Assembly: GCA_050011835.1 (NCBI GenBank)
Contig: JBEKII010000004.1
Coordinates: forward strand, 8,386-72,385
Origin: Minisyncoccia bacterium
Lineage (GTDB): Bacteria > Patescibacteriota > Minisyncoccia > Phycocordibacterales > Phycocordibacteraceae
Reading direction: 5' to 3'
Length of the DNA: 64,000 nt
Program-made: the position numbers and the translations under genes
The notes under the pieces: model-generated
Seen by the model: the letters and a program-made list of their open reading frames with translations, nothing else
Told to the model about the DNA's origin: nothing
Database searches by the model: none
Shown here: positions 1 through 64,000 of the stretch, piece after piece
Position numbering within the stretch: position 1 is the first letter of the stretch
Layout: every line of letters starts with the position of its first letter

Positions 1-226
1 ACCCGTTGCAGTCATTTGCCATTGTCGTTTGTTCAGACGAGATTGAAGTTTCTGGCGCACTTGGAGCTAGCGCATTTTCGACAGCAACAAGTGTCGTCTG
101 GTCGACACCAAATGCCTCCAAAACACTGATTATTGCGTTGACTTGATTCTGCGTGAGACCTGCCGCGAATGATACCGATGGAACTATAAAAATCAGAACG
201 GCTAGGAGTGTTGTAATTTTTTTCAT
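1..226 (-). CDS. Partial small secreted protein, N-terminus in window (MKKITTLLAVLIFIVPSVSFAAG...); runs off the window start
   Basis: Reverse-strand ATG at 226 with a hydrophobic signal-peptide-like N-terminus and no stop before position 1; hand translation, not in the ORF track. Confidence 0.35.
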   Translation of the reverse strand, partial: MKKITTLLAVLIFIVPSVSFAAGLTQNQVNAIISVLEAFGVDQTTLVAVENALAPSAPETSISSEQTTMANDCNG

Positions 227-1222
227 AGTAATTTTCATCTCAATCTGTAAATCCTGGAGGTTGCTTTTGTATGAAAACACAAATCCCGCCACCAGGTGGG
301 TCTTGCGACCCTACGTAAGTTTCCCTACGCAACGTACGACACGCCCCTGATGACGGGGTTTCTGTGTCGTACGATTTCGAACCATGCCCGCAGGCCATCG
401 CCGGAGGGTTTAGGTTCTTCTGTTCGGGACTATAGCACGATTTATTATTGCTTGTGTCTTTATGTATTGTTGTGGAAAACCTCTTGCAAGTTTATTTTGA
501 TTTTGATATATTTATATGTGATGCTAGTCCAGCAAGAATTTTTTTCTTGTCGAACCTTGGACTAAGGGTTGAATTCCCTCCGTCTCGTCAGCGGGAAAGA
601 GCCACAGGCTTTTTCTCGTTTAGTCAACAAGAAAAGCCTCCGCTCGGAGGTTCTTTTTTTATCTAGCCAAAAGTATCCATCACAAAGCCTCGCTTCTTGC
701 TTGGCAGGTTATGGATACGCCTGCTCGGTAAGAAATGGGGCTTCTGCTTTATCACTAAGCGGAATTAGTTATGCGAAGCATTAAACGGAGATTCTCTAAT
801 CTCCAAAATAAGCGACCAGAATTGAGTAGTCTCATCAACTTCGGAGCCGCAATCAAGAGGCAAGGATTCAGTGTGAACATGATTCATCGTTGGTTCGGGA
901 AATTGGTCGAAACCGACGATTATGAGAAGCGCGACCGGCGGGCGATTTTGCGCCATCTCGTCATTCTCTCAAACCCTGTGAGGACAACGGGAAATGGGGC
1001 AATTTTGCCCTGCTAGACGCATGAATAGGGCGTCCGCGACGGATGCTCCACGAATACTCATTGAGGAGCAGTTTCAGTCCGAATCGCCAGTACAAAATGG
1101 CGGTATAATACCTATAGCTAGGTATCGGAAATTGACAGGTGATTTCACCAGTACCGATGCTCGCGTGGTCGAACGCCTACAGTACCTAGAGCAGTTTTGC
1201 CGAGTAATCATACAGACGGAAC

Positions 1223-2899
1223 TTGATAAATATGCAGAGAGGAATCGAAACAAAACACCGAAAAGCATCTAGCGCAACGGACGCGAACGACCTTACCGGC
1301 AGAGTCGGGCTGGTATACGCACGCGTGTCCAGCAAAAAGCAAGAAACGGAAGGTTCAGGTCTTGAAAGTCAGACTGGTCGTTGTTTGAAGGATTTGCTTT
1401 CTATTCGAGTACCACACGCACGCACATTCCTCGACAGTTATTCCGGTGGTGGTGATTTTATGCAACGACCGGCAATGCGAAAACTTTTGGAATTCGTAGA
1501 CGCGAACCCTCACAAGAAATTCCTCGTTGTATTCGACGATCTTTCTCGGTTCGCGCGAGATGTCCAATTCCATCTCAAATTACGAGCAACCTTCAAAGCT
1601 CGTGATGTTTTATTACGCTGTTTGAACTTCAATTTAGATGACAGTCCGGAGGGCGAGATGGTTGAAATTATGATGGCGGCTCAAAATCAGTATCATCGCA
1701 AAAGTAATCGTCGGCAAGTTGTTCAGAAAATGAAAGCTCGGCTAGAATCTGGCTATTGGCCGTTTGCTCGTAAAAGAGGATATACGCTTACTCCAGACCC
1801 TGTGCATCACGTACTCGCGGTTCCAAACGGGGAAAGTAAAATACTCACTTCGGCTCTAGAAGGTTTTGCTAGTGGGAAATTGGTACGGAAAATAGATGTT
1901 GCTCGGTTCCTCGTTGATGGAGGTTTTTGGAAAAAGAAACGACCGCCAGAAAAATATCTTGACCAAGTATCGGTGATTTTGAGCGATTCATTTCTTGCTG
2001 GTTTTGTTGAGTATGCGCCGTGGGAAGTTGAGCGACGACAAGGACACCATCAAGGTCTTATATCGCCTGCCACTTTTGAGATAATTCAAACGCGTCTGCA
2101 CAGAAACATTACCGGAGTACGAATACGAAAAGACACCACCGAGGATTTTCCTATGAGAGGATTAACGCTCTGCACTTGTGGCAAACCTTACACGGCGGCA
2201 TACAGCAAAGGACGATCTAAACGATATGCCTACTATTTTTGTCAGAATAAGTCTTGTGAATTTTATGGTAAAGCCATTCCAAAGAAATCTATTGACGATA
2301 ACTTCGCAAGGGTGCTACAGCGTGGAAAATTGAAGCCGGAGATTGGCAAAGTTGTTGGAGAGGTTTTTGAGGCCGTGTGGAAACAGGCGATAAATAACCT
2401 TGAAAAGCAGGACGACCGTCGTAGGCAAGAAATCGGGAACTTGAATGAAGAATTGCGAGGTCTTACTGAACGCGCCAATAAAGCCAAAAATGACCGAATA
2501 AGAGGGGTCTACGAGAAGCGTATGGAGGAAATCGCCCAGATAATAGAGGACAGCCAAGGGCAAACTACTAACGACGCAGGACACCTATTCACGCCTTATA
2601 GAACCGCTTTAGACAAGGCGACGAAGTTGGTAAAAAGCCCTTATGTTGTTTGGCGGAAATTGGATGCACGCGAAAAGCACGGCCTCTACTTCTTCATTTT
2701 TGACGAGAAAATCGTGTATGCCAAGAATGAGGGATATAGAACCGCAGAAATACCAACAACTGCAAGGTTATTTGAGGAATTTGTTACTGAGAACTCTTCT
2801 TATGTGGGCATGGAGGGATTTGAACCCTCAAGTCTTGCGACATACGCTTCTGAAACGTACGCGTATACCAATTCCGCCACATGCCCGTGCCCCTGGTAG
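1223..2899 (+). CDS. Large serine recombinase (resolvase/invertase-family integrase)
   Basis: N-terminal resolvase catalytic motif GLVYARVSSKKQ; central recombinase domain; zinc-ribbon-like CTCGKPYTAAY...YYFCQNKSC; coiled-coil C-terminal region. The last ~95 nt of the ORF overlap tRNA-Leu and tRNA-Arg on the opposite strand, so the 3' end is uncertain. Confidence 0.8.
   Translation: MINMQRGIETKHRKASSATDANDLTGRVGLVYARVSSKKQETEGSGLESQTGRCLKDLLSIRVPHARTFLDSYSGGGDFMQRPAMRKLLEFVDANPHKKFLVVFDDLSRFARDVQFHLKLRATFKARDVLLRCLNFNLDDSPEGEMVEIMMAAQNQYHRKSNRRQVVQKMKARLESGYWPFARKRGYTLTPDPVHHVLAVPNGESKILTSALEGFASGKLVRKIDVARFLVDGGFWKKKRPPEKYLDQVSVILSDSFLAGFVEYAPWEVERRQGHHQGLISPATFEIIQTRLHRNITGVRIRKDTTEDFPMRGLTLCTCGKPYTAAYSKGRSKRYAYYFCQNKSCEFYGKAIPKKSIDDNFARVLQRGKLKPEIGKVVGEVFEAVWKQAINNLEKQDDRRRQEIGNLNEELRGLTERANKAKNDRIRGVYEKRMEEIAQIIEDSQGQTTNDAGHLFTPYRTALDKATKLVKSPYVVWRKLDAREKHGLYFFIFDEKIVYAKNEGYRTAEIPTTARLFEEFVTENSSYVGMEGFEPSSLATYASETYAYTNSATCPCPW
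2805..2886 (-). tRNA. tRNA-Leu(CAG), type II with long variable arm
   Basis: Hand fold: acceptor GGGCATG/CATGCCC, anticodon stem TACGT/GCGTA, loop TTCAGAA (anticodon CAG), long variable arm, T-arm GAGGG-TTCAAAT-CCCTC, discriminator A; no encoded CCA. Confidence 0.8.
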
Positions 2900-2959
2900 G
2901 AATCGAACCTACATAACTGGCTTAGAAGTCCAGTGTTCTATCCATTGAACTACAGAGGC
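2888..2959 (-). tRNA. tRNA-Arg(TCT)
   Basis: Hand fold: acceptor GCCTCTG/CAGGGGC (one G-U), D-arm GTTC...GAAC, anticodon stem CTGGA/GCCAG, loop CTTCTAA (anticodon TCT), T-arm GTAGG-TTCGATT-CCTAC; 1 nt from tRNA-Leu. Confidence 0.8.
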
Positions 2960-2992
2960 GATGCACTCCCTCTACCCTAACTCATACCGGCA

Positions 2993-3304
2993 CTATTGCG
3001 AAGGGTCGGTGAAACTATACGTTCCTGTCTCGTACTTTTCTTCCTCGGCCGCACGGTTGGCGAAGATGGTGTGAATCGTATCGAGTGATGACTGACTGAA
3101 GACGGGAGGCGTGCTGGTTGCAGAAGAGCCGATGACACCGCCCGAGATAACGGTATCGAAAGCCCATACATTCCAAACGATGATGCCAACGAGAGCTATC
3201 GCCGAAAATGTAAGTAACGAGAGCCAGTCGCGCACCGGCTCAAGACGCGCACCATAATGTAAGCGTTTTGAGAAAGAAAAGATGCTGATAAAAATATTTT
3301 TCAT
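2993..3304 (-). CDS. Small membrane protein at the distal end of the pilMNO operon (possible PilP-like/unknown)
   Basis: 103-aa ORF with one hydrophobic segment, 4-nt overlap with the pilO-like gene. Confidence 0.35.
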   Translation of the reverse strand: MKNIFISIFSFSKRLHYGARLEPVRDWLSLLTFSAIALVGIIVWNVWAFDTVISGGVIGSSATSTPPVFSQSSLDTIHTIFANRAAEEEKYETGTYSFTDPSQ

Positions 3305-3825
3305 GGGGTGCCTGTTGCCGTACTCACGGACCCGACAAGAAGGTTGAGGTCAGCATGCCAACTGTTTTTGTCATCCTGCGCAAGTGAAATGTTAGAGATG
3401 GAGAGGTCATACGGTGCATATTCAATTGCACCAACGGTACGCATCACCGCATTGAATGTTCCTTTGATGGTAAGTGAGAGGAGAAGCGTTGACTGCTTGC
3501 CGATAGAACCCGTAGAGACGGAGAGAACACTTACGATAGCTCTGAGTGATTTTCCTTGCGCTTCAAGTCCGTCAATGAAAGAGACCACGCTAGTTCCCGG
3601 AACAAAATACCCCTGCAACGCAGCCTCATCTTCTGTAATCTCGGCAAATGCCGTTTGGGCGGAAACGATCTGATTTACCGTTTCCGTTTTCGCGGTGATT
3701 TCGCTCTGCAAATTTGCAACTACAGCGCTTTCATGTGCGATAGTGGTATACCAAAATCCATAACCGATAAGGGCGGCAATGGCTACCATGAGTGCAATAA
3801 TAAAATGGAAGAAGTGAGATTTCAT
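3301..3825 (-). CDS. pilO: Type IV pilus assembly protein PilO-like
   Basis: N-terminal TM helix (FIIALMVAIAALIGYGFW), then a coiled-coil/periplasmic domain; operon position after pilM and pilN. Confidence 0.5.
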   Translation of the reverse strand: MKSHFFHFIIALMVAIAALIGYGFWYTTIAHESAVVANLQSEITAKTETVNQIVSAQTAFAEITEDEAALQGYFVPGTSVVSFIDGLEAQGKSLRAIVSVLSVSTGSIGKQSTLLLSLTIKGTFNAVMRTVGAIEYAPYDLSISNISLAQDDKNSWHADLNLLVGSVSTATGTP

Positions 3826-4382
3826 GGCGCAAGAGTCACGGTAATAGTGAATGAGATATTAGTATCTTGGGCATACACAGAAACCGGCAAATTTGCCGAA
3901 AGGGCAAGTGGCGCACTTTGGAGTGCGAGCTGATAGCTGCGTAAGGCATCACGCGTTGCTGCTATACCAGAAATCGCCAGCGTATTTTGATTCTTGCTTG
4001 TGTTCGCAACAGGAGAATAGGCAAAACCGGAAAGGGTGATGCCCGGACGCGGAATCGCGAGAACGGCGCGCATAATCGCGCCTACCGAGGGCGCGTTGGC
4101 AAGCGCGGATAACGTCGCGGCACTATCAGAAAGCGCGGCAAGCTGTGCGGAAAACGCCGCTTCGTCGGAAGAAGTAACGGCGGATTCAACGTTTGCGAGA
4201 TGTTGCTGCTGCGCACTGGCATTCTCCGCGAGAAAGACGTACGTCGGAAGAAGAAGCCCCGCGGCGATGAGTGTCAGCACAATCACAAGAAGTGCGGCAA
4301 CGACACCAAGGCGCATGAAGTAATCGCGGTGGAGCGCGCGCTGGCGTTCTTGGGGGAGCAAATTGGTCAGTTCGCTACGCAT
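3822..4382 (-). CDS. pilN: Type IV pilus assembly protein PilN-like
   Basis: Start trimmed to MRSELTNLLPQERQRALHRDYFMRLGVVAALLVIVLTLIAAG (typical PilN N-terminus: short cytoplasmic segment plus TM); 8-nt overlap with the pilM stop. Confidence 0.55.
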   Translation of the reverse strand: MRSELTNLLPQERQRALHRDYFMRLGVVAALLVIVLTLIAAGLLLPTYVFLAENASAQQQHLANVESAVTSSDEAAFSAQLAALSDSAATLSALANAPSVGAIMRAVLAIPRPGITLSGFAYSPVANTSKNQNTLAISGIAATRDALRSYQLALQSAPLALSANLPVSVYAQDTNISFTITVTLAP

Positions 4383-5472
4383 ACGGTTGAGTATAATTGT
4401 AAAGTGCGAGACCGATCGCCGTTGCGTATGCGAGCGATTCGTTGTAGTCAAGCGATGGAATCCACACATCGCGCGAAGACAGATTAGTGAAGACATCGCC
4501 AACCTCAACGGGGATTTTTAATGTTCCTTCCAAATATTCGGGGAGCCCGCGCACTGAAGCGTTGCCGCCGGCGAGAATGGCATACGATACCGGTTCATGC
4601 CCTCCACTTCGTGCCACTTTCCCTTGCCAATAGTCAAGCCGGCGTGAGATCTCATCGCGGATCGCAGAAGCCGTTGAAAGCATCGCCGCGAGGTAATCCT
4701 CGTTCCCGGGTACGGGAACAATTCCGCGCTCGGACTTCACTCTACGCGCCTCGGTCTCCGTAACGCCAAAGTACTTCTGCACGGCGAGCGTCAGCGCGTG
4801 ACCGCCGATACCGATTGTCGTAGCGAAACGCGGTATGCGCCCCGCGACAATGGATATTTTCGTCGTCGTCTTGCCAATATCAATGATGAGCACCGTGGAC
4901 GTATCCCCACGGGGAAGAAGCGCACGCGCTGTCGCGAATGTCTCTCCCTCGAGCACACGCACCGGGAGAGGTACCTGGTCAAATGCCGAGAGCACGTCGT
5001 CAACGACACGGCGCGCGAAACCGACACCCGCGATAAGAACATTGCCTTGTTCTCCCCTCCCCACTTCAATGATATCGAAATCTGTTTCAGATGGCGGCAA
5101 CGGTATCAGTTCGTCAAGATGCTGTTCAACCATGACGCGCCATTCGGCGACATTGGTGCCGGAAGCCGTGGTTTCAAAGAGAAACGACTTCGGTTCCGGC
5201 AGCGCGGCATTGACAACAGAAATATTAGCTGCCTTCGCGGCGGCGGAAAGCGCCTGGACGACGGCAGTTTTGTCAACTATCTCACCGTTAGTAAATGCGC
5301 CTGCTGATAACCATGTTTCCGCATAACTCGCGAGCGTGAGCCCTCGAGAATCTTCGGCGAGACGTACTGCCTTGACGCCGCTTGTAGAGAGGTCAATTCC
5401 GGAAAGCGGGAGCGTAAGATACCGTGGCGGTGCAAATAAAGTATGTAGGCGCTCACCAGAAGCGGAAGACAT
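4375..5472 (-). CDS. pilM: Type IV pilus assembly ATPase-like protein PilM (actin/HSP70 fold)
   Basis: 365 aa; N-terminal LSGIDLSTSGVKAVRL and IIDIGKTTTKISIV motifs typical of PilM/FtsA-like proteins. Confidence 0.75.
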   Translation of the reverse strand: MSSASGERLHTLFAPPRYLTLPLSGIDLSTSGVKAVRLAEDSRGLTLASYAETWLSAGAFTNGEIVDKTAVVQALSAAAKAANISVVNAALPEPKSFLFETTASGTNVAEWRVMVEQHLDELIPLPPSETDFDIIEVGRGEQGNVLIAGVGFARRVVDDVLSAFDQVPLPVRVLEGETFATARALLPRGDTSTVLIIDIGKTTTKISIVAGRIPRFATTIGIGGHALTLAVQKYFGVTETEARRVKSERGIVPVPGNEDYLAAMLSTASAIRDEISRRLDYWQGKVARSGGHEPVSYAILAGGNASVRGLPEYLEGTLKIPVEVGDVFTNLSSRDVWIPSLDYNESLAYATAIGLALYNYTQPYA

Positions 5473-5520
5473 AAATAGAGTATAACGCGTTTGTCCTTCA
5501 GTTGACGGACAGACGCGCGC

Positions 5521-5862
5521 TTAATGTGCACTCGTTCCGGGCGAAACTTTCCTATCCGGCACTAAAAATGCGAATGATTCTCCCTCGCCAACCGCGAAAA
5601 GCATTCCGTCTGATTCAAATCCGCGTATCGTGCGCGGTTCAAGATTTGTCACAAAAGCGAATTGCCGATTAAGAAGAGATTCGGGTTCAGAGACGTACGC
5701 CGCAATGCCGGAAATAATTTGGCGCGGGCCGTTTTCTTCATTGAAATCAACAATGAGACGCAAGAGTTTCTCCGTTTCGGGTACGCGCTCTGCAGAGCGC
5801 ACCGTGCCAATTTTCACTTCTATCTTATCAAATTCATCAAGAGAAATGCGAGGGTTATCCAT
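5521..5862 (-). CDS. csaA: tRNA-binding domain protein (CsaA/Myf-domain, MetRS C-terminal-like)
   Basis: FDKIEVKIGTVRSAERVPETEKLLRLIVDFNEE...ISGIA...LLNRQFAFVTNLEP matches the Myf/EMAP tRNA-binding fold; start trimmed to MDNPRISL. Confidence 0.7.
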   Translation of the reverse strand: MDNPRISLDEFDKIEVKIGTVRSAERVPETEKLLRLIVDFNEENGPRQIISGIAAYVSEPESLLNRQFAFVTNLEPRTIRGFESDGMLFAVGEGESFAFLVPDRKVSPGTSAH

Positions 5863-6274
5863 GTCTTGTCCGCGAGAGATAGCTGGTAAGGATAAGCGCG
5901 GCGGCGGAGTCATCCACATTTGCGCGCGCCTTGGGCGCGCGCGATGGACGCTTCTGCTTATCGGCAGGTAGGCGACGCGCCTCGGTGCTCGTGAAGATTT
6001 CTGACTCATAGAATACGGGAACGCCCGCGCGCTCGGCGAGTAGTTCGCCGAATGCACGAGCATCTTTTGCAATTGGATTTTCTCCCCCGGCGAGATTCCG
6101 CGACTCTCCTATAACGACCGCGCCAACCTTCTCGCGCGCAATAAGTGTGCACATTTCACCGACAAGCCGCGGCATATTTTTCACGATAGAATGGGGAAAC
6201 CCCATCGTGCCCGCTTCGTCCGAGAGCGCGATGCCTACTCTTTTGCTCCCATAATCAATTCCTACATATCGCAT
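5855..6274 (-). CDS. ruvX: Putative pre-16S rRNA nuclease / Holliday junction resolvase-like YqgF (RuvX)
   Basis: MRYVGIDYGSKRVGIALSDE N-terminus (RNase H-like YqgF family); start trimmed from the ORF-track extension. Confidence 0.85.
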   Translation of the reverse strand: MRYVGIDYGSKRVGIALSDEAGTMGFPHSIVKNMPRLVGEMCTLIAREKVGAVVIGESRNLAGGENPIAKDARAFGELLAERAGVPVFYESEIFTSTEARRLPADKQKRPSRAPKARANVDDSAAALILTSYLSRTRHG

Positions 6275-6305
6275 ATACAGAAAGTGTATGGTATGATGCG
6301 CAGAT

Positions 6306-6605
6306 ATGCACGCATTCACACCATTCTATTCCCCGTTCACGCTTGGATTTATGAGCATTTTTGCTCCACTCGTTCTTATCGTGGTGCTTTGGACCGTCAT
6401 CTTAAAAGGGTACGCGCTCTGGCACGCCGCACGCGGGAACCAAAAATGGTGGTTCGTCGCACTTCTTATCATCAATACGCTCGGCATCCTCGAAATCATT
6501 TATCTCATTTGGTTTCGTCCGAGCGCTTCCAATACTCATCACGATATACATTCCCCGCATTCACACTCGCATACGCCTGCGCACGAATCATCAGAGCAGG
6601 TGTAA
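6306..6605 (+). CDS. Small integral membrane protein (2 TM), function unknown
   Basis: 99-aa ORF with two hydrophobic helices and a His-rich C-terminus. Confidence 0.4.
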   Translation: MHAFTPFYSPFTLGFMSIFAPLVLIVVLWTVILKGYALWHAARGNQKWWFVALLIINTLGILEIIYLIWFRPSASNTHHDIHSPHSHSHTPAHESSEQV

Positions 6606-6609
6606 TGTC

Positions 6610-6694
6610 GGGAGGAGTCGCATAGTGGTTTAGTGCAGCGGTCTTGAAAACCGCCGTGCCGCAAGGCACCGTGAGTTCGAATCTCACCTCCTCC
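6610..6694 (+). tRNA. tRNA-Ser(TGA), type II
   Basis: Hand fold: acceptor GGAGGAG/CTCCTCC, anticodon stem GCGGT/ACCGC, loop CTTGAAA (anticodon TGA), long variable arm GTGCC-GCAA-GGCAC, T-arm GTGAG-TTCGAAT-CTCAC, discriminator G. Confidence 0.85.
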
Positions 6695-6843
6695 GCAGGC
6701 TAGGGCGTCAGTGTTTATCAACCTTTTTCTATCGTCACCGCAAAGAGATTCGAACTTTTCGATGGTGCCAGGGCGACCGATGGGGCTGGACGGGATGTTC
6801 AAAGGTGTAGAGCATAGAAAAAAGAGCCGTCCTTGCGGACGAC

Positions 6844-7467
6844 TCACCAAGATAACCACTTCGTCTTGAATCTCGGCTTGAGACTTTTGATAGGGAACGG
6901 ACTCTCGTTTTTAACTAGCTTAAACACGACAAAGTGTAAGTGATCGCGGTCGGTCCATCCTGTCTTCCCAACAACGGCTATCTGTTGTCCTCGATTCACT
7001 CGTGAGCCGATGCGCAGATTGTTCTTTGCAACGGAGAACTGACCAAGATGACAGTATTGAGTGTATTCACCACTGTCGTGCTCGATAGTTATGTAGTTGA
7101 GGTAGTCTCGAAACTCCTCAGTCGGGCCCCACTGCTGAGAATGGTTTTGTACCTCTATAACCATTCCTTTCGCTGCGGCAAGCACCGAGGTACCATCAGG
7201 TACCAAGAAGTCGATGGCTTCTGCAAAGCAACTGATATGTGATCCTGGGCTTTTTGCGCAAAAGAAGTGTCTAAGACGGTAGATTTCGTCCGGTGGAATT
7301 CCAATTGACAATCGTTCCCCCTCCTTTCTTGCAATAGCGGATTTAATGCGAAGAGGGTAGATGTAACTGCCCAAGCTCGTTTCTCCGTCCCAAAGCGGAC
7401 TAGCGGCCCATTTTCCAAGATCCTTTATATCCATGTCTCTAAACCTCCCACGTTCAGTTTTTTCCAT
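6844..7467 (-). CDS. Peptidase M23 (LytM-domain) family protein
   Basis: HxxxD/HxH-type LytM signatures (GQQIAVVGKTGWTDRDHLHFVVF). Confidence 0.75.
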   Translation of the reverse strand: MEKTERGRFRDMDIKDLGKWAASPLWDGETSLGSYIYPLRIKSAIARKEGERLSIGIPPDEIYRLRHFFCAKSPGSHISCFAEAIDFLVPDGTSVLAAAKGMVIEVQNHSQQWGPTEEFRDYLNYITIEHDSGEYTQYCHLGQFSVAKNNLRIGSRVNRGQQIAVVGKTGWTDRDHLHFVVFKLVKNESPFPIKSLKPRFKTKWLSW

Positions 7468-7567
7468 CCTTAGTTATTAACACGCAGTTTTCATTCGAAG
7501 TTGCTTAGCTCTCGCTGAGTAGAGGATGTTTGAACCTGTTTGGTATAGAAAGCCGCCAACAAAGCGA

Positions 7568-7996
7568 CTAGGATCTGATAACCCCAAGACTTTCAAAAAC
7601 TCGAAATACTCCCCGTCTACCCTCAATCGCATCTTTAAGACGTATCCTCATGTTAGGAGAAAAAGGTTCTGGTAGATTGGGAGATGGGAAAAAGCCAAGT
7701 TCCGCAATTTCTTGATTTGGAGAACCGAGGTTGAATTCCTTTGTTTTAGCTTGAAATAGAAGGACTATGTCATCGCGATAAGTTGCCCAATACGTTCCAA
7801 TGAGATCACCCACCTCTACCGTTAGTCCTGTCTCCTCATATACCTCACGTATCACAGTAGCCCGGGGATCTTCACCTGCTTCGATACTGCCGCCCGGCAG
7901 TGACCAGAGCTTCTGATCGTAATTTTGCCTAACGCAAAGTATTTTTCCTTCGTTGTCAGTGACATATGCAAAAGCACCTGCTGTTTTTGTTCTCAT
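7568..7996 (-). CDS. NUDIX hydrolase
   Basis: Nudix box GGSIEAGEDPRATVIREVYEETGL. Confidence 0.8.
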   Translation of the reverse strand: MRTKTAGAFAYVTDNEGKILCVRQNYDQKLWSLPGGSIEAGEDPRATVIREVYEETGLTVEVGDLIGTYWATYRDDIVLLFQAKTKEFNLGSPNQEIAELGFFPSPNLPEPFSPNMRIRLKDAIEGRRGVFRVFESLGVIRS

Positions 7997-8130
7997 CTTT
8001 TAGGGTAATAAACCTAAAATGGTTATATCATAAAAATCAAAAAACCTGTCAGTTGAGCTGGCTGGAGGATGTTCAAGTCTGCATATAAACAGAAGACCAC
8101 CGGACGGCAGCCTTCCGTTGGTGGTCGGGG

Positions 8131-8478
8131 TTATTCACCCGTGCTGATCAGATGGATTCGGTCGCCGACTTCTTCGTAAATCTTATTAGCTGGCGACCTC
8201 ACGAGATCGAAATTTCTCAATTCGGAGTGCTGGCGATAAATCTCCGGCACGCTTAGCCTTCGGGAAATATTACCAATCCGCAGCCCAAGGCTTCGACCTG
8301 AACAAGGAAACAAATGCTCATTCACTTCCGCAATCTCGCCCATCGTGACGGGTCTTGCGGGATGTAATTGACGCCCCCTAGCACAAATGGCGACAATCAC
8401 TGAAATAGGAAATGTACGCTCCCATCCTTTTTGAGCAAACATGAGAACCTCCTTTTCAATTTTATGGCTCGATGACAA
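8131..8478 (-). CDS. Hypothetical protein
   Basis: 115-aa ORF in consistent gene-dense context; no recognisable motif. Confidence 0.3.
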   Translation of the reverse strand: MSSSHKIEKEVLMFAQKGWERTFPISVIVAICARGRQLHPARPVTMGEIAEVNEHLFPCSGRSLGLRIGNISRRLSVPEIYRQHSELRNFDLVRSPANKIYEEVGDRIHLISTGE

Positions 8479-8701
8479 AGAGCCGTTTTACTTCCGGATA
8501 GACCCTAGCATCTAAGTAATGCGTTCGTCAATGAACCGCTTTCTGAGAAACTCTCGAGGATTCAAATCAAATATTCGAAATAAAATCATGAGGTTTTAAG
8601 CCATATGGCGCTAGAGCGACCGACTCAGTTCGAATACTACTGCCTCCGCTCTATCACACGCAAAAGTCTTGGCGCGTCACTCACAATGCACTTTTAAAAT
8701 A

Positions 8702-9244
8702 TCAGGGCAACAGAACAGCGGCGGCGATGACGGTTGTCCAGTGTCCGTCCTTATTCCCTTCCGCAGATTGCGTAATGTTCATTGTTTTAAAAATATGTCC
8801 TGACTGCTTGTATACCTGTTCCCTCTCAACCCATGCGGAGTCGGAGTTGAATTCAACGCCAAGCGTTGTCGCGAGCATCGTTGCTGCAAGGTCTTCCGCA
8901 TATTCTCCAGAAACCTCGCCCTTTTCCCCAAATGCGTGATGTTCAGAAAGGTACCCGTAATTGTTATTGTCGGTTGGGATTGCCAATCCAATAGAAGCGG
9001 AGACGAGGCGGTTTGGCTCGTTTGTTTCACTTCTCGCCATAACGCAAAAAGTTATCTGTCCTGGATGAAGCGCTTCCAACCCTTTTTCTTTTGAAATAAT
9101 TTCCGCCCTTGGAGGAAAAATGCTTGAGACATATACCAAATTGCATTTTTCAATGCCGGCACTTCGGAGCGCCAATTCAAAGCTGGCGAGCCTATCTTTA
9201 TGCACACCAGACCCTTTCGTTAAAAATACTTTTGTCGCGATCAT
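8702..9244 (-). CDS. pdaD: Pyruvoyl-dependent arginine decarboxylase (archaeal PdaD-type)
   Basis: [40 protein letters not shown] aligns with PdaD including the Ser-Ser self-cleavage site; ...[11 protein letters not shown] also conserved; ~180 aa is typical. Confidence 0.7.
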
Positions 9245-9268
9245 GATATTTTTATTTTTTTATTTGCA

Positions 9269-19517: not shown

Positions 19518-20012
19518 CTACCAGCTTTCTCTATGGATTTTCATTTCGCTGAATTCCGAATCGCCATGCGGCTCGATCTTCTCTTTTGGAAATCCGACGG
19601 GTATGATGTTAATTGCTTTGAATTTCGGCGGGATATTCAAAATCTTTCTTACGTCTTCTTCCCATTCTGGTTTGATATTCTTCCAGACCGTTCCCAAACC
19701 CAGAGCCGCGGCCTCAAGAAACATGAATCCTGAAGCCAACGCAAGATCCTGCATATTCAGGTCTGTTTTTGTCGTGTCACTCACCGGAATAACCAGGACT
19801 GGTGCGTCTTTCACGTAGTCCTGGCCCACAACATTAAAAATCTTTCTCTTTGTTTCAGCGTTTCGTACTACAATAAATTCGTTGGCTTTGATATTCCTGC
19901 CGTTGGGCGCGAACTGCCCAGCCTTGATTATTTCCGTAATTAATTCGTTGGAAACATCATCGCTTTTATATTCTCGGACTGCCCTGCGGTTCAAAATTTC
20001 TTTGACAATCAT
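19518..20012 (-). CDS. Nitroreductase family protein
   Basis: ILNRRAVREYKSDDVSNELITEIIKAGQFAPNGRN N-terminal nitroreductase signature. Confidence 0.75.
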   Translation of the reverse strand: MIVKEILNRRAVREYKSDDVSNELITEIIKAGQFAPNGRNIKANEFIVVRNAETKRKIFNVVGQDYVKDAPVLVIPVSDTTKTDLNMQDLALASGFMFLEAAALGLGTVWKNIKPEWEEDVRKILNIPPKFKAINIIPVGFPKEKIEPHGDSEFSEMKIHRESW

Positions 20013-20101
20013 AGTCTAGAAATCAATCTTATTTATAGTTTATCATAATCGACTCTTTGGCTGGCCGTCTGGTACGACGTGGGAACCTTTTTAAAACAAA
20101 A

Positions 20102-20521
20102 CTAATCTCTGACAAGTAGGATTAACTCTCTAAGTTTTTCATTTATTCCCTCGCTGATTCGAAGCTGTTTTGGAGAAATACTATCCATCTCAATATCAGT
20201 GCTTCCTGCTGGCAAGATAAATACATTCCCGCTCTGAGAATTCTTGCCAAGGACTACTTTCATCCCCTCATTTTTAAGTCGCTCGATTATTTCATCTGTG
20301 GGAGTAGTGAGGCCCGGATATTCTTCGTCACTTGCTTTCATTTTTAAATAGGATTCTGGATCAATATTCGAAAAGGGAAAAATCTCATTGCTCTCAAAAA
20401 GTTCTTTGGCCAGAGAAATTATCTTCTCTTTTCGTGTCGGCTCTTTTTCTGAACGTGTTGGCATTCCTTCGGACATACGCGAAGTATACAGGATTTGCTG
20501 CGGGTCAGGGATTCGAAACAA
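20102..20521 (-). CDS. Hypothetical protein
   Basis: 139-aa ORF, acidic, no recognisable motif. Confidence 0.3.
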   Translation of the reverse strand: MFRIPDPQQILYTSRMSEGMPTRSEKEPTRKEKIISLAKELFESNEIFPFSNIDPESYLKMKASDEEYPGLTTPTDEIIERLKNEGMKVVLGKNSQSGNVFILPAGSTDIEMDSISPKQLRISEGINEKLRELILLVRD

Positions 20522-21743
20522 GCTGTTTCAAATCAAATTCCGAGTCGGAGAGTTCTTTTCGTTTGGAAGAAATATCGGTGCGGTCCTGAATAAGCTTGAT
20601 GATCGTCGCCAATTCAAAGATGCGGTTCACCACAGAAACGCCCACGATTTTATCGCCATGGATAATGAGGCGTGTGCGCGAGCCCGATTCAAGCGAGCCG
20701 CGGCTCACGGTAGTTTTATCTGATGACAAACGAATGTCTCCGCCAAACGCAACATTGAGCCCAAAGCCGTGGCTGGTATAAAACGAGACCAGTTTAAAGG
20801 ATTCATGGGCTCCCGTCATATTTAAGCCGGACACCTTCCCCTGTTCTCGCGCGCTCATCCAATTGCCCGCCATGCACCGCTCATTCAAGACAGCGTCGTT
20901 ATATTCGGCAACGTCGCCCGCAGCCCAGATATCCGGCGTGTTCGTTTCTAAATACTCATTTGCCTTAATTCCGCGCCCTATTTCTACGCCGGCTGCTTTC
21001 ACCCACTCCACGAGGAAGACAACGCCTATGCCGCACAAAACCATATCGCAATCTACTTTCTCATCGTTTTTTATGACGATGCCCTCCACGCTTTCACCGC
21101 CCAAAACTTCTTTCACTTCCGATTGCCGAAAGATTTCCACGCCCGCGTCGGTAAGCGCCTTCTCCACGACGCGCCCGCTTTCTTCGTCCAGCATCGGTTC
21201 CCAAAAATATTTCTCCAGCATTACCACAGTGACTTTAATGCCGGCCGACACCAAATTTTCCATTGCTTCAAAGGCTACACAACTACTGCCGATGATTACC
21301 GCTCGCGCGGTCGTTTTCATCGCTGCCGCGATCTCTTTTGCCTCATCCAGCGTCCGCAAGTAATAAACTCCCTTTTTATCCGCGCCCACCACGGTCCATT
21401 TCCGCGCGCGCGCGCCGAGGGCCAACAGTAATTTTTCGTATCCGAACGTTTCAGTGCCGACAACAAGAGTTTTTGCCGAGGCATCCAATGCGGTTACCGA
21501 CTGTCCTTTCACCAGCATAATGCGATTCGTTTCATACCAATCCGGTGTCTTAAGCCAAATAGTCGTCTGTGGCTCCTTTTCTAAAAGAAAAGAGGGCTTG
21601 GAGAGCATGACGCGCGAGTACAGCGGATAGAGCTCGTCGGTGATGATAACGATGGAGCCGTCCGGGTCCCTCCCGCGGATGGTCTCGGCGGCAGTGGTTC
21701 CAGCGATACCGCCACCAACGATAACGTACTTATATTTTTGCAT
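20505..21743 (-). CDS. FAD-dependent pyridine nucleotide-disulfide oxidoreductase (ferredoxin/rubredoxin:NAD(P)+ reductase-like)
   Basis: N-terminal FAD fold YVIVGGGIAGTTAA, second Rossmann AVIIGSSCVAFE, WAAGDVAEY. Confidence 0.75.
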   Translation of the reverse strand: MQKYKYVIVGGGIAGTTAAETIRGRDPDGSIVIITDELYPLYSRVMLSKPSFLLEKEPQTTIWLKTPDWYETNRIMLVKGQSVTALDASAKTLVVGTETFGYEKLLLALGARARKWTVVGADKKGVYYLRTLDEAKEIAAAMKTTARAVIIGSSCVAFEAMENLVSAGIKVTVVMLEKYFWEPMLDEESGRVVEKALTDAGVEIFRQSEVKEVLGGESVEGIVIKNDEKVDCDMVLCGIGVVFLVEWVKAAGVEIGRGIKANEYLETNTPDIWAAGDVAEYNDAVLNERCMAGNWMSAREQGKVSGLNMTGAHESFKLVSFYTSHGFGLNVAFGGDIRLSSDKTTVSRGSLESGSRTRLIIHGDKIVGVSVVNRIFELATIIKLIQDRTDISSKRKELSDSEFDLKQLVSNP

Positions 21744-21748
21744 ACTGA

Positions 21749-22009
21749 CTACTTCGGAAAAATTTGTCTGCCGTCCTTGTCGAAAAGCAGAATCGCCTTC
21801 GTCGGGCAGGATTCGGCGGCCATGATGAGCATGTCGTCGTCAGCCGCGTCCGGCCCCTTCGCCACGACTTTGTTTTCGCCGTCCAGTTCAAACGTCTCTG
21901 AGGAAACAGCGACGCAAGAGACCGCGCCGATGCATAAGTCACGGTCAATGGCGATTTCTCCGATTTTAGAACCCGGTCTGTTGCGCGGATATTTTTTTAC
22001 GTTAGACAT
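21749..22009 (-). CDS. Small ferredoxin-like protein (3-Cys + CP cluster motif)
   Basis: DRDLCIGAVSC ... ESCPTKAI resembles single-cluster DxCIGCGxC...CP ferredoxins, with Ala at the second Cys position. Confidence 0.5.
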   Translation of the reverse strand: MSNVKKYPRNRPGSKIGEIAIDRDLCIGAVSCVAVSSETFELDGENKVVAKGPDAADDDMLIMAAESCPTKAILLFDKDGRQIFPK

Positions 22010-22039
22010 TTTTATCCATTCTATTTCTAAACGATTTTA

Positions 22040-22711
22040 TTATACGTTATATTTTTCCCGATAAAAACGTATGAGTTCCTCAACGGCGGGAATACATCGC
22101 GGGTAGCCGATGCCGACCTTGGTTCTTTTCTGCACCGCCTCAAGCGTCGTTGCGCCATCAATAATCGCCTCTTCAATGTCAGCCTCGGTCACTTTTGTGT
22201 GGGGGTCAATAAAGCGTGTGCCTTCAGTAACAATCCGAGAGAGCTGGCCTGTTTTTTTAAACCAATCGTTTACGGCCGCGCGGAACGCCTTATCGCCTAG
22301 CACAGAACAATGAATTTTTCTGTCCGGCAACCCACCAAGTCGTTTCATGATGTCTTGCGGCTTTACTTTGAGCGCTTTGTCTATTTTCATGCCGCCTTTT
22401 TCGGTCATCATTACGGAGAGCATGGAGGTCGCAGCGATTGCCGAGGCGCATCCGAACGTGCGCCATTTGAACTTGATTATTTTATCTTTTTTGCAGTCAA
22501 TCTTAAGCCACACGCGCATCACGTCGCCGCATGCCGGACTGCCGACGATTCCTTCCGCGTCATATGCGAAAGTATCAGAATTTTCCAGAAGGAGATTCCG
22601 CGGCTTAAAAAAATGATTCTTGACAGCATTAGAATACACCCAACTTCCGCCGGCGATTTTATTTATCACGTCGGGCTTCATTTTTTTCTTTTTAATCTTT
22701 GTCGTTTTCAT
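22040..22711 (-). CDS. NifU/IscU-like Fe-S cluster scaffold protein with C-terminal extension
   Basis: GSPACGDVMRVWLKID...FKWRTFGCASAIAATS (three conserved scaffold Cys). Confidence 0.75.
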   Translation of the reverse strand: MKTTKIKKKKMKPDVINKIAGGSWVYSNAVKNHFFKPRNLLLENSDTFAYDAEGIVGSPACGDVMRVWLKIDCKKDKIIKFKWRTFGCASAIAATSMLSVMMTEKGGMKIDKALKVKPQDIMKRLGGLPDRKIHCSVLGDKAFRAAVNDWFKKTGQLSRIVTEGTRFIDPHTKVTEADIEEAIIDGATTLEAVQKRTKVGIGYPRCIPAVEELIRFYREKYNV

Positions 22712-22714
22712 TGT

Positions 22715-23896
22715 TTAGTACTTAATACTCAAAGGCGAGATCCGCCGGAGCTTAGCCACAATCGGAGGCAATTCGCGAAGTACGTAATTTATATCAGACA
22801 CTGTCGTTTCTCTGCCCAACGTAAAACGGATGCTCCCGTGAACGTGTTCGTAGGGACTGCCCAGTGCCATTAATACAGAGGATGGCTCCAAACTTTCTGA
22901 ATTGCACGCCGAGCCGGTGTTCACGAAGATTTCCTTTCCATCAAGATAAAGAAGTATCGCCTCGCCTTCTACGTCCAGAAAAGAAACATTCAGGAAGTTC
23001 GGCAAACGTCTGGTTTTATTGCCGTTCAGTACGACCTTCGGGATGGTTTTGAATATTCCCGCCTCCAATCTGTCCCTTAATTTTTTCACGCGCGCGGACT
23101 CGGCCTTCCGATATCTTTGCGCCAAAGATATTGCCCTGCCAAAGCCGACAATCGCCGGTACGTTCTCCGTTCCTGCTCTTAACCCTCTTTGCTGGCCGCC
23201 GCCAAAAATGATGGGTTCAATCGCGATGCCACGTCGCACATACAGACCGCCTATACCTTTCGGCCCGTATACTTTATGTCCCGAGAGCGTGAGCAGGTCC
23301 ACGCCAAGTTTCTTTACGTTGATATCCAGACAAAGCGCCGCTTGGCTCGCGTCGGTGTGAAGATAGGGCATAGGATTTTTTTTGCGGAATGCTTTGATAA
23401 TTTCGGAAATTTCTGCGATGGGCTGAATAGTTCCGGTCTCCGAATCCGCGCACGTTACTGACACCAAAACAGTTTTATCATCCAAAAACTTTGCGAGCTC
23501 TGCGGGATTAACAAGTCCATTTTTACCGACCGGCAGTTCAACTATTTCAAAATCTTCTTTCTTTAGAGCGTTACAGGCAGCATGTATTCCCTTATGCTCT
23601 ATAGCGGAAACGATAATCTTATTCCCCCATTCTCTGTTCGCCCTCGCGACACCCAAGATAGCGAGATTGTCCGCCTCCGTGGCGGAACCGGTGAAAATAA
23701 ATTCGTCCAGCGCACAATTCAGAGCCGCGACTATCTCCCGCGTTGCCTCTATAAGCGCTCTTTTTGCCTTGAGGCCAAAGGCGTAAGGGTTGGATGGATT
23801 ACCGAATTTTTTGGTGAAATACGGCAGCATCGCATGAAACACCCGACGGTCGACTGGCGTTGTCGCGGCATAATCAAGATAGATTTTTCTCTTCAT
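22715..23896 (-). CDS. Cysteine desulfurase (NifS/IscS family)
   Basis: PLP-lysine motif SGHKVYGPKGIGGLYV; class V aminotransferase architecture; 393 aa. Confidence 0.85.
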   Translation of the reverse strand: MKRKIYLDYAATTPVDRRVFHAMLPYFTKKFGNPSNPYAFGLKAKRALIEATREIVAALNCALDEFIFTGSATEADNLAILGVARANREWGNKIIVSAIEHKGIHAACNALKKEDFEIVELPVGKNGLVNPAELAKFLDDKTVLVSVTCADSETGTIQPIAEISEIIKAFRKKNPMPYLHTDASQAALCLDINVKKLGVDLLTLSGHKVYGPKGIGGLYVRRGIAIEPIIFGGGQQRGLRAGTENVPAIVGFGRAISLAQRYRKAESARVKKLRDRLEAGIFKTIPKVVLNGNKTRRLPNFLNVSFLDVEGEAILLYLDGKEIFVNTGSACNSESLEPSSVLMALGSPYEHVHGSIRFTLGRETTVSDINYVLRELPPIVAKLRRISPLSIKY

Positions 23897-23942
23897 TTCA
23901 GGGCAACTCTATCATAAGCGACAATTGCTATAATCACTCCGC

Positions 23943-24707
23943 ATGGCAAATGAATTCCCTGCAACAAGTCATTTTATGGACGGCGTCCTTCGCTGCAGCC
24001 GCTACGCCTTCGGGCCGAATCGTCTCCATTACTGTGGCCCCGATGCTAATTGTGAAATCCATTCGTATATCAACGAGAGCGCAAGCGACCCGGGCCTAAG
24101 ACAATTGTTGCGTGAATTTCAAACAATGTTTCCCTATTTGCGACACATTGCGGATGTAAATGGCATACCAGACCCGTTTGATGAGCGCGTCGTCGAGGCC
24201 TATTGGCTCGGCAACGAACTCCTAGAAAAAATCAACGCGCACGCGTTCTATCGCCATCTCATTGAAGACCAGAGAATAAGAGACAAGATTGGCGCAAAAT
24301 CATTTGAGCTTGTTGCACAAAAAATCGGCCAAGGGGCGGTTCCGCACCATTCGTTCCACGTCTTTGATGTCTGGAAGCGCGCGGGGCGCGCTGACCATGA
24401 ACATACGCTGGAGTGGATGGATGAATGCCGCATAAGCTGGGGCACCGTCCTCACCGTTGACGGGCCGACACTCACCGTCCTTACCGAGCCGCTCACTCTA
24501 ACGCAAGGGAAATTTGCTCTCGGTAATCCCATGGAAAGAAAGTTGGTACGGCGACTTGAGGCCGAATACGATATTGAACAAGTTAAGCCAAACAATATCG
24601 TGTCCATCCACTGGGGCGTTCCCTGTGAAGTGATAAGTAGGCACCAAGCGGCCATGCTCAAAAAGTACACGCTCCGCCACATCTATTTTGCAAATCAGAC
24701 CATTTAA
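23943..24707 (+). CDS. Hypothetical protein
   Basis: 254-aa ORF between Fe-S biogenesis genes and the hydrogenase maturation protease; no recognisable motif. Confidence 0.4.
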   Translation: MANEFPATSHFMDGVLRCSRYAFGPNRLHYCGPDANCEIHSYINESASDPGLRQLLREFQTMFPYLRHIADVNGIPDPFDERVVEAYWLGNELLEKINAHAFYRHLIEDQRIRDKIGAKSFELVAQKIGQGAVPHHSFHVFDVWKRAGRADHEHTLEWMDECRISWGTVLTVDGPTLTVLTEPLTLTQGKFALGNPMERKLVRRLEAEYDIEQVKPNNIVSIHWGVPCEVISRHQAAMLKKYTLRHIYFANQTI

Positions 24708-24745
24708 GTATAGAGTCGCGGCAGAATGTTCCAAATTGAAAGGGG

Positions 24746-25288
24746 GTGATATTAATGATGGGAGAACGGACAAAGGAACAGACGGGGGAACAATTGTTCC
24801 TCCATTATGCGTGGCCTTGTGCCGACGCTAAATTGGCTAGCGGAGAGATTAACCAAGGACAATTCCTTGAACTTGAGCGGCTTATTAAAAACAATGAGCA
24901 GCCGCCGCGCGAGTTGCTTCTTTTCTGCTTCACGAACGCTGTCCGCCGACAGAGAGAATTTGCAAAGGCAAATGAACTTAAGACGTGGGCGCCAGGTACC
25001 GTTCAAGTCTTCTGGCGGTACCATCATAATGATTACGAACACCAAAAGGAATGCCAGGTGCACCGCTGCGCCGTAGAAAAAGTCGACGATACAAAAACCG
25101 TTGTCGTATGCGAGGGAGAACGGTTTAATGTAATCAATTTTTACAATCTCCCTCTTCGAGACGGCCAAGTTGTCTTCGTTCACAGACGAGTGGTCGTCGA
25201 AATCAAGAGGATATCATCCTGGTGCCGCCTTTTTGTTGGGCCATCGTGGTTCAGCGGAGGGCGGCATATTTTGTGGAATGGCATATGA
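24746..25288 (+). CDS. Hypothetical protein
   Basis: 180-aa ORF; Cys/His-containing, unknown. Confidence 0.35.
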   Translation: MILMMGERTKEQTGEQLFLHYAWPCADAKLASGEINQGQFLELERLIKNNEQPPRELLLFCFTNAVRRQREFAKANELKTWAPGTVQVFWRYHHNDYEHQKECQVHRCAVEKVDDTKTVVVCEGERFNVINFYNLPLRDGQVVFVHRRVVVEIKRISSWCRLFVGPSWFSGGRHILWNGI

Positions 25289-25297
25289 TGAAACCGC

Positions 25298-25675
25298 ATG
25301 ATTATTTATGTATTCGGTAATCCCGACCTGCCTGCCGATTCACTGCCTTTGAAAATTCTGCCTGAACTCAAAAAACGTTTCCCGCAACTGCAGTTTGCGG
25401 TCAAGGACCCTCATGAAGAATGGGATTGCCCCGAAACGGTTACGGTCATTGATACCGTCAAAGGAATTGGCAACGTAACCGTTTTTGAAGACCTTACAAA
25501 ATTTGCCTCCGCGCCGAGCCTGACGCTCCATGATTTTGACGCTCTCGCAAATCTCCGTTATCTCCAAAAACTCGGTAAACTTAAGAAAATAAAAATTATC
25601 GGTATGCCTGCGGAAATGCACCTCAATAAAGCGCTCGCCTCCGTTGCAGAAAAGATTAAGCGCGAGTGCGCTTGA
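25298..25675 (+). CDS. Hydrogenase maturation protease-like (HybD/HycI family)
   Basis: 125 aa; N-terminal IIYVFGNPDLPADSLPLKI resembles the ILVLGVGNxLxxD start of hydrogenase C-terminal endopeptidases; genomic context with the hydrogenase. Confidence 0.55.
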   Translation: MIIYVFGNPDLPADSLPLKILPELKKRFPQLQFAVKDPHEEWDCPETVTVIDTVKGIGNVTVFEDLTKFASAPSLTLHDFDALANLRYLQKLGKLKKIKIIGMPAEMHLNKALASVAEKIKRECA

Positions 25676-25922
25676 TTGCTGCGGCGAGACGCGATTTCTT
25701 GCGGGCGGCGGTGTTTGTCTTAATAACGCCGCGCTTGCGGGCCTTGTCGATTGCGGCATAAGCCAAAGGAAGGAGTTTTTCCGCTCCGGCAATATCTTTG
25801 GCGGCGAGCGCCTTCATGAGCGACTTGCTTGCATCATGAAGCGCACCCTTGCGACGTAAATTGAAGACGTGTTTTCTCGCCGAAGAACGAATCGCCCTTT
25901 TTGCGGAACTCGTAATTGCCAT
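25656..25922 (-). CDS. rpsT: 30S ribosomal protein S20
   Basis: MAITSSAKRAIRSSARKHVFNLRRKG...KTNTAARKKSRLAAAIKR. Confidence 0.85.
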   Translation of the reverse strand: MAITSSAKRAIRSSARKHVFNLRRKGALHDASKSLMKALAAKDIAGAEKLLPLAYAAIDKARKRGVIKTNTAARKKSRLAAAIKRTRA

Positions 25923-25977
25923 GTGCGCCTAATGTAATGTATACGCGACATAAGCGCAAGAGTGATAGGATACCAGC

Positions 25978-26526
25978 ATGATTCGGCAAATTCGCGGGAA
26001 GGTGCTTGAAGTCGGAATAGCGCGTGCCGTTATTGAAGTTGCGGGCCTCGGTATTGAAGTACATATGAGTGCGCCACAAACGCTCTCCATAGGCGACGAG
26101 GTTTGTCTTGCGACACATCTAGCGGTCAAGCAGGACGGTATGAATCTTTACGGTTTCTCTGATCCGGCCGACCGAGATTTCTTTGAACTCACTCTCTCGG
26201 TCTCGGGCATCGGTCCGAAGACCGCGCTCGGAATATTGCGCCGCGCGCCGCGCGAAGCGCTCGAAGGCGCCATTGGAAAGCGCGATCTTACGTACCTCAC
26301 AAAAGTCGTCGGACTCGGTAAAAAGAGCGCGGAGAAATTACTGGTGGAACTTGCCGAAAAGGTCGGACCGCGTGCGCACGATAACGCAGACAACGAGGTT
26401 TTTGATACACTCATCGCACTTGGCTACACCGAACGAGAAGCGCGCACGGCTTTGCAAGCCATTCCTGATGACGTCATCGGCAAGGATATGCGTCTCAAGG
26501 CCGCGCTCTCAAACGGCCATTCGTAA
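25978..26526 (+). CDS. ruvA: Holliday junction DNA helicase RuvA
   Basis: MIRQIRGKVLEV...GIEVHMSAP...LYGF...GIGPKTALGIL. Confidence 0.85.
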   Translation: MIRQIRGKVLEVGIARAVIEVAGLGIEVHMSAPQTLSIGDEVCLATHLAVKQDGMNLYGFSDPADRDFFELTLSVSGIGPKTALGILRRAPREALEGAIGKRDLTYLTKVVGLGKKSAEKLLVELAEKVGPRAHDNADNEVFDTLIALGYTEREARTALQAIPDDVIGKDMRLKAALSNGHS

Positions 26527-26538
26527 TCTTCTTTCGAT

Positions 26539-27834
26539 ATGTATGAGCTAGTCGACCGAATTGTCCGCGTCCTGAAAAAAATTGTGCCGGAGCCGGTGGT
26601 ACGTCCGTTGCGACCTGCGTATCATCGCGCGCTCGCGTATTTTATGGCGTTTTCATACGACTTCCCCGCACGAAAGCTCACAGTCATCGGCGTCACGGGA
26701 ACAAAAGGAAAATCGACGGTCGCCGAAATGCTTTTCGCAATCTTGCGCGAGGCAGGATACAAGACAGCGCTTATCTCCACCGTCCGGTTTGCGATTAAGG
26801 ACGACTCAGAGCCAAATCAGTATAAAATGACGTCGCCGGGCCGCGGTTTTATCCAGGCATTTATGCATCGGGCGCTAAAGGCAGAATGCACACATATCGT
26901 CATTGAAATAAGCTCTGAGAGCGTCCTGCAGTATCGGCACTGGTTCCTTGAACTTGACGGACTTATCGTAACGAACATTCAACGAGAACACATTGAAAGC
27001 CACGGCTCGTTCGCGAACTATGTCGCTGCAAAACGCGCCATAGTCACCGCACTTGTTCGCTCGCACAAACGTTTCCGCGTCCTTGTCGCAAATGAAGATA
27101 TCCCCGAGAGCCGTGCTTTTCTTTCTGCTCATGTTTCAAGTACGATTGGATTTAGCGCGCACGAGCTCCAGCGCGTTTCCGGAAACGAACAAAACATCAA
27201 TTTTGAATATGCTGGGATACCCTTTTCTCTTCCGATACCGGGTATCTTCAATGCAATGAATGCGCTTGCTGCGGTGAAGCTTAGTGCCGTATTGGGTATT
27301 TCACTCACAGTCGCCGCGGTCGCGCTAAAGAAGCTTCAGACTGTGCGCGGCCGTGTTGAACGCATTGAAGCGGGACAGGACTTTCTTGTCATCGTTGACT
27401 ATGCGCACACGCCAGACTCGCTCCGCGCTCTGTACGGAATATTCACTTCCCGACCAGCGGATTCAACGCGCAAATTGATTTGCGTGTTAGGAAATACGGG
27501 TGGCGGACGCGATACGTGGAAACGGCCGGAGATGGGCCGCATTGCCGACGAAGAATGCGAGAAAGTTATTCTTACAAACGAAGACTCGTATGATGAAGAC
27601 CCGTCAGAAATTGTGGCGGCGATGGCGCGCGGAATGAAGCGTGCGCCGGAAATCATTATGGATCGACGTATGGCGATACGTGCGGCGCTCCGCGCCGCAC
27701 AAAGAGGCGATGTGGTTTTCATCACCGGTAAGGGCACCGACCCGTTCATTATGGGGGCGCACGGAGCGAAAATTCCGTGGAGCGACGCAGATGTCGTCCG
27801 CGAGGAACTTGAGCGGCTTCTTAAAAAAGTTTGA
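26539..27834 (+). CDS. Mur ligase family protein (MurE/MurF-like UDP-MurNAc-peptide ligase)
   Basis: P-loop VIGVTGTKGKSTVAEML, Mur ligase middle and C-terminal domains (DYAHTPDS). Confidence 0.75.
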   Translation: MYELVDRIVRVLKKIVPEPVVRPLRPAYHRALAYFMAFSYDFPARKLTVIGVTGTKGKSTVAEMLFAILREAGYKTALISTVRFAIKDDSEPNQYKMTSPGRGFIQAFMHRALKAECTHIVIEISSESVLQYRHWFLELDGLIVTNIQREHIESHGSFANYVAAKRAIVTALVRSHKRFRVLVANEDIPESRAFLSAHVSSTIGFSAHELQRVSGNEQNINFEYAGIPFSLPIPGIFNAMNALAAVKLSAVLGISLTVAAVALKKLQTVRGRVERIEAGQDFLVIVDYAHTPDSLRALYGIFTSRPADSTRKLICVLGNTGGGRDTWKRPEMGRIADEECEKVILTNEDSYDEDPSEIVAAMARGMKRAPEIIMDRRMAIRAALRAAQRGDVVFITGKGTDPFIMGAHGAKIPWSDADVVREELERLLKKV

Positions 27835-27846
27835 TACTATACCGTT

Positions 27847-28800
27847 ATGGGTGATATGCATGACGCGTGGTTTTTTATAGGTATATTCGTTTTCATATTC
27901 ATTATTTGGATCGCGGTTGGCGGTCCGACGCATCCGCTCGCATTTACCGGTCTGGCGCTCTCGCAACCGTCTCCTCTCGGCAACGGCACTTATCTGCAGC
28001 TTCCGAAAGCGCCCTTTAGTATTGGCGGCGCAACGGTCTCCCTTCCCGGGTCATCCAACGGAAATTCTTCTGGAAATTCAGCGTCGGCACCCTCACTCGG
28101 AAACGGGAATTTTTTTGGTTCCCCCTCGATATATCGCGGCATCGTTTCTTTAGACCACTACGTCTCCGGTGCCGGCTCGTCAAATCTAGAGAACGAATAT
28201 ATTGAATTGTCAGTCGCACAAAACGCTGGCGTGCCGGTTGATCTCTCCGGGTGGACGCTCTCAAGCGACGCAACGGGCAATGCCGCAATCATTCCCAAAG
28301 GTACTGAAATCCCAACGTCGGGCATCGTGAATGCCGCGCAGGATATCGTGCTCACTCCAGGAGAGCGGGCGATTATCATTTCCGGGCAATCGCCTATCGG
28401 CGCCTCTTTCCGCGAAAATAAATGCATCGGCTATTTTGGTAATTTCCAGACATTCTCCCCGCCTCTGCCACAGAACTGCCCTGAGCCATCCGATGAACTT
28501 TCTTCATTTTATGGTGCCGGCTACATCCGCGATGATGCTTGTATTGAATATGTAAAGACGCTGTCGCGCTGCCAGATCGCGCTCACGCCGCCGATCGGCG
28601 CTTCAAGCGCATGTCAGGGTTTCTTGGAGAAATATATGAATTACAACGGTTGCGTTACCGCGCACCAGAACGATGCCGATTTTGAGGGCGACACCTGGCG
28701 AATTTATCTTGGCCGTTCGGATTCAATGTGGCGTACCAGAAATGAATTGGTAAAGCTTCTGGATGCGAAGGGCGATACGGTGGACGCGTTCAGCTACTAG
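27847..28800 (+). CDS. Membrane-anchored secreted protein with lamin-tail-domain (LTD)-like region
   Basis: N-terminal TM, then YIELSVAQNAGVPVDLSGWTLSSDATGNAAIIPKGTEIPTSG...LTPGERAIIISGQSP, typical LTD pattern. Confidence 0.5.
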   Translation: MGDMHDAWFFIGIFVFIFIIWIAVGGPTHPLAFTGLALSQPSPLGNGTYLQLPKAPFSIGGATVSLPGSSNGNSSGNSASAPSLGNGNFFGSPSIYRGIVSLDHYVSGAGSSNLENEYIELSVAQNAGVPVDLSGWTLSSDATGNAAIIPKGTEIPTSGIVNAAQDIVLTPGERAIIISGQSPIGASFRENKCIGYFGNFQTFSPPLPQNCPEPSDELSSFYGAGYIRDDACIEYVKTLSRCQIALTPPIGASSACQGFLEKYMNYNGCVTAHQNDADFEGDTWRIYLGRSDSMWRTRNELVKLLDAKGDTVDAFSY

Positions 28801-28844
28801 AAAAAACGAGGTGAAAAAGGTAGATTACGAATACGCGTCCATTC

Positions 28845-28917
28845 GCGCCCATAGCTCAGTTGGTAGAGCAGCTCCCTTTTAAGGAGAAGGTCGCAGGATC
28901 GTAACCTGCTGGGCGCA
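28845..28917 (+). tRNA. tRNA-Lys(TTT)
   Basis: Hand fold: acceptor GCGCCCA/TGGGCGC, D-arm GCTC-AGTTGGTA-GAGC, anticodon loop CTTTTAA (TTT), T-arm GCAGG-ATCGTAA-CCTGC (atypical A54). Confidence 0.8.
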
Positions 28918-28976
28918 CAAAAAAGAAATGGTACGTGCAGATCCTCTGCGCGTACCACCCCATTAGCTGGGATCTG

Positions 28977-29573
28977 TCAGTTTATAGAATCGACTTCGCC
29001 TCGAAGTCTCGCCTTCTCCAATTCGGTCTCATTCTTAATCCATTGCCTCATAGAAATACCCTTCGGCAATTTATACACAATCACCGCTTGAGTATAACTA
29101 TAGTAAGAAAGTAGGAAGCGAACCGAATCGGCTTTCTCCCCAAGCCGTTCCGTGATTGTTCCGACCGAAGGCGTATATCCGGTTCGGAAATCGTGATGAG
29201 GAATTGTGCCAGAAATCCTCTTAATCCTTGCAACGGGCGGCCCCCAAAAGAAGAATTTCTTCCTCCACTTTTTGATCTCACCAATCACTTCTTCCCCCTT
29301 CTCATTGAGAAGGGTGATTTTCTCCCACATCCGCGAGAACATTTCAATATCAATGGAATGGAGAAAATAGTTGAGGATGGAAGACTCCACCCTCGAGACA
29401 TAGACTTGTGCGATTGGTTCGTTCACGTGTTTTCTGATCCACGGGAACTCTTCCAAGAATGCTTGGACCTTGGTCGGTGGCATTGGAACAGGATCCATCC
29501 CCACACGAGTACCGTGTTGTTGCTTTTCGTAAAGATCTTTTTGCGTTAACATCTTGGCCTCCTTTGGCGTCAC
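28977..29573 (-). CDS. Hypothetical protein
   Basis: 198-aa ORF, no recognisable motif. Confidence 0.35.
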   Translation of the reverse strand: MTPKEAKMLTQKDLYEKQQHGTRVGMDPVPMPPTKVQAFLEEFPWIRKHVNEPIAQVYVSRVESSILNYFLHSIDIEMFSRMWEKITLLNEKGEEVIGEIKKWRKKFFFWGPPVARIKRISGTIPHHDFRTGYTPSVGTITERLGEKADSVRFLLSYYSYTQAVIVYKLPKGISMRQWIKNETELEKARLRGEVDSIN

Positions 29574-29699
29574 GCCGGTTTTCGAATAAAGAGCGTCGCG
29601 CTCGTTATCCTAGGTTTGTTATCAAGGTGCGAGAAGCGCACCGGCCATGCCAGAAGTCTCTGGCTCCGCCAAAAGAGTATCATACAAGATATTAGGTTG

Positions 29700-30350
29700 T
29701 CAAATTGAGAGCGCGAAACGCTCGAGAGAAAGAGAGAGGTCGAGACCTTTGCGACGAGAATTCTGGAGAAGAGAAATGAGGGCGAGCGATAATCGCCGCG
29801 ATTCTTTTGAAGTCCACACCCTGCTTCCCTTTTCCATCAAGTTGCGCGCTCTCCAATGCAGGAGGCCGTGGAGCATTTCCGGCGCGTCGCCCGCCATAAG
29901 CGCGCGATTGATTTCCAGCCAAAGTTTCTCACGATTTTTCGCGCTAAGAGCATTGACTAAATTTGAATTGAACCCTCGCGTATCTTCATGGGCAACGGAT
30001 TTGTCGTATGTATATACAACTTTTGCTCTCGCCGCGAGTTTTTTCGCTTTCGCCGTCGTGAGCCGAGGCGCAAGAAGAATAATTGCATTATCAGAGGCGG
30101 CGAGATTTTCAATATGTTCTTCAAGAATATCTGTCGTCTCCTCTTGAAAGGGATCGTCAATGAGTATCAAAAGCCGCTTTACAAAAAGTCCGCCCAAAGA
30201 CGCGGCATCTTCAAGCGCCGCAGGAGTCACGTCCTCGCGCGCGAGCCGCACATAAACAAGATTTGGTTCTTTTGTTCTCGCGGCCGCAACCCACTCAAAT
30301 GCCTTTGCGCGCGTTTTCTCTACATCACTACCGTGAAAAAGAAAAATCAT
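29700..30350 (-). CDS. holA: DNA polymerase III delta subunit-like (short HolA)
   Basis: MIFLFHGSD...FVKRLLILID pattern of the HolA N-terminal domain; operon with polA; 216 aa is short, so the call is tentative. Confidence 0.45.
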   Translation of the reverse strand: MIFLFHGSDVEKTRAKAFEWVAAARTKEPNLVYVRLAREDVTPAALEDAASLGGLFVKRLLILIDDPFQEETTDILEEHIENLAASDNAIILLAPRLTTAKAKKLAARAKVVYTYDKSVAHEDTRGFNSNLVNALSAKNREKLWLEINRALMAGDAPEMLHGLLHWRARNLMEKGSRVWTSKESRRLSLALISLLQNSRRKGLDLSLSLERFALSI

Positions 30351-32722
30351 ATTTCATGAAGAGCTCCCCAGTCAGTTCCCTGCTTCATCGCAGCAACAAT
30401 GGGGACGCCGTATGTCTTGTCAGCAGGCATCAGTGATTCCATCGTTCCTTTAACTTGCGTGCCCAATTCTTCCGCACGAGTAGAGCGAATCTCATATACC
30501 AATTCATCATGCACGGAAAGAAGGAGGTGAGCGTCACTGCGCGCGTTTTCATTTTCTAGAATGTCATCTGCCCGCACCATCGCGAGCTTGATGAGGTCCG
30601 CTTGTGTTCCCTGCAAGGGCGCATTGACGGCCATGCGCTCGGCTTGCGCCCGCACATACGGCAAGGACGATTTCATTTCTGGAAACTGCCGGCGCCGACC
30701 GAAGAAGGTTTCGGTGTAGCCATGCTTCCGTGCGAACCCTTTAGTTTTTTCAAGATATTCAGAAAGCGTCGTGAATTGCTCAAAGTAATTATCGTAAAAC
30801 GCATGCGCTTCGGCGGTCGTCGTGCCGAGCTGCTGCCGAAGCGCATTTACCCCCATGCCATAGAGAATGCCGAAGTTGATAACTTTCGCCCGGCGGCGCA
30901 TTTCAGCATCAACCGCTTCGGGCGCAACGTGGAATACAAATGCGGCAACTTCTCGGTGCACGTCTCTTCCGCTCCTGAATATGGTACACAGCTTCTCATC
31001 GCCAGAAAGAATCGCCGCGAGCCGCAGTTCTATTTGCGAATAATCAAGTGAGACGAGCGTGAACCCCGATGGCGCGACAAATGCGCGGCGTATCGCCCGA
31101 CCACGCTCCGAATGGAGTGGGATGTTTTGGAGATTTGGATTTTGAGATGCCAATCGTCCGGTCGTCGTACCGGTCTGAATGAATTCGGCATGCAGGCGAT
31201 TATCGGCATCAAGAAGCGGAGGAAGATTTTCAATATAGGTTGAAAGGAGTTTTTTTAATTCGCGATAATCAAGAATATCGTCGATAATCGGATGCGCGCC
31301 GCGAATTTTTTCAAGTTCGCTCTCGCGCGTCGAGCGCGCCCCTCCTGCGGTCTTCTTCTGCCGTTCCGGAATAAGATGAAGTTCGTCAAAAAGTACCGCG
31401 CCAAGCTGTTGGGGAGAATTCACGTTGAACTCGTGTCCCGCCGTTTTAAAGATACGTTTCTCAATTGTTTCAAGTTCTGTTCGATAATCTTTTGCGAGAG
31501 CCCTGAGAACGGCGGGATCGATGAGAACACCTCGCGTTTCCATCCTTTCTATGACCGGAATAAGCGGCTTTTCAATTTTTTCGTATACCTCGTGCACTTT
31601 CCCGAGTTCGGCGATGTGTTTCTCAAGCGCCGCATATGCCTTGTCAAAAGTTCGCTCCTTCGTAAATGCGAGAATATCGTCAAGCGACGGATTAGTGAAT
31701 TCGGACGAAATAAGCCAGAGCATTACCTGCCCCTCGCGCAGACGCCCAGGGTCTACTGCCTCGGGAATGGGCTCTGATATCTCCGCCGCTCGCACGCCGA
31801 GCACCGCTCGTGCCCGTTCTCGCAATGACCGGAAACCGAATTCGTCAAAAAGCGCCAACACTTTTTGCACGTCAACATTCTCGCGCCACGGTCGATCGGA
31901 CAATGCGAAAGCAATTGAAGCGTCAAGACGTATCGTCGCGAGTGATTTTGAAAAATAAGCATCTTCTTTGTGTTCTTTCAAAAGTGCAACTATGCGCGGT
32001 TTTATTCCTTTTTTTATAAATGCCGCGTTATTCTTCTTCAACGTCGCGTATATTTTTTCAATGGAGCCAAATTTCGTTATGAGTTCAGTCGCGGTTTTCT
32101 CGCCAATGCCTTTCACGCCTTTGATGTTATCGGAAGCGTCGCCGCAAAGTCCTTTCCAATCGGGAATAAGCGCGGGGAGAAAACCAAACCGCGCCTTGAC
32201 CGCCTCTTCGTCATAAAGAATTGTGTCGTTAATTCCTCGCTTCAACGTGTACACCTGAACGCGTTTATCTTGAACGAGCTGAAGAGTGTCCATATCGCCC
32301 GAAGCAATGATGACATCAATATTTTGTCCGCCGGAGCCGGATAATGTGTGCGCAATAGTGCCAAGGATGTCATCGGCTTCAAAACCTTCCCGTTCGTAAA
32401 TGGGAATAGAAAACGCCTCAAAGACCTTGCGCGACTCCTGAAGCTGTGACGCGAGCGCATCGTCCGTCTTCGCTCGCGTCGCCTTGTATCCTTCGTACGC
32501 CTCATGGCGAATGGTCGGCTTCGGCAAGTCGTAACAGGCGGCCATATAATCGGGCTTGAGATCGGTAATTATTTTGAGCAGCATTGAAACGAGACCGTAA
32601 AGAGCGCCTGTCGGTGTACCGGATGGACCGGTGAGTTCCGGTAATGCATGATAGGCGCGATGGATAATCGCGTGCGAATCAAGGAGCACGATGCGTTTCT
32701 TCACGGAAGTTTTTTTAGTCAT
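30347..32722 (-). CDS. polA: DNA polymerase I
   Basis: 5'-3' exonuclease N-domain (VLLDSHAIIHRAYHA), polymerase motifs RRAAKVINFGILYGMG and HDELVYE; start trimmed to MTKKTSVKKRIVLLD. Confidence 0.9.
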   Translation of the reverse strand: MTKKTSVKKRIVLLDSHAIIHRAYHALPELTGPSGTPTGALYGLVSMLLKIITDLKPDYMAACYDLPKPTIRHEAYEGYKATRAKTDDALASQLQESRKVFEAFSIPIYEREGFEADDILGTIAHTLSGSGGQNIDVIIASGDMDTLQLVQDKRVQVYTLKRGINDTILYDEEAVKARFGFLPALIPDWKGLCGDASDNIKGVKGIGEKTATELITKFGSIEKIYATLKKNNAAFIKKGIKPRIVALLKEHKEDAYFSKSLATIRLDASIAFALSDRPWRENVDVQKVLALFDEFGFRSLRERARAVLGVRAAEISEPIPEAVDPGRLREGQVMLWLISSEFTNPSLDDILAFTKERTFDKAYAALEKHIAELGKVHEVYEKIEKPLIPVIERMETRGVLIDPAVLRALAKDYRTELETIEKRIFKTAGHEFNVNSPQQLGAVLFDELHLIPERQKKTAGGARSTRESELEKIRGAHPIIDDILDYRELKKLLSTYIENLPPLLDADNRLHAEFIQTGTTTGRLASQNPNLQNIPLHSERGRAIRRAFVAPSGFTLVSLDYSQIELRLAAILSGDEKLCTIFRSGRDVHREVAAFVFHVAPEAVDAEMRRRAKVINFGILYGMGVNALRQQLGTTTAEAHAFYDNYFEQFTTLSEYLEKTKGFARKHGYTETFFGRRRQFPEMKSSLPYVRAQAERMAVNAPLQGTQADLIKLAMVRADDILENENARSDAHLLLSVHDELVYEIRSTRAEELGTQVKGTMESLMPADKTYGVPIVAAMKQGTDWGALHEI

Positions 32723-33167
32723 ATGAAATGATGCGTGTGGCGTCGGGAAGCGAGACGAAAGAGAGATGCGCCGCAGGTACTGGAAGCGCGCTCTGAACTT
32801 TCTCCGGCCACTCAAGCAGAATAAGATTATTCGCGTCTCGCATAAGTTCGTCAAAACCAAGTGGAGCGAGGTCGCTCCCTGCTTCAAGCCGATACGCGTC
32901 AATGTGAACGAGCCGCGAAAATGCTTTTGCGTTTTCGTCCAGAGCAGAAGCGAGGGAATAAATTTTCTCAAGAACAAAAGTGGGGCTGTTCACCATTTCT
33001 TCAACGCCGAGCGCCCGCGCGACCGCTTTAACAAAGGCGGTCTTCCCCGCCCCGAGCTCTCCGGAAAGAACGACGAGCGTCGCGCTGCCTTCTCTCGGAG
33101 TCAGTTCGCCAACGAAACGCGCCGCTTCGGCATCAAGCTCGGTAAGCGTTTTAACCGATTTCTCCAT
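32715..33167 (-). CDS. tsaE: tRNA threonylcarbamoyladenosine biosynthesis protein TsaE
   Basis: P-loop LSGELGAGKTAFVKAVARALG; ~150 aa; start trimmed to MEKSVKTL. Confidence 0.75.
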   Translation of the reverse strand: MEKSVKTLTELDAEAARFVGELTPREGSATLVVLSGELGAGKTAFVKAVARALGVEEMVNSPTFVLEKIYSLASALDENAKAFSRLVHIDAYRLEAGSDLAPLGFDELMRDANNLILLEWPEKVQSALPVPAAHLSFVSLPDATRIISYD

Positions 33168-33236
33168 TACGATAATTGTACTCTGAAAATGAAAGTGCGC
33201 CCAAGTCTCCGAGAGACTGGGCGCACTGTTTGCCAC

Positions 33237-33545
33237 TTACCACCGGCGGCCATGGAACCCCATACCAAAGCGGATCCCAAACCCAACGACTGGATAGCCA
33301 TAACACGGCGCATAGACCGATGGGTATACATAAACTGGTGGGAGTTGAACATAGACAGTCTGTGGGGGTGGTTGAACATAATCCGGTGCCGGCGGTGGTT
33401 GAAATGCAGGTGCCGGAGGTTGCGTTCCGGACGGAGTAGAGCAGTATTGCACCCCATTCAACAAAATACACTCCGCGCAGACAGTTGTGGCCGTCGCGGC
33501 CACCATAACCCCGATAAAAAGAGCTAAAAACATCCACTTTTTCAT
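33237..33545 (-). CDS. Small secreted proline-rich protein
   Basis: Signal peptide MKKWMFLALFIGVMVAATA, then a PxxP-rich Cys-containing region. Confidence 0.4.
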   Translation of the reverse strand: MKKWMFLALFIGVMVAATATTVCAECILLNGVQYCSTPSGTQPPAPAFQPPPAPDYVQPPPQTVYVQLPPVYVYPSVYAPCYGYPVVGFGIRFGMGFHGRRW

Positions 33546-33656
33546 AATAGTTTCCTCCCTTCGTTTATTCTTGCTCTAGTATACACGAAACGGTATCTTT
33601 GTCAAGTACCCTTTTGGGGTCTAAATCTCGGTGTATTATCGGTGTATTATGTGTAA

Positions 33657-35327
33657 ATGGATTTACCATTTGATATCGGACAAGAAACAAGAAAGCTCAC
33701 CGAAGTGCGCGAGCGAGAAGAGGAGGATGTCGCGCGCATTCTCTCCGAAAAGTACGGCATGACATACGTTGACCTTTCATTAAAGGAAATAAACAGCGAT
33801 GCCCTCCGCACGATTCCTGAAGACGAGGCGCGCCTCGCTGAAGTGGCGGCCTTCGCGCGCGTCGCCGAGGTGCTCTCGCTCGCCGTCCACAATCCGAACA
33901 ACCCCGCATTCATTAAACTTCGCGCCGAGCTCGTCGGGCGCGGATTCTCACTGCAAGAATTCCTCGTTTCGCAGAAGAGCTTGGATCGAGCGTTCGCTCG
34001 TTATGCTGACCTTACATTCTCTACCGAATCAAAAGCGGGCGGTTTCATTATTAACAAAGAAGTGCTCGCAAGACTCATAAAGGAAAACGGAACGCGGAGC
34101 GCTCTGAAGCAAGAACTTGACGCCACCACGACCCTGAAATCGCTTGACCGCGTCTCGCGCATTTTAGAAGCCGTTCTCGCGGGCGCTTTCGCGCTTCGCT
34201 CCTCCGATATTCATTTTGAACCAGAGGAAGAAAGAACTCGTTTGCGATTGCGCATTGATGGCATTCTGTTTGACACGTATTTTTTTGATCCGGCGACCTA
34301 TCATCAGCTCAACTCGCGCATCAAACTGCTCTCGGGCGTGAAGCTCAACGTTACCAATCGGGCGCAAGACGGACGTTTCAGTGTCTTGCACGAGAATAAC
34401 TCGGTAGAAATGCGCGTTTCCTTCATCCCCGGCAATTATGGAGAAGCCATCGTCATGCGTATTCTTAATCCCGAAGCGACCAAGGTCTCTTATAAGGAGC
34501 TCGGTATCCATCCGAAACTCCTCGCGCGTCTCGAGAGAGAAATCCGCCGTCCGAACGGCATGCTGCTCACGACCGGCCCCACCGGGAGCGGAAAGACGAC
34601 CACGCTTTACTCATTTCTCCGCGAGATTCACACGCCGGAAATAAAAATCATCACGATTGAAGACCCGGTTGAATACCATCTTGACGGTATTGTGCAAACG
34701 CAAGTCGCAGGAACGAAATACACCTTCGCCGAAGGGCTCAAGTCAATTGTCCGCCAGGACCCGGATATCATTATGGTCGGCGAAATCCGCGATAGTGAGA
34801 CCGCCGACATCGCCATCCAAGCGGCGCTCACGGGCCATTTCGTTTTCTCCACCCTCCACACCAATGACGCCGCTGGCACCTTCCCGCGCCTTACGGACCT
34901 CGGCGCGGACCCGAAATCCTTCGGTTCGGCAATTACTGTTTCCATGGCGCAACGTCTCTTGCGCCGACTTGACCCGGATAAAAAGAAAGAACGCTCGCTT
35001 ACCGACGACGAGAAAAAAATGATTGCAAAAGTATTTGAACCACTCGCCGACAAATCACTCGTTCCGGAAAAAATAGAAAAGGTTTGGGACCCGGCTCCCG
35101 CGAACGAAGACGAGACCGGCTTCAGGGGCCGCATCGGCCTGTACGAGGCAATTTTCATGGATGATGCGCTTGCAAATTTCCTTCGCGATAATCCGCCAGA
35201 AAACGAAATCGCGAAATTTACCTCAAAACAGGGCTACCTCACAATGGCGCAGGACGGCATCGTCAAAGCTCTTGCTGGTATCACGTCCCTTTCCGAAGTC
35301 GCCAATACCGTTGACCTTCCTAGGTGA
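33657..35327 (+). CDS. pilB: Type IV pilus assembly / type II secretion ATPase PilB (GspE family)
   Basis: Walker A TGPTGSGKTTTLYS, GEIRD and His-box THTNDAAG; N1/N2 domains. Confidence 0.9.
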   Translation: MDLPFDIGQETRKLTEVREREEEDVARILSEKYGMTYVDLSLKEINSDALRTIPEDEARLAEVAAFARVAEVLSLAVHNPNNPAFIKLRAELVGRGFSLQEFLVSQKSLDRAFARYADLTFSTESKAGGFIINKEVLARLIKENGTRSALKQELDATTTLKSLDRVSRILEAVLAGAFALRSSDIHFEPEEERTRLRLRIDGILFDTYFFDPATYHQLNSRIKLLSGVKLNVTNRAQDGRFSVLHENNSVEMRVSFIPGNYGEAIVMRILNPEATKVSYKELGIHPKLLARLEREIRRPNGMLLTTGPTGSGKTTTLYSFLREIHTPEIKIITIEDPVEYHLDGIVQTQVAGTKYTFAEGLKSIVRQDPDIIMVGEIRDSETADIAIQAALTGHFVFSTLHTNDAAGTFPRLTDLGADPKSFGSAITVSMAQRLLRRLDPDKKKERSLTDDEKKMIAKVFEPLADKSLVPEKIEKVWDPAPANEDETGFRGRIGLYEAIFMDDALANFLRDNPPENEIAKFTSKQGYLTMAQDGIVKALAGITSLSEVANTVDLPR

Positions 35328-35333
35328 AGAAAA

Positions 35334-36878
35334 ATGGAAAAAATTCCAAACAAAGAACAGGATCCGAAACAACGAACGCCGGAGGAAAAAGATATTCTTC
35401 GCGCACGTCTAAATTCAATAGTGAGCCAGAGCATCACGACAGCAAATATTGATACGTTCGCCGATTCGGCCCTCAATGAGCTTATTTTGTTTACCGGGGA
35501 AATTGTTGAGCACTATAAAACCGAACATCCGAAAGATATAGGTTCCGGGAAAGAACTCGAGGACCGTGCTTTCTCCACTTACGGTCTTGATGATTTAAAT
35601 TTGTACCTCGTACGTGTTCAGGAAAAGTCTGACCAGATTCATCAGCTTGATAAAGCATTGCAGGATATGAGTAATATCCCTGAGGTAATTACTCCTCCTG
35701 ATAAAAATAGTTCTTTTGTTAAAAGTAGTAACAGTAGCAATCCCTTTGAAGAAAAAGTGCTGATATCAAGACTGAAACTACTTTTGTATATTTTAGGTAA
35801 CGATTTCAATCTAAAACTTGAGGATGTTCAGCTTACCCGGGGAATTGTAACTGACACTATGGTGCGTCGAGAAAGTTATGTGACAGCAGAAATTCCCGCA
35901 CTACGTCGTGTTGTTCAAATCTGCGATGAAGAAGGAAACGCCAGTTACGTGTTTGATGGTGAAATTATGGCGCAAGAAGGAATCAGTGTCGCTGACTTGA
36001 ATCGTTCCGAGAAGCGAGAAAAAAATGAGCTTATAGATAAGTTCAGAGGGATTGGCACTCGCCTGATTCAACAAGCACATTGGCGCGACGTGATGGCAGA
36101 ATTTCTCTCCTCCCCTCTAGAGAAACCCGAGGAGGAAACGGTTGATCCGACATCAAAGGACCTGCCACAAGTTATAACTTCTGAATTCGATCCTTGGCGT
36201 GGTTTTCTTGAGGCAGATGGTATGCGCTGGGGGACAAAAAATGCAATTATTGCGTATCTTCACACAAATCATGAAACGATAGGTTCTTTTATTAAAAAGC
36301 ATCCGGAAATCCCTTCAAAAGAAGTGCGGGACTTGACAGGGAAAAAAAGAGAATCCTATCCAATAGAACAGATTGAGCCGAAATTTAAAGAACTTTTTTC
36401 CCTTTCTAAAGTCGCAACAAGCGGCGAGTGGAAAGGATTCTACGAAAGCGAGGACAAACATTGGGGAACAGCACACACAATCGCTATGCGATTAGGTTTA
36501 ACTAAAGGTACCATAGAGCCTCTTGTCAGAAAACATCCTGAAATTCAATCTAAAAGGGTGCGCGATTTAACAAACAAGGAAGCAAAAGCTTATTCTCTAG
36601 AACAAATCAAATCCAATGTTGATGAGTTTCTTTCTCTCCCTAAAGTCGCAACAAGCGGCGAGTGGAAAGGATTCTACGAAAGCGAAGGTGAGCACTGGGG
36701 ACCAATTAATACGATAGAACACTTCTTGGGGGTACTCAGGGGTAATATTTATTACCAAATTAAAAGACATCCTGAAATTCCATCAAAGAAACTGAGGGAT
36801 CTGACGGGAAAGGAAATATCAAATGCTTATTCTCTGGAACAAATTAAAAATATATTCAAAATAAAATCCCGTCCGTAA
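35334..36878 (+). CDS. Tandem-repeat protein (three ~55-aa repeats: HPEIPSK.VRDLT...SLEQI...ATSGEWKGFYESE..HWG), function unknown
   Basis: 514-aa ORF directly after pilB; internal nucleotide-identical ~47-nt repeats at ~36406 and ~36640. Confidence 0.5.
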   Translation: MEKIPNKEQDPKQRTPEEKDILRARLNSIVSQSITTANIDTFADSALNELILFTGEIVEHYKTEHPKDIGSGKELEDRAFSTYGLDDLNLYLVRVQEKSDQIHQLDKALQDMSNIPEVITPPDKNSSFVKSSNSSNPFEEKVLISRLKLLLYILGNDFNLKLEDVQLTRGIVTDTMVRRESYVTAEIPALRRVVQICDEEGNASYVFDGEIMAQEGISVADLNRSEKREKNELIDKFRGIGTRLIQQAHWRDVMAEFLSSPLEKPEEETVDPTSKDLPQVITSEFDPWRGFLEADGMRWGTKNAIIAYLHTNHETIGSFIKKHPEIPSKEVRDLTGKKRESYPIEQIEPKFKELFSLSKVATSGEWKGFYESEDKHWGTAHTIAMRLGLTKGTIEPLVRKHPEIQSKRVRDLTNKEAKAYSLEQIKSNVDEFLSLPKVATSGEWKGFYESEGEHWGPINTIEHFLGVLRGNIYYQIKRHPEIPSKKLRDLTGKEISNAYSLEQIKNIFKIKSRP

Positions 36879-36906
36879 TCCTCAAGACCCCGCCGGCACC
36901 GCCTCC

Positions 36907-37011
36907 CTAAAAACAGGATATCTCACGATAGCGCAGGACGGCATTCTCAAAGCCCTCGCCGGCATCACTTCCCTTTCCAAAGTCGCTGATACGATTGACC
37001 TGCCGAGATAA
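36907..37011 (+). pseudogene. Duplicated pilB 3'-end fragment (LKTGYLTIAQDGILKALAGITSLSKVADTIDLPR*)
   Basis: 34 of 35 codons align with the last 35 codons of pilB (…KQGYLTMAQDGIVKALAGITSLSEVANTVDLPR*), ~78% nt identity; lies directly after the repeat-protein gene. Confidence 0.6.
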
Positions 37012-37012
37012 A

Positions 37013-37045
37013 CAGAAGTCGCCTGACAGAGTCAGGCGACTTCTG
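37013..37045. terminator. Perfect 15-bp inverted repeat (CAGAAGTCGCCTGAC...GTCAGGCGACTTCTG), likely bidirectional terminator between convergent genes
   Basis: Direct read; sits between the pilB remnant (+) and a minus-strand ORF. Confidence 0.5.
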
Positions 37046-37052
37046 TCGGACG

Positions 37053-37259
37053 TTACTTGATGGTGACCTCACCCATCACCTGATAAAACTCTTGTTTCGA
37101 TATCACGTAAGGCCTCCTTTCTTTTTTGACAAAGACCACCTCCTGTTCACGCTCCTCCAGACAAAACCCGCGAGTTAACACGGGGAAGACGAAACACCTG
37201 AGGAGATTCCCAGCATAGTACCGAAGTACTGAACCAGGAATTCCTTGGGGAAACGCCAA
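37053..37259 (-). CDS. Hypothetical small protein
   Basis: 68-aa ORF, no recognisable motif. Confidence 0.3.
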   Translation of the reverse strand: MAFPQGIPGSVLRYYAGNLLRCFVFPVLTRGFCLEEREQEVVFVKKERRPYVISKQEFYQVMGEVTIK

Positions 37260-37336
37260 AAGCCGTCAAGCCCTTGCCTAGAGGAGTATGAACAGGAACA
37301 GAAATCGTGCTAGAATGCTAGCACTGCACGATTTTT

Positions 37337-38332
37337 ATGTCAACCCCCCTCAAAACTTCTTCCGAACCGTCTTCATCGCTCGATGCGGTGCTGCGCCCCA
37401 GCCATTGGGACGATTATGTCGGCCAGAAACAAGTGAAAGCGAGCGTGCGGATTTCTATTGATGCCGCGAAGAAGCGCGGCGGTATGCCTGAGCATTTCCT
37501 CTTCTATGGTCCGCCGGGAGTCGGGAAGACGACGCTCGCACACCTCGTCGCCGCGACACTTGAATCACCATTAAAAAGTACCTCGGGCGTCGCCATAGAG
37601 CGCGCCGGTGACCTCGCGGCGATATTGACCAACCTGGAACCGAACACTGTTCTTTTTATTGACGAAATTCATCGCCTCTCGCGCAAAATTGAAGAGCTTT
37701 TATATCCCGCGCTTGAGTCGGGCCATCTTGATATCGTACTCGGGAAAGGCCCTTCGGCACGCACGGTTGAGCTTGCGCTTCCGCCGTTCACATTGGTCGG
37801 CGCAACGACACGCGTTGCGGAACTTTCCGGACCGCTGCGCTCGCGCTTCGGCGGCGGCGTGTACCAGCTTGACTTCTACAGCGACAGCGATCTGCGTGAT
37901 ATCATTCGTCGTTCAGCTAGTCTGCTCAAACTTTCTGTTCCCGAAGAGGTTATCGAACGCATCGCGGCACGGAGTCGTGCGACGCCGCGTATTGCGAATG
38001 CACTCTTGAAGCGCGTGCGCGATTTCTCCGAAGTCCGCGAGCGGAAGCTCTCTACCGCACTTTGCGACGAGGCATGCGAACTTTTCGGCATTGATGCATT
38101 CGGACTTACGAAAGACGACCGTCGCTACCTCGAAACCCTTCACAAGAGCTTCAGAGGCGGTCCGGCAGGCGTTCGTGCTCTCGCGGCCGGTCTTCATGAA
38201 GATTCGGACACCGTTGAATATGTGTACGAACCGTATCTGCTTCGTCTCGGTTTCGTTGAGCGTTCTTCTCGCGGCCGTATACTCACACAAAAAGGCCGCG
38301 CTTATCTTGAAGACGGGCCGCTTTTATTTTGA
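37337..38332 (+). CDS. ruvB: Holliday junction DNA helicase RuvB
   Basis: HFLFYGPPGVGKTTLAHLVA Walker A, AAA+ sensor and winged-helix C-terminus. Confidence 0.9.
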   Translation: MSTPLKTSSEPSSSLDAVLRPSHWDDYVGQKQVKASVRISIDAAKKRGGMPEHFLFYGPPGVGKTTLAHLVAATLESPLKSTSGVAIERAGDLAAILTNLEPNTVLFIDEIHRLSRKIEELLYPALESGHLDIVLGKGPSARTVELALPPFTLVGATTRVAELSGPLRSRFGGGVYQLDFYSDSDLRDIIRRSASLLKLSVPEEVIERIAARSRATPRIANALLKRVRDFSEVRERKLSTALCDEACELFGIDAFGLTKDDRRYLETLHKSFRGGPAGVRALAAGLHEDSDTVEYVYEPYLLRLGFVERSSRGRILTQKGRAYLEDGPLLF

Positions 38333-38889
38333 GTATGTCCGGGCATAGCAAATGGTCTCAAATTAAGAGGCAGAAATCGGTAACCGACGCGGCAAAAAGC
38401 CGTGTCTTTGCGCGCTACGCGCGCCTCATTGCGCTTGAATCAAAAAAAGCAAACGGCATCTCATCGGCGCCAGGACTCTCGGTCGCCATCGCGCGCGCCA
38501 AAGCCGCAAATATGCCAAAAGATAATATCGACCGCGCGATTGCGAAGGGCACATCAAAAGACTCGGGAAATCTTGAGCGAATAACCTATGAAGCATACGG
38601 CCCGGGCGGCGTCGCGATACTTATTGATGTCCTCACCGACAACAAAAACCGGACGACGCAGGAGATGAAGCATGCACTTTTAAAACAAGGAGCGGAGCTT
38701 GCGATGCTTGGTGCTGCGAGTTGGGCATTTTCCAAAACCAGTGATGGATACATTCCCCGCGGGCCTCTCATTGAACTCTCGAATACTGATGAGGAGCGGC
38801 TTGCGGCTATTCTTAAGACACTTGATGAACATGATGACGTGCAAGAAGTATTCACGAATGCGCGCGGCTATGAGAATACTAGCGATTGA
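38329..38889 (+). CDS. yebC: YebC/PmpR family DNA-binding regulator
   Basis: MSGHSKWSQIKRQK N-terminal signature. Confidence 0.8.
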   Translation: MSMSGHSKWSQIKRQKSVTDAAKSRVFARYARLIALESKKANGISSAPGLSVAIARAKAANMPKDNIDRAIAKGTSKDSGNLERITYEAYGPGGVAILIDVLTDNKNRTTQEMKHALLKQGAELAMLGAASWAFSKTSDGYIPRGPLIELSNTDEERLAAILKTLDEHDDVQEVFTNARGYENTSD

Positions 38890-39346
38890 CCCCGGCTACG
38901 ACCGGCTCGGCATTGCAGTTATTGAAGGCGACTCTTCTCGGCCCACACTGATTTGGAGCGGGTGTGTGACGCCAGACAGGGGTCCGAGCGCGCAACGTCT
39001 TGCGTGCATATCAGACGCGGTTACAGAAGCGATTAGAGAATACTTGCCTGACGCCCTTGCCCTTGAGACGCTCTTCTTCAATGCAAATAAAAAAACGGCG
39101 CTCGGTGTTGCCGAAGCGCGTGGAGCGGTACTTGCCGCGACCGGCAGTGCTTCCCTGCCGGTCATAGAATGTTCCCCGCAACAAGTGAAGCTTGCCGTCA
39201 CCGGATATGGCAGCGCAGATAAAACAGCTGTCGCGAATATGATTCCACAACTCCTTATCCTTCCAAAAAAGAAACGCCTTGATGATGAGCTAGACGCAGT
39301 GGCAATCGGCATAACTGCCCTCGCCACTGGCCTCATTCGGCACTAA
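38870..39346 (+). CDS. ruvC: Crossover junction endodeoxyribonuclease RuvC
   Basis: MRILAIDPGYDRLGIAVIE N-terminus, RNase H-like fold; start trimmed. Confidence 0.8.
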   Translation: MRILAIDPGYDRLGIAVIEGDSSRPTLIWSGCVTPDRGPSAQRLACISDAVTEAIREYLPDALALETLFFNANKKTALGVAEARGAVLAATGSASLPVIECSPQQVKLAVTGYGSADKTAVANMIPQLLILPKKKRLDDELDAVAIGITALATGLIRH

Positions 39347-39588
39347 TCCACACCGAGAAATAAAAGTACTTGCGGGAAGAATTTTTTTTGTTTAAATATA
39401 CCAACCCCAGTGCGGGGTTAAACCTAAATCTATCCACTTATGGATATGGATGATATGAACCCTTATAATGAGGGCATCGACGCGGAGGAAGAGATGGCGA
39501 TCGGCCCTGAAGAGGAAGAAGAGAAGGAAGAGGACTGGTATTAAATAGCGCAGACAAGCCGCGTGGCCCCGCCACAAAGGGCGGGGTT

Positions 39589-41769
39589 ATGCGTGTTAGC
39601 ATACGAGCCATGACTTCTCACCCGCATACGTCGTGGTGGCATATTCTCTTGGTGCCCATTCTTATATTTTTGGGACTCGGGCTCCTTGCCGCTGGCGGTA
39701 TCCTTATTTTTGTTGCGGTTACTCCCGTTCCTGACATCAGCTCTTTCGCTAATCGCCAAGTTGACCAGTCCACTAAGATTTATGATCGCACCGGCCAAGT
39801 GCTTCTTTATGATTATAATCGAGACGCCAAGCGGGATGTTATTCCACTCGCCTCCATATCGCCCAATGCGATACAAGCAACGATAGCGATTGAGGATTCA
39901 AGTTTTTATGAACACGGCGGCATTCGCCTTACTTCTATTTTGCGCGCGATGCTTGTTGACGCGTTCGGCGGTTCACTTTCCCAAGGCGGCTCCACTATCA
40001 CACAACAGGTAGTGAAAAACACACTCCTTACCAATGAAAAAAGCATTGTCCGTAAAATGCATGAATGGGTACTCTCCTTAAAACTTGAAGAATCGTATTC
40101 AAAGGACCAGATTTTGGAAACGTATCTCAATACTATTTCCTACGGCGGGACTCTCTACGGCATTGAGGCAGCCTCGGAAGCATATTTTGGTATTCCCGCA
40201 AAAGACCTCTCGCTCGCTGAATCAGCGTATCTCGCGGCGATGGTCCAAGCTCCGACATATTATTCGCCCTACGGAGCGAATCGTGCGGCGCTTGATGCTC
40301 GTAAAAATCTTGTGCTTGACCGAATGCATACGCTTGGTTTTATAAACGACACTGACTACGCCTCCGCGAAAGTAGCAACGGTCTCTTTTGCCCCCGCGAA
40401 TCAAAACAATATCATCGCGCCGCATTTCGTTTTTTATATTCTTAATCAACTTGAGGAAAAGTACGGGATGAACGCGCTTGTTTCTGGACTTAAAGTAACC
40501 ACGACTCTCGACGCTGACCTTGAAACAAAAGCCGAATCTATCTTAGACACCTACGCCCTTCAGAATGAAAAAAACTTCAATGCATCAAATGACGCCCTCG
40601 TCGCAATTGACCCTTCCACGGGGCAAATTCTCGCGATGGTCGGCTCGCGTAATTTTTTTGATACGACCATTGACGGACAATACAATGCCGCGCTCGCACT
40701 ACGGCAGCCGGGCTCCACCATGAAACCATTCATTTATTCCCTCGCGCTTATGAGAGGCTATACACGCGATACCGTTGTTTTTGATGCCCCGACACAATTT
40801 TCCACGTCGTGCAAACCATCCGATACGACCAGCACCACCACGCCATGTTATGCGCCTTCCGATTTTGACAATACCTTCCGAGGCCCGATGACATTTGAAA
40901 CGGCGATTGCGCAATCAATTAACATTCCGGCCATCAAAGTTCTCTACCTGGTCGGCATACAAAACGCTATCAATCTCGCGAAATCATTCGGACTTGCCAC
41001 GCTCGGCGATCCGAGCCAATACGGCCTCACGCTCGTGCTCGGCGGCGGCGAAGTGCGTCTTCTTGATCTCACGGGCGCGTATGCCGCGTTCGGTAATGAT
41101 GGGGTACTTAATACACCGACAGGGATTCTTGAAGTGGACGACGCGCAGGGAAACGTGCTTGAGCAATATGCGCCCCAATCATCAGTCGTGGTGCCACAAA
41201 ATATCGCACGCGACATGTCTGCGATGCTCTCCGACGCCCCCGCGCGCATCCCGGAATACGCGCTTAATTCTCCCCTCTCTTTCCCCGGATATGATGTCGC
41301 GGTGAAAACTGGGACGACCAACGATACGCGCGACGCGTGGGTTATTGGATATACACCGTCTATCGCAATTGGCGTGTGGGCTGGCAATAACGACAACACG
41401 CCGATGGTAAAATCGATCGCTGGCTTTATTGCGGCGCCGATGTGGCATGAGGCAATGGCGTACGCGCTCTCAAAATATCCAAAAACGTATTTTGGTGAAC
41501 CGGACCCTATTCCAAATTCCGTACCTCCGATGCTCCAAGGGAATTGGCGCATTCCGGATGCGAACGGTATGATTGTGCCCCACGATTTGCTGTACTGGAC
41601 CGATAAAAATAATCCTCTTGGGCCCCCGCCGTCAGACCCTGCGCAAGATCCCCAGTTCGCCTATTGGGAATACGGCCTTTCTGCACTTTATGCCTCCCAT
41701 CCTGAACTTTTTTCCGGCGGGGTAATGCTCCCGGTGCCACTATCGTCTAGCGCAACAACGACGCCTTAA
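39589..41769 (+). CDS. Penicillin-binding protein 1A (bifunctional glycosyltransferase/transpeptidase)
   Basis: GT51 motif ATIAIEDSSFYEHGGI; transpeptidase SxxK (STMKP), SxN, KTGT. Confidence 0.85.
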   Translation: MRVSIRAMTSHPHTSWWHILLVPILIFLGLGLLAAGGILIFVAVTPVPDISSFANRQVDQSTKIYDRTGQVLLYDYNRDAKRDVIPLASISPNAIQATIAIEDSSFYEHGGIRLTSILRAMLVDAFGGSLSQGGSTITQQVVKNTLLTNEKSIVRKMHEWVLSLKLEESYSKDQILETYLNTISYGGTLYGIEAASEAYFGIPAKDLSLAESAYLAAMVQAPTYYSPYGANRAALDARKNLVLDRMHTLGFINDTDYASAKVATVSFAPANQNNIIAPHFVFYILNQLEEKYGMNALVSGLKVTTTLDADLETKAESILDTYALQNEKNFNASNDALVAIDPSTGQILAMVGSRNFFDTTIDGQYNAALALRQPGSTMKPFIYSLALMRGYTRDTVVFDAPTQFSTSCKPSDTTSTTTPCYAPSDFDNTFRGPMTFETAIAQSINIPAIKVLYLVGIQNAINLAKSFGLATLGDPSQYGLTLVLGGGEVRLLDLTGAYAAFGNDGVLNTPTGILEVDDAQGNVLEQYAPQSSVVVPQNIARDMSAMLSDAPARIPEYALNSPLSFPGYDVAVKTGTTNDTRDAWVIGYTPSIAIGVWAGNNDNTPMVKSIAGFIAAPMWHEAMAYALSKYPKTYFGEPDPIPNSVPPMLQGNWRIPDANGMIVPHDLLYWTDKNNPLGPPPSDPAQDPQFAYWEYGLSALYASHPELFSGGVMLPVPLSSSATTTP

Positions 41770-41777
41770 AGAAAAAT

Positions 41778-42878
41778 CTATTGGTTCATCGGAGAAACAA
41801 GATATAAAAGTGAGGTGTCACCGACACCTTTTACGATGAGCGGACGGCCAATGCCGGCGGCGGTGAGTGACAGGCTCTCTGCTGTCGAGAGCGCGAATAC
41901 TGCGGAAAGATACCGATAATTAAACGAGAGTTCGAGAGCGCTCCCGGATATGTGTGCAGAAAGCGTCTCTGACGACTCGCCGACATCGGCATTTCGTGCG
42001 AAAAAGGAAAGGTGGTTCTTTTTTGGGTCAAAGCTTATGTTTACTTTTTGGAAGGAGTCGGAAAATATGGTCGTTTGTTTTAGTGCGGTCTCAAAATCTT
42101 TTCGCAGCACAACCGCCTCAACAACCGACTCTTTCGGTATGATTTGGCGGTAATCGGGATACACCGCATTCGTAAGACGTGAAACGAGCATGCCGAGCGT
42201 ACTCACGAACGCGCACTGGTGTTCATCAAAAGACATAATGACATCGTCATCGGGAAGTGCTTGGGCGATATCAAGAGCGTTTTTCGCCGGAATAAGAAAC
42301 TTTCCTTGTGTCCCTTTGTGCGCGAGTGGAACTTTTTTCTCCGCAAGGCGAAACGAGTCGGTTGCAACAGCCGTTAATACGCCACCCTCGATAGAAAGGT
42401 AAATACTCGCCAATTCAGGACGTATGGTGGAGGATGACGCACATGATGCAATAGAGGTAAAAAGAGCGCGCAGAAGAACTCCGGGGATAACTATTCTGTT
42501 TTTGGGATTTTCGGGAAACGGAATTGAGGGGAAGTCCTCATAGGAGGTGGTTTTTATTGAACTTTTACTAGTGCCGTGCGCGAGGGAAACGATATTCCCT
42601 GTGTGCTCGAGGGTTATGTCCCCTTCGCCAGTGAGCGAGCTCGCTATTTGTTGCAGAAGGGTCGCTGGTATCGCAACAACCCCGTCGGTGTTTACTTTTC
42701 CTTTTAATTTTAAGTCAATGCCGGTCTCAAGGTTTGTTGCTCGCATTTTAATTCCCTCATCTCCGGCGATAATAAGAATTGAAGAAAGAGCGGGAAGCAC
42801 GATATTTTTCCGTTCAGCAAATCGCGCAACGATATACACCGCCTCGGAGAATAATTTTTTATCTATTGAAATATTCAT
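41778..42878 (-). CDS. dnaN: DNA polymerase III beta sliding clamp
   Basis: 366 aa, three-domain clamp pattern; position immediately after dnaA. Confidence 0.85.
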   Translation of the reverse strand: MNISIDKKLFSEAVYIVARFAERKNIVLPALSSILIIAGDEGIKMRATNLETGIDLKLKGKVNTDGVVAIPATLLQQIASSLTGEGDITLEHTGNIVSLAHGTSKSSIKTTSYEDFPSIPFPENPKNRIVIPGVLLRALFTSIASCASSSTIRPELASIYLSIEGGVLTAVATDSFRLAEKKVPLAHKGTQGKFLIPAKNALDIAQALPDDDVIMSFDEHQCAFVSTLGMLVSRLTNAVYPDYRQIIPKESVVEAVVLRKDFETALKQTTIFSDSFQKVNISFDPKKNHLSFFARNADVGESSETLSAHISGSALELSFNYRYLSAVFALSTAESLSLTAAGIGRPLIVKGVGDTSLLYLVSPMNQ

Positions 42879-42990
42879 ATGGTTCTTATTAAGGGTGTTG
42901 ATAAGTGGAAAAGATAATATAACCCATATGTTAATTGCATATTTTTTTCATTATTATAAAAAGAAACTGTTGATATGGTGTACATAACGT

Positions 42991-44343
42991 TCATACAAGA
43001 AGAGTGCGAATAGTTTGTATTTCTTTTATGAGGTCGGTATCCACTAGTATTTCACGCTTTATTTTCTCACAAGAGTGGATAACGGTCGTGTGGTCGCGCC
43101 CTCCCAGTTTCGTGCCGATCGTCGGATAAGAGATGCTGAAATCCTCTCGAAGAATATACATAATAACTTGTCGTGGCCGCACCACCTCCCTCCGCCGCGT
43201 CTTCTCATAAATACTTTCCTCATCTATTCCATAAAATTCAGCCACCTTATCCACAACATTTTTTACCGATATATTTTTTTGCGGCCGAGTGAATGAGCGA
43301 AGCGATTGGCGAACTTCAGAAATATTTGGCGCGCATCCTTTTACCTGAGCGTGGCACACGATACTGTTTATCATTCCTTCCAGTTCTCGTATTGAACCAG
43401 GTAAAGAAGTCGCGACATATTCAACGACTTCATCTGAGAGCATAAACCCATGCATCGCCGCTTTTTTCCGTATGATAGCCATACGCGACTCGGGATCCGG
43501 CTCGCCGATGTCAACGGTCATACCGCTCGCCAATCGCCCCTTCAATCGCTCGGCGATATCAGAAATAAAGGCGGGCGCGTGATCGGAAGAAAAAATAATT
43601 TGCTTATTTGTGTCGTGTAGCGCGTTAAAAAGATGGAAGAGTTCCTCTTGCGTCTTGTCTTTTTTGGAGAGGAACTGCACATCATCCATAATAAGGAGGT
43701 CATACTGGCGATATTTATCCTTGAAACGATTCGCAGAGCCCGCCTGTACAGAGTCCGTATAGTCAACCGCGAACTTTTCCGATGTGAGATAAAACACTTT
43801 TCGTCCCGGATACTGTTTTTTAAATTGATTACCAATAGCTTGGATAAGATGCGTCTTGCCGCGGCCGGTGTCGCCGTAAATGAAGAGCGGATTGTAGGTG
43901 ATGCCCGGCCGTTTTAGTGCCGCTTGCGCGGCTGTATACGCGAGCGTATTGAAAGAACCGATGACAAACGTGTCAAAGGTGTATCGAGGATTCAGGTTAT
44001 CGCTTTTGTTAATGTAAAACTCATCCAAAGGAAGCTCCAGGGCGCCGCTTACGTTTTTTATTTCTCTCAATGGTTTCCGATGCTCATCCTTCACGATGCA
44101 ATATTCAATGTTACGAAATTCATATGATACGCCACGAATAATTTTCAGTAGCAGCGTATGAAATTTCTTTAAATACCAATCCTTAAAGAATTGACTTGGC
44201 ACACCGACATATACCACCCCATCCTCGCCTATCTTCACGATAAAACTGCTACGGAACCATGTATTGAAATTTGCCGCGGAGATAGAAAGCTCAACCTGCG
44301 TCAGTATATACTCCCACAGTTCCTGGAGATTCCCTTTGTCCAT
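42991..44343 (-). CDS. dnaA: Chromosomal replication initiator DnaA
   Basis: Walker A GDTGRGKTHLIQAIGN; domain IV helix-turn-helix (VIMYILREDFSISYPTIGTKLGGRDHTTVIHSCEKI); start trimmed to MDKGNLQELWEYIL. Confidence 0.9.
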   Translation of the reverse strand: MDKGNLQELWEYILTQVELSISAANFNTWFRSSFIVKIGEDGVVYVGVPSQFFKDWYLKKFHTLLLKIIRGVSYEFRNIEYCIVKDEHRKPLREIKNVSGALELPLDEFYINKSDNLNPRYTFDTFVIGSFNTLAYTAAQAALKRPGITYNPLFIYGDTGRGKTHLIQAIGNQFKKQYPGRKVFYLTSEKFAVDYTDSVQAGSANRFKDKYRQYDLLIMDDVQFLSKKDKTQEELFHLFNALHDTNKQIIFSSDHAPAFISDIAERLKGRLASGMTVDIGEPDPESRMAIIRKKAAMHGFMLSDEVVEYVATSLPGSIRELEGMINSIVCHAQVKGCAPNISEVRQSLRSFTRPQKNISVKNVVDKVAEFYGIDEESIYEKTRRREVVRPRQVIMYILREDFSISYPTIGTKLGGRDHTTVIHSCEKIKREILVDTDLIKEIQTIRTLLV

Positions 44344-44441
44344 GGTGTATGAGAGTATACTCTCGCCAGAAAGGGAGGGTAGAGTAGTGTTTTGTGGAGA
44401 ACCTGTTACTATTGCGTGCATAACTTAAAAACACACTCAAC

Positions 44442-44585
44442 ATGCCTAAACAAACCTACCAACCCAAAAGGAGCAAGCGCGCCAAAACACATGGATTTCT
44501 TTCGCGAATGAGAACAAGTTCCGGCCGCGCAGTCGTGCAAAAACGCCGCCGGAGCGGCCGAATGCGTCTCGCCGTCCAAGATTAA
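44442..44585 (+). CDS. rpmH: 50S ribosomal protein L34
   Basis: Hand translation [47 protein letters not shown]; not in the ORF track because it is under 60 aa. Confidence 0.8.
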
Positions 44586-44590
44586 TTTCC

Positions 44591-44890
44591 GTGTTTCCCC
44601 GTAAAAAACGATTTCCACGCGCGCTACTCCCGCTTGCTATTAAAACAGGACGGCGGCGCGCATCGGAGCATTTCACGGCAGTTTTTCCACCAAACAGCGC
44701 GGGTTATGCGATTATTGTTTCTAAAAAAGTCGCCCGTCTTTCTGTCACGAGGCACCGTATCAAACGTCGAGTATCTGCGGTCCTCAGAACGATCTCACTT
44801 CCTCCGGCGTTGCTGCTTTTTCCACAATCGTCCGTAAGTAGTGTAAGCTATCAAGATATAAAAAAAGAACTCACTAACCTTATTTCGTGA
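44591..44890 (+). CDS. rnpA: RNase P protein component
   Basis: Basic; VSKKVARLSVTRHRIKRRV motif; follows rpmH. Confidence 0.75.
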   Translation: MFPRKKRFPRALLPLAIKTGRRRASEHFTAVFPPNSAGYAIIVSKKVARLSVTRHRIKRRVSAVLRTISLPPALLLFPQSSVSSVSYQDIKKELTNLIS

Positions 44891-45633
44891 TTTCATCTTT
44901 CTTCCATATTGTTTTTTATAATCCGATCTATAACGCTCTTGTCGCGCTCATGGCGCTCGTACCCGGCTCTGATGTGGGTGTCGCCGTTATTTTGCTTACT
45001 ATCGGCATTCGTCTCATTCTCCTTCCCTTTTCGCTCTCGGCGGCGCGCACCCAGCGTGCCATGAAAATATTGGAGCCGAAGATTAAAGAACTGAAAGAAA
45101 AACATAAGGGCAACAGAGAAAAAGAAGCGACTGAAACCCTATCGCTCTACCGCGAGGCGCGTGTAAATCCATTTGCAAGTATTCTTACGGTTTTTATTCA
45201 AATCCCGGTTCTTCTCGCGTTGTATTGGGTCTTCCGTTATGAATCGTTTTCGGTCGTCGATACGATACGGCTCTATTCATTCACTCCCGTGCCCCATGTG
45301 GTCTCGCTCCAATTCCTCGGGCTTATTTCAGTCACCGGCAAGAGTATAGTTCTCGCGGTACTGGCGGGCTTTTCTCAATTTTTCCAAGCGCACATGGCAC
45401 TTTCTGGCATGGGTTCTCTGGATGATACCGCGACCACGAAAGGCGGCTTTCAGCAAATGATGGGCATGCAACTTAAATACGTCTTCCCGTTCCTTATCGC
45501 AATCATCTCCTACACAACATCGGGCGCCATTGCGCTCTACTTCATCACCACAAACCTTGCCGGAGTGTTGCAGGAGTGGTATGTGCGCCGCACCGCCCAA
45601 AAGGAAGCATTAGAGCGAGTAGCCCCAGAGTGA
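44887..45633 (+). CDS. yidC: Membrane protein insertase YidC (short form)
   Basis: Multi-TM, YidC/Oxa1 motifs (ILLPFSLSAARTQRAMKILEPKIKELKEK). Confidence 0.8.
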   Translation: MISSFFHIVFYNPIYNALVALMALVPGSDVGVAVILLTIGIRLILLPFSLSAARTQRAMKILEPKIKELKEKHKGNREKEATETLSLYREARVNPFASILTVFIQIPVLLALYWVFRYESFSVVDTIRLYSFTPVPHVVSLQFLGLISVTGKSIVLAVLAGFSQFFQAHMALSGMGSLDDTATTKGGFQQMMGMQLKYVFPFLIAIISYTTSGAIALYFITTNLAGVLQEWYVRRTAQKEALERVAPE

Positions 45634-46881
45634 GCCGTCATTTTTGTTAACAAAAACAAGTTCGGTGTTTGAGGGGTCAACCGCCAGCGCCTCAGCGTCG
45701 AGCGTGGCACTCGTTTCGTTCGGAAAATCAAGCACGAGTTGCGCGTAACGCCCGGAAACATCTATTTTCCAAATGCGGTCAGAAAATTGGACAGCTCCCT
45801 GATACCAATCGTCAGGGTACGCATAATCGTTTGACGGGTCCACAGGAATACCGCAATAGATGGTTGAATCATCCGTGGTCCACACGCATTTGTCCGCGAT
45901 GGTCGCAACAGGAAGAGGGATCGTATCGCCAGTCATTGTATTCACCAGCTCCATTTGCATTTCTGAGTTCAACGTATAACTCACTAGCGCCCATTTTCCT
46001 GATGGGCTCGCGAGAGCAGCGAGACCATTCAGTGGTCCTGTGATGCGGGAGAAATTTCCATTGCCGTTGACGAGAAACGCATCACCATCGAGTGTCACGG
46101 ATGGTTTGGTATACGCGAGGTACTGGGACTTCCCGGCGAAGGAAACGCGCAGTGCGGAAAGCGGTGTCGTGAATATTTGCGACACATGTGTACCGTCTGT
46201 GTGTTCTAGCGATGCCACGGAGCCATTTACGCCCGACGCGAGAACAAGCACGCCCGTTGAAGAAACCGAAATATCGGAGAGATTTTGCGGCAGGAAAAAT
46301 CCTCCCGTGCCGTTTCCGGGAAGCGCATATGTATTGATGGTGGAAAAATCGTCTCCCGAAAGGTAGCGTACAAAGGCGAACGACGCATTCGGAAGCCACG
46401 TGGCAGATTCAATGCCCGGAACAGTTTTATTGCTTGTTCGGGTGAGTGTTCCCGCGCGCACTTCATATGTGAAAACATTGCCGCTCTGCCGTTCAATATA
46501 ATTAACCCCGACATCTGGAGAGGAGCTGGCATTTGGAGCGGGGATATCGACGGCAGCTTCTCCCGGCACGACCGGCCCCATGCTTATCTTCACGAGCCGC
46601 GCGGTAATTACCGCCGCCGCGCCTGTTTGATTAGATGATGCGGCCGTTTGTCCAGCAGCATTCGACGTCCCCTGCTCCTCCACCGGCAAACTCGTGTTCC
46701 CTGTCGGAGCAATCGAGACGCTGGCCTTGTTGGCGAAAAAATAAAAATACGCGAACACCCCAATTCCTACCAGAACGACGACGATTGCGATAATGATAAG
46801 TGCGCGACGCATATTATTGGAATATAGTCCAGCTCGGATTACCGGAGCAGGTGTTATTAAGCCAGAAAGAGTTGTCACCAC
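45610..46881 (-). CDS. Membrane-anchored secreted protein (possible beta-propeller), function unknown
   Basis: N-terminal TM then 380 aa of beta-rich sequence; last gene of the T4SS-like cluster. Confidence 0.4.
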   Translation of the reverse strand: MVTTLSGLITPAPVIRAGLYSNNMRRALIIIAIVVVLVGIGVFAYFYFFANKASVSIAPTGNTSLPVEEQGTSNAAGQTAASSNQTGAAAVITARLVKISMGPVVPGEAAVDIPAPNASSSPDVGVNYIERQSGNVFTYEVRAGTLTRTSNKTVPGIESATWLPNASFAFVRYLSGDDFSTINTYALPGNGTGGFFLPQNLSDISVSSTGVLVLASGVNGSVASLEHTDGTHVSQIFTTPLSALRVSFAGKSQYLAYTKPSVTLDGDAFLVNGNGNFSRITGPLNGLAALASPSGKWALVSYTLNSEMQMELVNTMTGDTIPLPVATIADKCVWTTDDSTIYCGIPVDPSNDYAYPDDWYQGAVQFSDRIWKIDVSGRYAQLVLDFPNETSATLDAEALAVDPSNTELVFVNKNDGSLWGYSL

Positions 46882-47767
46882 ACACTAGAGTTTTCTGTTT
46901 ACATACTGCCGTAATGGGCGCTGGAGTAGTATTCGAACATGTAACAGTATCTGAAATCCAATTTACGCCGTTTATACAAGTTTTCCAACCAAGATTTATA
47001 CTTTTACAGATATTTGCGAATTGAATGGCGTCACTTCCGTTATTCGAATTGCTGGCAGTACTGGCCACAGGTTGCAGTCGGTTAATTGTGCTGTTTATAT
47101 TAAATGTACCTGCTGTATTTATAAATACGTAAGTCTTTTTTGTCCACTGGCAAGATACTATGTATGAATTGACCGTTCCGGACACCATAGTTAATGGATC
47201 AGTCGTTAATGTTGCCCCGCAACTCTGACCCCATGTTTTTGCTGCAGCAAGAGAAGGACAAGTGGCAAATTGAAGAATACCGCTCGTGCCCGTTACCGTA
47301 CATCCACTTGAAGTGTCAACAGTGGGTGTTTGAGTCCCTGTCCCAGTCGATGTCGTTGTCGATGTGAGATTAATCTTCGGAAGATCGAGCGAGAGATTCA
47401 AGATGCTCGGATTGATGATGGAGAAGACAAGCACCGGCGAGAGAACGAGTACGAGGCCGAAAATCGCTTGCCAGATTCTGTTTTTGCTACTCATTAATGT
47501 GCTGACATTGTCCTGATTAGTCGCTATCCGAATACCTTCATAGATAATCACAATAATAGCGAGTATCGCGGCGATGCCGATGAGATATTTGTACAAATTA
47601 TTGAAAAAACCGGCGAGTCCGGCCGAAGTCTCGGGAACATTTTGCGTTAAGCCGGGGATACCTGCGAGCGGGACGAAATTTTGAGTGGCGGAAGCGGCAA
47701 AAACATGCGGTGCGCATCCCGCGAGAAGGAATAGACAGAAAACTGAAATGAGAAGGATTTTTTTCAT
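46814..47767 (-). CDS. TrbC/VirB2-like T4SS pilin-domain protein with long Thr/Ser/Cys-rich C-terminal extension
   Basis: Signal peptide, then two hydrophobic helices separated by a short polar loop (LAGFFNNLYKYLIGIAAILAIIVIIYEG...IWQAIFGLVLVLSPVLVFSIINP), the VirB2/TrbC topology. Confidence 0.45.
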   Translation of the reverse strand: MKKILLISVFCLFLLAGCAPHVFAASATQNFVPLAGIPGLTQNVPETSAGLAGFFNNLYKYLIGIAAILAIIVIIYEGIRIATNQDNVSTLMSSKNRIWQAIFGLVLVLSPVLVFSIINPSILNLSLDLPKINLTSTTTSTGTGTQTPTVDTSSGCTVTGTSGILQFATCPSLAAAKTWGQSCGATLTTDPLTMVSGTVNSYIVSCQWTKKTYVFINTAGTFNINSTINRLQPVASTASNSNNGSDAIQFANICKSINLGWKTCINGVNWISDTVTCSNTTPAPITAVCKQKTLVCGDNSFWLNNTCSGNPSWTIFQ

Positions 47768-48753
47768 AAGCCGAATAAGCCGCCGCCGGATGTGGCGCCG
47801 AAGGAGAGCGAAAGTTCCTCAACTGCTCTCGTTGACTCACCCGCCGAGGCGACGAGTGAGAGTGAGGCGGTCCCCTGTCCGCCGCCGGTCGGTCGCAGAG
47901 TTATGGAATTGCCCGTCTGCGCCTCGTTTCCATTTAGAAACCATTGGAGCGATGGCGCCCCGCTCGTTGTCGGAAAAGAAAACGGCGCCGCATAGAGCGT
48001 ATCTTCTGCATTGCTGATGACATAATCGCCGGAGAGCGCATGGTCGTAGAGAATGCCGAGCAACGGGTCGTTCTCATAGATTCGCACCGAGGGGTCTTCA
48101 GCGGCAAGCGAGAGCGATGCGCCGCCGACCAAACTCCCGTCTTGGCTCATCACCGCGACAGAGACCGAGCGTGCGCGGTATTGGAGCGGTGAGGCGACGA
48201 TAATCGCTGTTTTCCCGATGCCGGAAGAATCGGCGATTTGCGTGTCATCAACGGTCCAAGAATAAGAGAGCGTGGCTGGGTCAAATGTTCTTCCGCTCGC
48301 ATCTTGTAAATTTGCTATTGCGACAACGCGCACATCTCCCTCAAGCGGCACCAAAGATTTCCCGGGATAAAGCGGCGGCGCAGAGGAAACCGGTTCAGCG
48401 ATGAGCGCGACATCTTGCGGCTGGATGGAGAGCGTTTGACTATAATTCGTTCCGGCCGAAGTCACCGTCACTTTTATGTTCGTCACACTTCCCGCCTTAC
48501 CTACCGTGACAGAAACCGGCTGCACGCTACCCTGATAAATTTCCTTGCCTGCGGCGGAGACGGTTATTGTGGCATTGGAGAGATCAAGCGTTGATGAAAC
48601 CGCCGAAAGTGTCGCTTGGCCATAGGGTGTTGGATATTGAGGGTCTACTGAGAGGGAAAACGCCGCCGTGCTGTTCATAGGCATTGCCTGCGCAGAGACC
48701 GCCAACGGGAGGAGGAAAACGGCGGTAAGAATGGCAAAGAAAGTAAAACGCAT
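47764..48753 (-). CDS. Secreted protein (signal peptide MRFTFFAILTAVFLLPLAVSA), Ig-like beta-rich
   Basis: Start trimmed from the ORF-track extension; cluster context. Confidence 0.4.
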   Translation of the reverse strand: MRFTFFAILTAVFLLPLAVSAQAMPMNSTAAFSLSVDPQYPTPYGQATLSAVSSTLDLSNATITVSAAGKEIYQGSVQPVSVTVGKAGSVTNIKVTVTSAGTNYSQTLSIQPQDVALIAEPVSSAPPLYPGKSLVPLEGDVRVVAIANLQDASGRTFDPATLSYSWTVDDTQIADSSGIGKTAIIVASPLQYRARSVSVAVMSQDGSLVGGASLSLAAEDPSVRIYENDPLLGILYDHALSGDYVISNAEDTLYAAPFSFPTTSGAPSLQWFLNGNEAQTGNSITLRPTGGGQGTASLSLVASAGESTRAVEELSLSFGATSGGGLFGL

Positions 48754-48760
48754 GTCTCTA

Positions 48761-49342
48761 TTATATCTCGGCTTGTACCAATTGGGCGGCGCGCGCCTGC
48801 ATAAGCTCTGCGGCTCGTTGTTTTTGTTCCCGCAACGGGTCATTATCCTGCTCCTTTTTCCATTTTTCGTATGCCGCCTTATCTTTTTTAATTTCCGGCG
48901 CATATATTCTCCATGTCATGAGGGAAATACTCGCACCGATACCTGCAAGCAACCAGAGGATGGAGAACGAATTTTCCTTGAATACACGCCCGTTTTTCGC
49001 GAAGATGATGAAAGTCACAATGAGCCAGCCGAGAAATCCGACTGCCATTGCCATCACGGTACCGAATGCGGCGATTACTGGAGCGGCGAAATAACCGACC
49101 GCGGTAGCACCGGCGCCGCATACCGCAGCCGCAGTCTTCGCTCCCAATAGTCCGACCGTCCACGTCTTTATTGTGCCGCTTACCGTCAGGGTGCAAATCA
49201 CTCCGCCCAACGCTGGCCCGAAAAACCAGAACGAGAGAAACATATACCGTAACGCGTCAGATATCCCGCTTGCGCAAAGCTCCGGCAGCGCTTTCCCCCA
49301 CGTCATCACCTTCGGCGGCTGGCTATTTTTTTTCTGCGGCAT
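48761..49342 (-). CDS. Polytopic membrane protein (4 TM), possible minimal VirB6-like channel component
   Basis: 193 aa with four hydrophobic helices; immediately downstream of the VirB4-like gene. Confidence 0.35.
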   Translation of the reverse strand: MPQKKNSQPPKVMTWGKALPELCASGISDALRYMFLSFWFFGPALGGVICTLTVSGTIKTWTVGLLGAKTAAAVCGAGATAVGYFAAPVIAAFGTVMAMAVGFLGWLIVTFIIFAKNGRVFKENSFSILWLLAGIGASISLMTWRIYAPEIKKDKAAYEKWKKEQDNDPLREQKQRAAELMQARAAQLVQAEI

Positions 49343-51146
49343 ATCGCGCCTTCTCCTCCTTTATCGCGAGGAGTTGCGAGGGGTCGGAGGTGATAATTTG
49401 GTCTTCGGTATAACTCGCGACAATTTTAATCGCGACGTGTTTCAGTCCTGCGAAGAAAAGCCCCTCGCCCACCCCCGCTTCAAGCAGGAGATATTTTTCT
49501 TCATCGGTGAGATTAAACGTCTGCTGCAGCACGTCAATCGTTGTCGGCGATTGCTTTAAGAGCAGTTGCAATGAGGAGTTGGTAAGAATTGGCCGCCCGT
49601 ATGGGCTCTTTAAGAAGTCCTCAACGTCTTGAGTGATGGTACAGACGCCCAGATAGTACTTGCGTCCGCGCTTGGCGACAGAATAGAGGAAAGAAGCGGT
49701 ATCCTCGCTCTTCATCATCCACCACGCCTCATCAATGACCAACAATCGTTTCTTCAGATCGTGGCGTATCGCATTCCAGATAAAATGCGTGATGATATAC
49801 ATTGCCACGGGCTTGAGTTCATCCTCCATATCGCGTACCGAAAAAACTTCAAATTGCTGCGTGAGGTCTATATTGGTCGGCTGATCGAGGAACCCCGCCC
49901 ATGAACCGCGGGTATATTTGGAGAGACGCTCAACCAAGGACTCGCTGCCTTCCATGCCGGAGAGTACCTGCTCAAAATCGGAAAGGAGCGGTGCCTCCGC
50001 GCCGGTAAAATCGGCATCGCCGGTTATGTCTTTGAGCGCGTAGGTTTCGCTGATGGCGCGATCAACAATCGCATCTTCCTCTGGAGAAAGATTGCTGAGC
50101 ATAATGCGAAAGAGTCCGACGAGCGCGATGATATTTGAGCGCAAGATGTCTCTCGGGTCCTCGTCTTCTTTAACCGGAGGAAGGTCAAACGGGTTGATAT
50201 GGTGCTCGGAGGAGAGCGAAATGTGGAACGAGCGTCCGCCAGTCGCTTCGGCAAGCTGATCGTATTCTCGCTCTGGGTCAATGATGATAATGTCCGTGCC
50301 GAACATGAGGGAACGCAGGACTTCAAGTTTCGTCGCATAGCTCTTGCCGGAACCGGATTTCGCGAAAATAACCGAATTGTAGTTTTCAAGCGAGAATCGA
50401 TCAAAGAGAATGAGCGAAGAATTATGCCGATTGATGCCGTAAAGAATTCCGCGGTCGCTCGTTAGGTCAAAGGAGACGAAGGGAAAGATTGAAGAAAGCG
50501 GTGAAGAGTTCAATTTTGAGTTTACTAAAAGCTCATCGGTGCCGAGCGGAAGACAGGAACGGAATCCTTGTTCCTGCTGGAAGAGCGCGGGCTTCGTATA
50601 CACAAGTTTTGCGTCAAGAATACCGCGAATGTCACCTTCTATTTTGTCGATGTCTTCTTTAGAATCTCCGTACAGCGCGAGATACAAGCCGACATCAAAA
50701 AGCTTTTCCTGCGCCTGCTGGAGATTGTTGCGCAAACTTTCAAGATCCTGATATGCGGTGTCGAGCAAGGGGTCGCGCACGAGTCCTTTCGCTTCGCGTT
50801 CGCTAATTTGACTCTGAACTTCGGCGACTTTTTTCTGAAAACCGCGCAACGCCTCTTCGGTTTTTATGGGATGGATGAATATGGAAGCGTCAAGCACTTT
50901 ATCGAGATTGATGACGGGCGCGAACCAGCCATCGGAGAGAAAACGCGGATACGATATCGTGTAGAAAGAACGGACGAATTTTTCCCCAAGCTCAATCTCG
51001 CGCGGACCGATCTTGAGCGCAGTTGGGGCAATAGTGTCAATGAGGTCGAGCGAACCCTGTTTATAAATATCTTTCGGTAAGACCGCCGTTATCACCGGCG
51101 GCTCTTCTTTTTTACGATTACGATTGAGTAAGTCGAGGAGTGCCAT
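49323..51146 (-). CDS. VirB4/TraE/CagE-family T4SS ATPase
   Basis: Walker A FAKSGSGKSY, Walker B LLVIDEAWWM; N-terminal domain IELGEKFVRSFYTISYPRFLSDGWFAPVINLD...IFIHP typical of Gram-positive-type VirB4; start trimmed to MALLDLL. Confidence 0.8.
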   Translation of the reverse strand: MALLDLLNRNRKKEEPPVITAVLPKDIYKQGSLDLIDTIAPTALKIGPREIELGEKFVRSFYTISYPRFLSDGWFAPVINLDKVLDASIFIHPIKTEEALRGFQKKVAEVQSQISEREAKGLVRDPLLDTAYQDLESLRNNLQQAQEKLFDVGLYLALYGDSKEDIDKIEGDIRGILDAKLVYTKPALFQQEQGFRSCLPLGTDELLVNSKLNSSPLSSIFPFVSFDLTSDRGILYGINRHNSSLILFDRFSLENYNSVIFAKSGSGKSYATKLEVLRSLMFGTDIIIIDPEREYDQLAEATGGRSFHISLSSEHHINPFDLPPVKEDEDPRDILRSNIIALVGLFRIMLSNLSPEEDAIVDRAISETYALKDITGDADFTGAEAPLLSDFEQVLSGMEGSESLVERLSKYTRGSWAGFLDQPTNIDLTQQFEVFSVRDMEDELKPVAMYIITHFIWNAIRHDLKKRLLVIDEAWWMMKSEDTASFLYSVAKRGRKYYLGVCTITQDVEDFLKSPYGRPILTNSSLQLLLKQSPTTIDVLQQTFNLTDEEKYLLLEAGVGEGLFFAGLKHVAIKIVASYTEDQIITSDPSQLLAIKEEKARYAAEKK

Positions 51147-51147
51147 A

Positions 51148-51831
51148 TTATTTGTCAAGACGAATGGGATTCTCAAGTTCGCCCGGATTGAAAGAACGAT
51201 ACAGGAGTTCAATGATTTCTTCGGTACCGAGCGGCACCACGCGCACGCCGGTACCGGACAAGCCGCCGATGACGAGCGAGAGGCGCTGTTCAAGCTGTGC
51301 GCGGTCTTCTTCAAATGATGTCTCTGTGGAAGCATTCTTTGCCGATGAACTCTCGTGTCGTAAGAAGCTCATTGCGTGGGCGGTAGAAATATGCGGGGAA
51401 TACGGCACGACAATATAGAACGATTTTGTCATGATATTCGCTTGTTCGGCGAAGGAACGAATGAACTCGATATATTCACGCAGCTGGATCCTCATAAGCT
51501 CGGTTTTCTGCTCCGGCGTTTTCTCCTCAAGGAGGGCAAGATAGGGACGTAAGTCCATCTTGCGCGAATTCACGACAATTTGGATTGAGAAGTCAAGCGT
51601 GTTGAGAAAATTTTGAAAGCCGAGTGTGATGGCGCGCTGTTCGTCGGCCGATTTGAGTCCGAAGTTGATGGACGAGCAGATAAGCACGCCGCGATAGCTG
51701 CCGTCTTTTAAAATGATGGCGCCGTTCCGTATCTCCTTGACGGGAACGAACTGTTGCGTTGCTCCTGCTGATCGTGTTGTTGCCATATTATTTTGGGTTT
51801 TGAACTTCGGGCTTCTGGCCTTTGATATCAA
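51148..51831 (-). CDS. T4SS-associated protein of unknown function (between the VirB3-like and VirB4 genes)
   Basis: 227-aa ORF, soluble; 1-nt spacing to the VirB4 start. Confidence 0.35.
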   Translation of the reverse strand: MISKARSPKFKTQNNMATTRSAGATQQFVPVKEIRNGAIILKDGSYRGVLICSSINFGLKSADEQRAITLGFQNFLNTLDFSIQIVVNSRKMDLRPYLALLEEKTPEQKTELMRIQLREYIEFIRSFAEQANIMTKSFYIVVPYSPHISTAHAMSFLRHESSSAKNASTETSFEEDRAQLEQRLSLVIGGLSGTGVRVVPLGTEEIIELLYRSFNPGELENPIRLDK

Positions 51832-52255
51832 GCGACCATGCGAGCTCCGAAAGTTTCCCGCGCGTCAGCCTCGGCGTGCCGCGCGGAATGCGGGAACTCG
51901 CCTCTGCGGCCGCCGCAGCGGCCGCCGCAGCGGTTTTCTCCTTGTTCGTCGGCTCCTCGTGCTTCCAGAGAAAGAATTTCGCGCCCGTGTAATAATTAAA
52001 TCCTGCTTCAAGCACATTAACAAACGGCTTACCGTTTATTTTATAAAACGCGAGCGCTGCCGCGAGTCCTGCCACCAACGCCGAAAGGACGAGAGCGATG
52101 GCAATTTGCAAATAGGAGAAGAAAATAACGCAGAGTCCGACTCCGCCGGCGATGTAGATAAATTGTTTCAAGGTCAAAGGCCCAACAATCTTATTCTCCA
52201 CCTCAATAAATTGCGGAACTTGATATTCCATTCTCTTTAGTATATCAGCACACAC
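51788..52255 (-). CDS. PrgI/VirB3-like small membrane protein
   Basis: MEYQVPQFIEVENKIVGPLTLKQFIYIAGGVGLCVIFF... two-TM topology and position upstream of VirB4; poly-Ala linker. Confidence 0.45.
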   Translation of the reverse strand: MCADILKRMEYQVPQFIEVENKIVGPLTLKQFIYIAGGVGLCVIFFSYLQIAIALVLSALVAGLAAALAFYKINGKPFVNVLEAGFNYYTGAKFFLWKHEEPTNKEKTAAAAAAAAAEASSRIPRGTPRLTRGKLSELAWSLDIKGQKPEVQNPK

Positions 52256-52267
52256 GCAATGAAAATT

Positions 52268-52777
52268 CTATCCTCCACTACCCCGGATGTCCTTAGATTG
52301 AATGGGGCTTTCGATGCCGGGTGACCATTTCGCGTTTATCGTTCCAAACTTTTTCTCATATTCCTCAACTTGGTGCGCCAAACTCTGCACGAGGCGTTTC
52401 ATATGCGGCGGCGTGAGCGCATAGGCGCTCGCAGTCTCGCCGGCGCTCATTACCAGGACGAAATTCTCCTGTGAATGACCTGCAATGACATTTTCACAAA
52501 ACTGTTTTGGGATTTTATTGAAGTCCATGACTCTAGTATAACAGGTGGCAGAAATGAAGAAGCCCCCAAGGAGAAAGACTCCTTGAGGACCACGCCGCAA
52601 ATGTGGCGCATGCAAAAGGTTCGAATCTAATTTTGATCGCCAGCACTTTCTGCAAAAAAAGTGCTTTTTCCCAACCCATACCTTCCGCTTATGATGCGGC
52701 CTGTATTTCTTCACGCTCCTCACAAAAATTTTCCTGCCGCAATTGCCGCAGTATCTCATGTTCTCCTCCTCCCCCAC
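52268..52777 (-). CDS. Hypothetical protein (N-terminal part of the ORF possibly spurious)
   Basis: 169-aa ORF; Cys-rich basic N-terminal segment then MDFNKIPKQ... region. Confidence 0.3.
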   Translation of the reverse strand: MGEEENMRYCGNCGRKIFVRSVKKYRPHHKRKVWVGKKHFFCRKCWRSKLDSNLLHAPHLRRGPQGVFLLGGFFISATCYTRVMDFNKIPKQFCENVIAGHSQENFVLVMSAGETASAYALTPPHMKRLVQSLAHQVEEYEKKFGTINAKWSPGIESPIQSKDIRGSGG

Positions 52778-52830
52778 GTTTCTTTAGAGACAATACATCT
52801 CTTTTTTAAAAATGTCCAATCGCTACTTTT

Positions 52831-53472
52831 CTAACTGTAACTACCCGTAATGAGCCCAAAAAGCCAGAGGACGAGACTGAAGAAAATGTTAGCGAAGACG
52901 AAGGAAAAGACGAGGAGGAAGAGGATGAGCGAAAGCACGCCCGCGTGACGAATCCGTTGTTCAAAACGCATAAGACCAGCGGAAGCGCTCCAAGGGAGCG
53001 CCGAGCGCAGTGCCGTAAAGCCGTCTAAGGGCGGGAATGGGATGAGGTTGAAAAGACCGAGGAAGAGGTTGACGAATGCGATTATTGAAGCGAGTGATAA
53101 TGCCGTTGCACCAAATCCAAGTATTGGCCCAAAACGCACGATGAGTCCGAAAATGATGGCGAGGAGAATATTCGTCGCGCTGCCGGCGATGGCAACGAGC
53201 GTCTCGCCCCAGCGTTGGTTCCTGAGGTTGTAGGGATTATAGGGTACCGGCTTTGCCCAACCGAACAGTATGGGCGACCCCGTGAGGACGAGGAGCGCGG
53301 GGATGATGATTGAGCCCATGAGATCAATATGCGGGATTGGATTGAGAGTGAGGCGGCCGGCGAGACGCGCGGTCGGGTCGCCGAGCGAATTGGCGGCATA
53401 GCCATGCGCCACCTCGTGCGCGATGACAGAGAAAATAAGGATAAGAAGCGTGAGAATGGTGTCCATTTGCAT
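52831..53472 (-). CDS. Peptidase M50 (site-2 protease) family membrane metalloprotease
   Basis: HEVAHGYAA (HExxH) in TM1 and a LDG-containing helix. Confidence 0.75.
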   Translation of the reverse strand: MQMDTILTLLILIFSVIAHEVAHGYAANSLGDPTARLAGRLTLNPIPHIDLMGSIIIPALLVLTGSPILFGWAKPVPYNPYNLRNQRWGETLVAIAGSATNILLAIIFGLIVRFGPILGFGATALSLASIIAFVNLFLGLFNLIPFPPLDGFTALRSALPWSASAGLMRFEQRIRHAGVLSLILFLLVFSFVFANIFFSLVLWLFGLITGSYS

Positions 53473-53503
53473 GTGTCGTATCCTATGCTACCATGCGGCG
53501 ATT

Positions 53504-53746
53504 ATGGCACGCATCTGCGCGATTACCGGGAAGAGCACGCAAGTCGGGGGTCGGTACTCCAATCGCGTCCGCGCGACCCAATTCAATCCGACCGGTAAGG
53601 TTCGGAGGAAAGCGAATCTCCAAAGACGGCGTATCTATGTGCCAGAACTTAAGAAGACTGTCATCGTTGACGTCTCGGTGAAAGGGCTCAAAACTATCAA
53701 GAAAAATGGTGCGTTTGCAGCATTGAAAAAAGTGGGAGCCATTTGA
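53504..53746 (+). CDS. rpmB: 50S ribosomal protein L28
   Basis: MARICAITGKSTQVGGRYSNRVRATQFNPTGKVRRKANLQRRRIYVPEL. Confidence 0.8.
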   Translation: MARICAITGKSTQVGGRYSNRVRATQFNPTGKVRRKANLQRRRIYVPELKKTVIVDVSVKGLKTIKKNGAFAALKKVGAI

Positions 53747-53778
53747 TTTTTATAATTGAGTAGCTTATCGTTCGCGGC

Positions 53779-54399
53779 GTGTGCAGATTATATGATAGAT
53801 TTGTTCTTATGATGTATTCAACTAAAACGTTTAGTCTTCCCGCGCTGAAAGGACTTTCGGAGAAACAAATCAAGGTGCATTTTGCTTTATATGAGGGTTA
53901 TGTGAAAAATGTAAATCTCATTACCGAGAAGCTTTCCGCCGTCCGGGCAGGACAGTTTGAACTTGATCCGTATATCATCGCGGAACTGCGCCGCCGGTTT
54001 GCGTTTGAATTTGATGGAATGAGAATGCACGAATATTATTTCGCACAGTTTGAAAATGGTCCGGCCCCACTCTTTACGGGTGGCGCATTAGAAAAAGCGA
54101 TTATTGAAAAATATGGGAATCAAAATCTCGAAGCCCATATCCGCGAAGTCGCCGGAAGCCGCGGCATTGGCTGGGCCGTCGTTTATAGCGACCCAAGTGC
54201 AAAGACGCTCCATACGGTTTTTGTAAACGACCACGAACTCGGCCAGCTTGCGGGATTGCCGATACTACTTGTGCTCGATCTCTGGGAACACGCCTACATG
54301 GTGGACTACGTTCCTGCGGAGAAGAAAAATTATATCGACGCCTTTTTTGCGAATCTTAACTGGAGTATCGTCGAAAAACGCTTCAAGGCAGTGATATAA
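53779..54399 (+). CDS. Superoxide dismutase (Fe/Mn family)
   Basis: LPALKGLSEKQIKVHFALYEGYV and DLWEHAYMVDY metal-ligand motifs. Confidence 0.85.
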   Translation: MCRLYDRFVLMMYSTKTFSLPALKGLSEKQIKVHFALYEGYVKNVNLITEKLSAVRAGQFELDPYIIAELRRRFAFEFDGMRMHEYYFAQFENGPAPLFTGGALEKAIIEKYGNQNLEAHIREVAGSRGIGWAVVYSDPSAKTLHTVFVNDHELGQLAGLPILLVLDLWEHAYMVDYVPAEKKNYIDAFFANLNWSIVEKRFKAVI

Positions 54400-54588
54400 G
54401 TGGTTTCAATATACTACCGACAAAAGTCCCAGGAGCGGGAAATTGATTCGTCCAAACTCGAAACAACAAACTTTAAAAGTTTTTTATCTGAAAAGATATT
54501 ATTTACTAAATCTTTATACTCTATGATGGTAGTCTCATATGATCTTTGCTAGAGCATCTACGTTCATTTTTTAACAAGCTTTTGCATA

Positions 54589-54942
54589 TCAGCTAAGCCT
54601 ACTCCCTATCTCCACCGTTGCTTTTGCCGGGGTAATGAGTACCCAACCGATGTCGGCCGTATTCTTGAACCCCAGCGTCAAGACTTCCGAAGTGAACGAG
54701 CCGATCTTCTTTGGTGAGAAATTCACTACGCAGCACACAAGCATTCCTCGCAGCTCTTCTTTCGCATGGGCTCCGACAACCTGCACGCCGGACGACTTAA
54801 TTCCGATTTCAGGGCCGAAGTTTATCTTGAGCTTGAACGTAGGGTTCCGCGCCTCAGGAAAATCAGATACCTCGACAATCTTGCCAACGCGGATATCAAC
54901 TCTCTGGAAATCGTCGTACGTGATCATGACTTCAGAATTCAT
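54589..54942 (-). CDS. tRNA-binding domain protein (CsaA-like), second copy
   Basis: DFQRVDIRVGKIVEVSDFPEARNPTFKLKINFGPEIGIKSSGVQ matches the Myf-domain pattern. Confidence 0.7.
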   Translation of the reverse strand: MNSEVMITYDDFQRVDIRVGKIVEVSDFPEARNPTFKLKINFGPEIGIKSSGVQVVGAHAKEELRGMLVCCVVNFSPKKIGSFTSEVLTLGFKNTADIGWVLITPAKATVEIGSRLS

Positions 54943-55537
54943 TTTGTAGGATTTCCCGTGCTTTTCGTATCGCTATGCCCCGGTGACTTATGGAATTCTT
55001 CTCCTCAAGCGTCATCTCGGCACTGGTCTTTCCTAACTTGATGCTGAAAAACACAGGATCGTAACCGAAACCATTCGTACCACGCGGAGCGGTCGCAATT
55101 CTACCTTCGTAAGTGCCTTCACAGAGACGAACCTTGTCGGTATCGGGGTCATAAATGGCAATGACAGTACGAAAACGAGCAGTCCTTTTCTCGTCAGGAA
55201 CGCCATCCAGTTCACCAAGCAGTTTTGTATTCCGGTCGGCATCAGTTCCTGGCGCATAACGAGCGGTATAAACGCCAGGCCTCCCGCCTAATGCCTCGAC
55301 CTCCAATCCCGCGTCCTCGGCAAGGGTAAGAAATCCCGTCTTTTTCCCGAGAGTCATCGCTTTAATAATCGCATTGCCCTCAAAAGTCGTTCCAGGCTCC
55401 TCGACCTCGTAATCTTTCGGAAGTTCGGGTACGTCATTCAAGTTCACAAACTCGAAAGGCAAGCCTTGGAGCAGGGAGACGATTTCGGGAAATTTGCCCT
55501 TAGAGCGCGTCGCTATGAGGACCTTGCGATTTTCCAT
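54932..55537 (-). CDS. rdgB: Non-canonical purine NTP pyrophosphatase (RdgB/Ham1)
   Basis: VLIATRSKGKFPEIVSLL...EEPGTTFEGNAIIKA...AEDAGLEVEALGGRPGVYTARYA. Confidence 0.8.
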   Translation of the reverse strand: MENRKVLIATRSKGKFPEIVSLLQGLPFEFVNLNDVPELPKDYEVEEPGTTFEGNAIIKAMTLGKKTGFLTLAEDAGLEVEALGGRPGVYTARYAPGTDADRNTKLLGELDGVPDEKRTARFRTVIAIYDPDTDKVRLCEGTYEGRIATAPRGTNGFGYDPVFFSIKLGKTSAEMTLEEKNSISHRGIAIRKAREILQNEF

Positions 55538-55852
55538 GGGTTTTGAAGTAGTCTAACAGGTTATTAGTTCGAGTCTCGTCCGCCCTTGCTCGGTCCTGTG
55601 ACCTTGCCAGGTAAGATCCCGTAAGGGTTCTTTGGCGAGTTTCAGCATAACAGATTGAGGTCTCTCGGTCAGGGGTCTTTTATCGAATCCTGCCCACGCC
55701 GAAATCCGAGATATCTGCGTTTAATTCTGAATTTGAATGGAGCCTGTAGCGACGCCCCAATGGCCATTACGAAATAAAGCCCAGACAATGAGGCAGAAGA
55801 CAACGAAAAGTAGGAACTCAAACATATCGCAATTCTAGCAAAAATTTGAGCT

Positions 55853-56371
55853 TTAGTTAGCAGTTAATACCTTGTTGGTAGATTCTTCAACAATTCTAAT
55901 TTCCTCCGGCGTAAGTTCGTATAGCCTATATACCATTTGGTCGATTTGTTTTTCGTATTCTTTGACTTTTCCTTTTTTTACAGGATTTTCCAAATAATCA
56001 CCGGGTTTAGTAATTGCAAGAATTTTATCAACCAGGACAATAAATGGCGTCTGCAGATTGGTGGGCGGGCATTTGATTGGAATATTCATAATGGGCGTTG
56101 GATCAAGCATAAGTCGATTGCCGGCTCTTTTGCCATTGTAGTATAGCCAATAATAATATAGGCGGGAGTTTAAAAGTCCGAGAACATATTTCAATGAGAT
56201 GTTCATCTCGCCTGTTTTGTAAGTTACGAAGGTTATATTTACACTCACTTCTGGGTATCTTAGACCAAATAGACCTGAATCAGCTTGGCGTGCAAATGAA
56301 ATTCGAGGAGGAGCTGAAGCGGCATAACAAATTTCAACGCACCGTATTAGGTCTCTCGGATCCAAAAGCAA
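55853..56371 (-). pseudogene. Fragment of a DNA methyltransferase C-terminal target-recognition domain (TaqI-like / type IIG or BREX PglX-like)
   Basis: LGLLNSRLYYYWLYYNGKRAGNRLMLDPTPIMNIPIK and QIDQMVYRLYELTPEEIRIVEEST are hallmark C-terminal specificity-domain strings; no methyltransferase catalytic domain upstream. Confidence 0.5.
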
Positions 56372-56508
56372 AACATGAAGATGTAGATTTCAGAGTCTAT
56401 GCAAAATATATTCTAAAGGAGGGCACGAATGAGGAGAAACGAGAATTAATGGGGTGCTTCAAGTCGAAACTTAAAGTCACGAAAGGAGTAGTGACGGTTG
56501 AGTAAAAT

Positions 56509-57264
56509 TTATTTAACTCGAACAAACTTCCCGGTAACTTTGATCACAGAAACCTCATCATATTTTTGGTCAAAAAAGTCCTGTGAGATCGGTTTTTTGG
56601 CAAACGGGTTGATGATAGTGCGTAGACGTACATATCGTTTACGAATGTTATATCCTTTTGATTTGCACCAGGCCTCGTAGACTTGCAAAAGATCATTTCC
56701 TAGCATTTCTGGCATCTCATGTTCTTTCCAAAATTCTTTCCCAGCAACTGCCTTTTCTGGATATATTTCCTCAATGACAGCAATGGCCGAAAGAGTCGTA
56801 TTTTTCTTGGGCGACAACTCACCATTTTTGTCGAAGATCCACTGTGAGTTGCTTCCGTCGGGCGACATCCGAAGAGATATATCACCATATGCTGAACCGG
56901 CTATCAGTTGAGTGTCTAGGCCGGCAGTAAACGAATCGCCTTTATGCAATATGAGTACACAAGGATAATCATTTTTGTAATCTTTGAACTTTTTACGAGC
57001 TTGCCCTATTTTCTCTCTTGTTTGCGAATAAGGATCGAGGCGAATTGCTACACTGAAGTTTTCAGGTGTTCTCATATATCGGTCGGCTTTGCTTTCACGA
57101 CTAAATTCTTTTATTTCAAAAAGTGTGTCCGCATTAATCCTTACGAGATAATCGGGCCTTTTCGGCTTTCCAAGATCGGGTTCATAGAAGAAATCTTTAT
57201 CGGCAACCAGCCCTTTCTTTGAAAGATATTCTTCAAACAATTTTTCCGATGATGTAACTGTCAT
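56509..57264 (-). CDS. Hypothetical protein adjacent to the MTase fragment
   Basis: 251-aa ORF; no recognisable motif. Confidence 0.35.
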   Translation of the reverse strand: MTVTSSEKLFEEYLSKKGLVADKDFFYEPDLGKPKRPDYLVRINADTLFEIKEFSRESKADRYMRTPENFSVAIRLDPYSQTREKIGQARKKFKDYKNDYPCVLILHKGDSFTAGLDTQLIAGSAYGDISLRMSPDGSNSQWIFDKNGELSPKKNTTLSAIAVIEEIYPEKAVAGKEFWKEHEMPEMLGNDLLQVYEAWCKSKGYNIRKRYVRLRTIINPFAKKPISQDFFDQKYDEVSVIKVTGKFVRVK

Positions 57265-57346
57265 ATGGGAGGTGAGTATATCAGCTTACCTGAAAGATAT
57301 ATAAGGTCTCGGCATAGCACCGATAAAAAGTCCTACGAGCGGGGTC

Positions 57347-57772
57347 TCAGGGATTCGAACCGCGATCCATTGCGGTGTTTGCGAGAGCATCAGCGTCGCT
57401 ATTTTCCTCGCGTGGAACATGCAAAAAAGAGATAGGTCCGAAGATCGCGGCGAGCGAAGCAAGTCGCGTGTGCTGTTTTTTTAAGACAGGACTCTTCACT
57501 TTGTATTCCCCACCCATCTGCTTCACTACAAGCTCGCTATCCATCTTTACAACAACATCAGTTTTTTTGCGTTTTGCCGCTGGAATGAGTTTTGCCAGCG
57601 CTTCAAGTCCGAGAATCACCGCCTCATATTCTGCAAAATTATTCGTACGTGTCCCGAGAAATTTTGAAACGCTCGCAATCGAATTGCCTAATTCATCACG
57701 AATTATCACTCCAGCCCCGCTTGGTCCCGGATTTCCTCTCGCGCCGCCGTCGGCATGGATGGTGAAATGCAT
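57347..57772 (-). CDS. rnhA: Ribonuclease HI
   Basis: IHADGGARGNPGPSGAGVII...AEYEAVILGLE...D..ALANTAMD; start trimmed to MHFTIHADGG. Confidence 0.8.
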   Translation of the reverse strand: MHFTIHADGGARGNPGPSGAGVIIRDELGNSIASVSKFLGTRTNNFAEYEAVILGLEALAKLIPAAKRKKTDVVVKMDSELVVKQMGGEYKVKSPVLKKQHTRLASLAAIFGPISFLHVPREENSDADALANTAMDRGSNP

Positions 57773-57779
57773 ATGTTCA

Positions 57780-59501
57780 CTATACCAAGCGGATATTAAG
57801 AAGTCGCAGGCGCGGATTTCCTCGACCGAACGTATCACGCTCGAGATGCGCGAGAATGTCCGCGCGGCGTCCTCGCGTACCGTCGCTTATCGAGCGCGCG
57901 AGAGTTCCTTTTGCGAAAAAAGCTACCGCGTCAATGGCTTGTTCGCGCTCATCGGAAGAGCCAATTTTTAATTTGACATGTTCTTGTCCTTTCCCGAAGT
58001 GTGAAATCTCTCGCACGACAATTCCTCGCAACAAAAATATCGGCTTTGGATTCTGCACGCCAAACGGCGCGAGTTTTTCCATCTTCGTAAGAAAGGATGG
58101 ATGCAGTTCTTTCGGCGCAACTTCGGCATCAGCGTGCATCTCGAGCGTATCGGCGGCATCCGTACCGATGCGTGTGTACGCCTCAACTAGTCTATCTTCA
58201 AGAAAAAATATTGCGTCGTCTCTGACGGTAAAACCGCCCGCCTTCGAGTGGCCGCCAAATTCAACGAATGTTTTTTCTGTCGCGCGCATAAGCTCAAGCG
58301 CGTGCACGCTGCCGCCGCTCCGCACCGATCCTTTGATGCTCCCGTTTCCTTCCCGCCCCCAGAGGAACACGGGCCGTTCATATTCATCCGCAATGCCGCC
58401 CGCGACAAGGCCCAAAAGTGCCGGCCGCCACTGCGGATCCCCGAGCGCGATGACGGTTCGCACCTCGCCGCGTTCTCTCAAACGCGCACGCACAGCGCGC
58501 GTGAGAGCGCCCGCTTCGGCTTTCCGAGTCCGGTTCGCCTTCTCAAGCTTTGTAGCAAGCGAGCCGGCCTCGTTCTCGTCGGTGGTCGTGAAGAGGCGGA
58601 ACGCATCGCGCGCATCGCCCATGCGGCTTGCGGCGTTTATCCGGGGAGCGAGCATAAAGCCAATGTCATCTTCAGTGAGCGCGCGCTGGTCGGTCCGCAT
58701 CAGGCGACAGAGTTTTTGAAGGCCGATGCGCGGCGACTTGTGCAATACCATCAGTCCGTAGGTCGCGAGCACGCGATTCTCATTTATAAGCGGGACCATA
58801 TCCGCGATGGTTGCGAGCCCCACCATATCGAGGAGCCACTTTTCCCATCCCGTCGGCACTTTCTCACGCAGAGATGGCTCAATGGTGAGCGTTGCACGTA
58901 CGAGTTTCCACGCGATGCCCGCGCCGCAGAGCTCGCGGAAAGGATATTTCTCATCGACACGCGCATTCGGATTGACGACGGCGAACGCGTCGGGAAGTTT
59001 TTCTCCGGCGATGTGATGATCAGTGACAATAACCTCTATATCGAGTTCTTTTGCGCGCGCAATTGATTCGATATCGGTGATGCCAGAGTCCACCGTGACG
59101 ATAAGTTTTACCGCATTCTTTGCAAGCCCTTCAACGCCGTCGATGTTCATGCCATACCCTTCGTCATGTCGGTGCGGAATATAAATTTCAAAATTCGCGC
59201 CAACTTTTTTGAGAAAGTCGTGCAGGATAACGCTGCCCGGAATGCCGTCGCAGTCATAATCGCTCCAGATGGCAATCTTTTCTCCCGATCGGATTGCCGT
59301 AGCAAGCCGCTCGACGGCCCTTTTCATATCAGTCATTAAGAACGGATCGTATAAATGCTCTTCGTAGGAAGGATTGAGAAATTTCTCGGCTTCTTCTCTT
59401 GTCGAAATGCCGCGGCGCGCGAGAAGGGCGGCGGTGAGGTCATCGTATGCAATGAGTTCCGCGCGAAGCGTCTCGTCAAGCGGGTCGTGGAGCGGAAACA
59501 T
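57780..59501 (-). CDS. recJ: Single-stranded-DNA-specific exonuclease RecJ
   Basis: DHH motifs DYDCDGI, VTDHH; DHHA1 domain. Confidence 0.85.
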   Translation of the reverse strand: MFPLHDPLDETLRAELIAYDDLTAALLARRGISTREEAEKFLNPSYEEHLYDPFLMTDMKRAVERLATAIRSGEKIAIWSDYDCDGIPGSVILHDFLKKVGANFEIYIPHRHDEGYGMNIDGVEGLAKNAVKLIVTVDSGITDIESIARAKELDIEVIVTDHHIAGEKLPDAFAVVNPNARVDEKYPFRELCGAGIAWKLVRATLTIEPSLREKVPTGWEKWLLDMVGLATIADMVPLINENRVLATYGLMVLHKSPRIGLQKLCRLMRTDQRALTEDDIGFMLAPRINAASRMGDARDAFRLFTTTDENEAGSLATKLEKANRTRKAEAGALTRAVRARLRERGEVRTVIALGDPQWRPALLGLVAGGIADEYERPVFLWGREGNGSIKGSVRSGGSVHALELMRATEKTFVEFGGHSKAGGFTVRDDAIFFLEDRLVEAYTRIGTDAADTLEMHADAEVAPKELHPSFLTKMEKLAPFGVQNPKPIFLLRGIVVREISHFGKGQEHVKLKIGSSDEREQAIDAVAFFAKGTLARSISDGTRGRRADILAHLERDTFGRGNPRLRLLNIRLV

Positions 59502-59525
59502 GTGGCCTTATTGTATACTTGCCGC

Positions 59526-59936
59526 ATGGAAGACACTATTTTTATGAAAATCATTCGGCGCGAGGTTCCCGCCGAAATTGTGTATGAAGACGATGACACT
59601 CTCGCTTTTCTGGACATACAGCCGACTGCGCCCGGCCACACACTCGTCATTTCAAAGAAACCGGTCGAGAACATCTTTGATGTTGACGATGAAACGCTGG
59701 CCGCCGTGATGCGCACGGTTCGAAAGATCGCGCCTGCTGTGCGCGATGCGGTAGGCGCGCATGGTGTGCACGTCAATTCAAATCACGGAGCATCGGCCGG
59801 GCAAATCGTCAATCATCTTCACTTTCACATCATCCCGCGCCGTTCCCGCAGCGAGTTCTCTTTCTGGCCACAGAAGAATTATCCTTCCGGTGACGCCGCG
59901 ACAATCGCTGAGAAAATTCGTCAGGCGCTTAAATAA
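59526..59936 (+). CDS. HIT family hydrolase
   Basis: Histidine triad HLHFHIIPR; start trimmed to MEDTIFMKIIRREVP. Confidence 0.8.
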   Translation: MEDTIFMKIIRREVPAEIVYEDDDTLAFLDIQPTAPGHTLVISKKPVENIFDVDDETLAAVMRTVRKIAPAVRDAVGAHGVHVNSNHGASAGQIVNHLHFHIIPRRSRSEFSFWPQKNYPSGDAATIAEKIRQALK

Positions 59937-61021
59937 TTGTTGAGAGCTTCAATGCCCGGCAAGGTGCCATAGGCGAGGAAATCTAGCATTGCCCCGCCGC
60001 CAGTGGAAACGAAGGAGAAGCGAGACAAAAGGCCGAGATTTTCAATAGAAGCAATTGTATCGCCGCCACCAATGACTGAATGCGCGCTTGAGTCCGCGAC
60101 CGCATGCGCGAAGGCATCTGTCGCATCACTGAATCCATTTTCATAATTTCCTAGTGGGCCATTCCAAAGAATCGCCTTTGCTTTTTTTGCGAGGTCGTCG
60201 AGGAGTGCTATCGTGCCGGAACCGTGATCGAGAATCTTTTCGTCTTTGATAACAAAATCAACGGGCAGAACGAGTTTTGGATTGGCAAGAAATTTTTTGA
60301 GAATGTTCGGATCGGTATCTGAAATGAGCGATTTCCCCACGTCCCGCCCCGACGCTTTCAAAAAATCGTTGGCAAGTGCGCCTCCGACGAACACATGGTC
60401 ATATGTTGCGAGCAGTTTGGCGAGCACAGCTTCTTTTGTCGTGAATTTCGCTCCGCCGATAACGGCGAGTGCGGGGTGTTTTGGTGTAAGCGCGTGCGAC
60501 AATTCCCGCACCTCATCTTCAAGGAGAAATCCGGCATATGAAGGCAGCAATTCAGGAACGGTAACAATGGAGGCATGTGCCCGGTGACACGTATCGAAAC
60601 AATCCTCAACAAATATGTCGCCGAGCGCAGCGAGTTCCCGTGCGAAAGAGCGATCATTCGCCTGTTCGCCTTTATTGCGCCGCAGATTTTCAAGAACGAG
60701 AATCTGGCCTGGCGCGAGATTGTGAATCGCGCTGCGCACGCGCTCCCCGACACTTTCGCCGAAGAATGAGACACCGGAGATAATTTTTCCGAGTGCGCGC
60801 GCAACTGGCTCGAGCGTCTCGGTCCCCTGCTCTCCGATATGACTTATGAGTATAACTTTCGCGCCGCGCTCTGCGAGGAAGCGGATAGTCGGCACGGCGC
60901 GCCGCAAACGATAATCGTTCATAACCCCTCCCTTCTCGATCGGAACATTCATCGCTGCACGTACCAGTATCGGAATATTCTCATATAATCGTATGTCACT
61001 GATGCCGCGCATGCTATACAA
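59921..61021 (-). CDS. pgk: Phosphoglycerate kinase
   Basis: MNVPIEKGGVMNDYRLRRAVPTIRFLAERGAKVILISHIG (RxDxNVP...RI...P), two-domain kinase. Confidence 0.85.
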   Translation of the reverse strand: MYSMRGISDIRLYENIPILVRAAMNVPIEKGGVMNDYRLRRAVPTIRFLAERGAKVILISHIGEQGTETLEPVARALGKIISGVSFFGESVGERVRSAIHNLAPGQILVLENLRRNKGEQANDRSFARELAALGDIFVEDCFDTCHRAHASIVTVPELLPSYAGFLLEDEVRELSHALTPKHPALAVIGGAKFTTKEAVLAKLLATYDHVFVGGALANDFLKASGRDVGKSLISDTDPNILKKFLANPKLVLPVDFVIKDEKILDHGSGTIALLDDLAKKAKAILWNGPLGNYENGFSDATDAFAHAVADSSAHSVIGGGDTIASIENLGLLSRFSFVSTGGGAMLDFLAYGTLPGIEALNNYLSA

Positions 61022-61757
61022 GCTGCTTTATGAGTAACGTGAATGTGTGCGGGTCAACTGATGCGTGCCCGACGAGGAACCCGTCAACGCCCGAAGTGGC
61101 GGCAATAGCGCGGATATTTTCCGGTTCAACCGAGCCGCCGTAGAGTATGAAAGAGCGCGTGGAATTTTTACCCGGCAAGAGCTCCGCGAGCACTTTGCGG
61201 ATGTAGAGCACCATTTCAGTAAGGTCATCCGGTCCGATGGCGAATGCGGCGGTTTTGCCGATAGCCCACAAAGGTTCATAGGCGACGATGACCTTCGTAC
61301 TTTCTTTGGACGCGAGCGGTGTAATCGCGGAGGTAAGTTCTTCGCGGATGACGGTAAGGTAGCGCCCCTCGCCGTCGCGTGCGCTCTCGCCGACACAGAG
61401 GATGGGCGTGAGCCCTTGGGCAAGCGCATGGGCGAGCTTCTGGGCAACGATCGCGTCGGTATCGCCCGCGGAGCGCCGTTCGGAATGTCCGATAATCGCA
61501 TATGTTGCGCCGGCGGCCGCGTATGCACGCGCAGTTACTTCGCCGGTTTCTGATCCCCCTGCTGTCGCGGAAACGTCTTGCGAAGCGAACGCGACCTCAG
61601 ATTTATTTTTTACGGCAAGTGCGCCGAGAAATGGCGCAGGTGGCGCAAGGACGATGTCACACCCGGTCTCGCGCGCCAGCCTCTTGCTTATCGCGAAAAG
61701 TTTTTTCGCTTTCGCATGTTCCTCTACATATGCTTTCCAATTGGCGACGATGAGCAT
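61014..61757 (-). CDS. tpiA: Triosephosphate isomerase
   Basis: ANWKAY, AIGHSERR, YGGSV motifs. Confidence 0.85.
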   Translation of the reverse strand: MLIVANWKAYVEEHAKAKKLFAISKRLARETGCDIVLAPPAPFLGALAVKNKSEVAFASQDVSATAGGSETGEVTARAYAAAGATYAIIGHSERRSAGDTDAIVAQKLAHALAQGLTPILCVGESARDGEGRYLTVIREELTSAITPLASKESTKVIVAYEPLWAIGKTAAFAIGPDDLTEMVLYIRKVLAELLPGKNSTRSFILYGGSVEPENIRAIAATSGVDGFLVGHASVDPHTFTLLIKQLV

Positions 61758-61792
61758 GGGAATAGTATATCAGTCGCCGATTACTCATTTAT

Positions 61793-63214
61793 CTATTTTT
61801 GTTGCCAGTCGACAAATTGCCATTGAGTTGACGTGAAGGGAGTGAAAGGGGGCGGATTTGTTGAATTTTGCCGGTCAAAAGCGTCAATGCGCGTTTGATA
61901 ACCGCCGTCGGAACTTCCACATCCGTTTACCCACCGGGTACCGGTACGCAGGTTTGAAATCGTTGAGCCAAGAATAGTAAGCGTGCCGCGCGGCTCGTAA
62001 GGTCCCGGACAACTGTAGAGGTTACGTCCAAACGCGCCCGATTGCGCAACGAATATTCCGTCAAGTGTCATATTCTGTGGCGAATCGGGAGCGATGAGAA
62101 TATCGTTCGCGCTGATGACCGTGAGACCGTCGCTTCCGTCGGTTGCGGCGTAGGTAATATTGTTATGCAGGACCACGCTCGGTGTCACACCCGTCGTCGT
62201 CACATTTGCAGCAACCACAGTTATCTTGCCAGGAACAACACCTTCAATCCACGTATTGTCCTCTACGAAAATAAGGCCGCATTGCGCTGGTATAGGGAGC
62301 GTCTCGTAAAATGATTCTGCGTTGATAAGTGTGTAGTCAGTCGAGCTGTCAGTGGTATTAATGGGTTGGATGGAAAGCCCGGTGACTGACGTTACTTTGT
62401 TTATCGTGACTGTGCCGTTGCTATTGAAAATGAGGTGATAGCCAAGATTCGGATTCGCATTGTGACCGGAACTCGTGCTGTAGCGCGGCAGGTAAATGCC
62501 GTTTGCCTGCGCGGTCGCTTTCAGTGCGGTGAAATTTGATGCGATACCGCTAAAGTCAACTTGCGGCGTCGGATATACCCAGAGATTTTGGTTTGTGCCT
62601 GTTCCGACAACGCCCGGCGCGGAACGCTGCTCGGGCGAACAGCCGAAATCACTTGTGCAATCCCAGGTTGACAGCGAACTTGAAACGGGCGCGTTAGCGG
62701 TACCATCCATGCGTATACCGCCATTATCGTGATACGGACCGTTGATGATGCGGTCGGAACCGGCCCACACGCTGCTATTTACGATGTAGGAATAGGCCGC
62801 TACCGACGGTTCTGCGAAACGCGCGACAATTTTTGAAGAGACGCCGGGAGCGTCGTTGGGCACGCCCGTGCTCGTAACGCTCATCGATTGCACCGTGCCG
62901 CAGGCGCCATTACTGACGATAGAAAGAGAATAGGTGCCTGCCGTGCCATACTCCGGGTCGGCATACGTGGTTACATAGGGGCCACTATGCCCGGTTCCAT
63001 CGGTCGTATTGTCTGGGAAGTGCGAGAGAAACCATCGATAATATTCAATTCCGGCTTCTGCGATGGCGAACGCTTCGGACTGCTCCCGTGTGAGTTCCTG
63101 CAGATGATTTTGGGCGATGACAAAACCGGAGAGCGCGAGAAGCACGGTAAAAAATACTCCGCCAAAGACGAGGACGAGAAGCATAATCGATCCCTGACGA
63201 TAAAGTTTATTCAT
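61793..63214 (-). CDS. Large pilus-associated secreted protein (possible minor pilin/tip protein) with N-terminal TM anchor
   Basis: N-terminal hydrophobic helix, then a 440-aa beta-rich Gly/Thr/Asn-rich domain; directly downstream of a type IV pilin gene with a 4-nt overlap. Confidence 0.4.
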   Translation of the reverse strand: MNKLYRQGSIMLLVLVFGGVFFTVLLALSGFVIAQNHLQELTREQSEAFAIAEAGIEYYRWFLSHFPDNTTDGTGHSGPYVTTYADPEYGTAGTYSLSIVSNGACGTVQSMSVTSTGVPNDAPGVSSKIVARFAEPSVAAYSYIVNSSVWAGSDRIINGPYHDNGGIRMDGTANAPVSSSLSTWDCTSDFGCSPEQRSAPGVVGTGTNQNLWVYPTPQVDFSGIASNFTALKATAQANGIYLPRYSTSSGHNANPNLGYHLIFNSNGTVTINKVTSVTGLSIQPINTTDSSTDYTLINAESFYETLPIPAQCGLIFVEDNTWIEGVVPGKITVVAANVTTTGVTPSVVLHNNITYAATDGSDGLTVISANDILIAPDSPQNMTLDGIFVAQSGAFGRNLYSCPGPYEPRGTLTILGSTISNLRTGTRWVNGCGSSDGGYQTRIDAFDRQNSTNPPPFTPFTSTQWQFVDWQQK

Positions 63215-63801
63215 AATTGATTCCGCAAGTTGCGCAACGTTGCCCCGCCCGAGAGCGTGAAAGCGACGGGTGCCCGGTTTACGTTTACGTCAACGACAAC
63301 CACAGTTTTGATTGAAGATATTTTTGAGATGTTTATCGGTGTGGAAAGCAGTGCCCCTGTATTGTCAAAATAGGAGAACATCGGCGTTGACGAGGCGTTT
63401 ATGACCGAGGTTGCGATGGTTGACGTTGCGATTGTGGCGCCGACATACGAAGGCGGATTGCCCGACGGTTCCGCAACGACGCGGTAGAGGGTTCCGTTTA
63501 TGAGGATATACGTTACACGCTCAATGACGAAATCGTTATTGACATTCGCATAGAAAGTAATTGACGATGTTGCGACGCTCGCGATTGGATACGATCCGTC
63601 ACTCCCATAGGATGCTTCGCGGAGGTATCGCATCGCATCTTCAACGCCTTGGCGCGCTTGTGCTACCGCGGTTGCCTGTTGGAGCGTGTAGGCGTTCGTT
63701 TTGTAGAAATAAGTCAGCAGTGAGCCGAGGGTAACAAAAATGAGCGCGGTTATCGCAACGACAACGATAGTTTCTATCAACGTGAAAGCATTCCTCGTCA
63801 T
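63211..63801 (-). CDS. Type IV pilin (prepilin-type N-terminal cleavage/methylation domain)
   Basis: MTRNAFTLIETIVVVAITALIFV class-III signal motif (FTLIE with Glu5). Confidence 0.7.
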   Translation of the reverse strand: MTRNAFTLIETIVVVAITALIFVTLGSLLTYFYKTNAYTLQQATAVAQARQGVEDAMRYLREASYGSDGSYPIASVATSSITFYANVNNDFVIERVTYILINGTLYRVVAEPSGNPPSYVGATIATSTIATSVINASSTPMFSYFDNTGALLSTPINISKISSIKTVVVVDVNVNRAPVAFTLSGGATLRNLRNQL

Positions 63802-64000
63802 GGGAGGGTAAGAGTCGTTGTCGCCGTGTGTCCCGAGACGGCGATGCCGGAGAACACTTTTGTTGCGTGTCCGGTCGCAGAAACCGTTGCGCTATAACTG
63901 CCGCTTGAAAGCCCGTTGAAGTAAGCGAGACCACATGCGGAAGTTGGAATTGTCGCCGCGTAACCATTATTCGCCAGAATGACTTCTGCGTTCGCGATGG
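63798..64000 (-). CDS. C-terminal part of another pilin-like/secreted protein (gene start lies beyond the window end)
   Basis: Open frame for 66 codons to the window edge, stop overlapping the pilin ATG (ATGA); Gly/Thr/Ala-rich; hand translation. Confidence 0.35.
   Translation of the reverse strand, partial: IANAEVILANNGYAATIPTSACGLAYFNGLSSGSYSATVSATGHATKVFSGIAVSGHTATTTLTLP

Follow-up and report, generated by a model that had tools for sequence, protein, structure and literature searches.

The first 2,807 nucleotides of the window, by which we mean the whole 64,000-nt stretch of DNA analyzed here, are very probably the right-hand part of a genomic island that was integrated by its own large serine recombinase (LSR). 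The insertion point in this Minisyncoccia (Patescibacteria) host appears to lie between tRNA-Leu(CAG) and the position that tRNA-Val(TAC) occupies in relatives. This high degree of confidence attaches jointly to the whole of our preferred explanation, which comprises the island, the attachment mechanism, and the reading of a structured RNA, LOOT, that the island carries. The window's element measures at least 4.2 kb, and elements of the family span 3.3 to 11 kb; given that size range, and since the 33-codon integrase remnant that marks the left junction (attL) is absent from the window, attL should lie upstream of position 1. Every same-species contig that could be retrieved breaks off within the element, as does the window, and this attL was not seen.

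The integrase ORF (1223..2899, plus strand) counts 558 aa from a TTG codon, but homologues and an independent gene call place the true start at ATG 1232, which yields 555 aa. Its conserved body of 525 aa (1232..2806, plus strand), delimited with Pfam, PHROG, an alignment, and the AF2 model of a homologue, comprises a catalytic domain with the serine (YARVSSKKQ), a recombinase domain, a four-Cys zinc ribbon, a coiled coil, and a C-terminal domain. Pfam Resolvase (PF00239) matches residues 31 to 178 (1.3e-18), and YARVSS is invariant in the 31 homologues aligned. The Zn_ribbon_recom match (7.9e-5; 23.4 bits) falls slightly below the cut-off of 25.3, many homologues carry precomputed PF07508 and PF13408 matches, and the four cysteines of the ribbon, C314, C316, C337, and C342, are invariant among the aligned homologues. 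The PHROG integrase match reaches 1.6e-48. The AF2 model of homologue P0004 (pLDDT 81.8) matches the full-length SPbeta, Bxb1, and phiC31 integrases in Foldseek over some 545 aligned columns, at 13 to 17% identity to the solved structures, and its coiled coil consists of two long helices (H368-416 and H420-446; pLDDT about 70 to 90). Its catalytic, zinc-ribbon, and coiled-coil features identify the ORF as an LSR. Pfam, NCBIfam, and PHROG revealed no known RDF family.

The right junction can be placed at a GTGG core (attR; 2804-2807, no strand), where identity with a related element, L004, stops at 2807. GTGG is the complement of C71-C72-A73 of tRNA-Leu plus the next C, that is, of its CCAC 3' end, and the last codon of the LSR body, a Val, lies inside it. 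Junction comparison confines the crossover to these four nucleotides, and no finer; we infer that strands cross over here and that the element ends here on its right side. The target, tRNA-Leu(CAG) (2804..2886, minus strand; ARAGORN; Rfam tRNA, 59.1 bits), is intact through A73 and C74 and abuts the host's tRNA-Arg(TCT) gene (2887..2959, minus strand; ARAGORN and Rfam) with zero spacer, as in relatives. Because attR sits at GTGG, the integrase ORF runs antisense through tRNA-Leu(CAG) into tRNA-Arg(TCT). Its 3' extension (2808..2899, plus strand; about 30 codons and the stop) is not conserved: it is encoded by sequence antisense to tRNA-Leu and to 13 nt of tRNA-Arg, and it stands in for a native tail of 33 aa. 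Homologue C-termini likewise diverge past ...NSxxV[D/E] and then follow antisense T-arms (xGxEP). The preliminary description of this DNA was right about the 558-aa reading frame, the stop at 2899, and the overlap with tRNA-Leu, but the length needs correction to 555 aa, and it took the overlapped part of tRNA-Arg for its first 12 nt, when it is the 3'-terminal 13 nt, stop codon included.

Comparison with related genomes agrees with the same description's proposal that an integrated element borders the tRNA genes here. At least 15 relatives have empty sites, in which tRNA-Leu(CAG) is directly followed by tRNA-Val(TAC) with no LSR between them; the order is pilMNO, tRNA-Arg, tRNA-Leu, tRNA-Val, PilM is 56 to 78% identical, and the sites end in ...CCATGCCCAC. 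Conversely, the L004 element is 89.5% identical to window positions 275-2807, where homology ends at 275, yet it abuts tRNA-Ala in another genome. Given the empty sites and the element at tRNA-Ala, the recombinase and its flanking genes do not show conserved synteny free of insertion polymorphism at the genus level. Within the species, the contigs found, from five samples, all carry the element at 99.9 to 100% identity, and neither an unoccupied site nor a circular junction turned up among those retrieved.

Hundreds of Patescibacteria homologues are placed in the same manner at tRNA-Ala, tmRNA, tRNA-Leu, or tRNA-Ile genes; homologues number more than 1500 overall, with at least 553 matches in species-representative genomes. 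Among the loci examined, the targets are tRNA-Ala (23), tmRNA (23), tRNA-Leu(CAG) (3, the window included), and tRNA-Ile (1), and the end of the LSR overlaps the 3' end of the minus-strand target gene by 2 nt. The elements L005 to L007 abut tRNA-Ile(TAT). The recurrent genes are small ORFs and genes for methylases, SocA/Panacea, and a MerR-like protein; no second resolvase-domain ORF occurs among the recurrent element families, and no replication genes were found in the elements. We considered a prophage identity and rejected it, since 2.9 million IMG/VR contigs gave just two distant matches, versus the matches in genome representatives, and the recurrent genes include none for virion or packaging functions.

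Complete elements carry a conserved 33-codon segment at the end opposite the integrase, with a GTGG(AC) core just before it. The consensus of this segment is xxxKTLNRLKxYLSRFWxYYQSSPxLQKALENA, and in 37 loci it lies 3.3 to 11 kb upstream of the integrase. Its conservation is that of a coding sequence (codon-position entropy 0.95/0.86/1.27): the codons for the invariant F, W, L, and Y residues vary at the third position only, and a stop follows at about 33 aa. The tail is predicted to form two helices (pLDDT 72 to 85). Where two elements abut in tandem arrays, the segment continues the integrase ORF and restores it in full, and it does so in a non-integrated element also. The tail that this segment encodes is the alternative conserved ending of the integrase in 4 of 120 homologues; the tail-swapped state prevails in the family, with more than 90% of its members. 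Both junctions are available for 33 elements, in which GTGG(A) is common to attL and attR, and the aligned junctions have nothing past the core GTGG(A/C)(C) in common. ARAGORN reported no tRNA gene at attL or within the elements, a search to which short tDNA fragments are not visible.

In the mechanism we propose, attP would lie within the integrase gene, about 33 codons ahead of its stop, with the reconstructed sequence …TATGTGG/ACACATCA…TTGAACC. The LSR would bind the T-arm DNA of the tRNA or tmRNA gene as its B' half-site, where the putative zinc-ribbon motif, (A)TCGAACC, is 14 bp from the core, and a coding look-alike, TTGAACC (codons K-T-L-N-R), would be bound in P', 19 bp from the core. 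Strands would be exchanged within GTGG. The tRNA would remain intact through A73-C74, and an encoded CCA, where present, would be lost, as is seen in the reconstructed L005 and L010 sites. Integration would shift the tail-coding segment to attL and give the integrase an antisense-tRNA ending, and this would account for the extension of the ORF to 2899. We rejected a regulatory antisense meaning for the overlap, as it follows from the position of attP inside the integrase gene.

The spacing of the presumed binding motifs fits known enzymes. In characterized serine integrases, attB has its zinc-ribbon motif 5 bp nearer the center than attP does (PMC3783163). Across 33 elements, GAAC stands at +19 from GTGG in P' and at +14 in B', the same 5-bp shift, if these are indeed the sites of protein binding. 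The information content of the half-sites is 27.8 bits for P, 26.8 for P', 25.9 for B', and 5.2 for B. Such an unconserved B arm is unusual for LSR attB sites.

A further reading, which we put forward as a tentative and rather doubtful one, is that of a self-switching, single-half-site serine integrase, in which the B' arm alone serves as attB and tail exchange acts as the switch. Jointly, these proposals would mean that the T-arm/CCAC end suffices with the B arm essentially free, that the full-length protein integrates, and that the tail-swapped protein is either locked or excision-competent without a classical RDF. If this were true, a few changes would retarget the enzyme among tRNA-Ala, tmRNA, tRNA-Leu, and tRNA-Ile.

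Some 2.4 kb inside the element lies the gene for a LOOT RNA (Rfam RF03000; 298..416, minus strand), with a score of 74.5 bits against a gathering threshold of 46.4 (E=2e-13) and a match over the full length of the model (positions 1-121). The direct repeats and nested palindrome reported earlier at about 300-375 are present and correspond to its helices: the two CCCTACG copies (309-315 and 323-329) to helices 5 and 6, the 10-bp palindrome arms CGTACGACAC (333-342) and GTGTCGTACG (364-373) to helix 3, and the enclosed CCCC-TGATGAC-GGGG hairpin (344-358) to helix 4. Across 53 distinct LOOT homologues, pairing holds in 93% of cells, and compensatory changes mark 38 of 40 pairs; none of 500 shuffles reaches the observed score, which derives from an alignment fitted to the model. 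G-U far exceeds A-C in helix 5 (74:2) and helix 6 (40:0), indicating that the structure is that of an RNA on the minus strand, and both helices are capped by GNRA or UUCG loops. In helix 3, a hypervariable inverted repeat, pairing is of the Watson-Crick kind only (555 Watson-Crick, 14 GU, and 17 AC). The motif comes from the screen of Weinberg et al. (2017), and Rfam lists it as an sRNA; Rivas (2020) noted its unusual block-wise covariation, which fits the hypervariable helices seen here. LOOT lies inside elements at about 49 of 84 loci (roughly 60%), with about 40% of elements having no detectable copy. In about 290 kb of related DNA without this LSR family, the sole LOOT stands beside a distant LSR at tRNA-Val; in the DNA examined, LOOT is essentially confined to these islands.

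Conserved flanks extend LOOT at both ends. The 3' flank (ACCUGGUGGCGGGAUUUGUGUUUU; 256..297, minus strand), conserved across the 53 LOOT loci, holds a short hairpin and a U-rich tract that may act as an attenuator or terminator; its 4-bp stem was read from the alignment, in which RNAalifold called no consensus hairpin. On the other side, an extended -10 element (TGCTATAGT; 429..437, minus strand) is located 12 nt upstream of LOOT. At least five of six -10 hexamer positions are matched in 33 of 52 LOOT loci; 26 of these 33 hexamers end 19 to 24 nt upstream of the model start, 19 of them with TGn. LOOT would be transcribed leftwards from its own promoter in an AT-rich region, which is real (GC 0.415-0.435 over 201-800 versus about 0.47-0.50 around it). 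Downstream, the 5' part of a cargo gene (2..238, minus strand; 79 codons by ORF reading) encodes a signal-peptide protein (MKITMKKITTLLAVLIFIVPSVSFAAG...) with an N-terminal hydrophobic score of 2.6 and no Pfam match. The gene runs past the window, reaching at least 401 aa in L090, and its product is 100% identical to the 547-aa P0121. In all, 42 of 54 ORFs downstream of LOOT encode an N-terminal transmembrane or signal segment, and the next ORF starts 17 to 77 nt from LOOT in most loci, sometimes about 5 to 15 nt past the U-tract. A copy of the helix-3 5' arm of at least 9 nt occurs shortly upstream of the downstream ATG in 12 of 53 loci, a length that none of three control comparisons reaches. 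LOOT is thus most likely the structured 5' leader of the adjacent exported-protein cargo gene.

Could the CCCTACG repeats, the nested palindrome, and the AT-rich region at about 300-540 form a composite att site or island border for the integrase, as the preliminary description had suggested? LSR crossover sites are generally flanked by palindromes, and the Watson-Crick-only, hypervariable helix 3, taken alone, would also suit a DNA-level site. Yet the block scores as LOOT, its G-U tolerance is strand specific, and its GNRA and UUCG loops belong to an RNA. Homology with other elements also runs on past the block on both sides, its distance to the integrase varies from 300 to 4500 nt, as does its orientation, and the window has no second copy of the palindrome beyond chance (three matches with at most one mismatch in 64 kb, 2.3 expected). 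The real junctions are two GTGG cores, one by the tRNA and the other by the tail segment, so that we consider an att site here extremely improbable. Equally remote is the notion that LOOT is an RNA cofactor or guide with which the integrase chooses its target tRNA, by analogy to the bridge RNAs of IS110. It would account for the co-occurrence of LOOT with tRNA-targeting LSRs of two distant families, for the hypervariable helices, and for the identity of GGGCAUGG in the window's LOOT to the 5' acceptor strand of tRNA-Leu. However, GCAUGG belongs to the LOOT consensus irrespective of the target, matches to the target are lacking in the LOOTs of L004 (tRNA-Ala) and L005 (tRNA-Ile), and the window and L004 have identical helices 3 with different targets. 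Moreover, many elements have no LOOT, the att arms bear ordinary protein-recognition motifs, and the recurring helix-3 sequence sits at the downstream start codon rather than at att sites. The variable orientation of LOOT relative to the integrase likewise places it outside the recombination machinery.

LOOT could also be a stand-alone sRNA that the island uses in trans, in line with the Rfam type, but this is less likely than a cis-acting leader. LOOT has its own promoter, a short hairpin and U-tract directly follow helix 6, and the downstream genes share no common family; if the U-tract were a full terminator, LOOT would be a stand-alone RNA rather than a leader. The short distance to the next ORF leaves no room for a separate promoter, however, and both the excess of transmembrane or signal-peptide proteins downstream and the helix-3 arm copies near the ATG argue for the leader. 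As for the recombinase, it seems improbable that it is a fixed, domesticated, or decaying remnant whose overlap with the tRNAs reflects read-through of a dead gene. Such a remnant would be consistent with the uniform occupancy of the same-species contigs, with the missing native tail, and with the fact that JGI gene callers skipped the integrase gene in L089 and L090. But the ORF is intact with every family-invariant residue, a 93% identical protein occupies another tRNA in another genome, and attL tail segments are still under coding selection. Since over 90% of members are tail swapped, this state is the normal integrated form.

Between LOOT and the integrase, a promoter-like TTGCAA-17-TATATT with TG (484..512, plus strand), a consensus match only, faces two small ORFs and the integrase. 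It precedes a structured leader on the integrase strand (515..660, plus strand; MFE -52.2 kcal/mol, z=-4.24) with a tRNA-like three-way fold. The leader includes a look-alike of a T-arm (AGGGUUGAAUUCCCU; 565-579), a hairpin of 14 bp, and, at 635-652, a terminator-like hairpin with a U-run behind it; it has no Rfam match and is conserved in L004 only. The first small ORF (771..1016, plus strand; 81 aa) belongs to a family found in 5 of 37 complete elements and 9 of 53 LOOT contexts; the second (994..1272, plus strand; 92 aa) represents the commonest accessory family (25 of 37 and 31 of 53, respectively), whose members always lie directly 5' of the integrase, share its strand, and overlap its start. 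Neither matches Pfam, NCBIfam, or PHROG. We regard the 92-aa ORF as a candidate regulator or directionality factor.

LSR islands at tRNA and tmRNA genes are a known kind, and one close relation is to the Dehalococcoides ssrA islands (McMurdie et al. 2011, PMC3146451). There, too, a CcrB-like LSR of about 540 aa, DsiB, sits at the island edge by tmRNA, a likeness at the level of description. Neither group of islands conjugates or replicates, and both have variable cargo, accrete in tandem at one site, and hold a tRNA-like structured locus inside the integration module (PMC3146451). The DsiAB type inserts into the T-loop, with an ssrA repeat of 20 bp, and has a small serine recombinase, DsiA, as a partner (PMC3146451). 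The present family differs in its core of 4 to 6 bp at the extreme 3' end (CCAC), in showing neither a displaced tDNA fragment nor a second recombinase, and in its attP inside the integrase ORF, its several tRNA targets, and its Patescibacteria hosts; with the core at CCAC and no second resolvase-domain ORF, we did not assign it to that type. The tycheposons of Prochlorococcus (Hackl et al., bioRxiv 10.1101/2020.12.28.424599) are also small cargo islands at tRNA or tmRNA genes, a minority of them with large serine recombinases; 910 of 937 use tyrosine recombinases, and many have replication genes, unlike the present elements. In classical tRNA/tmRNA islands (Islander/TIGER; Williams 2002), as here, the integrase gene adjoins the 3' end of the target, which stays functional, and tandem arrays occur. 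PMC4383910 describes such islands as overwhelmingly using tyrosine integrases that duplicate a tDNA segment of 15 to 50 bp, whereas the serine integrase here leaves a GTGG(A) repeat only and removes any encoded CCA. An Islander-type tDNA island was therefore rejected, as attL and attR share just GTGG(A/C)(C), without a displaced tDNA repeat.

With the integrases of phages A118/LI, SPbeta, Bxb1, and phiC31, the present family shares the domain series and fold, short att sites, conserved P, P', and B' arms, and the 5-bp shift of the attB motif. In contrast, it is rarely found on viral contigs, has attP inside its own gene, an unconserved B arm, and no recognized RDF. An attP within an element's coding sequence also occurs in the partitioned integrase of SSV1 and in mycobacteriophage integration-dependent immunity, where integrated and free forms encode different proteins. 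Both systems use tyrosine integrases; the SSV1 integrase gene is split roughly mid-gene, and mycobacteriophage integration truncates the repressor, whereas here about 33 C-terminal aa of a serine integrase are exchanged. For RF03000, the same six helices are seen here, to which we add the placement in tRNA-targeting LSR islands and the link to a promoter and exported-protein genes.

Overall, this is a previously undescribed and very large family of LSR islands in Patescibacteria/CPR. Patescibacteria have almost no genetic tools, and an element of about 3.3 kb at tRNA-Ala or tmRNA is a natural candidate vector. The T-arm look-alike in the integrase gene, the 5-bp P'/B' offset, the unconserved B arm, and 93% identical enzymes at different tRNAs all bear on serine-integrase retargeting for genome engineering. 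For annotation, the C-termini of most database members are antisense-tRNA artifacts of integration, and some pipelines drop the integrase gene altogether. Finally, the orphan LOOT RNA gains a genomic setting and a testable role as a leader of exported-protein cargo.

The recombinase gene, the two abutting tRNA genes, the CCCTACG repeats, the palindrome and the AT-rich stretch of the preliminary description are all present in the window. The recombinase frame (1223..2899, + strand) indeed has no stop until 2899; homologues and an independent gene call place its start at ATG 1232, which gives 555 aa. It runs antisense through tRNA-Leu(CAG) (2804..2886, −) into the abutting tRNA-Arg(TCT) (2887..2959, −), overlapping the 3'-terminal 13 nt of the latter rather than its first nucleotides. 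The repeats (309-315 and 323-329) and the palindrome, whose arms CGTACGACAC (333-342) and GTGTCGTACG (364-373) enclose CCCC-TGATGAC-GGGG, had been proposed as a composite att site. This block instead corresponds to LOOT RNA (Rfam RF03000; 298-416, −; 74.5 bits), and no second copy of a palindrome arm that could mark attL or attR occurs in the 64-kb window. GC content drops to 0.415-0.435 around positions 200-800.

The recombinase is a large serine recombinase (LSR) and behaves as a member of that family. It matches the Pfam Resolvase domain (1.3e-18) and a PHROG integrase family (1.6e-48), with the recombinase zinc ribbon near the Pfam threshold and only weak, sub-threshold NCBIfam similarity to XisF and CcrB/C. 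The YARVSS catalytic motif and four cysteines are invariant in the homologue alignment. The AF2 model of one homologue (P0004; pLDDT 81.8) comprises a catalytic domain, long helix E, a recombinase domain, a zinc ribbon, a coiled coil of ~80 residues and a C-terminal domain, and it matches full-length structures of the SPbeta, Bxb1 and phiC31 integrases. The LSR family is very large, with more than 1500 proteins at E<=1e-5 (more than 120 of them ~50% identical) and a relative encoded in 553 of 600 candidate stretches from species-representative genomes, and it is confined to Patescibacteria-type MAGs. A phage origin of the element was rejected, given only 2 distant relatives among the 2.9 million viral contigs of IMG/VR. 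The intact integrase is missing from the JGI gene calls for two loci (L089 and L090; compare L088, from Logan), and its omission by two annotation pipelines presumably reflects the overlap with tRNA genes.

Conservation among 31 LSR homologues ends at ...RLFEEFxxxNSxxV[D/E], beyond which nearly all read xGxEP..., the antisense translation of a tRNA T-arm. An alternative common ending, ...VDTSYKTLNRLKTFLRRFWEHYQSSPALRKALS, is found in only 4 of 120 homologues. With an iterated HMM of this alternative tail, we located its coding sequence in 37 loci, on the same strand as the integrase and 3.3-11 kb upstream of where the integrase ends; the elements have a median size of 6.6 kb. Several features mark the tail as genuinely protein-coding: its codon positions have entropies of 0.95, 0.86 and 1.27, the invariant F, W, L and Y codons differ solely at the third position, the frame closes after ~33 codons in nearly all copies, and AF2 predicts two helices (pLDDT 72-85). 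The attP site would accordingly sit inside the integrase gene itself. Integration would swap the last ~33 residues of the integrase for target-derived ones, and the attP junction of the free element would read …GAGAACTCTTCTTATGTGG|AC followed by the tail. The replacement C-terminus in the window is GMEGFEPSSLATYASETYAYTNSATCPCPW, which would explain why the frame has no stop until 2899. Tandem arrays at one target occur in L022, L023 and L025, each with two elements; there the attL of the second element supplies the first integrase with a complete tail again. Another locus, L019, holds three tail segments within 2.7 kb (1428-4082), which suggests elements that are decayed or minimal. In L001 (346-17158), a copy that retains the native tail and has no tRNA next to it is flanked on one side by SIR2_2, DUF87 and GmrSD_N defence genes and on the other by a block with HTH proteins, BubE/M78 and a tyrosine integrase; it may represent a composite island or one element nested in another.

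In the loci examined, the projected end of the conserved LSR body overlaps the 3' end of the minus-strand target gene by 2 nt. The target is tRNA-Ala (TGC/GGC/CGC) in 23 loci, tmRNA in 23, tRNA-Leu(CAG) in 3 (the window, L018 and L037) and tRNA-Ile(TAT) in 1 (L005-7), many other loci being cut by contig ends or showing tmRNA-like peptides. The closest element, L004, encodes an LSR 93% identical to that of the window and is 89.5% identical in DNA over window positions 275-2807; it adjoins tRNA-Ala(TGC), and identity stops at 2807. At attR, the integrase is followed by GTGGAG and antisense tmRNA, by GTGGAC and antisense tRNA-Ala, or, at tRNA-Leu, by GTGGGG (L018) or GTGGGC (window), while attL reads host flank, GTGGAC, tail. 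The tRNA-Ile locus L005 has GTGCAC on both sides. From these junctions, the common core is therefore GTGG (GTG in L005), the complement of tRNA C71-C72-A73 plus the following C, and we infer that strand exchange falls within it. Where targets encode CCA (L005 and L010), C75-A76 remain with attL, and the tRNA or tmRNA gene is intact only to C74. Two loci (L015 and L031), in which the integrase has an extra APCDAVPCMVD insertion and tRNA-Ala begins 17-23 nt further downstream than elsewhere, represent a variant junction geometry.

When the att arms are aligned outward from the core, conservation is seen in three of the four: P, which lies in the integrase gene (27.8 bits), P', in the tail (26.8 bits), and B', on the tRNA side (25.9 bits). 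The B arm, in the host flank, lacks conservation (5.2 bits). B' contains GGAnTCGAACC of the T-arm, with GAAC 14 nt from GTGG, and P' contains AAAACATTGAACC (codons K-T-L-N-R), with GAAC 19 nt from GTGG; the motif common to both sits 5 bp further inward in attB than in attP. For the zinc-ribbon motif of Listeria A118-type integrase, such a 5-bp inward shift in attB relative to attP is an established rule (PMC3783163). The enzyme thus appears to recognise its target gene by the T-arm and the CCAC end, which would explain the different tRNA targets among close relatives.

The comparison with related genomes proposed in the preliminary description recovered genus-level empty sites without the LSR. 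Relatives whose PilM is 56-78% identical to that of the window carry pilMNO, a 103-aa gene, tRNA-Arg(TCT), tRNA-Leu(CAG) and tRNA-Val(TAC), the tRNA genes often without spacers. At one such empty junction (L123), ...CCATGCCCAC|GGGCGATTAGCTCAG, tRNA-Val begins directly past the core; the window has the same CCAC and then element DNA. The window contains no tRNA-Val, tblastn and the iterated tail HMM found no tail segment (attL) in its 64 kb, and the gene left of LOOT continues to a length of 547 aa (P0121, from a Minisyncoccia MAG). The element therefore spans at least 4.2 kb, with its attL to the left of position 1. Same-species contigs extend the leftward sequence by just 977 nt; all of them, from five samples, are occupied. 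Empty sites were recovered at genus level only, none in the same species, and look-ups with the LSR and the 103-aa neighbour returned only short occupied contigs. The genus-level comparison points to an insertion at tRNA-Leu and does not speak to present-day mobility in this species. The insertion parts tRNA-Val from the tRNA genes that precede it in the cluster. Spacers are 0-1 nt between Arg and Leu in the window and across Arg-Leu-Val in the relatives L092, L095 and L123; none of these packed tRNA genes encodes CCA, and their 3' maturation must therefore use cleavage at the 5' end of the next tRNA and CCA addition.

According to a covariance model built in this analysis, LOOT is present in ~49 of 84 LSR loci, where it always lies within the element, in either orientation and 300-4500 nt upstream of the integrase. 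Across 53 distinct sequences, 93% of cells pair, and 38 of 40 pairs show compensatory changes. In helices 5 and 6, G-U pairs are tolerated and A-C pairs are not (74:2 and 40:0, respectively); therefore, the structure exists as RNA on the minus strand of the window. Helix 3, formed by the 10-bp palindrome arms, is hypervariable yet almost purely Watson-Crick, which fits the "cross-covariation" oddity of LOOT noted by Rivas. Helix 5 carries a GAAA loop. The internal loop CCUAAA/GCAUGG resembles the 11-nt GAAA-tetraloop receptor, and the two together would suggest a compact tertiary fold. Conservation reaches past the Rfam model (flanks in L008-L087, for example L026:8232-8251 and L020:9313-9330). 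On the 5' side, many loci, though not those of the window's clade, carry a ACAACUGAAUAAG box that separates the -10 element from the start of the model, and all have a 3' segment, (C)CUGGUGGCGGGCUUUUUGU, after LOOT (256-297 in the window). The functional RNA is probably ~150 nt long. In ~290 kb of related DNA without this LSR family, the sole LOOT adjoins a distant 598-aa LSR. This locus (L135:14472-17312) has the same architecture with an unrelated integrase lineage: a divergent LOOT (15198-15323, −), then a signal-peptide protein gene, and an integrase ORF (15453..17249) ending inside tRNA-Val(TAC), the neighbouring tRNA of the window's tRNA cluster.

A good -10 box lies upstream of LOOT in 33 of 52 loci, at 19-24 nt in 26 of the 33; that of the window, TGCTATAGT, is 12 nt upstream. 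In most loci, an ORF starts 17-77 nt downstream, and 42 of 54 such ORFs, otherwise diverse, have an N-terminal TM or signal segment (ORF 238..2 in the window). BLAST clustering gave no common downstream gene family; the property in common is the N-terminal hydrophobic segment. In L021, L023, L027, L045 and L079, the exported proteins form an unannotated family with a signal peptide and then ALASWWNPFSWF. In 12 of 53 loci, the 5' arm of helix 3 recurs over at least 9 nt a short distance before the ATG of the downstream ORF, a length reached in 0 of three control comparisons. These copies are exact, 9-11 nt long and 32-59 nt downstream of LOOT (for example at L023:2869, L034:8867, L060:7950 and L041:9375). 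The arrangement suggests alternative pairing between the 3' arm of helix 3 and the sequence around the translation start, which that arm could sequester. LOOT in the window lacks such a copy before its downstream gene.

The reading we favour, at roughly even confidence, is that LOOT is the structured 5' leader of an exported-protein cargo gene. Its main rival is a stand-alone sRNA. A conserved short hairpin and CUUUUUGU lie directly 3' of helix 6; this could be read from the alignment as a 4-bp hairpin with a U-tract, possibly an attenuator or terminator, and a search for a consensus terminator after LOOT with RNAalifold predicted helix 6 only. Covariation gives no support to a possible closing helix formed by the two flanks, 5' and 3'. 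An integrase guide RNA was rejected: GGGCAUGG of the window does match the acceptor of tRNA-Leu, but it is conserved throughout the family, and the LOOTs of L004 and L005 fail to match their own targets. We also rejected helix-3 arm copies as att-like sites; the locus-wide excess (22 matches versus 11.8 in controls) consists of the copy that precedes the downstream start codon.

A small-ORF family (window 994..1272) lies directly upstream of the integrase in 25 of 37 elements, a MerR-like protein of ~276 aa occurs in 13, and the family of window ORF 771..1016 occurs in 5; the small ORFs have no Pfam, NCBIfam or PHROG match. DNA methylases and a SocA/Panacea protein are among the cargo, as are the SIR2/DUF87/GmrSD genes of L001; no replication, transfer or virion genes recur among the elements. 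Between a rightward promoter-like site and ORF 771, window positions 515-660 (+) are strongly structured (MFE z=-4.24), with a tRNA-like three-way fold bearing a T-arm look-alike, AGGGUUGAAUUCCCU, ~15/17 identical to the tRNA-Leu T-arm on the opposite strand, and then a 14-bp hairpin and a terminator-like hairpin with a U-run. This region has no Rfam match and is conserved in L004 only.

The closest published analogue is the group of Dehalococcoides ssrA islands with the DsiB LSR, which carry a pseudo-tRNA in the integration module (PMC3146451). The present family differs from them in crossover position, target range and host phylum, and, unlike them, has no tDNA repeat and an attP inside the integrase gene. 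A classical tDNA island requires a displaced tRNA fragment, and the family falls outside that definition. The C-termini recorded in databases for this LSR family are mostly integration artefacts, and LOOT, an orphan RNA, gains a genomic context.

Follow-up and report, generated by a model that had tools for sequence, protein, structure and literature searches.

The question raised by this locus is why the 3' end of pilB occurs twice, on either side of a single gene, and where the second copy came from. The window, meaning the whole 64,000-nucleotide stretch of DNA from an ultra-small (CPR) Minisyncoccia bacterium that was analysed, carries the following features at this point.

33657–35327, plus strand: pilB, intact, encoding a type IV pilus/T2SS-E family ATPase of 556 aa (Pfam T2SSE, E 1.4e-101; MshEN).
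35223–35327, plus strand: copy 1 of the repeat, the functional last 35 pilB codons and stop (ungapped comparison; pilB ends of relatives).
35334–36878, plus strand: the 514-aa cargo ORF, alone in the insert, with an N-terminal domain (residues 1–283) followed by three winged-helix-like repeats.
36907–37011, plus strand: copy 2, read here as what is left of the resident pilB 3' end, with frame and stop kept and no start codon (ungapped comparison; codon analysis).
37337–38332, plus strand: ruvB, the conserved right-hand neighbour of pilB (Pfam RuvB_N).

The two copies were compared directly. Ungapped comparison of 35223–35330 with 36907–37014 gave 82 identical bases of 108, with 24 differences over the 102 coding bases, and copy 2 translated as LKTGYLTIAQDGILKALAGITSLSKVADTIDLPR, in register with SKQGYLTMAQDGIVKALAGITSLSEVANTVDLPR of pilB, each followed by the stop. 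The longest identical block was 14 nt (GCGCAGGACGGCAT), near the 5' side of the repeat. A direct-repeat search returned the pair as 109 nt at 77% identity with a spacing of 1684 nt; only three other families of direct repeats reaching 40 nt occur in the window. The recurrence of the pilB tail, stop codon included, had been reported in the first-pass annotation at 78% identity, which was slightly generous (76–77% on pairwise alignment). The similarity does not lie in low-complexity sequence, and an objection on that ground fails. The bracketed tandem-repeat gene was likewise placed correctly, its ATG lying 7 nt after the pilB stop.

The cargo gene is an insertion, as had been proposed. It was absent from all of the approximately 160 related pilB loci examined for synteny. 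Downstream of pilB, ruvB was found in about 120 of these loci, typically after a gap of approximately 200–500 nt; in the window it starts 326 nt after the copy 2 stop, the normal pilB-ruvB distance once the 1684-nt insert is removed.

Differences between the copies were distributed over codon positions 1, 2 and 3 as 6, 3 and 16, corresponding to dS 1.10, dN 0.123 and dN/dS 0.11. Third-position divergence (16/34) equalled the mean between different relatives (16.9). Because the differences are almost only synonymous, the copies are two pilB alleles from different lineages and, on this codon pattern, diverged there under purifying selection. In-situ duplication followed by neutral decay would have produced about 31 non-synonymous differences, against 8.5 seen (P approximately 4e-9). 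The earlier description of the repeat as a duplication of the resident pilB end was therefore abandoned.

Copy 2 is an untranslated remnant, a pseudogene fragment, and copy 1 keeps pilB intact; on both points the first reading stood. Copy 2 has no start codon, a stop in frame with it lies upstream at 36862, and its frame is offset by +1 from that of the cargo with no slippery site. Its changes include M to I, E to K and Q to T at sites that do not otherwise vary in pilB. The excess is small, about 3–4 extra non-synonymous changes (approximately 3.5 more at positions 1 and 2 than in a normal pilB end), with no indel and the stop codon kept, and so the event could not be called old, as it had been.

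The position of the right-hand joint was fixed by sequence lying between the cargo and copy 2, which together with the region beyond comprises the following.

36858–36893, plus strand: fragment of source-lineage pilB-downstream sequence, an A-rich spacer and the 3' end of an antisense RNA gene (match to relatives).
36894–36906, plus strand: junction zone, the joint between the source RNA-gene end and resident pilB lying here or within a few bases (homology limits).
37013–37045, plus strand: hairpin of 15 bp without a mismatch and a 3-nt loop, immediately 3' of the copy 2 stop (free energy −32 kcal/mol, z −5.95).
37135–37310, minus strand: resident complete structured antisense RNA gene of approximately 170 nt, between pilB and ruvB (alignment of 26 loci).
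Approximately 37315–37325 and 37338–37343: promoter-like site of the antisense RNA, an extended −10 and TTGACA, respectively.

The 36858–36893 fragment (CCGTAATCCTC) takes in the stop of the cargo ORF and the codons just before it, and over 20–35 nt this end of the ORF region matches sequence lying immediately 3' of the pilB stop in relatives. Within it, AATCCCGTCCGTAATCCTC has no second occurrence in the window, where 0.03 would be expected by chance, and in 7 of the 10 relatives carrying this sequence it lies 9–18 nt after the pilB stop. The fragment matched the corresponding region of one relative, L085, at 26 of 29 bases and matched the window's own RNA-gene end poorly. Judged by these matches it is a second scar, and it fixes the position of the joint. 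RNA-gene-end homology stops at approximately 36893–36899 and pilB homology begins at approximately 36907; in relatives the pilB stop separates these two elements, which are 100–135 nt apart, and here they abut. One joint is thus between non-homologous donor and recipient positions. The junction zone (CCCGCCGGCACCG...) may hold CCGC-type microhomology. Since a 26–36-nt piece of RNA-gene end still follows the cargo, the cargo in its source lay between the pilB stop and the RNA gene, and it probably never inserted into pilB itself, contrary to the first-pass annotation.

On the far side of the joint, copy 2 and its hairpin are collinear with the pilB ends of L016, L098 and L014, in which a homologous hairpin stands directly 3' of the pilB stop. 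The hairpin has no T-run; it is probably the resident pilB terminator and would now end the pilB-cargo transcript. On the near side, full-length pilB orthologues were 76–84% identical and came from Kaiserbacteria/Parcubacteria genomes and metagenome contigs. The copy 1 ending SEVANTVDLPR was shared, among 40 relatives, with L085 only, and the N-terminal half of pilB was 80% identical to L085 versus at most 75% to other relatives. For polA, tsaE, ruvB, yebC, ruvC and PBP, L085 was not a closer match than other relatives. Copy 1 was probably imported together with the cargo.

The preferred reading, to which we give a probability of about 0.58, is that two diverged Parcubacteria (Minisyncoccia/Kaiserbacteria-like) lineages recombined and left this scar of horizontal gene acquisition, an L085-like segment having entered and its right end having been joined illegitimately. 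In the source lineage the antisense RNA gene, whose 3' end is usually the immediate neighbour of pilB, would have been separated from the pilB stop by little more than the cargo. What entered would have included the cargo, the 3' portion of pilB or more of that gene, and the first 26–36 nt of the RNA gene. A left-hand crossover, presumed homologous, would have put it in place of resident pilB sequence, and its right end would have been joined to resident pilB approximately 35–45 codons before the stop. The product would be a pilB ending in the imported tail (copy 1), a cargo coupled to it through AGGTGA, and a resident tail (copy 2) that persists untranslated, still followed by its own hairpin and by the resident RNA gene. 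The pattern of affinities supports this reading: copy 1, the 36858–36893 fragment and the N-terminal half of pilB are L085-like, and both flanking gene sets are not.

The data show the insertion, the heteroallelic copies, the second scar and the non-homologous joint; which side was imported, a homologous left crossover and entry by natural transformation (homology-facilitated illegitimate recombination, HFIR) are inferred. RecA-type recombination is inefficient at approximately 80–85% identity. At dS approximately 1.1 the alleles would have been a poor homologous anchor, so both joints could be illegitimate. A close relative more than 90% identical was not found, and so the left crossover was not located and phylogenetic support for the direction is weak. 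Neither the GC3 profile nor a sliding nearest-relative analysis gave a breakpoint along pilB, and no pilB-cargo locus in the proposed source arrangement was found among the related pilB loci. We know of no demonstration of natural competence for this class of CPR bacteria. Saccharibacteria, also CPR, are naturally competent (PMC10633639), and HFIR is to be expected in competent bacteria.

HFIR combines one homologous with one illegitimate joint and occurs in natural transformation or conjugation of Acinetobacter, pneumococcus, Pseudomonas stutzeri and E. coli (PMC3240628). The likeness is close: foreign DNA beside a homologous anchor, its far end joined non-homologously, and no mobility genes. 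Differences are that the present alleles (dS approximately 1.1) are far more diverged than the substrates of HFIR experiments, that resident sequence beyond the joint survives in the product here instead of being deleted, and that here the process is read back from the scar with a presumed left anchor. The event is of a known kind and an unusually clear example of it.

The GC content of the cargo was approximately 0.40 versus approximately 0.54 in the flanks, with GC3 of 0.36 versus 0.60. The C-terminus comprises three 234-nt (78-aa) repeats at residues 285–362, 363–440 and 441–509. The start of the gene is preceded by one further feature.

35322–35333, plus strand: AGGTGA-AGAAAA, a Shine-Dalgarno-like AGGTGA and a 6-nt spacer before the cargo ATG (sequence).

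AGGTGA is made of the last pilB codon and stop; copy 2 and the relatives end in CCG AGA TAA or CGG TGA. This arrangement implies that the cargo would be translationally coupled to pilB. No Pfam or NCBIfam match to the cargo was obtained. A word-index search returned 19 homologues, and the N-terminal domain was matched by 1055 representatives of 50% clusters; its family is large (more than 1000 clusters at 50% identity), CPR-specific and uncharacterised. An AlphaFold2 model (pLDDT 81.6) gave no fold match for the N-terminal domain in Foldseek. With invariant residues E76, R178, Y182, C197, E199, N202 and K227, it may be a new catalytic domain. The repeat model (pLDDT 82.9) had the order beta-beta-alpha-alpha-beta-beta-alpha, and its top Foldseek matches, BldC, Pukovnik Xis, RdfS, MerR and MuA, were not significant (probability at most 0.98, E 0.13–0.9). 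Each of several HTH Pfam models matched a few of the 82 family members scanned (HTH_11 in 8, P22_Cro in 5, MerR_1 in 1), and a PHROG match to MarR was obtained at 4.5e-4. From these models and matches the cargo is predicted to be a DNA-binding-type protein with Xis/MerR-like winged-helix repeats. Recombinase, transposase and nuclease families were not detectable in the insert by Pfam, NCBIfam, PHROG or structure.

Homing endonucleases were considered separately. In fungal mitochondrial mobile ORFs (Allomyces atp6; the 'mORFs' of Glomeromycota) the inserted ORF brings along a foreign C-terminal segment of the host gene that replaces the resident one, which persists downstream. Those mORFs encode GIY-YIG or LAGLIDADG homing endonucleases, which explain their mobility. 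The present cargo differs in having no detectable nuclease family or fold: LAGLIDADG, GIY-YIG, HNH and PD-(D/E)xK domains gave no family match in the cargo and no fold match in its N-terminal domain.

The same joint could have arisen in the opposite direction, with pilB, cargo and RNA gene resident and a right-hand module (the second tail, hairpin, second RNA gene and perhaps ruvB onwards) imported, anchored on its right by homology and joined illegitimately inside the resident RNA gene. We regard this as unlikely. The architecture is symmetric, ruvB and the genes downstream have no clear nearest relative, and the window's RNA gene has some features shared only with another relative, L008, all of which this direction accommodates. 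Against it, an L085-like copy 1, fragment and N-terminal pilB half in a non-L085 backbone mark an imported pilB-cargo tract, and the low GC of the cargo marks the left module as the recent arrival.

Comparable scars in related genomes give context for the preferred reading and bear on the remaining alternatives. Small cargo, toxin-antitoxin modules included, is flanked there by gene 3'-end remnants at pilB, ruvB, ruvC and pepA, and approximately 8 such scars occur in 1.4 Mb of related sequence. Two other insertions at the pilB end (L132 and L096) have remnants that begin approximately 17 codons from the stop, which excludes the 14-nt block. The ruvB remnants of L017 and L058 begin at different codons, and L058 carries two successive cassettes, both ending in the same hairpin and ruvB-like segment.

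A small integrative element (its integrase acting in trans or since deleted), or a circle carrying a pilB 3' fragment, could have entered by a Campbell-type single crossover in the pilB tail and brought a replacement 3' end. Islands integrate at tRNA genes likewise, Campbell-type with a replacement 3' end. A close parallel is icd/icdC at prophage e14 (and phage 21) of E. coli K-12, with the same topology of an intact hybrid gene, cargo and a 3' remnant: a housekeeping gene receives a new 3' end from the incoming DNA, and its original end persists on the far side as a C-terminal pseudogene with mainly synonymous differences (PMC13626634). The 14-nt identical block near the 5' side of the repeat, the L058 cassettes' shared segment, which resembles a conserved element end, and the likeness of the cargo repeats to Xis/RdfS excisionase-type winged helices all fit such an element. 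Yet e14, a prophage of 15 kb, brings its own integrase and a defined att core, and here there is a single ORF without a recombinase, whose insert ends on the right in a cut-off part of the adjacent chromosomal RNA gene, unexpected at the end of a circular element. The L132 and L096 remnants leave no shared att core, cargo homologues elsewhere sit in unrelated housekeeping contexts without pilB fragments, and the Xis similarity falls short of significance. A replaced 3' end and a remnant were thus found, and an integrase and a shared identical core were not, which makes an element of this kind quite unlikely.

A metagenome assembly chimera of two co-occurring populations is very improbable. The window does come from a MAG, and its halves look like two lineages; however, the joint lies at non-homologous positions with no shared k-mer to mislead an assembler. 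The independent JGI assembly L165 has the same arrangement on a separate contig, which differs in length, with 1 mismatch in 7545 nt, and the cargo protein is carried by three contigs. Analogous scars also occur in unrelated assemblies, such as those of L095 and L096, which are identical and come from two different projects.

Hardly credible is an in-situ insertion of the cargo with a long target duplication, the downstream copy of which then decayed. The locus does have what Furuta et al. 2010 looked for (PMC2853133): an insert of less than 20 kb that related genomes lack, without mobility genes, and repeats of more than 30 bp that both align to a single-copy empty-site target. Such duplications, described for restriction-modification units (Nobusato et al. 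2000; Furuta et al. 2010, PMC2853133), likewise involve small units, selfish or accessory, without linked mobility genes and repeats of 30–400 bp, often overlapping gene 3' ends; most are in naturally competent species (PMC2853133), and toxin-antitoxin modules are among the cargo in the related loci here. One of these, L050, has a near-identical duplication of approximately 190 nt of the ruvC end and fits that class. The repeats described there are near-identical (44/46, 417/423; PMC2853133), whereas those at the present pilB are 76% identical and heteroallelic; dN/dS 0.11 at dS approximately 1.1 is incompatible with decay of a resident duplicate, and the source-type RNA-gene fragment is left unexplained.

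Equally hard to credit is a remnant kept by selection, as an alternative pilB tail restored on cargo loss by recombination between the copies or as a frameshift fusion to the cargo protein: the kept frame and stop, the low dN and the persistence of the L132/L096 remnants since before those lineages split would suit it, but copy 2 lacks a start codon, is offset by +1 without a slippery site and is changed at invariant positions, and the L132 and L096 remnants differ by 6/3/8 over codon positions, close to neutral.

For recombination between diverged lineages, the scar frequency suggests a common acquisition route that can be surveyed systematically. A wider proposition is possible and is offered tentatively: that Parcubacteria and other CPR routinely gain accessory genes (toxin-antitoxin pairs, small membrane proteins, the HTH-repeat protein) without an integrase or transposase, through uptake from diverged relatives and recombination at the 3' ends of conserved genes, the remnants serving as portable homology arms for cassette stacking by unequal homologous recombination, as L058 would exemplify. 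If true, the scheme would be a counterpart of tRNA-island or integron cassette arrays that needs no enzyme, and natural transformation in uncultivated bacteria would have left, in these scars, a record that spans the genome and can be dated. How CPR/Patescibacteria gain genes is poorly documented, their genomes being tiny and poor in recognisable mobile elements. The present locus is a cleanly readable gain from a synonymous-saturated lineage, with two independent scars, one illegitimate joint and no mobility gene. For annotation, pilB should be treated as chimeric and 36907–37011 as a pseudogene fragment.

Two uncharacterised items are flagged by the locus, the CPR-specific cargo family and the conserved structured antisense RNA between pilB and ruvB. 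The latter matched no Rfam family at E up to 10; of the 60 pairs in its consensus structure, 20 show compensatory changes.

The pilB locus of the window, which comes from a metagenome-assembled genome (MAG) of Minisyncoccia (CPR/Parcubacteria), carries the 3' end of pilB twice. The same arrangement was present in a JGI contig from an independent assembly, which differed at 1 of 7545 nt. Version A of the RNA gene listed here denotes that of the proposed source lineage and version B that of the proposed resident. The features run in the following order, with a spacer of ~90 nt between the hairpin and RNA gene B, and ruvB after the latter:

33657-35327, plus strand, pilB, full-length T2SS-E/PilB ATPase (Pfam T2SSE, E 1.4e-101)
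35223-35327, copy 1, the last 35 codons of pilB, TGA included
35334-36878, cargo ORF of 514 aa, the sole ORF between the copies, its ATG 7 nt from the pilB stop
36894-36906, junction between the truncated end of RNA gene A and copy 2
36907-37011, copy 2
37013-37045, 15-bp hairpin after copy 2 (free energy -32 kcal/mol, z -5.95)
37135-37310, minus strand, complete RNA gene B, a structured RNA candidate of ~170 nt that fills the pilB-ruvB spacer of Kaiserbacteria-like genomes and is antisense to both genes

A first-pass annotation had described a pilB-tail repeat bracketing a gene, and the pairwise alignment it suggested confirmed this. Copies 1 and 2 aligned without gaps, 82 of 108 bases being identical with three flanking bases counted, and a direct-repeat search returned them as a 109-nt repeat (77% identity, spacing 1684 nt); the 64-kb window has only four direct-repeat families that reach 40 nt, this one included. 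24 of the 102 coding bases differ. Copy 1 is translated as SKQGYLTMAQDGIVKALAGITSLSEVANTVDLPR and copy 2, in register and closed by its own TAA, as LKTGYLTIAQDGILKALAGITSLSKVADTIDLPR. There is an in-frame stop at 36862 and copy 2 has no start codon. The earlier assignment of the first copy as the functional one holds.

Related pilB loci were collected from species-representative genomes (80) and metagenomes (80). Their pilB identity to the window was 45-84% (88% in one partial contig), and most were from Kaiserbacteria/Parcubacteria. A homologue of the 514-aa ORF was found in none of these 160 loci, and none adjoined pilB in 169 loci checked. ruvB lay downstream of pilB in ~120 related loci, typically across a spacer of 200-500 nt that falls to 204-210 nt in the closest relatives. 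The pilB-ruvB distance in the window is 2010 nt; measured from the copy 2 stop it is 326 nt, within the normal range. The cargo ORF has a GC content of ~0.40 and a GC3 of 0.36, against ~0.54 and 0.60 for pilB and ruvB. Judged from this synteny comparison, which the first-pass annotation had also suggested, the cargo is an insertion at the pilB 3' end, as proposed there.

Unrelated cargo of 1-2.4 kb recurs in the pilB-ruvB spacer of other lineages, where this site is a hotspot (related loci L016, L054, L057, L062, L066, L068, L075, L078, L083 and others). By eye, this includes a transposase-like ORF in L016, LOG-like ORFs in L062, L066 and L083, and a DUF559-like ORF in L078. Own-tail searches detected no pilB remnant in 17 related loci with enlarged spacers holding other cargo.

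The term duplication, as used in the first-pass annotation, holds for the repeat and not for its origin. Differences between copies 1 and 2 are distributed over codon positions 1, 2 and 3 as 6, 3 and 16, and comprise 15 synonymous and 7 non-synonymous codon differences (Nei-Gojobori dS 1.10, dN 0.123, dN/dS 0.11). For a resident duplicate decaying neutrally beside a constrained copy 1, ~31 non-synonymous differences would be expected; 8.5 were observed (P ~4e-9), and this origin of copy 2 was rejected. Third-position divergence (16 of 34) equals the mean among different relatives (16.9). Copy 2 contains no indel and retains its stop codon; at codon positions 1 and 2 it exceeds an ordinary pilB tail by only ~3.5 changes, and it differs at otherwise invariant pilB residues by M to I, E to K and Q to T. 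The low dN/dS, the normal third-position divergence and the intact copy 2 together indicate that both tails functioned as pilB ends while they evolved in separate lineages, so the loss of function of one of them would be only recent. GC3 is 0.59 in copy 1 and 0.56 in copy 2, values too alike to tell native from imported, and in a quartet and distance analysis of the 102 nt the third positions were saturated, so that sister copies were not separable from non-sisters. Programmed frameshifting or read-through from the cargo into the remnant was rejected, given a +1 frame offset, no slippery site, and inconsistent offsets in the related loci L096 and L132.

A second scar was located at the end of the cargo. 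Directly after the pilB stop, the closest relatives read AAAA(C)AAAATCCCGTCCATA(A/C/G)TCCTC(A/G)AGGCAAAACCCGC... The motif AATCCCGTCCGTAATCCTC is present in ten relatives, in seven of them 9-18 nt past the pilB stop. It occurs once in the window (chance expectation 0.03), at 36865-36883, where it overlaps the stop and the final codons of the cargo ORF. By local alignment, 36858-36886 is identical to the related locus L085 at 26 of 29 positions, possibly continuing to ~36899, and it aligns poorly to the window's own downstream counterpart. This fragment is the 3' end of the conserved element that fills the minimal pilB-ruvB spacer. The joined positions flank the pilB stop on opposite sides in any one genome; the joint is therefore illegitimate (non-homologous), between two versions of the same interval. 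The second scar proves an illegitimate joint between two alleles, of which one is the likely donor allele and the other the likely resident remnant.

The downstream part (module B) is collinear with the related loci L016, L098 and L014, in which ...VADTVDLPR and the stop are followed by a homologous hairpin (AGAAATCGCCCGACAGAATC...). The upstream part (module A) resembles L085 in three respects. Among 40 relatives, the copy 1 ending SEVANTVDLPR was found in L085 only; CCGTAATCCTC of the RNA-end fragment is nearest to CCATAATCCTC of L085 and L013; and the N-terminal half of pilB has 80% identity to L085 and at most 75% to all other relatives. For polA, tsaE, ruvB, yebC, ruvC and the PBP gene, L085 is no nearer than other relatives. 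These likenesses and the foreign composition of the cargo weakly favour an L085-like lineage as the origin of the pilB-cargo tract, imported into a backbone of another kind. The source arrangement would be pilB-stop-cargo-AAAATCCCGTCC... in an L085-like genome, with TAGGTGAAGAAAAATGGAAAAAATTCC and AAAATAAAATCCCGTCCGTAATCC as junction strings. A sliding nearest-relative analysis along pilB gave no left-crossover position, the best relative differing in every window because no close relative exists, and the GC3 profile along pilB was uninformative on this point.

The locus belongs to a known class of recombination scars and represents no new kind of system. One analogue is found in the mobile ORFs of fungal mitochondria, which bring along a new C-terminus for the gene they enter, but their products are homing endonucleases. 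Around prophage e14, icd has an imported tail and is intact, icdC is a C-terminal pseudogene beyond the insert, and the differences are mostly synonymous (PMC13626634); the topology is the same at the window pilB, but the insert here lacks both an integrase and a discrete element end. 'Insertion with long target duplication' is known from restriction-modification units, most of them in competent species (PMC2853133). The operational definition given there covers the window locus, but the model takes both repeats to come from a single resident target, which is not the case here. Homology-facilitated illegitimate recombination is defined by foreign DNA beside homologous sequence and a far joint that is non-homologous (PMC3240628); the window locus, with foreign DNA, a presumed homologous side and a non-homologous far joint, resembles it. 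Saccharibacteria, also CPR, are naturally competent (PMC10633639). Recurring scars in CPR genomes, an uncharacterised cargo family and an unannotated RNA would add to the interest of the locus.

In its present form, pilB would carry the imported tail at its end. A Shine-Dalgarno-like AGGTGA, made up of the last pilB codon and the stop (AGG TGA), stands 6 nt before the cargo ATG; the corresponding site in copy 2 and relatives reads AGA TAA or CGG TGA. This AGGTGA makes it probable that cargo and pilB share a transcript and are translationally coupled. Inside the insert, no convincing promoter was seen. The remnant and the resident hairpin would then form the 3' untranslated end of the pilB-cargo transcript.

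The cargo matched no Pfam or NCBIfam family. A profile of its N-terminal 283 residues retrieved 1055 representatives of 50%-identity clusters (440 at E < 1e-30), and the family is thus large and unnamed. Over 82 members, the invariant residues are E76, R178, Y182, C197, E199, N202 and K227; the motif CDEEGNASYxFD is also conserved. AlphaFold2 gave a confident model of the N-domain (pLDDT 81.6), with a four-helix bundle ahead of a small alpha/beta domain; Foldseek had no match for it in PDB or BFVD (best E-values 0.6 and 0.3). The N-domain is possibly a new catalytic domain. The C-terminus consists of three repeats of 78 aa (234 nt) each, a unit present 1-9 times in 82 of 157 retrieved family proteins. 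The repeat model (pLDDT 82.9) has winged-helix topology; its best PDB matches were BldC, mycobacteriophage Xis, the RdfS excisionase, MerR-type regulators and MuA, none significant (probability at most 0.98, E 0.13-0.9). Several HTH Pfam models match family members. The models suggest that the cargo is most likely a multi-winged-helix DNA-binding protein. Cargo homologues are packed tightly among unrelated sets of housekeeping genes (downstream of pepA; downstream of an S1-domain gene; between uvrB and murB; beside NUDIX, ClpB and PGM genes), and no mobility genes or pilB fragments were found in the contexts examined.

The RNA gene was aligned over 26 loci on the minus strand and has an invariant extended -10 box (TGCTAnnAT). 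The predicted fold is rod-like, with 60 pairs, 20 of them showing compensatory changes, a UUCG-capped apical hairpin and a 3' hairpin. It is found elsewhere in Kaiserbacteria-like genomes, for example at L007 3243-3446, L085 5666-5873 and L091 2435-2643; in L006, L009 and L013 a ~170-nt insertion separates promoter and RNA body. Rfam returned nothing credible over 36800-37400 at the gathering threshold or at E up to 10. Between hairpin and RNA gene lies a mini-ORF of 17 codons (37053-37106, minus strand, GTG start, VISKQEFYQVMGEVTIK then stop), with a strong AAAGGAGG upstream at 6-nt spacing. A JGI-called 68-aa ORF (37053-37259) overlaps the RNA gene, and its N-terminal part is probably spurious.

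Similar scars were sought in 1.43 Mb (164 related loci and the window) by looking, up to 6 kb downstream of a gene, for a same-strand remnant of its last 40 codons. The following were found:

L132 886-1645 and L096 5362-5906, two-gene module with its own TATAAT box and a remnant of the last 16-18 pilB codons with stop
L017 7791-9195, ruvB 3' remnant, 67 nt, 94% identity, 3 of 4 differences at third positions
L058 9720-10960, two consecutive cassettes past ruvB, with 169-aa and 306-aa ORFs lacking Pfam matches
L050 9757-11389, ruvC 3'-end duplication of ~190 nt (~60 codons), nearly identical, 1 kb downstream
L001 4767-5884, pepA (Peptidase_M17) 3' remnant, 47 nt, 83% identity, 7 of 8 differences synonymous

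In L132 and L095/L096, a 71-aa and 82/83-aa gene pair after pilB is followed at once by ...TSLSxVxxTVDLPR and a stop; the second gene of the L132/L096 module matches YoeB/ParE toxin models weakly, and the pilB 3' end of L095 is identical to that of L096. The toxin-antitoxin genes of L132 and L096 are 78-86% identical and pilB 80%, a similar divergence. Their remnants differ by 6, 3 and 8 at the three codon positions, and the remnant reads as an old, neutrally drifting scar. L132 has ~210 nt between pilB and the gene pair, including an RNA-gene-end-like fragment (AAAATCCTGTTCATAGTCCTCAA), which indicates repeated rearrangement of the pilB end there. The L017 remnant is separated from ruvB by an insert of ~1.3 kb, which holds a PemK/MazF-like toxin gene and an NYN-domain fragment on the opposite strand. 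Each L058 cassette ends with the same GC-rich hairpin, CGGCCGGyGGGAGCAATCCCmCCGGCCG, then TTTTTATGC / TGACTTTTTATGC and a ruvB-like tail (CGRTVTDKGY...). This looks like a cassette array built on gene-end remnants, and could stem from unequal homologous recombination or a conserved element end. The L050 ruvC copies, distinct only at their final few codons, lie on either side of two genes for small membrane proteins on the minus strand, one of them belonging to the 8xMP family (PF24838), and resemble the outcome of a recent 'long target duplication'. In L001, two inserted ORFs (95 and 217 aa) separate pepA from its remnant, which immediately precedes P0002, the closest homologue of the cargo; a search downstream of P0002 found no third pepA remnant. 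Separate events at one gene left remnants with different boundaries, an argument against a common att core.

When all ORFs of the window were scanned against Pfam, the best 25 of 72 families were all housekeeping; a recombinase elsewhere in the window is thus possible. A diversity-generating retroelement (DGR) and an RNA match were also recorded:

10074-12839, DGR
10074-11327, minus strand, DGR reverse transcriptase (RVT_1, 7.6e-23)
11160-11516, plus strand, DGR bAvd accessory gene
11562-11682, DGR template repeat
12053-12173, DGR variable repeat, at the 3' end of a 263-aa target gene (12048-12839, minus strand)
298-416, minus strand, LOOT RNA (RF03000), 74.5 bits against a gathering score of 46.4

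16 of the 17 mismatches between the DGR template and variable repeats fall at template adenines.

Follow-up and report, generated by a model that had tools for sequence, protein, structure and literature searches.

The locus studied here raises the question of whether a cluster of T4SS-like genes lying beside dnaA is a mobile conjugative element or a resident machine with a different function. The cluster consists of seven close-packed genes on the minus strand, running from 52231 to 45610 (ORF calling) in the window, by which we mean the whole 64-kb stretch of DNA analyzed. All seven ORFs were recovered where the initial annotation had placed them and on that strand, and the record of the source contig (JGI metagenome 3300037993, Ga0427919_0000472, 103 kb) has identical gene calls. 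The seven products, in order, are PrgI/VirB3, a protein resembling TrsD, VirB4, a 4-TM protein, a secreted three-Ig protein, a VirB2-like pilin and a beta-propeller protein (Table 1). Adjacent genes are separated by 1 nt or, once, by 7 nt, or they overlap (by 4 nt and by 20 nt); one sequence, AAATAATATGGCA (TAA, one base, ATG), forms both the PrgI/TrsD and the TrsD/VirB4 junction. Because of these short gaps and overlaps and the two identical TAA-N-ATG junctions, the block was recognized as an operon; it is translationally coupled and vertically inherited beside dnaA.

Table 1. Positions of the T4SS operon genes, the two parts of the pilin and the neighboring origin-region genes.
Feature	Position in window	Strand	Basis
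PrgI/VirB3-like two-TM protein, 147 aa, first gene of operon	51788..52231	-	Pfam, synteny
TrsD-like protein, 212 aa, detached VirB4 N-terminal domain	51148..51786	-	NCBIfam, orthologs
VirB4 ATPase, 607 aa, MPF_FATA / CD1110 type	49323..51146	-	NCBIfam, Pfam, PDB
Small polytopic membrane protein, 193 aa, ~4 TM helices	48761..49342	-	ORF, jackhmmer
Secreted protein, 329 aa, signal peptide and three Ig-like beta-sandwich domains	47764..48753	-	AF2, Foldseek, synteny
Whole pilin gene, 317 aa	46814..47767	-	
VirB2/TrbC-like pilin module, residues 1-124	47396..47767	-	Pfam, orthologs
Pilin C-terminal tail, residues 125-317	46814..47395	-	homolog search, conserved cysteines
Membrane-anchored beta-propeller protein, 400 aa, last gene of operon	45610..46812	-	AF2, Foldseek, synteny
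yidC	44887-45633	+	Pfam/NCBIfam
rnpA	44591-44890	+	Pfam/NCBIfam
rpmH	44443-44587	+	read directly from sequence
dnaA	42991-44343	-	Pfam/NCBIfam
dnaN	41778-42878	-	Pfam/NCBIfam

The host genome is Kaiserbacteria-like, and the operon is next to dnaA. It adjoins the yidC-rnpA-rpmH / dnaA-dnaN origin region (41778..45633), and the direct adjacency of dnaA, dnaN, yidC, rnpA and rpmH confirms the chromosomal site proposed initially. The cumulative GC-skew minimum of the window falls at ~45-47 kb, and DnaA boxes showed no enrichment (14 found vs 9.7 expected). T4P genes are also present in the window.

The motor part of the operon could be assigned to known families. The initial description, a VirB4 of Gram-positive type (MPF_FATA/CD1110) with a PrgI/VirB3-like protein ahead of it, was confirmed, and both families were found above cut-off. 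PrgI matched Pfam PrgI with 36.9 bits (cut-off 27), its TcpE match being weak, and it was directly upstream of TrsD in 79 of 81 related loci. VirB4 matched NCBIfam conju_CD1110 with 362.9 bits (cut-off 325) over profile positions 183-733, as well as the Pfam families P-loop_TraG, AAA_10 and DUF87 and the solved VirB4 C-terminal domain (PDB 4ag5, E 4e-44). Degenerate motifs had been named as a refuting observation; the Walker A motif, AKSGSGKS, and the Walker B motif, LLVIDEAW, both align to 4ag5 and are intact. The best 120 matches of VirB4 (88-94% identity) were labelled Kaiserbacteria, Paceibacterota or Minisyncoccota, and identity across the 80 species loci was 72-93%. Judged by sequence, it is strongly suggested that this VirB4 belongs in the monophyletic Patescibacteria clade.

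The initial annotation had given the gene between VirB3 and VirB4 227 aa, and had considered it unassignable and perhaps lineage-specific. None of these views was retained: refinement of the start reduced it to 212 aa, and the protein corresponds to positions 1-163 of the CD1110 VirB4 profile, in addition to VirB4_plasma positions 86-238 (E 3e-10) and TrsD (E 7e-4; all NCBIfam), with scores far under the curated whole-family cut-offs (19 bits vs 200) that indicate homology, not equivalog membership. VirB4 N-termini were matched by 42 of 42 orthologs and TrsD by 38 of 42, and TrsD is the commonest T4SS component in Patescibacteria according to PMC12102498. The gene is a separate ORF in all 81 loci (median 215 aa), carries the precomputed Pfam label PF26593 (TraC-like) on the source contig and, jointly with VirB4 (183-733), tiles the 752-position CD1110 profile. 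We conclude from these profile matches that the 212-aa protein is the TrsD homolog and the counterpart of the domain at the very N-terminus of a full-length VirB4. Since it matches this domain as an ORF of its own, VirB4 is split here, as in pGO1/pIP501.

The VirB4, PrgI, TrsD and pilin families are all defined on conjugative elements, and a large serine recombinase and a reverse transcriptase occur elsewhere in the window, as might be expected if the operon were an ordinary ICE or ICE remnant that transfers DNA and lies near dnaA by chance. The other observations make this highly improbable. The relaxase and VirD4 reported as absent from the window were indeed not found: the search covered the 64-kb window and 10 kb of genome, and neither a relaxase nor a VirD4/TcpA-type coupling protein was detected when window ORFs of at least 140 aa were inspected by eye, when ten otherwise unassigned window ORFs were scanned with Pfam, or within 10 kb past the right end. 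VirD4-like genes are far from virB4 in most Patescibacteria genomes (PMC12102498), so a coupling protein or a relaxase may be encoded elsewhere in this one. No integrase borders the operon; the sole recombinase in the window, the serine recombinase, is 43 kb off beside tRNA genes in a separate variable insertion, and the reverse transcriptase is part of a DGR. Also, the GC content of the operon is that of its flanks, with no compositional break. The order PrgI-TrsD-VirB4-(small TM protein)-Ig protein-pilin-propeller by dnaA recurs in 80 species-level genomes, and the yidC-rnpA-dnaA-dnaN order that follows is the same in every related locus that extends far enough. VirB4 identity correlated with that of DnaA (rho 0.81) and DnaN (rho 0.86) over 57 loci. 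In the most distant group, median identities were 73% for VirB4, 55% for TrsD, 54% for DnaA and 37% for DnaN; unlike mobile-element cargo, VirB4 is thus more conserved than DnaA. Because synteny is kept in 80 genomes and divergence tracks DnaA and DnaN, the core machine was assigned to vertical descent. The operon is therefore a vertically inherited core machine and not an ICE; the ICE reading is already largely refuted, and plasmid conjugation is an unlikely function.

The extracytoplasmic parts evolve differently. In the same distant group, median identity was 30% for the Ig protein and 27% for the propeller, and the pilin tail could not be aligned. A slow motor combined with fast-evolving surface parts would be the pattern expected for a host-contact machine. 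The pilin, described initially as a protein of VirB2 topology with a long Cys-rich tail, kept that assignment as a probable one. Its module has a signal peptide and two hydrophobic helices and scored under the Pfam cut-offs (T4SS_pilin, 23.7 vs 26.6 bits; TrbC, 21.3 vs 27.9 bits); among 72 syntenic orthologs, 62 matched T4SS_pilin (best E 3e-11) and 24 matched TrbC. Conserved motifs of the module are FVPLAPIPGLT, FFNNLYKYLIG and LVLSPVLVFSIINPSIL; the window has no second pilin module. The tail is composed of a Thr/Ser-rich linker and a domain with 10 conserved cysteines, nine of which were invariant over 30 sequences and the tenth at least 90% conserved. It had no Pfam or PDB match, and a search of 1.84 billion proteins gave no more than 41 representative clusters of homologs. 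In full-length matches (310-450 aa) the matching part was at the C-terminal end, and all 10 sampled tail-bearing proteins had a T4SS_pilin match at the N-terminus, which exceeded the Pfam cut-off in 6 cases. Across the 80 loci, the pilin aligned over its N-terminal 30-55% only, with tail lengths from 13 to 347 aa. The module, which bears a globular tail of ~190 residues, could be a mere membrane anchor instead of a polymerizing subunit.

The remaining three proteins are less familiar. The gene for the 4-TM protein, whose C-terminus is charged, overlaps the 3' end of VirB4 by 20 nt. Neither this protein nor 37 relatives matched any Pfam or NCBIfam family, including VirB6, PrgH and TrbL. Family members were found in 46 of 81 loci (jackhmmer); most of the remaining loci have an unassigned ORF with 2-4 TM helices in this slot, and some have none. 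It is possible that this is the slot of a VirB6 analog. The three-Ig protein was syntenic in 79 of 81 loci and the propeller gene was present in 68, most of the other loci stopping at a contig edge; the homologs listed for both were all annotated as hypothetical, with practically no Pfam domain for the former and none for the latter. The AF2 models, built on shallow alignments (64-78% identity), showed three beta-sandwiches for the Ig protein at moderate confidence (mean pLDDT 73.4) and, for the propeller protein (mean pLDDT 81.6), a TM helix (residues 2-26), a disordered stretch (26-69) and an all-beta part (70-400). Foldseek matched the former to multi-Ig/FnIII proteins in the PDB, e.g., Hoc, CD22 and gp130, and the latter to beta-propellers, e.g., oligogalacturonate lyase, WD40 proteins and TolB. 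No VirB8-like (NTF2-fold) or VirB1-like (hydrolase) domain occurs in the seven operon products, and profile, Foldseek and relatives searches recognized no VirB6, VirB8 or VirB1 homolog in the cluster.

We consider it probable (about 70%) that the operon derives from monoderm (MPF_FATA) conjugation machinery and was repurposed for an epibiotic lifestyle. PrgI and TrsD would dock a VirB4 hexamer at the cytoplasmic membrane, and the Sec-inserted pilin would be pulled from the membrane by VirB4 and polymerized into a VirB2-type tube. Pilin termini face outward in solved conjugative pili, and by analogy the variable, disulfide-rich C-terminal domain may lie on the filament exterior and confer host specificity. 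The three-Ig protein and the propeller, the latter on a flexible tether of 40 residues, may form a wall-spanning or adhesive part in place of VirB6/8/9/10, none of which was detected. The assembled machine would touch the host cell and move macromolecules; uptake of host material is favored over effector export.

The probable non-conjugative, host-interaction role to which the initial annotation had pointed agrees with PMC12102498, PMC10633639 and PMC12857230. Tn-seq showed that S. epibionticum requires T4SS genes SEML1_0006-0019, pilins included, for epibiotic growth (Wang et al. 2023, PMC10633639). Deletion of comEC abolished competence and left viability unaffected (PMC12857230), and in a cultivated relative tubular structures, possibly T4SS pili, are reported to reach the host and host RNA to be taken up (bioRxiv 10.64898/2026.06.21.733656). 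The last observation would also suit a dedicated nucleic-acid importer, similar to archaeal Ced, that feeds a nucleotide-auxotrophic cell; we regard this as possible, if doubtful. Like this operon, crenarchaeal Ced has a VirB4-family motor and lacks a relaxase, and import is its proposed direction; the relaxase and coupling protein that export requires are both missing here, and uptake via the pilus has been speculated upon (PMC12857230). However, the similarity to Ced is weak and local, confined to the P-loop (CedB, 32.5 bits vs a cut-off of 700 over ~70 residues around this region; CedD, 23 vs 600 bits), the partner proteins are not the same, and no protein of the cluster matches another Ced family (NCBIfam). 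Moreover, S. epibionticum transformation needs ComEC and T4P (PMC12857230). As comEC loss is tolerated and the T4SS is essential, DNA import is argued against as the essential role, and RNA or other cargo is unaffected by this argument.

A protein or effector translocator, or a pure assembler of adhesion pili that imports nothing from the host, seems unlikely to us. T4SSs free of a coupling protein do secrete proteins, Ptl and the VirB system of Brucella among them (cited in PMC12102498), protein export or an alternative role was proposed by Wang et al. (PMC10633639), and the rapidly diverging domains of the Ig protein, the propeller and the pilin tail resemble adhesins. On the other hand, the operon has no conserved candidate effector gene, and type IV pili already supply adhesion in such organisms (PMC12857230).

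Comparison with known systems placed the operon among chromosomal non-conjugative T4SSs carried by nearly all Patescibacteria (CPR), which were described in 2023-2025; neither the system nor its near-origin position, the novelty of which had been implied, is new. The Pam pilus of CPR (bioRxiv 10.64898/2026.03.03.709456), with Ig-like donor-strand-exchange pilins and PapD-like membrane chaperones encoded near ATP synthase genes, shares with the three-Ig protein only the general fold class (compared by fold) and differs in genomic context. The CTn2/CD1110 VirB4 of Clostridioides ICEs (NCBIfam NF045971) is the top-scoring curated family, above cut-off, but there the protein is one unsplit chain and belongs to a mobile element, whereas VirB4 here is split and at a fixed chromosomal site. 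The pGO1/pSK41/pIP501 systems (TrsC-TrsD-TrsE / TraC-TraD-TraE) have the same order of VirB3-like, TrsD and VirB4 genes, and their VirB4 N-terminal domain is also a separate protein (TrsD; PMC12102498); however, they are plasmid-borne, have a relaxase, coupling protein, VirB1, VirB6 and VirB8-like proteins, and lack a pilin, whereas a VirB2-like pilin is in the operon here. The Saccharimonadia T4SS, the source of the experiments, has pilin arrays, VirB6 and VirB1-like enzymes that were not recognized here; for example, Southlakia epibionticum ML1 has a 6-gene pilin array where the present locus has one pilin whose tail is long and Cys-rich. The closest likeness is to the T4SS of the Patescibacteria clade. 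According to Quinonero-Coronel et al. 2025 (PMC12102498), VirB4 was detected in 2,417 of 3,035 Patescibacteria genomes and forms a monophyletic group within MPF_FATA; TrsD, VirB3 and VirB2-like pilins are frequent near virB4, relaxases are few, and in Paceibacteria virB4 is close to dnaA/dnaN/rnpA/rpmH. The operon likewise has VirB3/PrgI, TrsD, VirB4 and a probable VirB2-like pilin clustered at this chromosomal position, and neither a relaxase nor a coupling protein was found in its vicinity. The available parts of the published T4SS descriptions contain neither a fast-evolving modular pilin tail nor very slow VirB4 evolution. The locus differs from the described clade in adding two always-syntenic proteins, one with three Ig domains and the other a TM-anchored propeller, which the available parts of PMC12102498 and PMC10633639 do not name as components.

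ORF calling on the window recovered seven genes in one orientation within 45610-52255, and the same calls are recorded for the 103-kb source contig (JGI metagenome 3300037993, Ga0427919_0000472); every ORF of the T4SS-like cluster proposed in the initial annotation was present. As judged by homology, these genes provide an intact VirB4 motor split into a TrsD and an ATPase gene, a VirB3-like partner and a probable VirB2-family pilin. VirB4 scored 362.9 bits against the CD1110 family of Gram-positive VirB4-like ATPases (curated cut-off 325), in agreement with the type first assigned to it. Alignment to the solved VirB4 C-terminal domain 4ag5 (E 4e-44) matched both Walker A (AKSGSGKS) and Walker B (LLVIDEAW) to their counterparts; the motifs are intact and not degenerate. 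The PrgI/VirB3-like gene preceding VirB4 was likewise above the Pfam threshold. The 227-aa gene wedged between them, for which no function had been assignable, corresponds to a TrsD-like protein. It matched positions 1-163 of the CD1110 profile, and the VirB4 gene covered positions 183-733. It also matched the N-terminus of a mycoplasma ICE VirB4 (E 3e-10) and TrsD/TraD; among its orthologues, 42/42 matched VirB4 N-termini and 38/42 matched TrsD. A search of PDB sequences with TrsD gave no meaningful match. Because both the gene and its orthologues match the N-terminal region of VirB4, we conclude that VirB4 is split here, with TrsD as its detached N-terminal domain. A sequencing frameshift as the origin of the split was ruled out, since TrsD was a separate ORF in 81/81 loci (80 related loci from species-representative genomes and the source contig), the stop/start junction was conserved, and about 70 extra residues lie between profile positions 163 and 183. 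The suggestion that this gene is a lineage-specific component was also not upheld: in a recent survey (Quinonero-Coronel et al. 2025, PMC12102498), TrsD is the most abundant associated component in Patescibacteria and shows remote homology with the VirB4 N-terminus.

Three junctions of the operon have a 1-nt gap and one a 7-nt gap, and the other two are overlaps of 4 and 20 nt, a spacing typical of translational coupling. A 13-mer, AAATAATATGGCA (stop TAA, one base, ATG), is identical at the PrgI/TrsD and TrsD/VirB4 junctions, and this repetition suggests that the coupling is conserved. Promoter and terminator scans gave no signal above shuffled expectation. A gene for an 86-aa DUF3467 protein lies 36 nt upstream of PrgI, with a terminator-like hairpin just before it. 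Its adjacency in only 8/81 loci led us to reject it as an eighth core member, and it is probably outside the T4SS core. At the 3' end, the operon is convergent with yidC, followed by rnpA, rpmH (identified by direct reading of the sequence), dnaA and dnaN, and cumulative GC skew along the window is lowest at about 45-47 kb; both features agree with the proposed position near the replication origin. DnaA boxes (TTATCCACA, ≤1 mismatch) were not enriched (14 observed vs 9.7 expected, not significant), so adjacency to the origin is based on synteny and skew and not on a mapped oriC.

Features of the window and related loci. Positions of the operon genes (first seven rows) are given after start correction. 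Median identities to the window genes are for the most distant group among the 80 related loci (L002-L081).
Feature	Position	Strand	Loci (of 81)	Median identity (%)
PrgI-like	52231-51788	-	79	45
TrsD-like, 212 aa	51786-51148	-	81	55
VirB4	51146-49323	-	81	73
193-aa protein, about 4 TM helices	49342-48761	-	46 (4-TM family)	
329-aa signal-peptide protein	48753-47764	-	79	30
Pilin-like, 317 aa	47767-46814	-	72	
400-aa protein, N-terminally anchored	46812-45610	-	68 (most absences are contig ends)	27
YidC				40
DnaA	42991-44343			54
DnaN				37
13-mer, PrgI/TrsD junction	51784-51796			
13-mer, TrsD/VirB4 junction	51144-51156			
DUF3467 gene	52268-52528			
Terminator-like hairpin	52591-52561			
Pilin orthologue with subtilase domain	L075:13293-15032			
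Tandem pilin genes	L053:13882-16143			
Large serine recombinase	1223-2899			
tRNA-Leu	2804-2886			
tRNA-Arg	2887-2959			
Recombinase and tRNA entry (also L082, L083)	1223-2959			
DGR, complete	10074-12839	-		
DGR reverse transcriptase (RVT_1)	10074-11327			
DGR template repeat, 121 nt	11562-11682			
DGR variable repeat	12053-12173			
263-aa ORF with variable repeat	12048-12839			
Type IV pilus genes	3301-5472, 33657-35327, 61793-63801			
Second PilB/PilC pair, CarboxypepD_reg protein	L084 5262-10004			
514-aa ORF	35334-36878			
317-aa membrane-anchored protein	27847-28800			

A protein search with VirB4 returned at least 8000 proteins at E≤1e-30, the best 120 of which were 88-94% identical and labeled Kaiserbacteria, Paceibacterota or Minisyncoccota. 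The scan of species-representative genomes gave the 80 related loci, with VirB4 identities of 72-93%. Some rearrangements apart, the order PrgI-TrsD-VirB4-(small TM protein)-329-aa protein-pilin-400-aa protein recurred wherever the contig was long enough, and the 400-aa gene was followed by yidC-rnpA on the opposite strand and then by dnaA-dnaN. Loci in which the 4-TM family was not detected mostly carried an unassigned ORF with 2-4 TM helices in that slot; in about a dozen, the slot was empty and the pilin was placed after the 400-aa gene. VirB4 identity correlated with that of DnaA (rho 0.81) and DnaN (rho 0.86; n=57 loci), and the GC content of the operon equals that of its flanks. The operon is vertically inherited. 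The higher median identity of VirB4 than of DnaA indicates stronger constraint on the motor than on the replication initiator, and by the same sequence measure the extracytoplasmic parts are fast-evolving.

The pilin module of the window's own protein, the only pilin gene in the window, scored slightly under the Pfam cut-offs. Among syntenic orthologues, 62/72 matched T4SS_pilin and 24/72 matched TrbC/VirB2, which favors the VirB2-like assignment with a long tail. For the tail (residues 125-317), a search of 1.84 billion proteins yielded only 41 representative clusters, and full-length matches (310-450 aa) aligned at their C-terminal end. All ten tail-bearing proteins sampled had an N-terminal T4SS_pilin match, above the Pfam cut-off in six. 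Across 30 tail sequences, nine cysteines were invariant and a tenth was at least 90% conserved. The tails in the 80 loci ranged from 13 to 347 aa and could not be aligned, and PDB sequences offered nothing meaningful for the window's tail. In locus L075, a single 580-aa ORF combines a Peptidase_S8 (subtilase) domain with the T4SS_pilin module, and in L053 the first of two tandem pilin genes has two pilin-module matches.

At E≤1e-5, the 400-aa and 329-aa proteins had 818 and 676 homologues, respectively, of which the best 120 in each case were unnamed or “hypothetical” with essentially no Pfam domain. As modeled by AF2 (mean pLDDT 81.6), the 400-aa protein has a TM helix (2-26) joined through a disordered tether (26-69) to a beta-propeller, for which Foldseek returned generic propellers (oligogalacturonate lyase, WD40 proteins, TolB). 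In the AF2 model of the 329-aa protein (mean pLDDT 73.4), three Ig-like sandwiches come after a signal peptide; the Foldseek matches were Hoc, CD22 and FnIII arrays. Neither model resembled VirB6, VirB8, VirB9 or VirB10. We considered the three-Ig protein as part of the newly described Pam pili, from which it differs in genomic context and operon. Assignment of the 4-TM protein as VirB6 could not be supported, because neither it nor 37 relatives matched any family in Pfam or NCBIfam.

The operon could in principle belong to an integrative conjugative element. The window does contain a recombinase, a single large serine recombinase (Resolvase and Zn_ribbon_recom domains) that abuts two tRNA genes, its mechanical ORF running on into them. 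However, it is 43 kb from the operon and is absent from a sister contig (L083) with the same neighboring genes, which points to a separate, strain-variable insertion. As the initial annotation had stated, there was no relaxase or coupling protein (VirD4): none among window ORFs of at least 140 aa inspected by eye, none when ten ORFs lacking any other assignment were scanned against Pfam, and none within 10 kb past the right end. The lack of conjugation genes in this span, the unchanged position in 80 species and a divergence parallel to that of DnaA and DnaN led us to reject such an element, and a conjugation machine is unlikely. The reverse transcriptase belongs to a complete diversity-generating retroelement (DGR). 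The DGR repeats are 86% identical, with 17/17 mismatches at template adenines, and the variable repeat encodes the C terminus of a 263-aa ORF without Pfam match. The T4SS operon is surrounded by dispersed type IV pilus genes (PilM, two PilN/O-like genes, a PilB-type ATPase and two pseudopilin-like genes), and a second PilB/PilC pair with a CarboxypepD_reg protein is located just beyond the right end. Directly downstream of the PilB-like ATPase is a 514-aa ORF without Pfam match that has three internal repeats of ~70 aa (...SGEWKGFYESE.KHWG...KHPEI.SK.VRDLT.K...). A 317-aa membrane-anchored protein adjoining a Mur ligase gene has a lamin-tail domain (LTD) match slightly below threshold (33.7 bits vs 34.3 cut-off).

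With regard to function, PrgI and TrsD may anchor the VirB4 hexamer to the membrane, and VirB4 would extract pilin and then drive assembly of a VirB2-type tube. In solved conjugative pili, the pilin termini are on the outer face; by analogy, the Cys-rich tail would lie outside the filament, where it may decorate it and take part in host recognition. The tethered propeller and the three-Ig protein may build or stabilize a wall-crossing, host-contacting part, and the whole machine would move macromolecules between host and epibiont. Apart from the 227-aa gene, the reading in the initial annotation, with its probable non-conjugative role in host interaction, is supported. We favor import of host material as the direction of transport. 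A 2025 FEMS review (PMC12857230) speculates that host material is taken up through the T4SS pilus, and a 2026 preprint on a cultivated relative (10.64898/2026.06.21.733656) describes tubular structures, which may be T4SS pili, and the acquisition of host RNA. Alternatively, the system may export effectors or have a purely adhesive role.

A broader and more tentative reading, to which we give roughly three chances in ten, is that the locus represents an undescribed envelope architecture of Paceibacteria T4SS. Interchangeable extracellular domains would be displayed on the VirB2 module, with the latter as their scaffold. The 10-cysteine domain, found only on such pilins, would be on the pilus surface as a host-specificity determinant, and the subtilase fused to the pilin module in one relative would be an alternative displayed domain. 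The modeled three-Ig and tethered propeller proteins, universally syntenic and unannotated, would be true structural subunits replacing VirB6/8/9/10, and the slower evolution of the motor relative to DnaA would reflect how indispensable it is for feeding on the host.

The system itself is already known. PMC12102498 reports VirB4 in 2,417 of 3,035 Patescibacteria genomes as a monophyletic clade nested in MPF_FATA, VirB3/PrgI and VirB2-like pilins near virB4, very few relaxases, and, in Paceibacteria and Microgenomatia, a cluster close to dnaA, dnaN, rnpA and rpmH, which its authors read as a gene-dosage effect. In Wang et al. (2023, PMC10633639), Tn-seq in S. epibionticum identified SEML1_0006-0019, T4SS genes with the pilins among them, as essential for its epibiotic growth, and its system was noted to have no coupling protein and no relaxase; loss of comEC, as summarized in PMC12857230, abolished competence with viability retained. 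Together with the 2026 preprint, these accounts had described every element of the initial finding at the system level. The covered portions of these papers mention neither the two extracytoplasmic proteins that are always syntenic, nor the modularity and fast evolution of the pilin tail, nor the slower evolution of VirB4 relative to DnaA, and the remaining interest of the locus, which lies in these three details, is modest. Few machines have been shown to be essential for the epibiotic lifestyle of this very large uncultivated radiation, and the Patescibacteria T4SS is one of them. Rather than adding a new system, the window provides a clean Paceibacteria example whose seven-gene parts list recurs in 80 related species-level genomes. 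This list includes two unannotated extracytoplasmic proteins that always accompany the motor, a pilin with a fast-evolving, probably disulfide-rich display domain, a VirB4 more constrained than the replication initiator, and the split of VirB4 into TrsD and an ATPase gene. These four points may inform structural and genetic studies when a Paceibacteria host-epibiont pair becomes tractable. As for the split, it has a counterpart in pGO1/pIP501-type systems, in which the N-terminal domain of VirB4 is likewise detached as TrsD.
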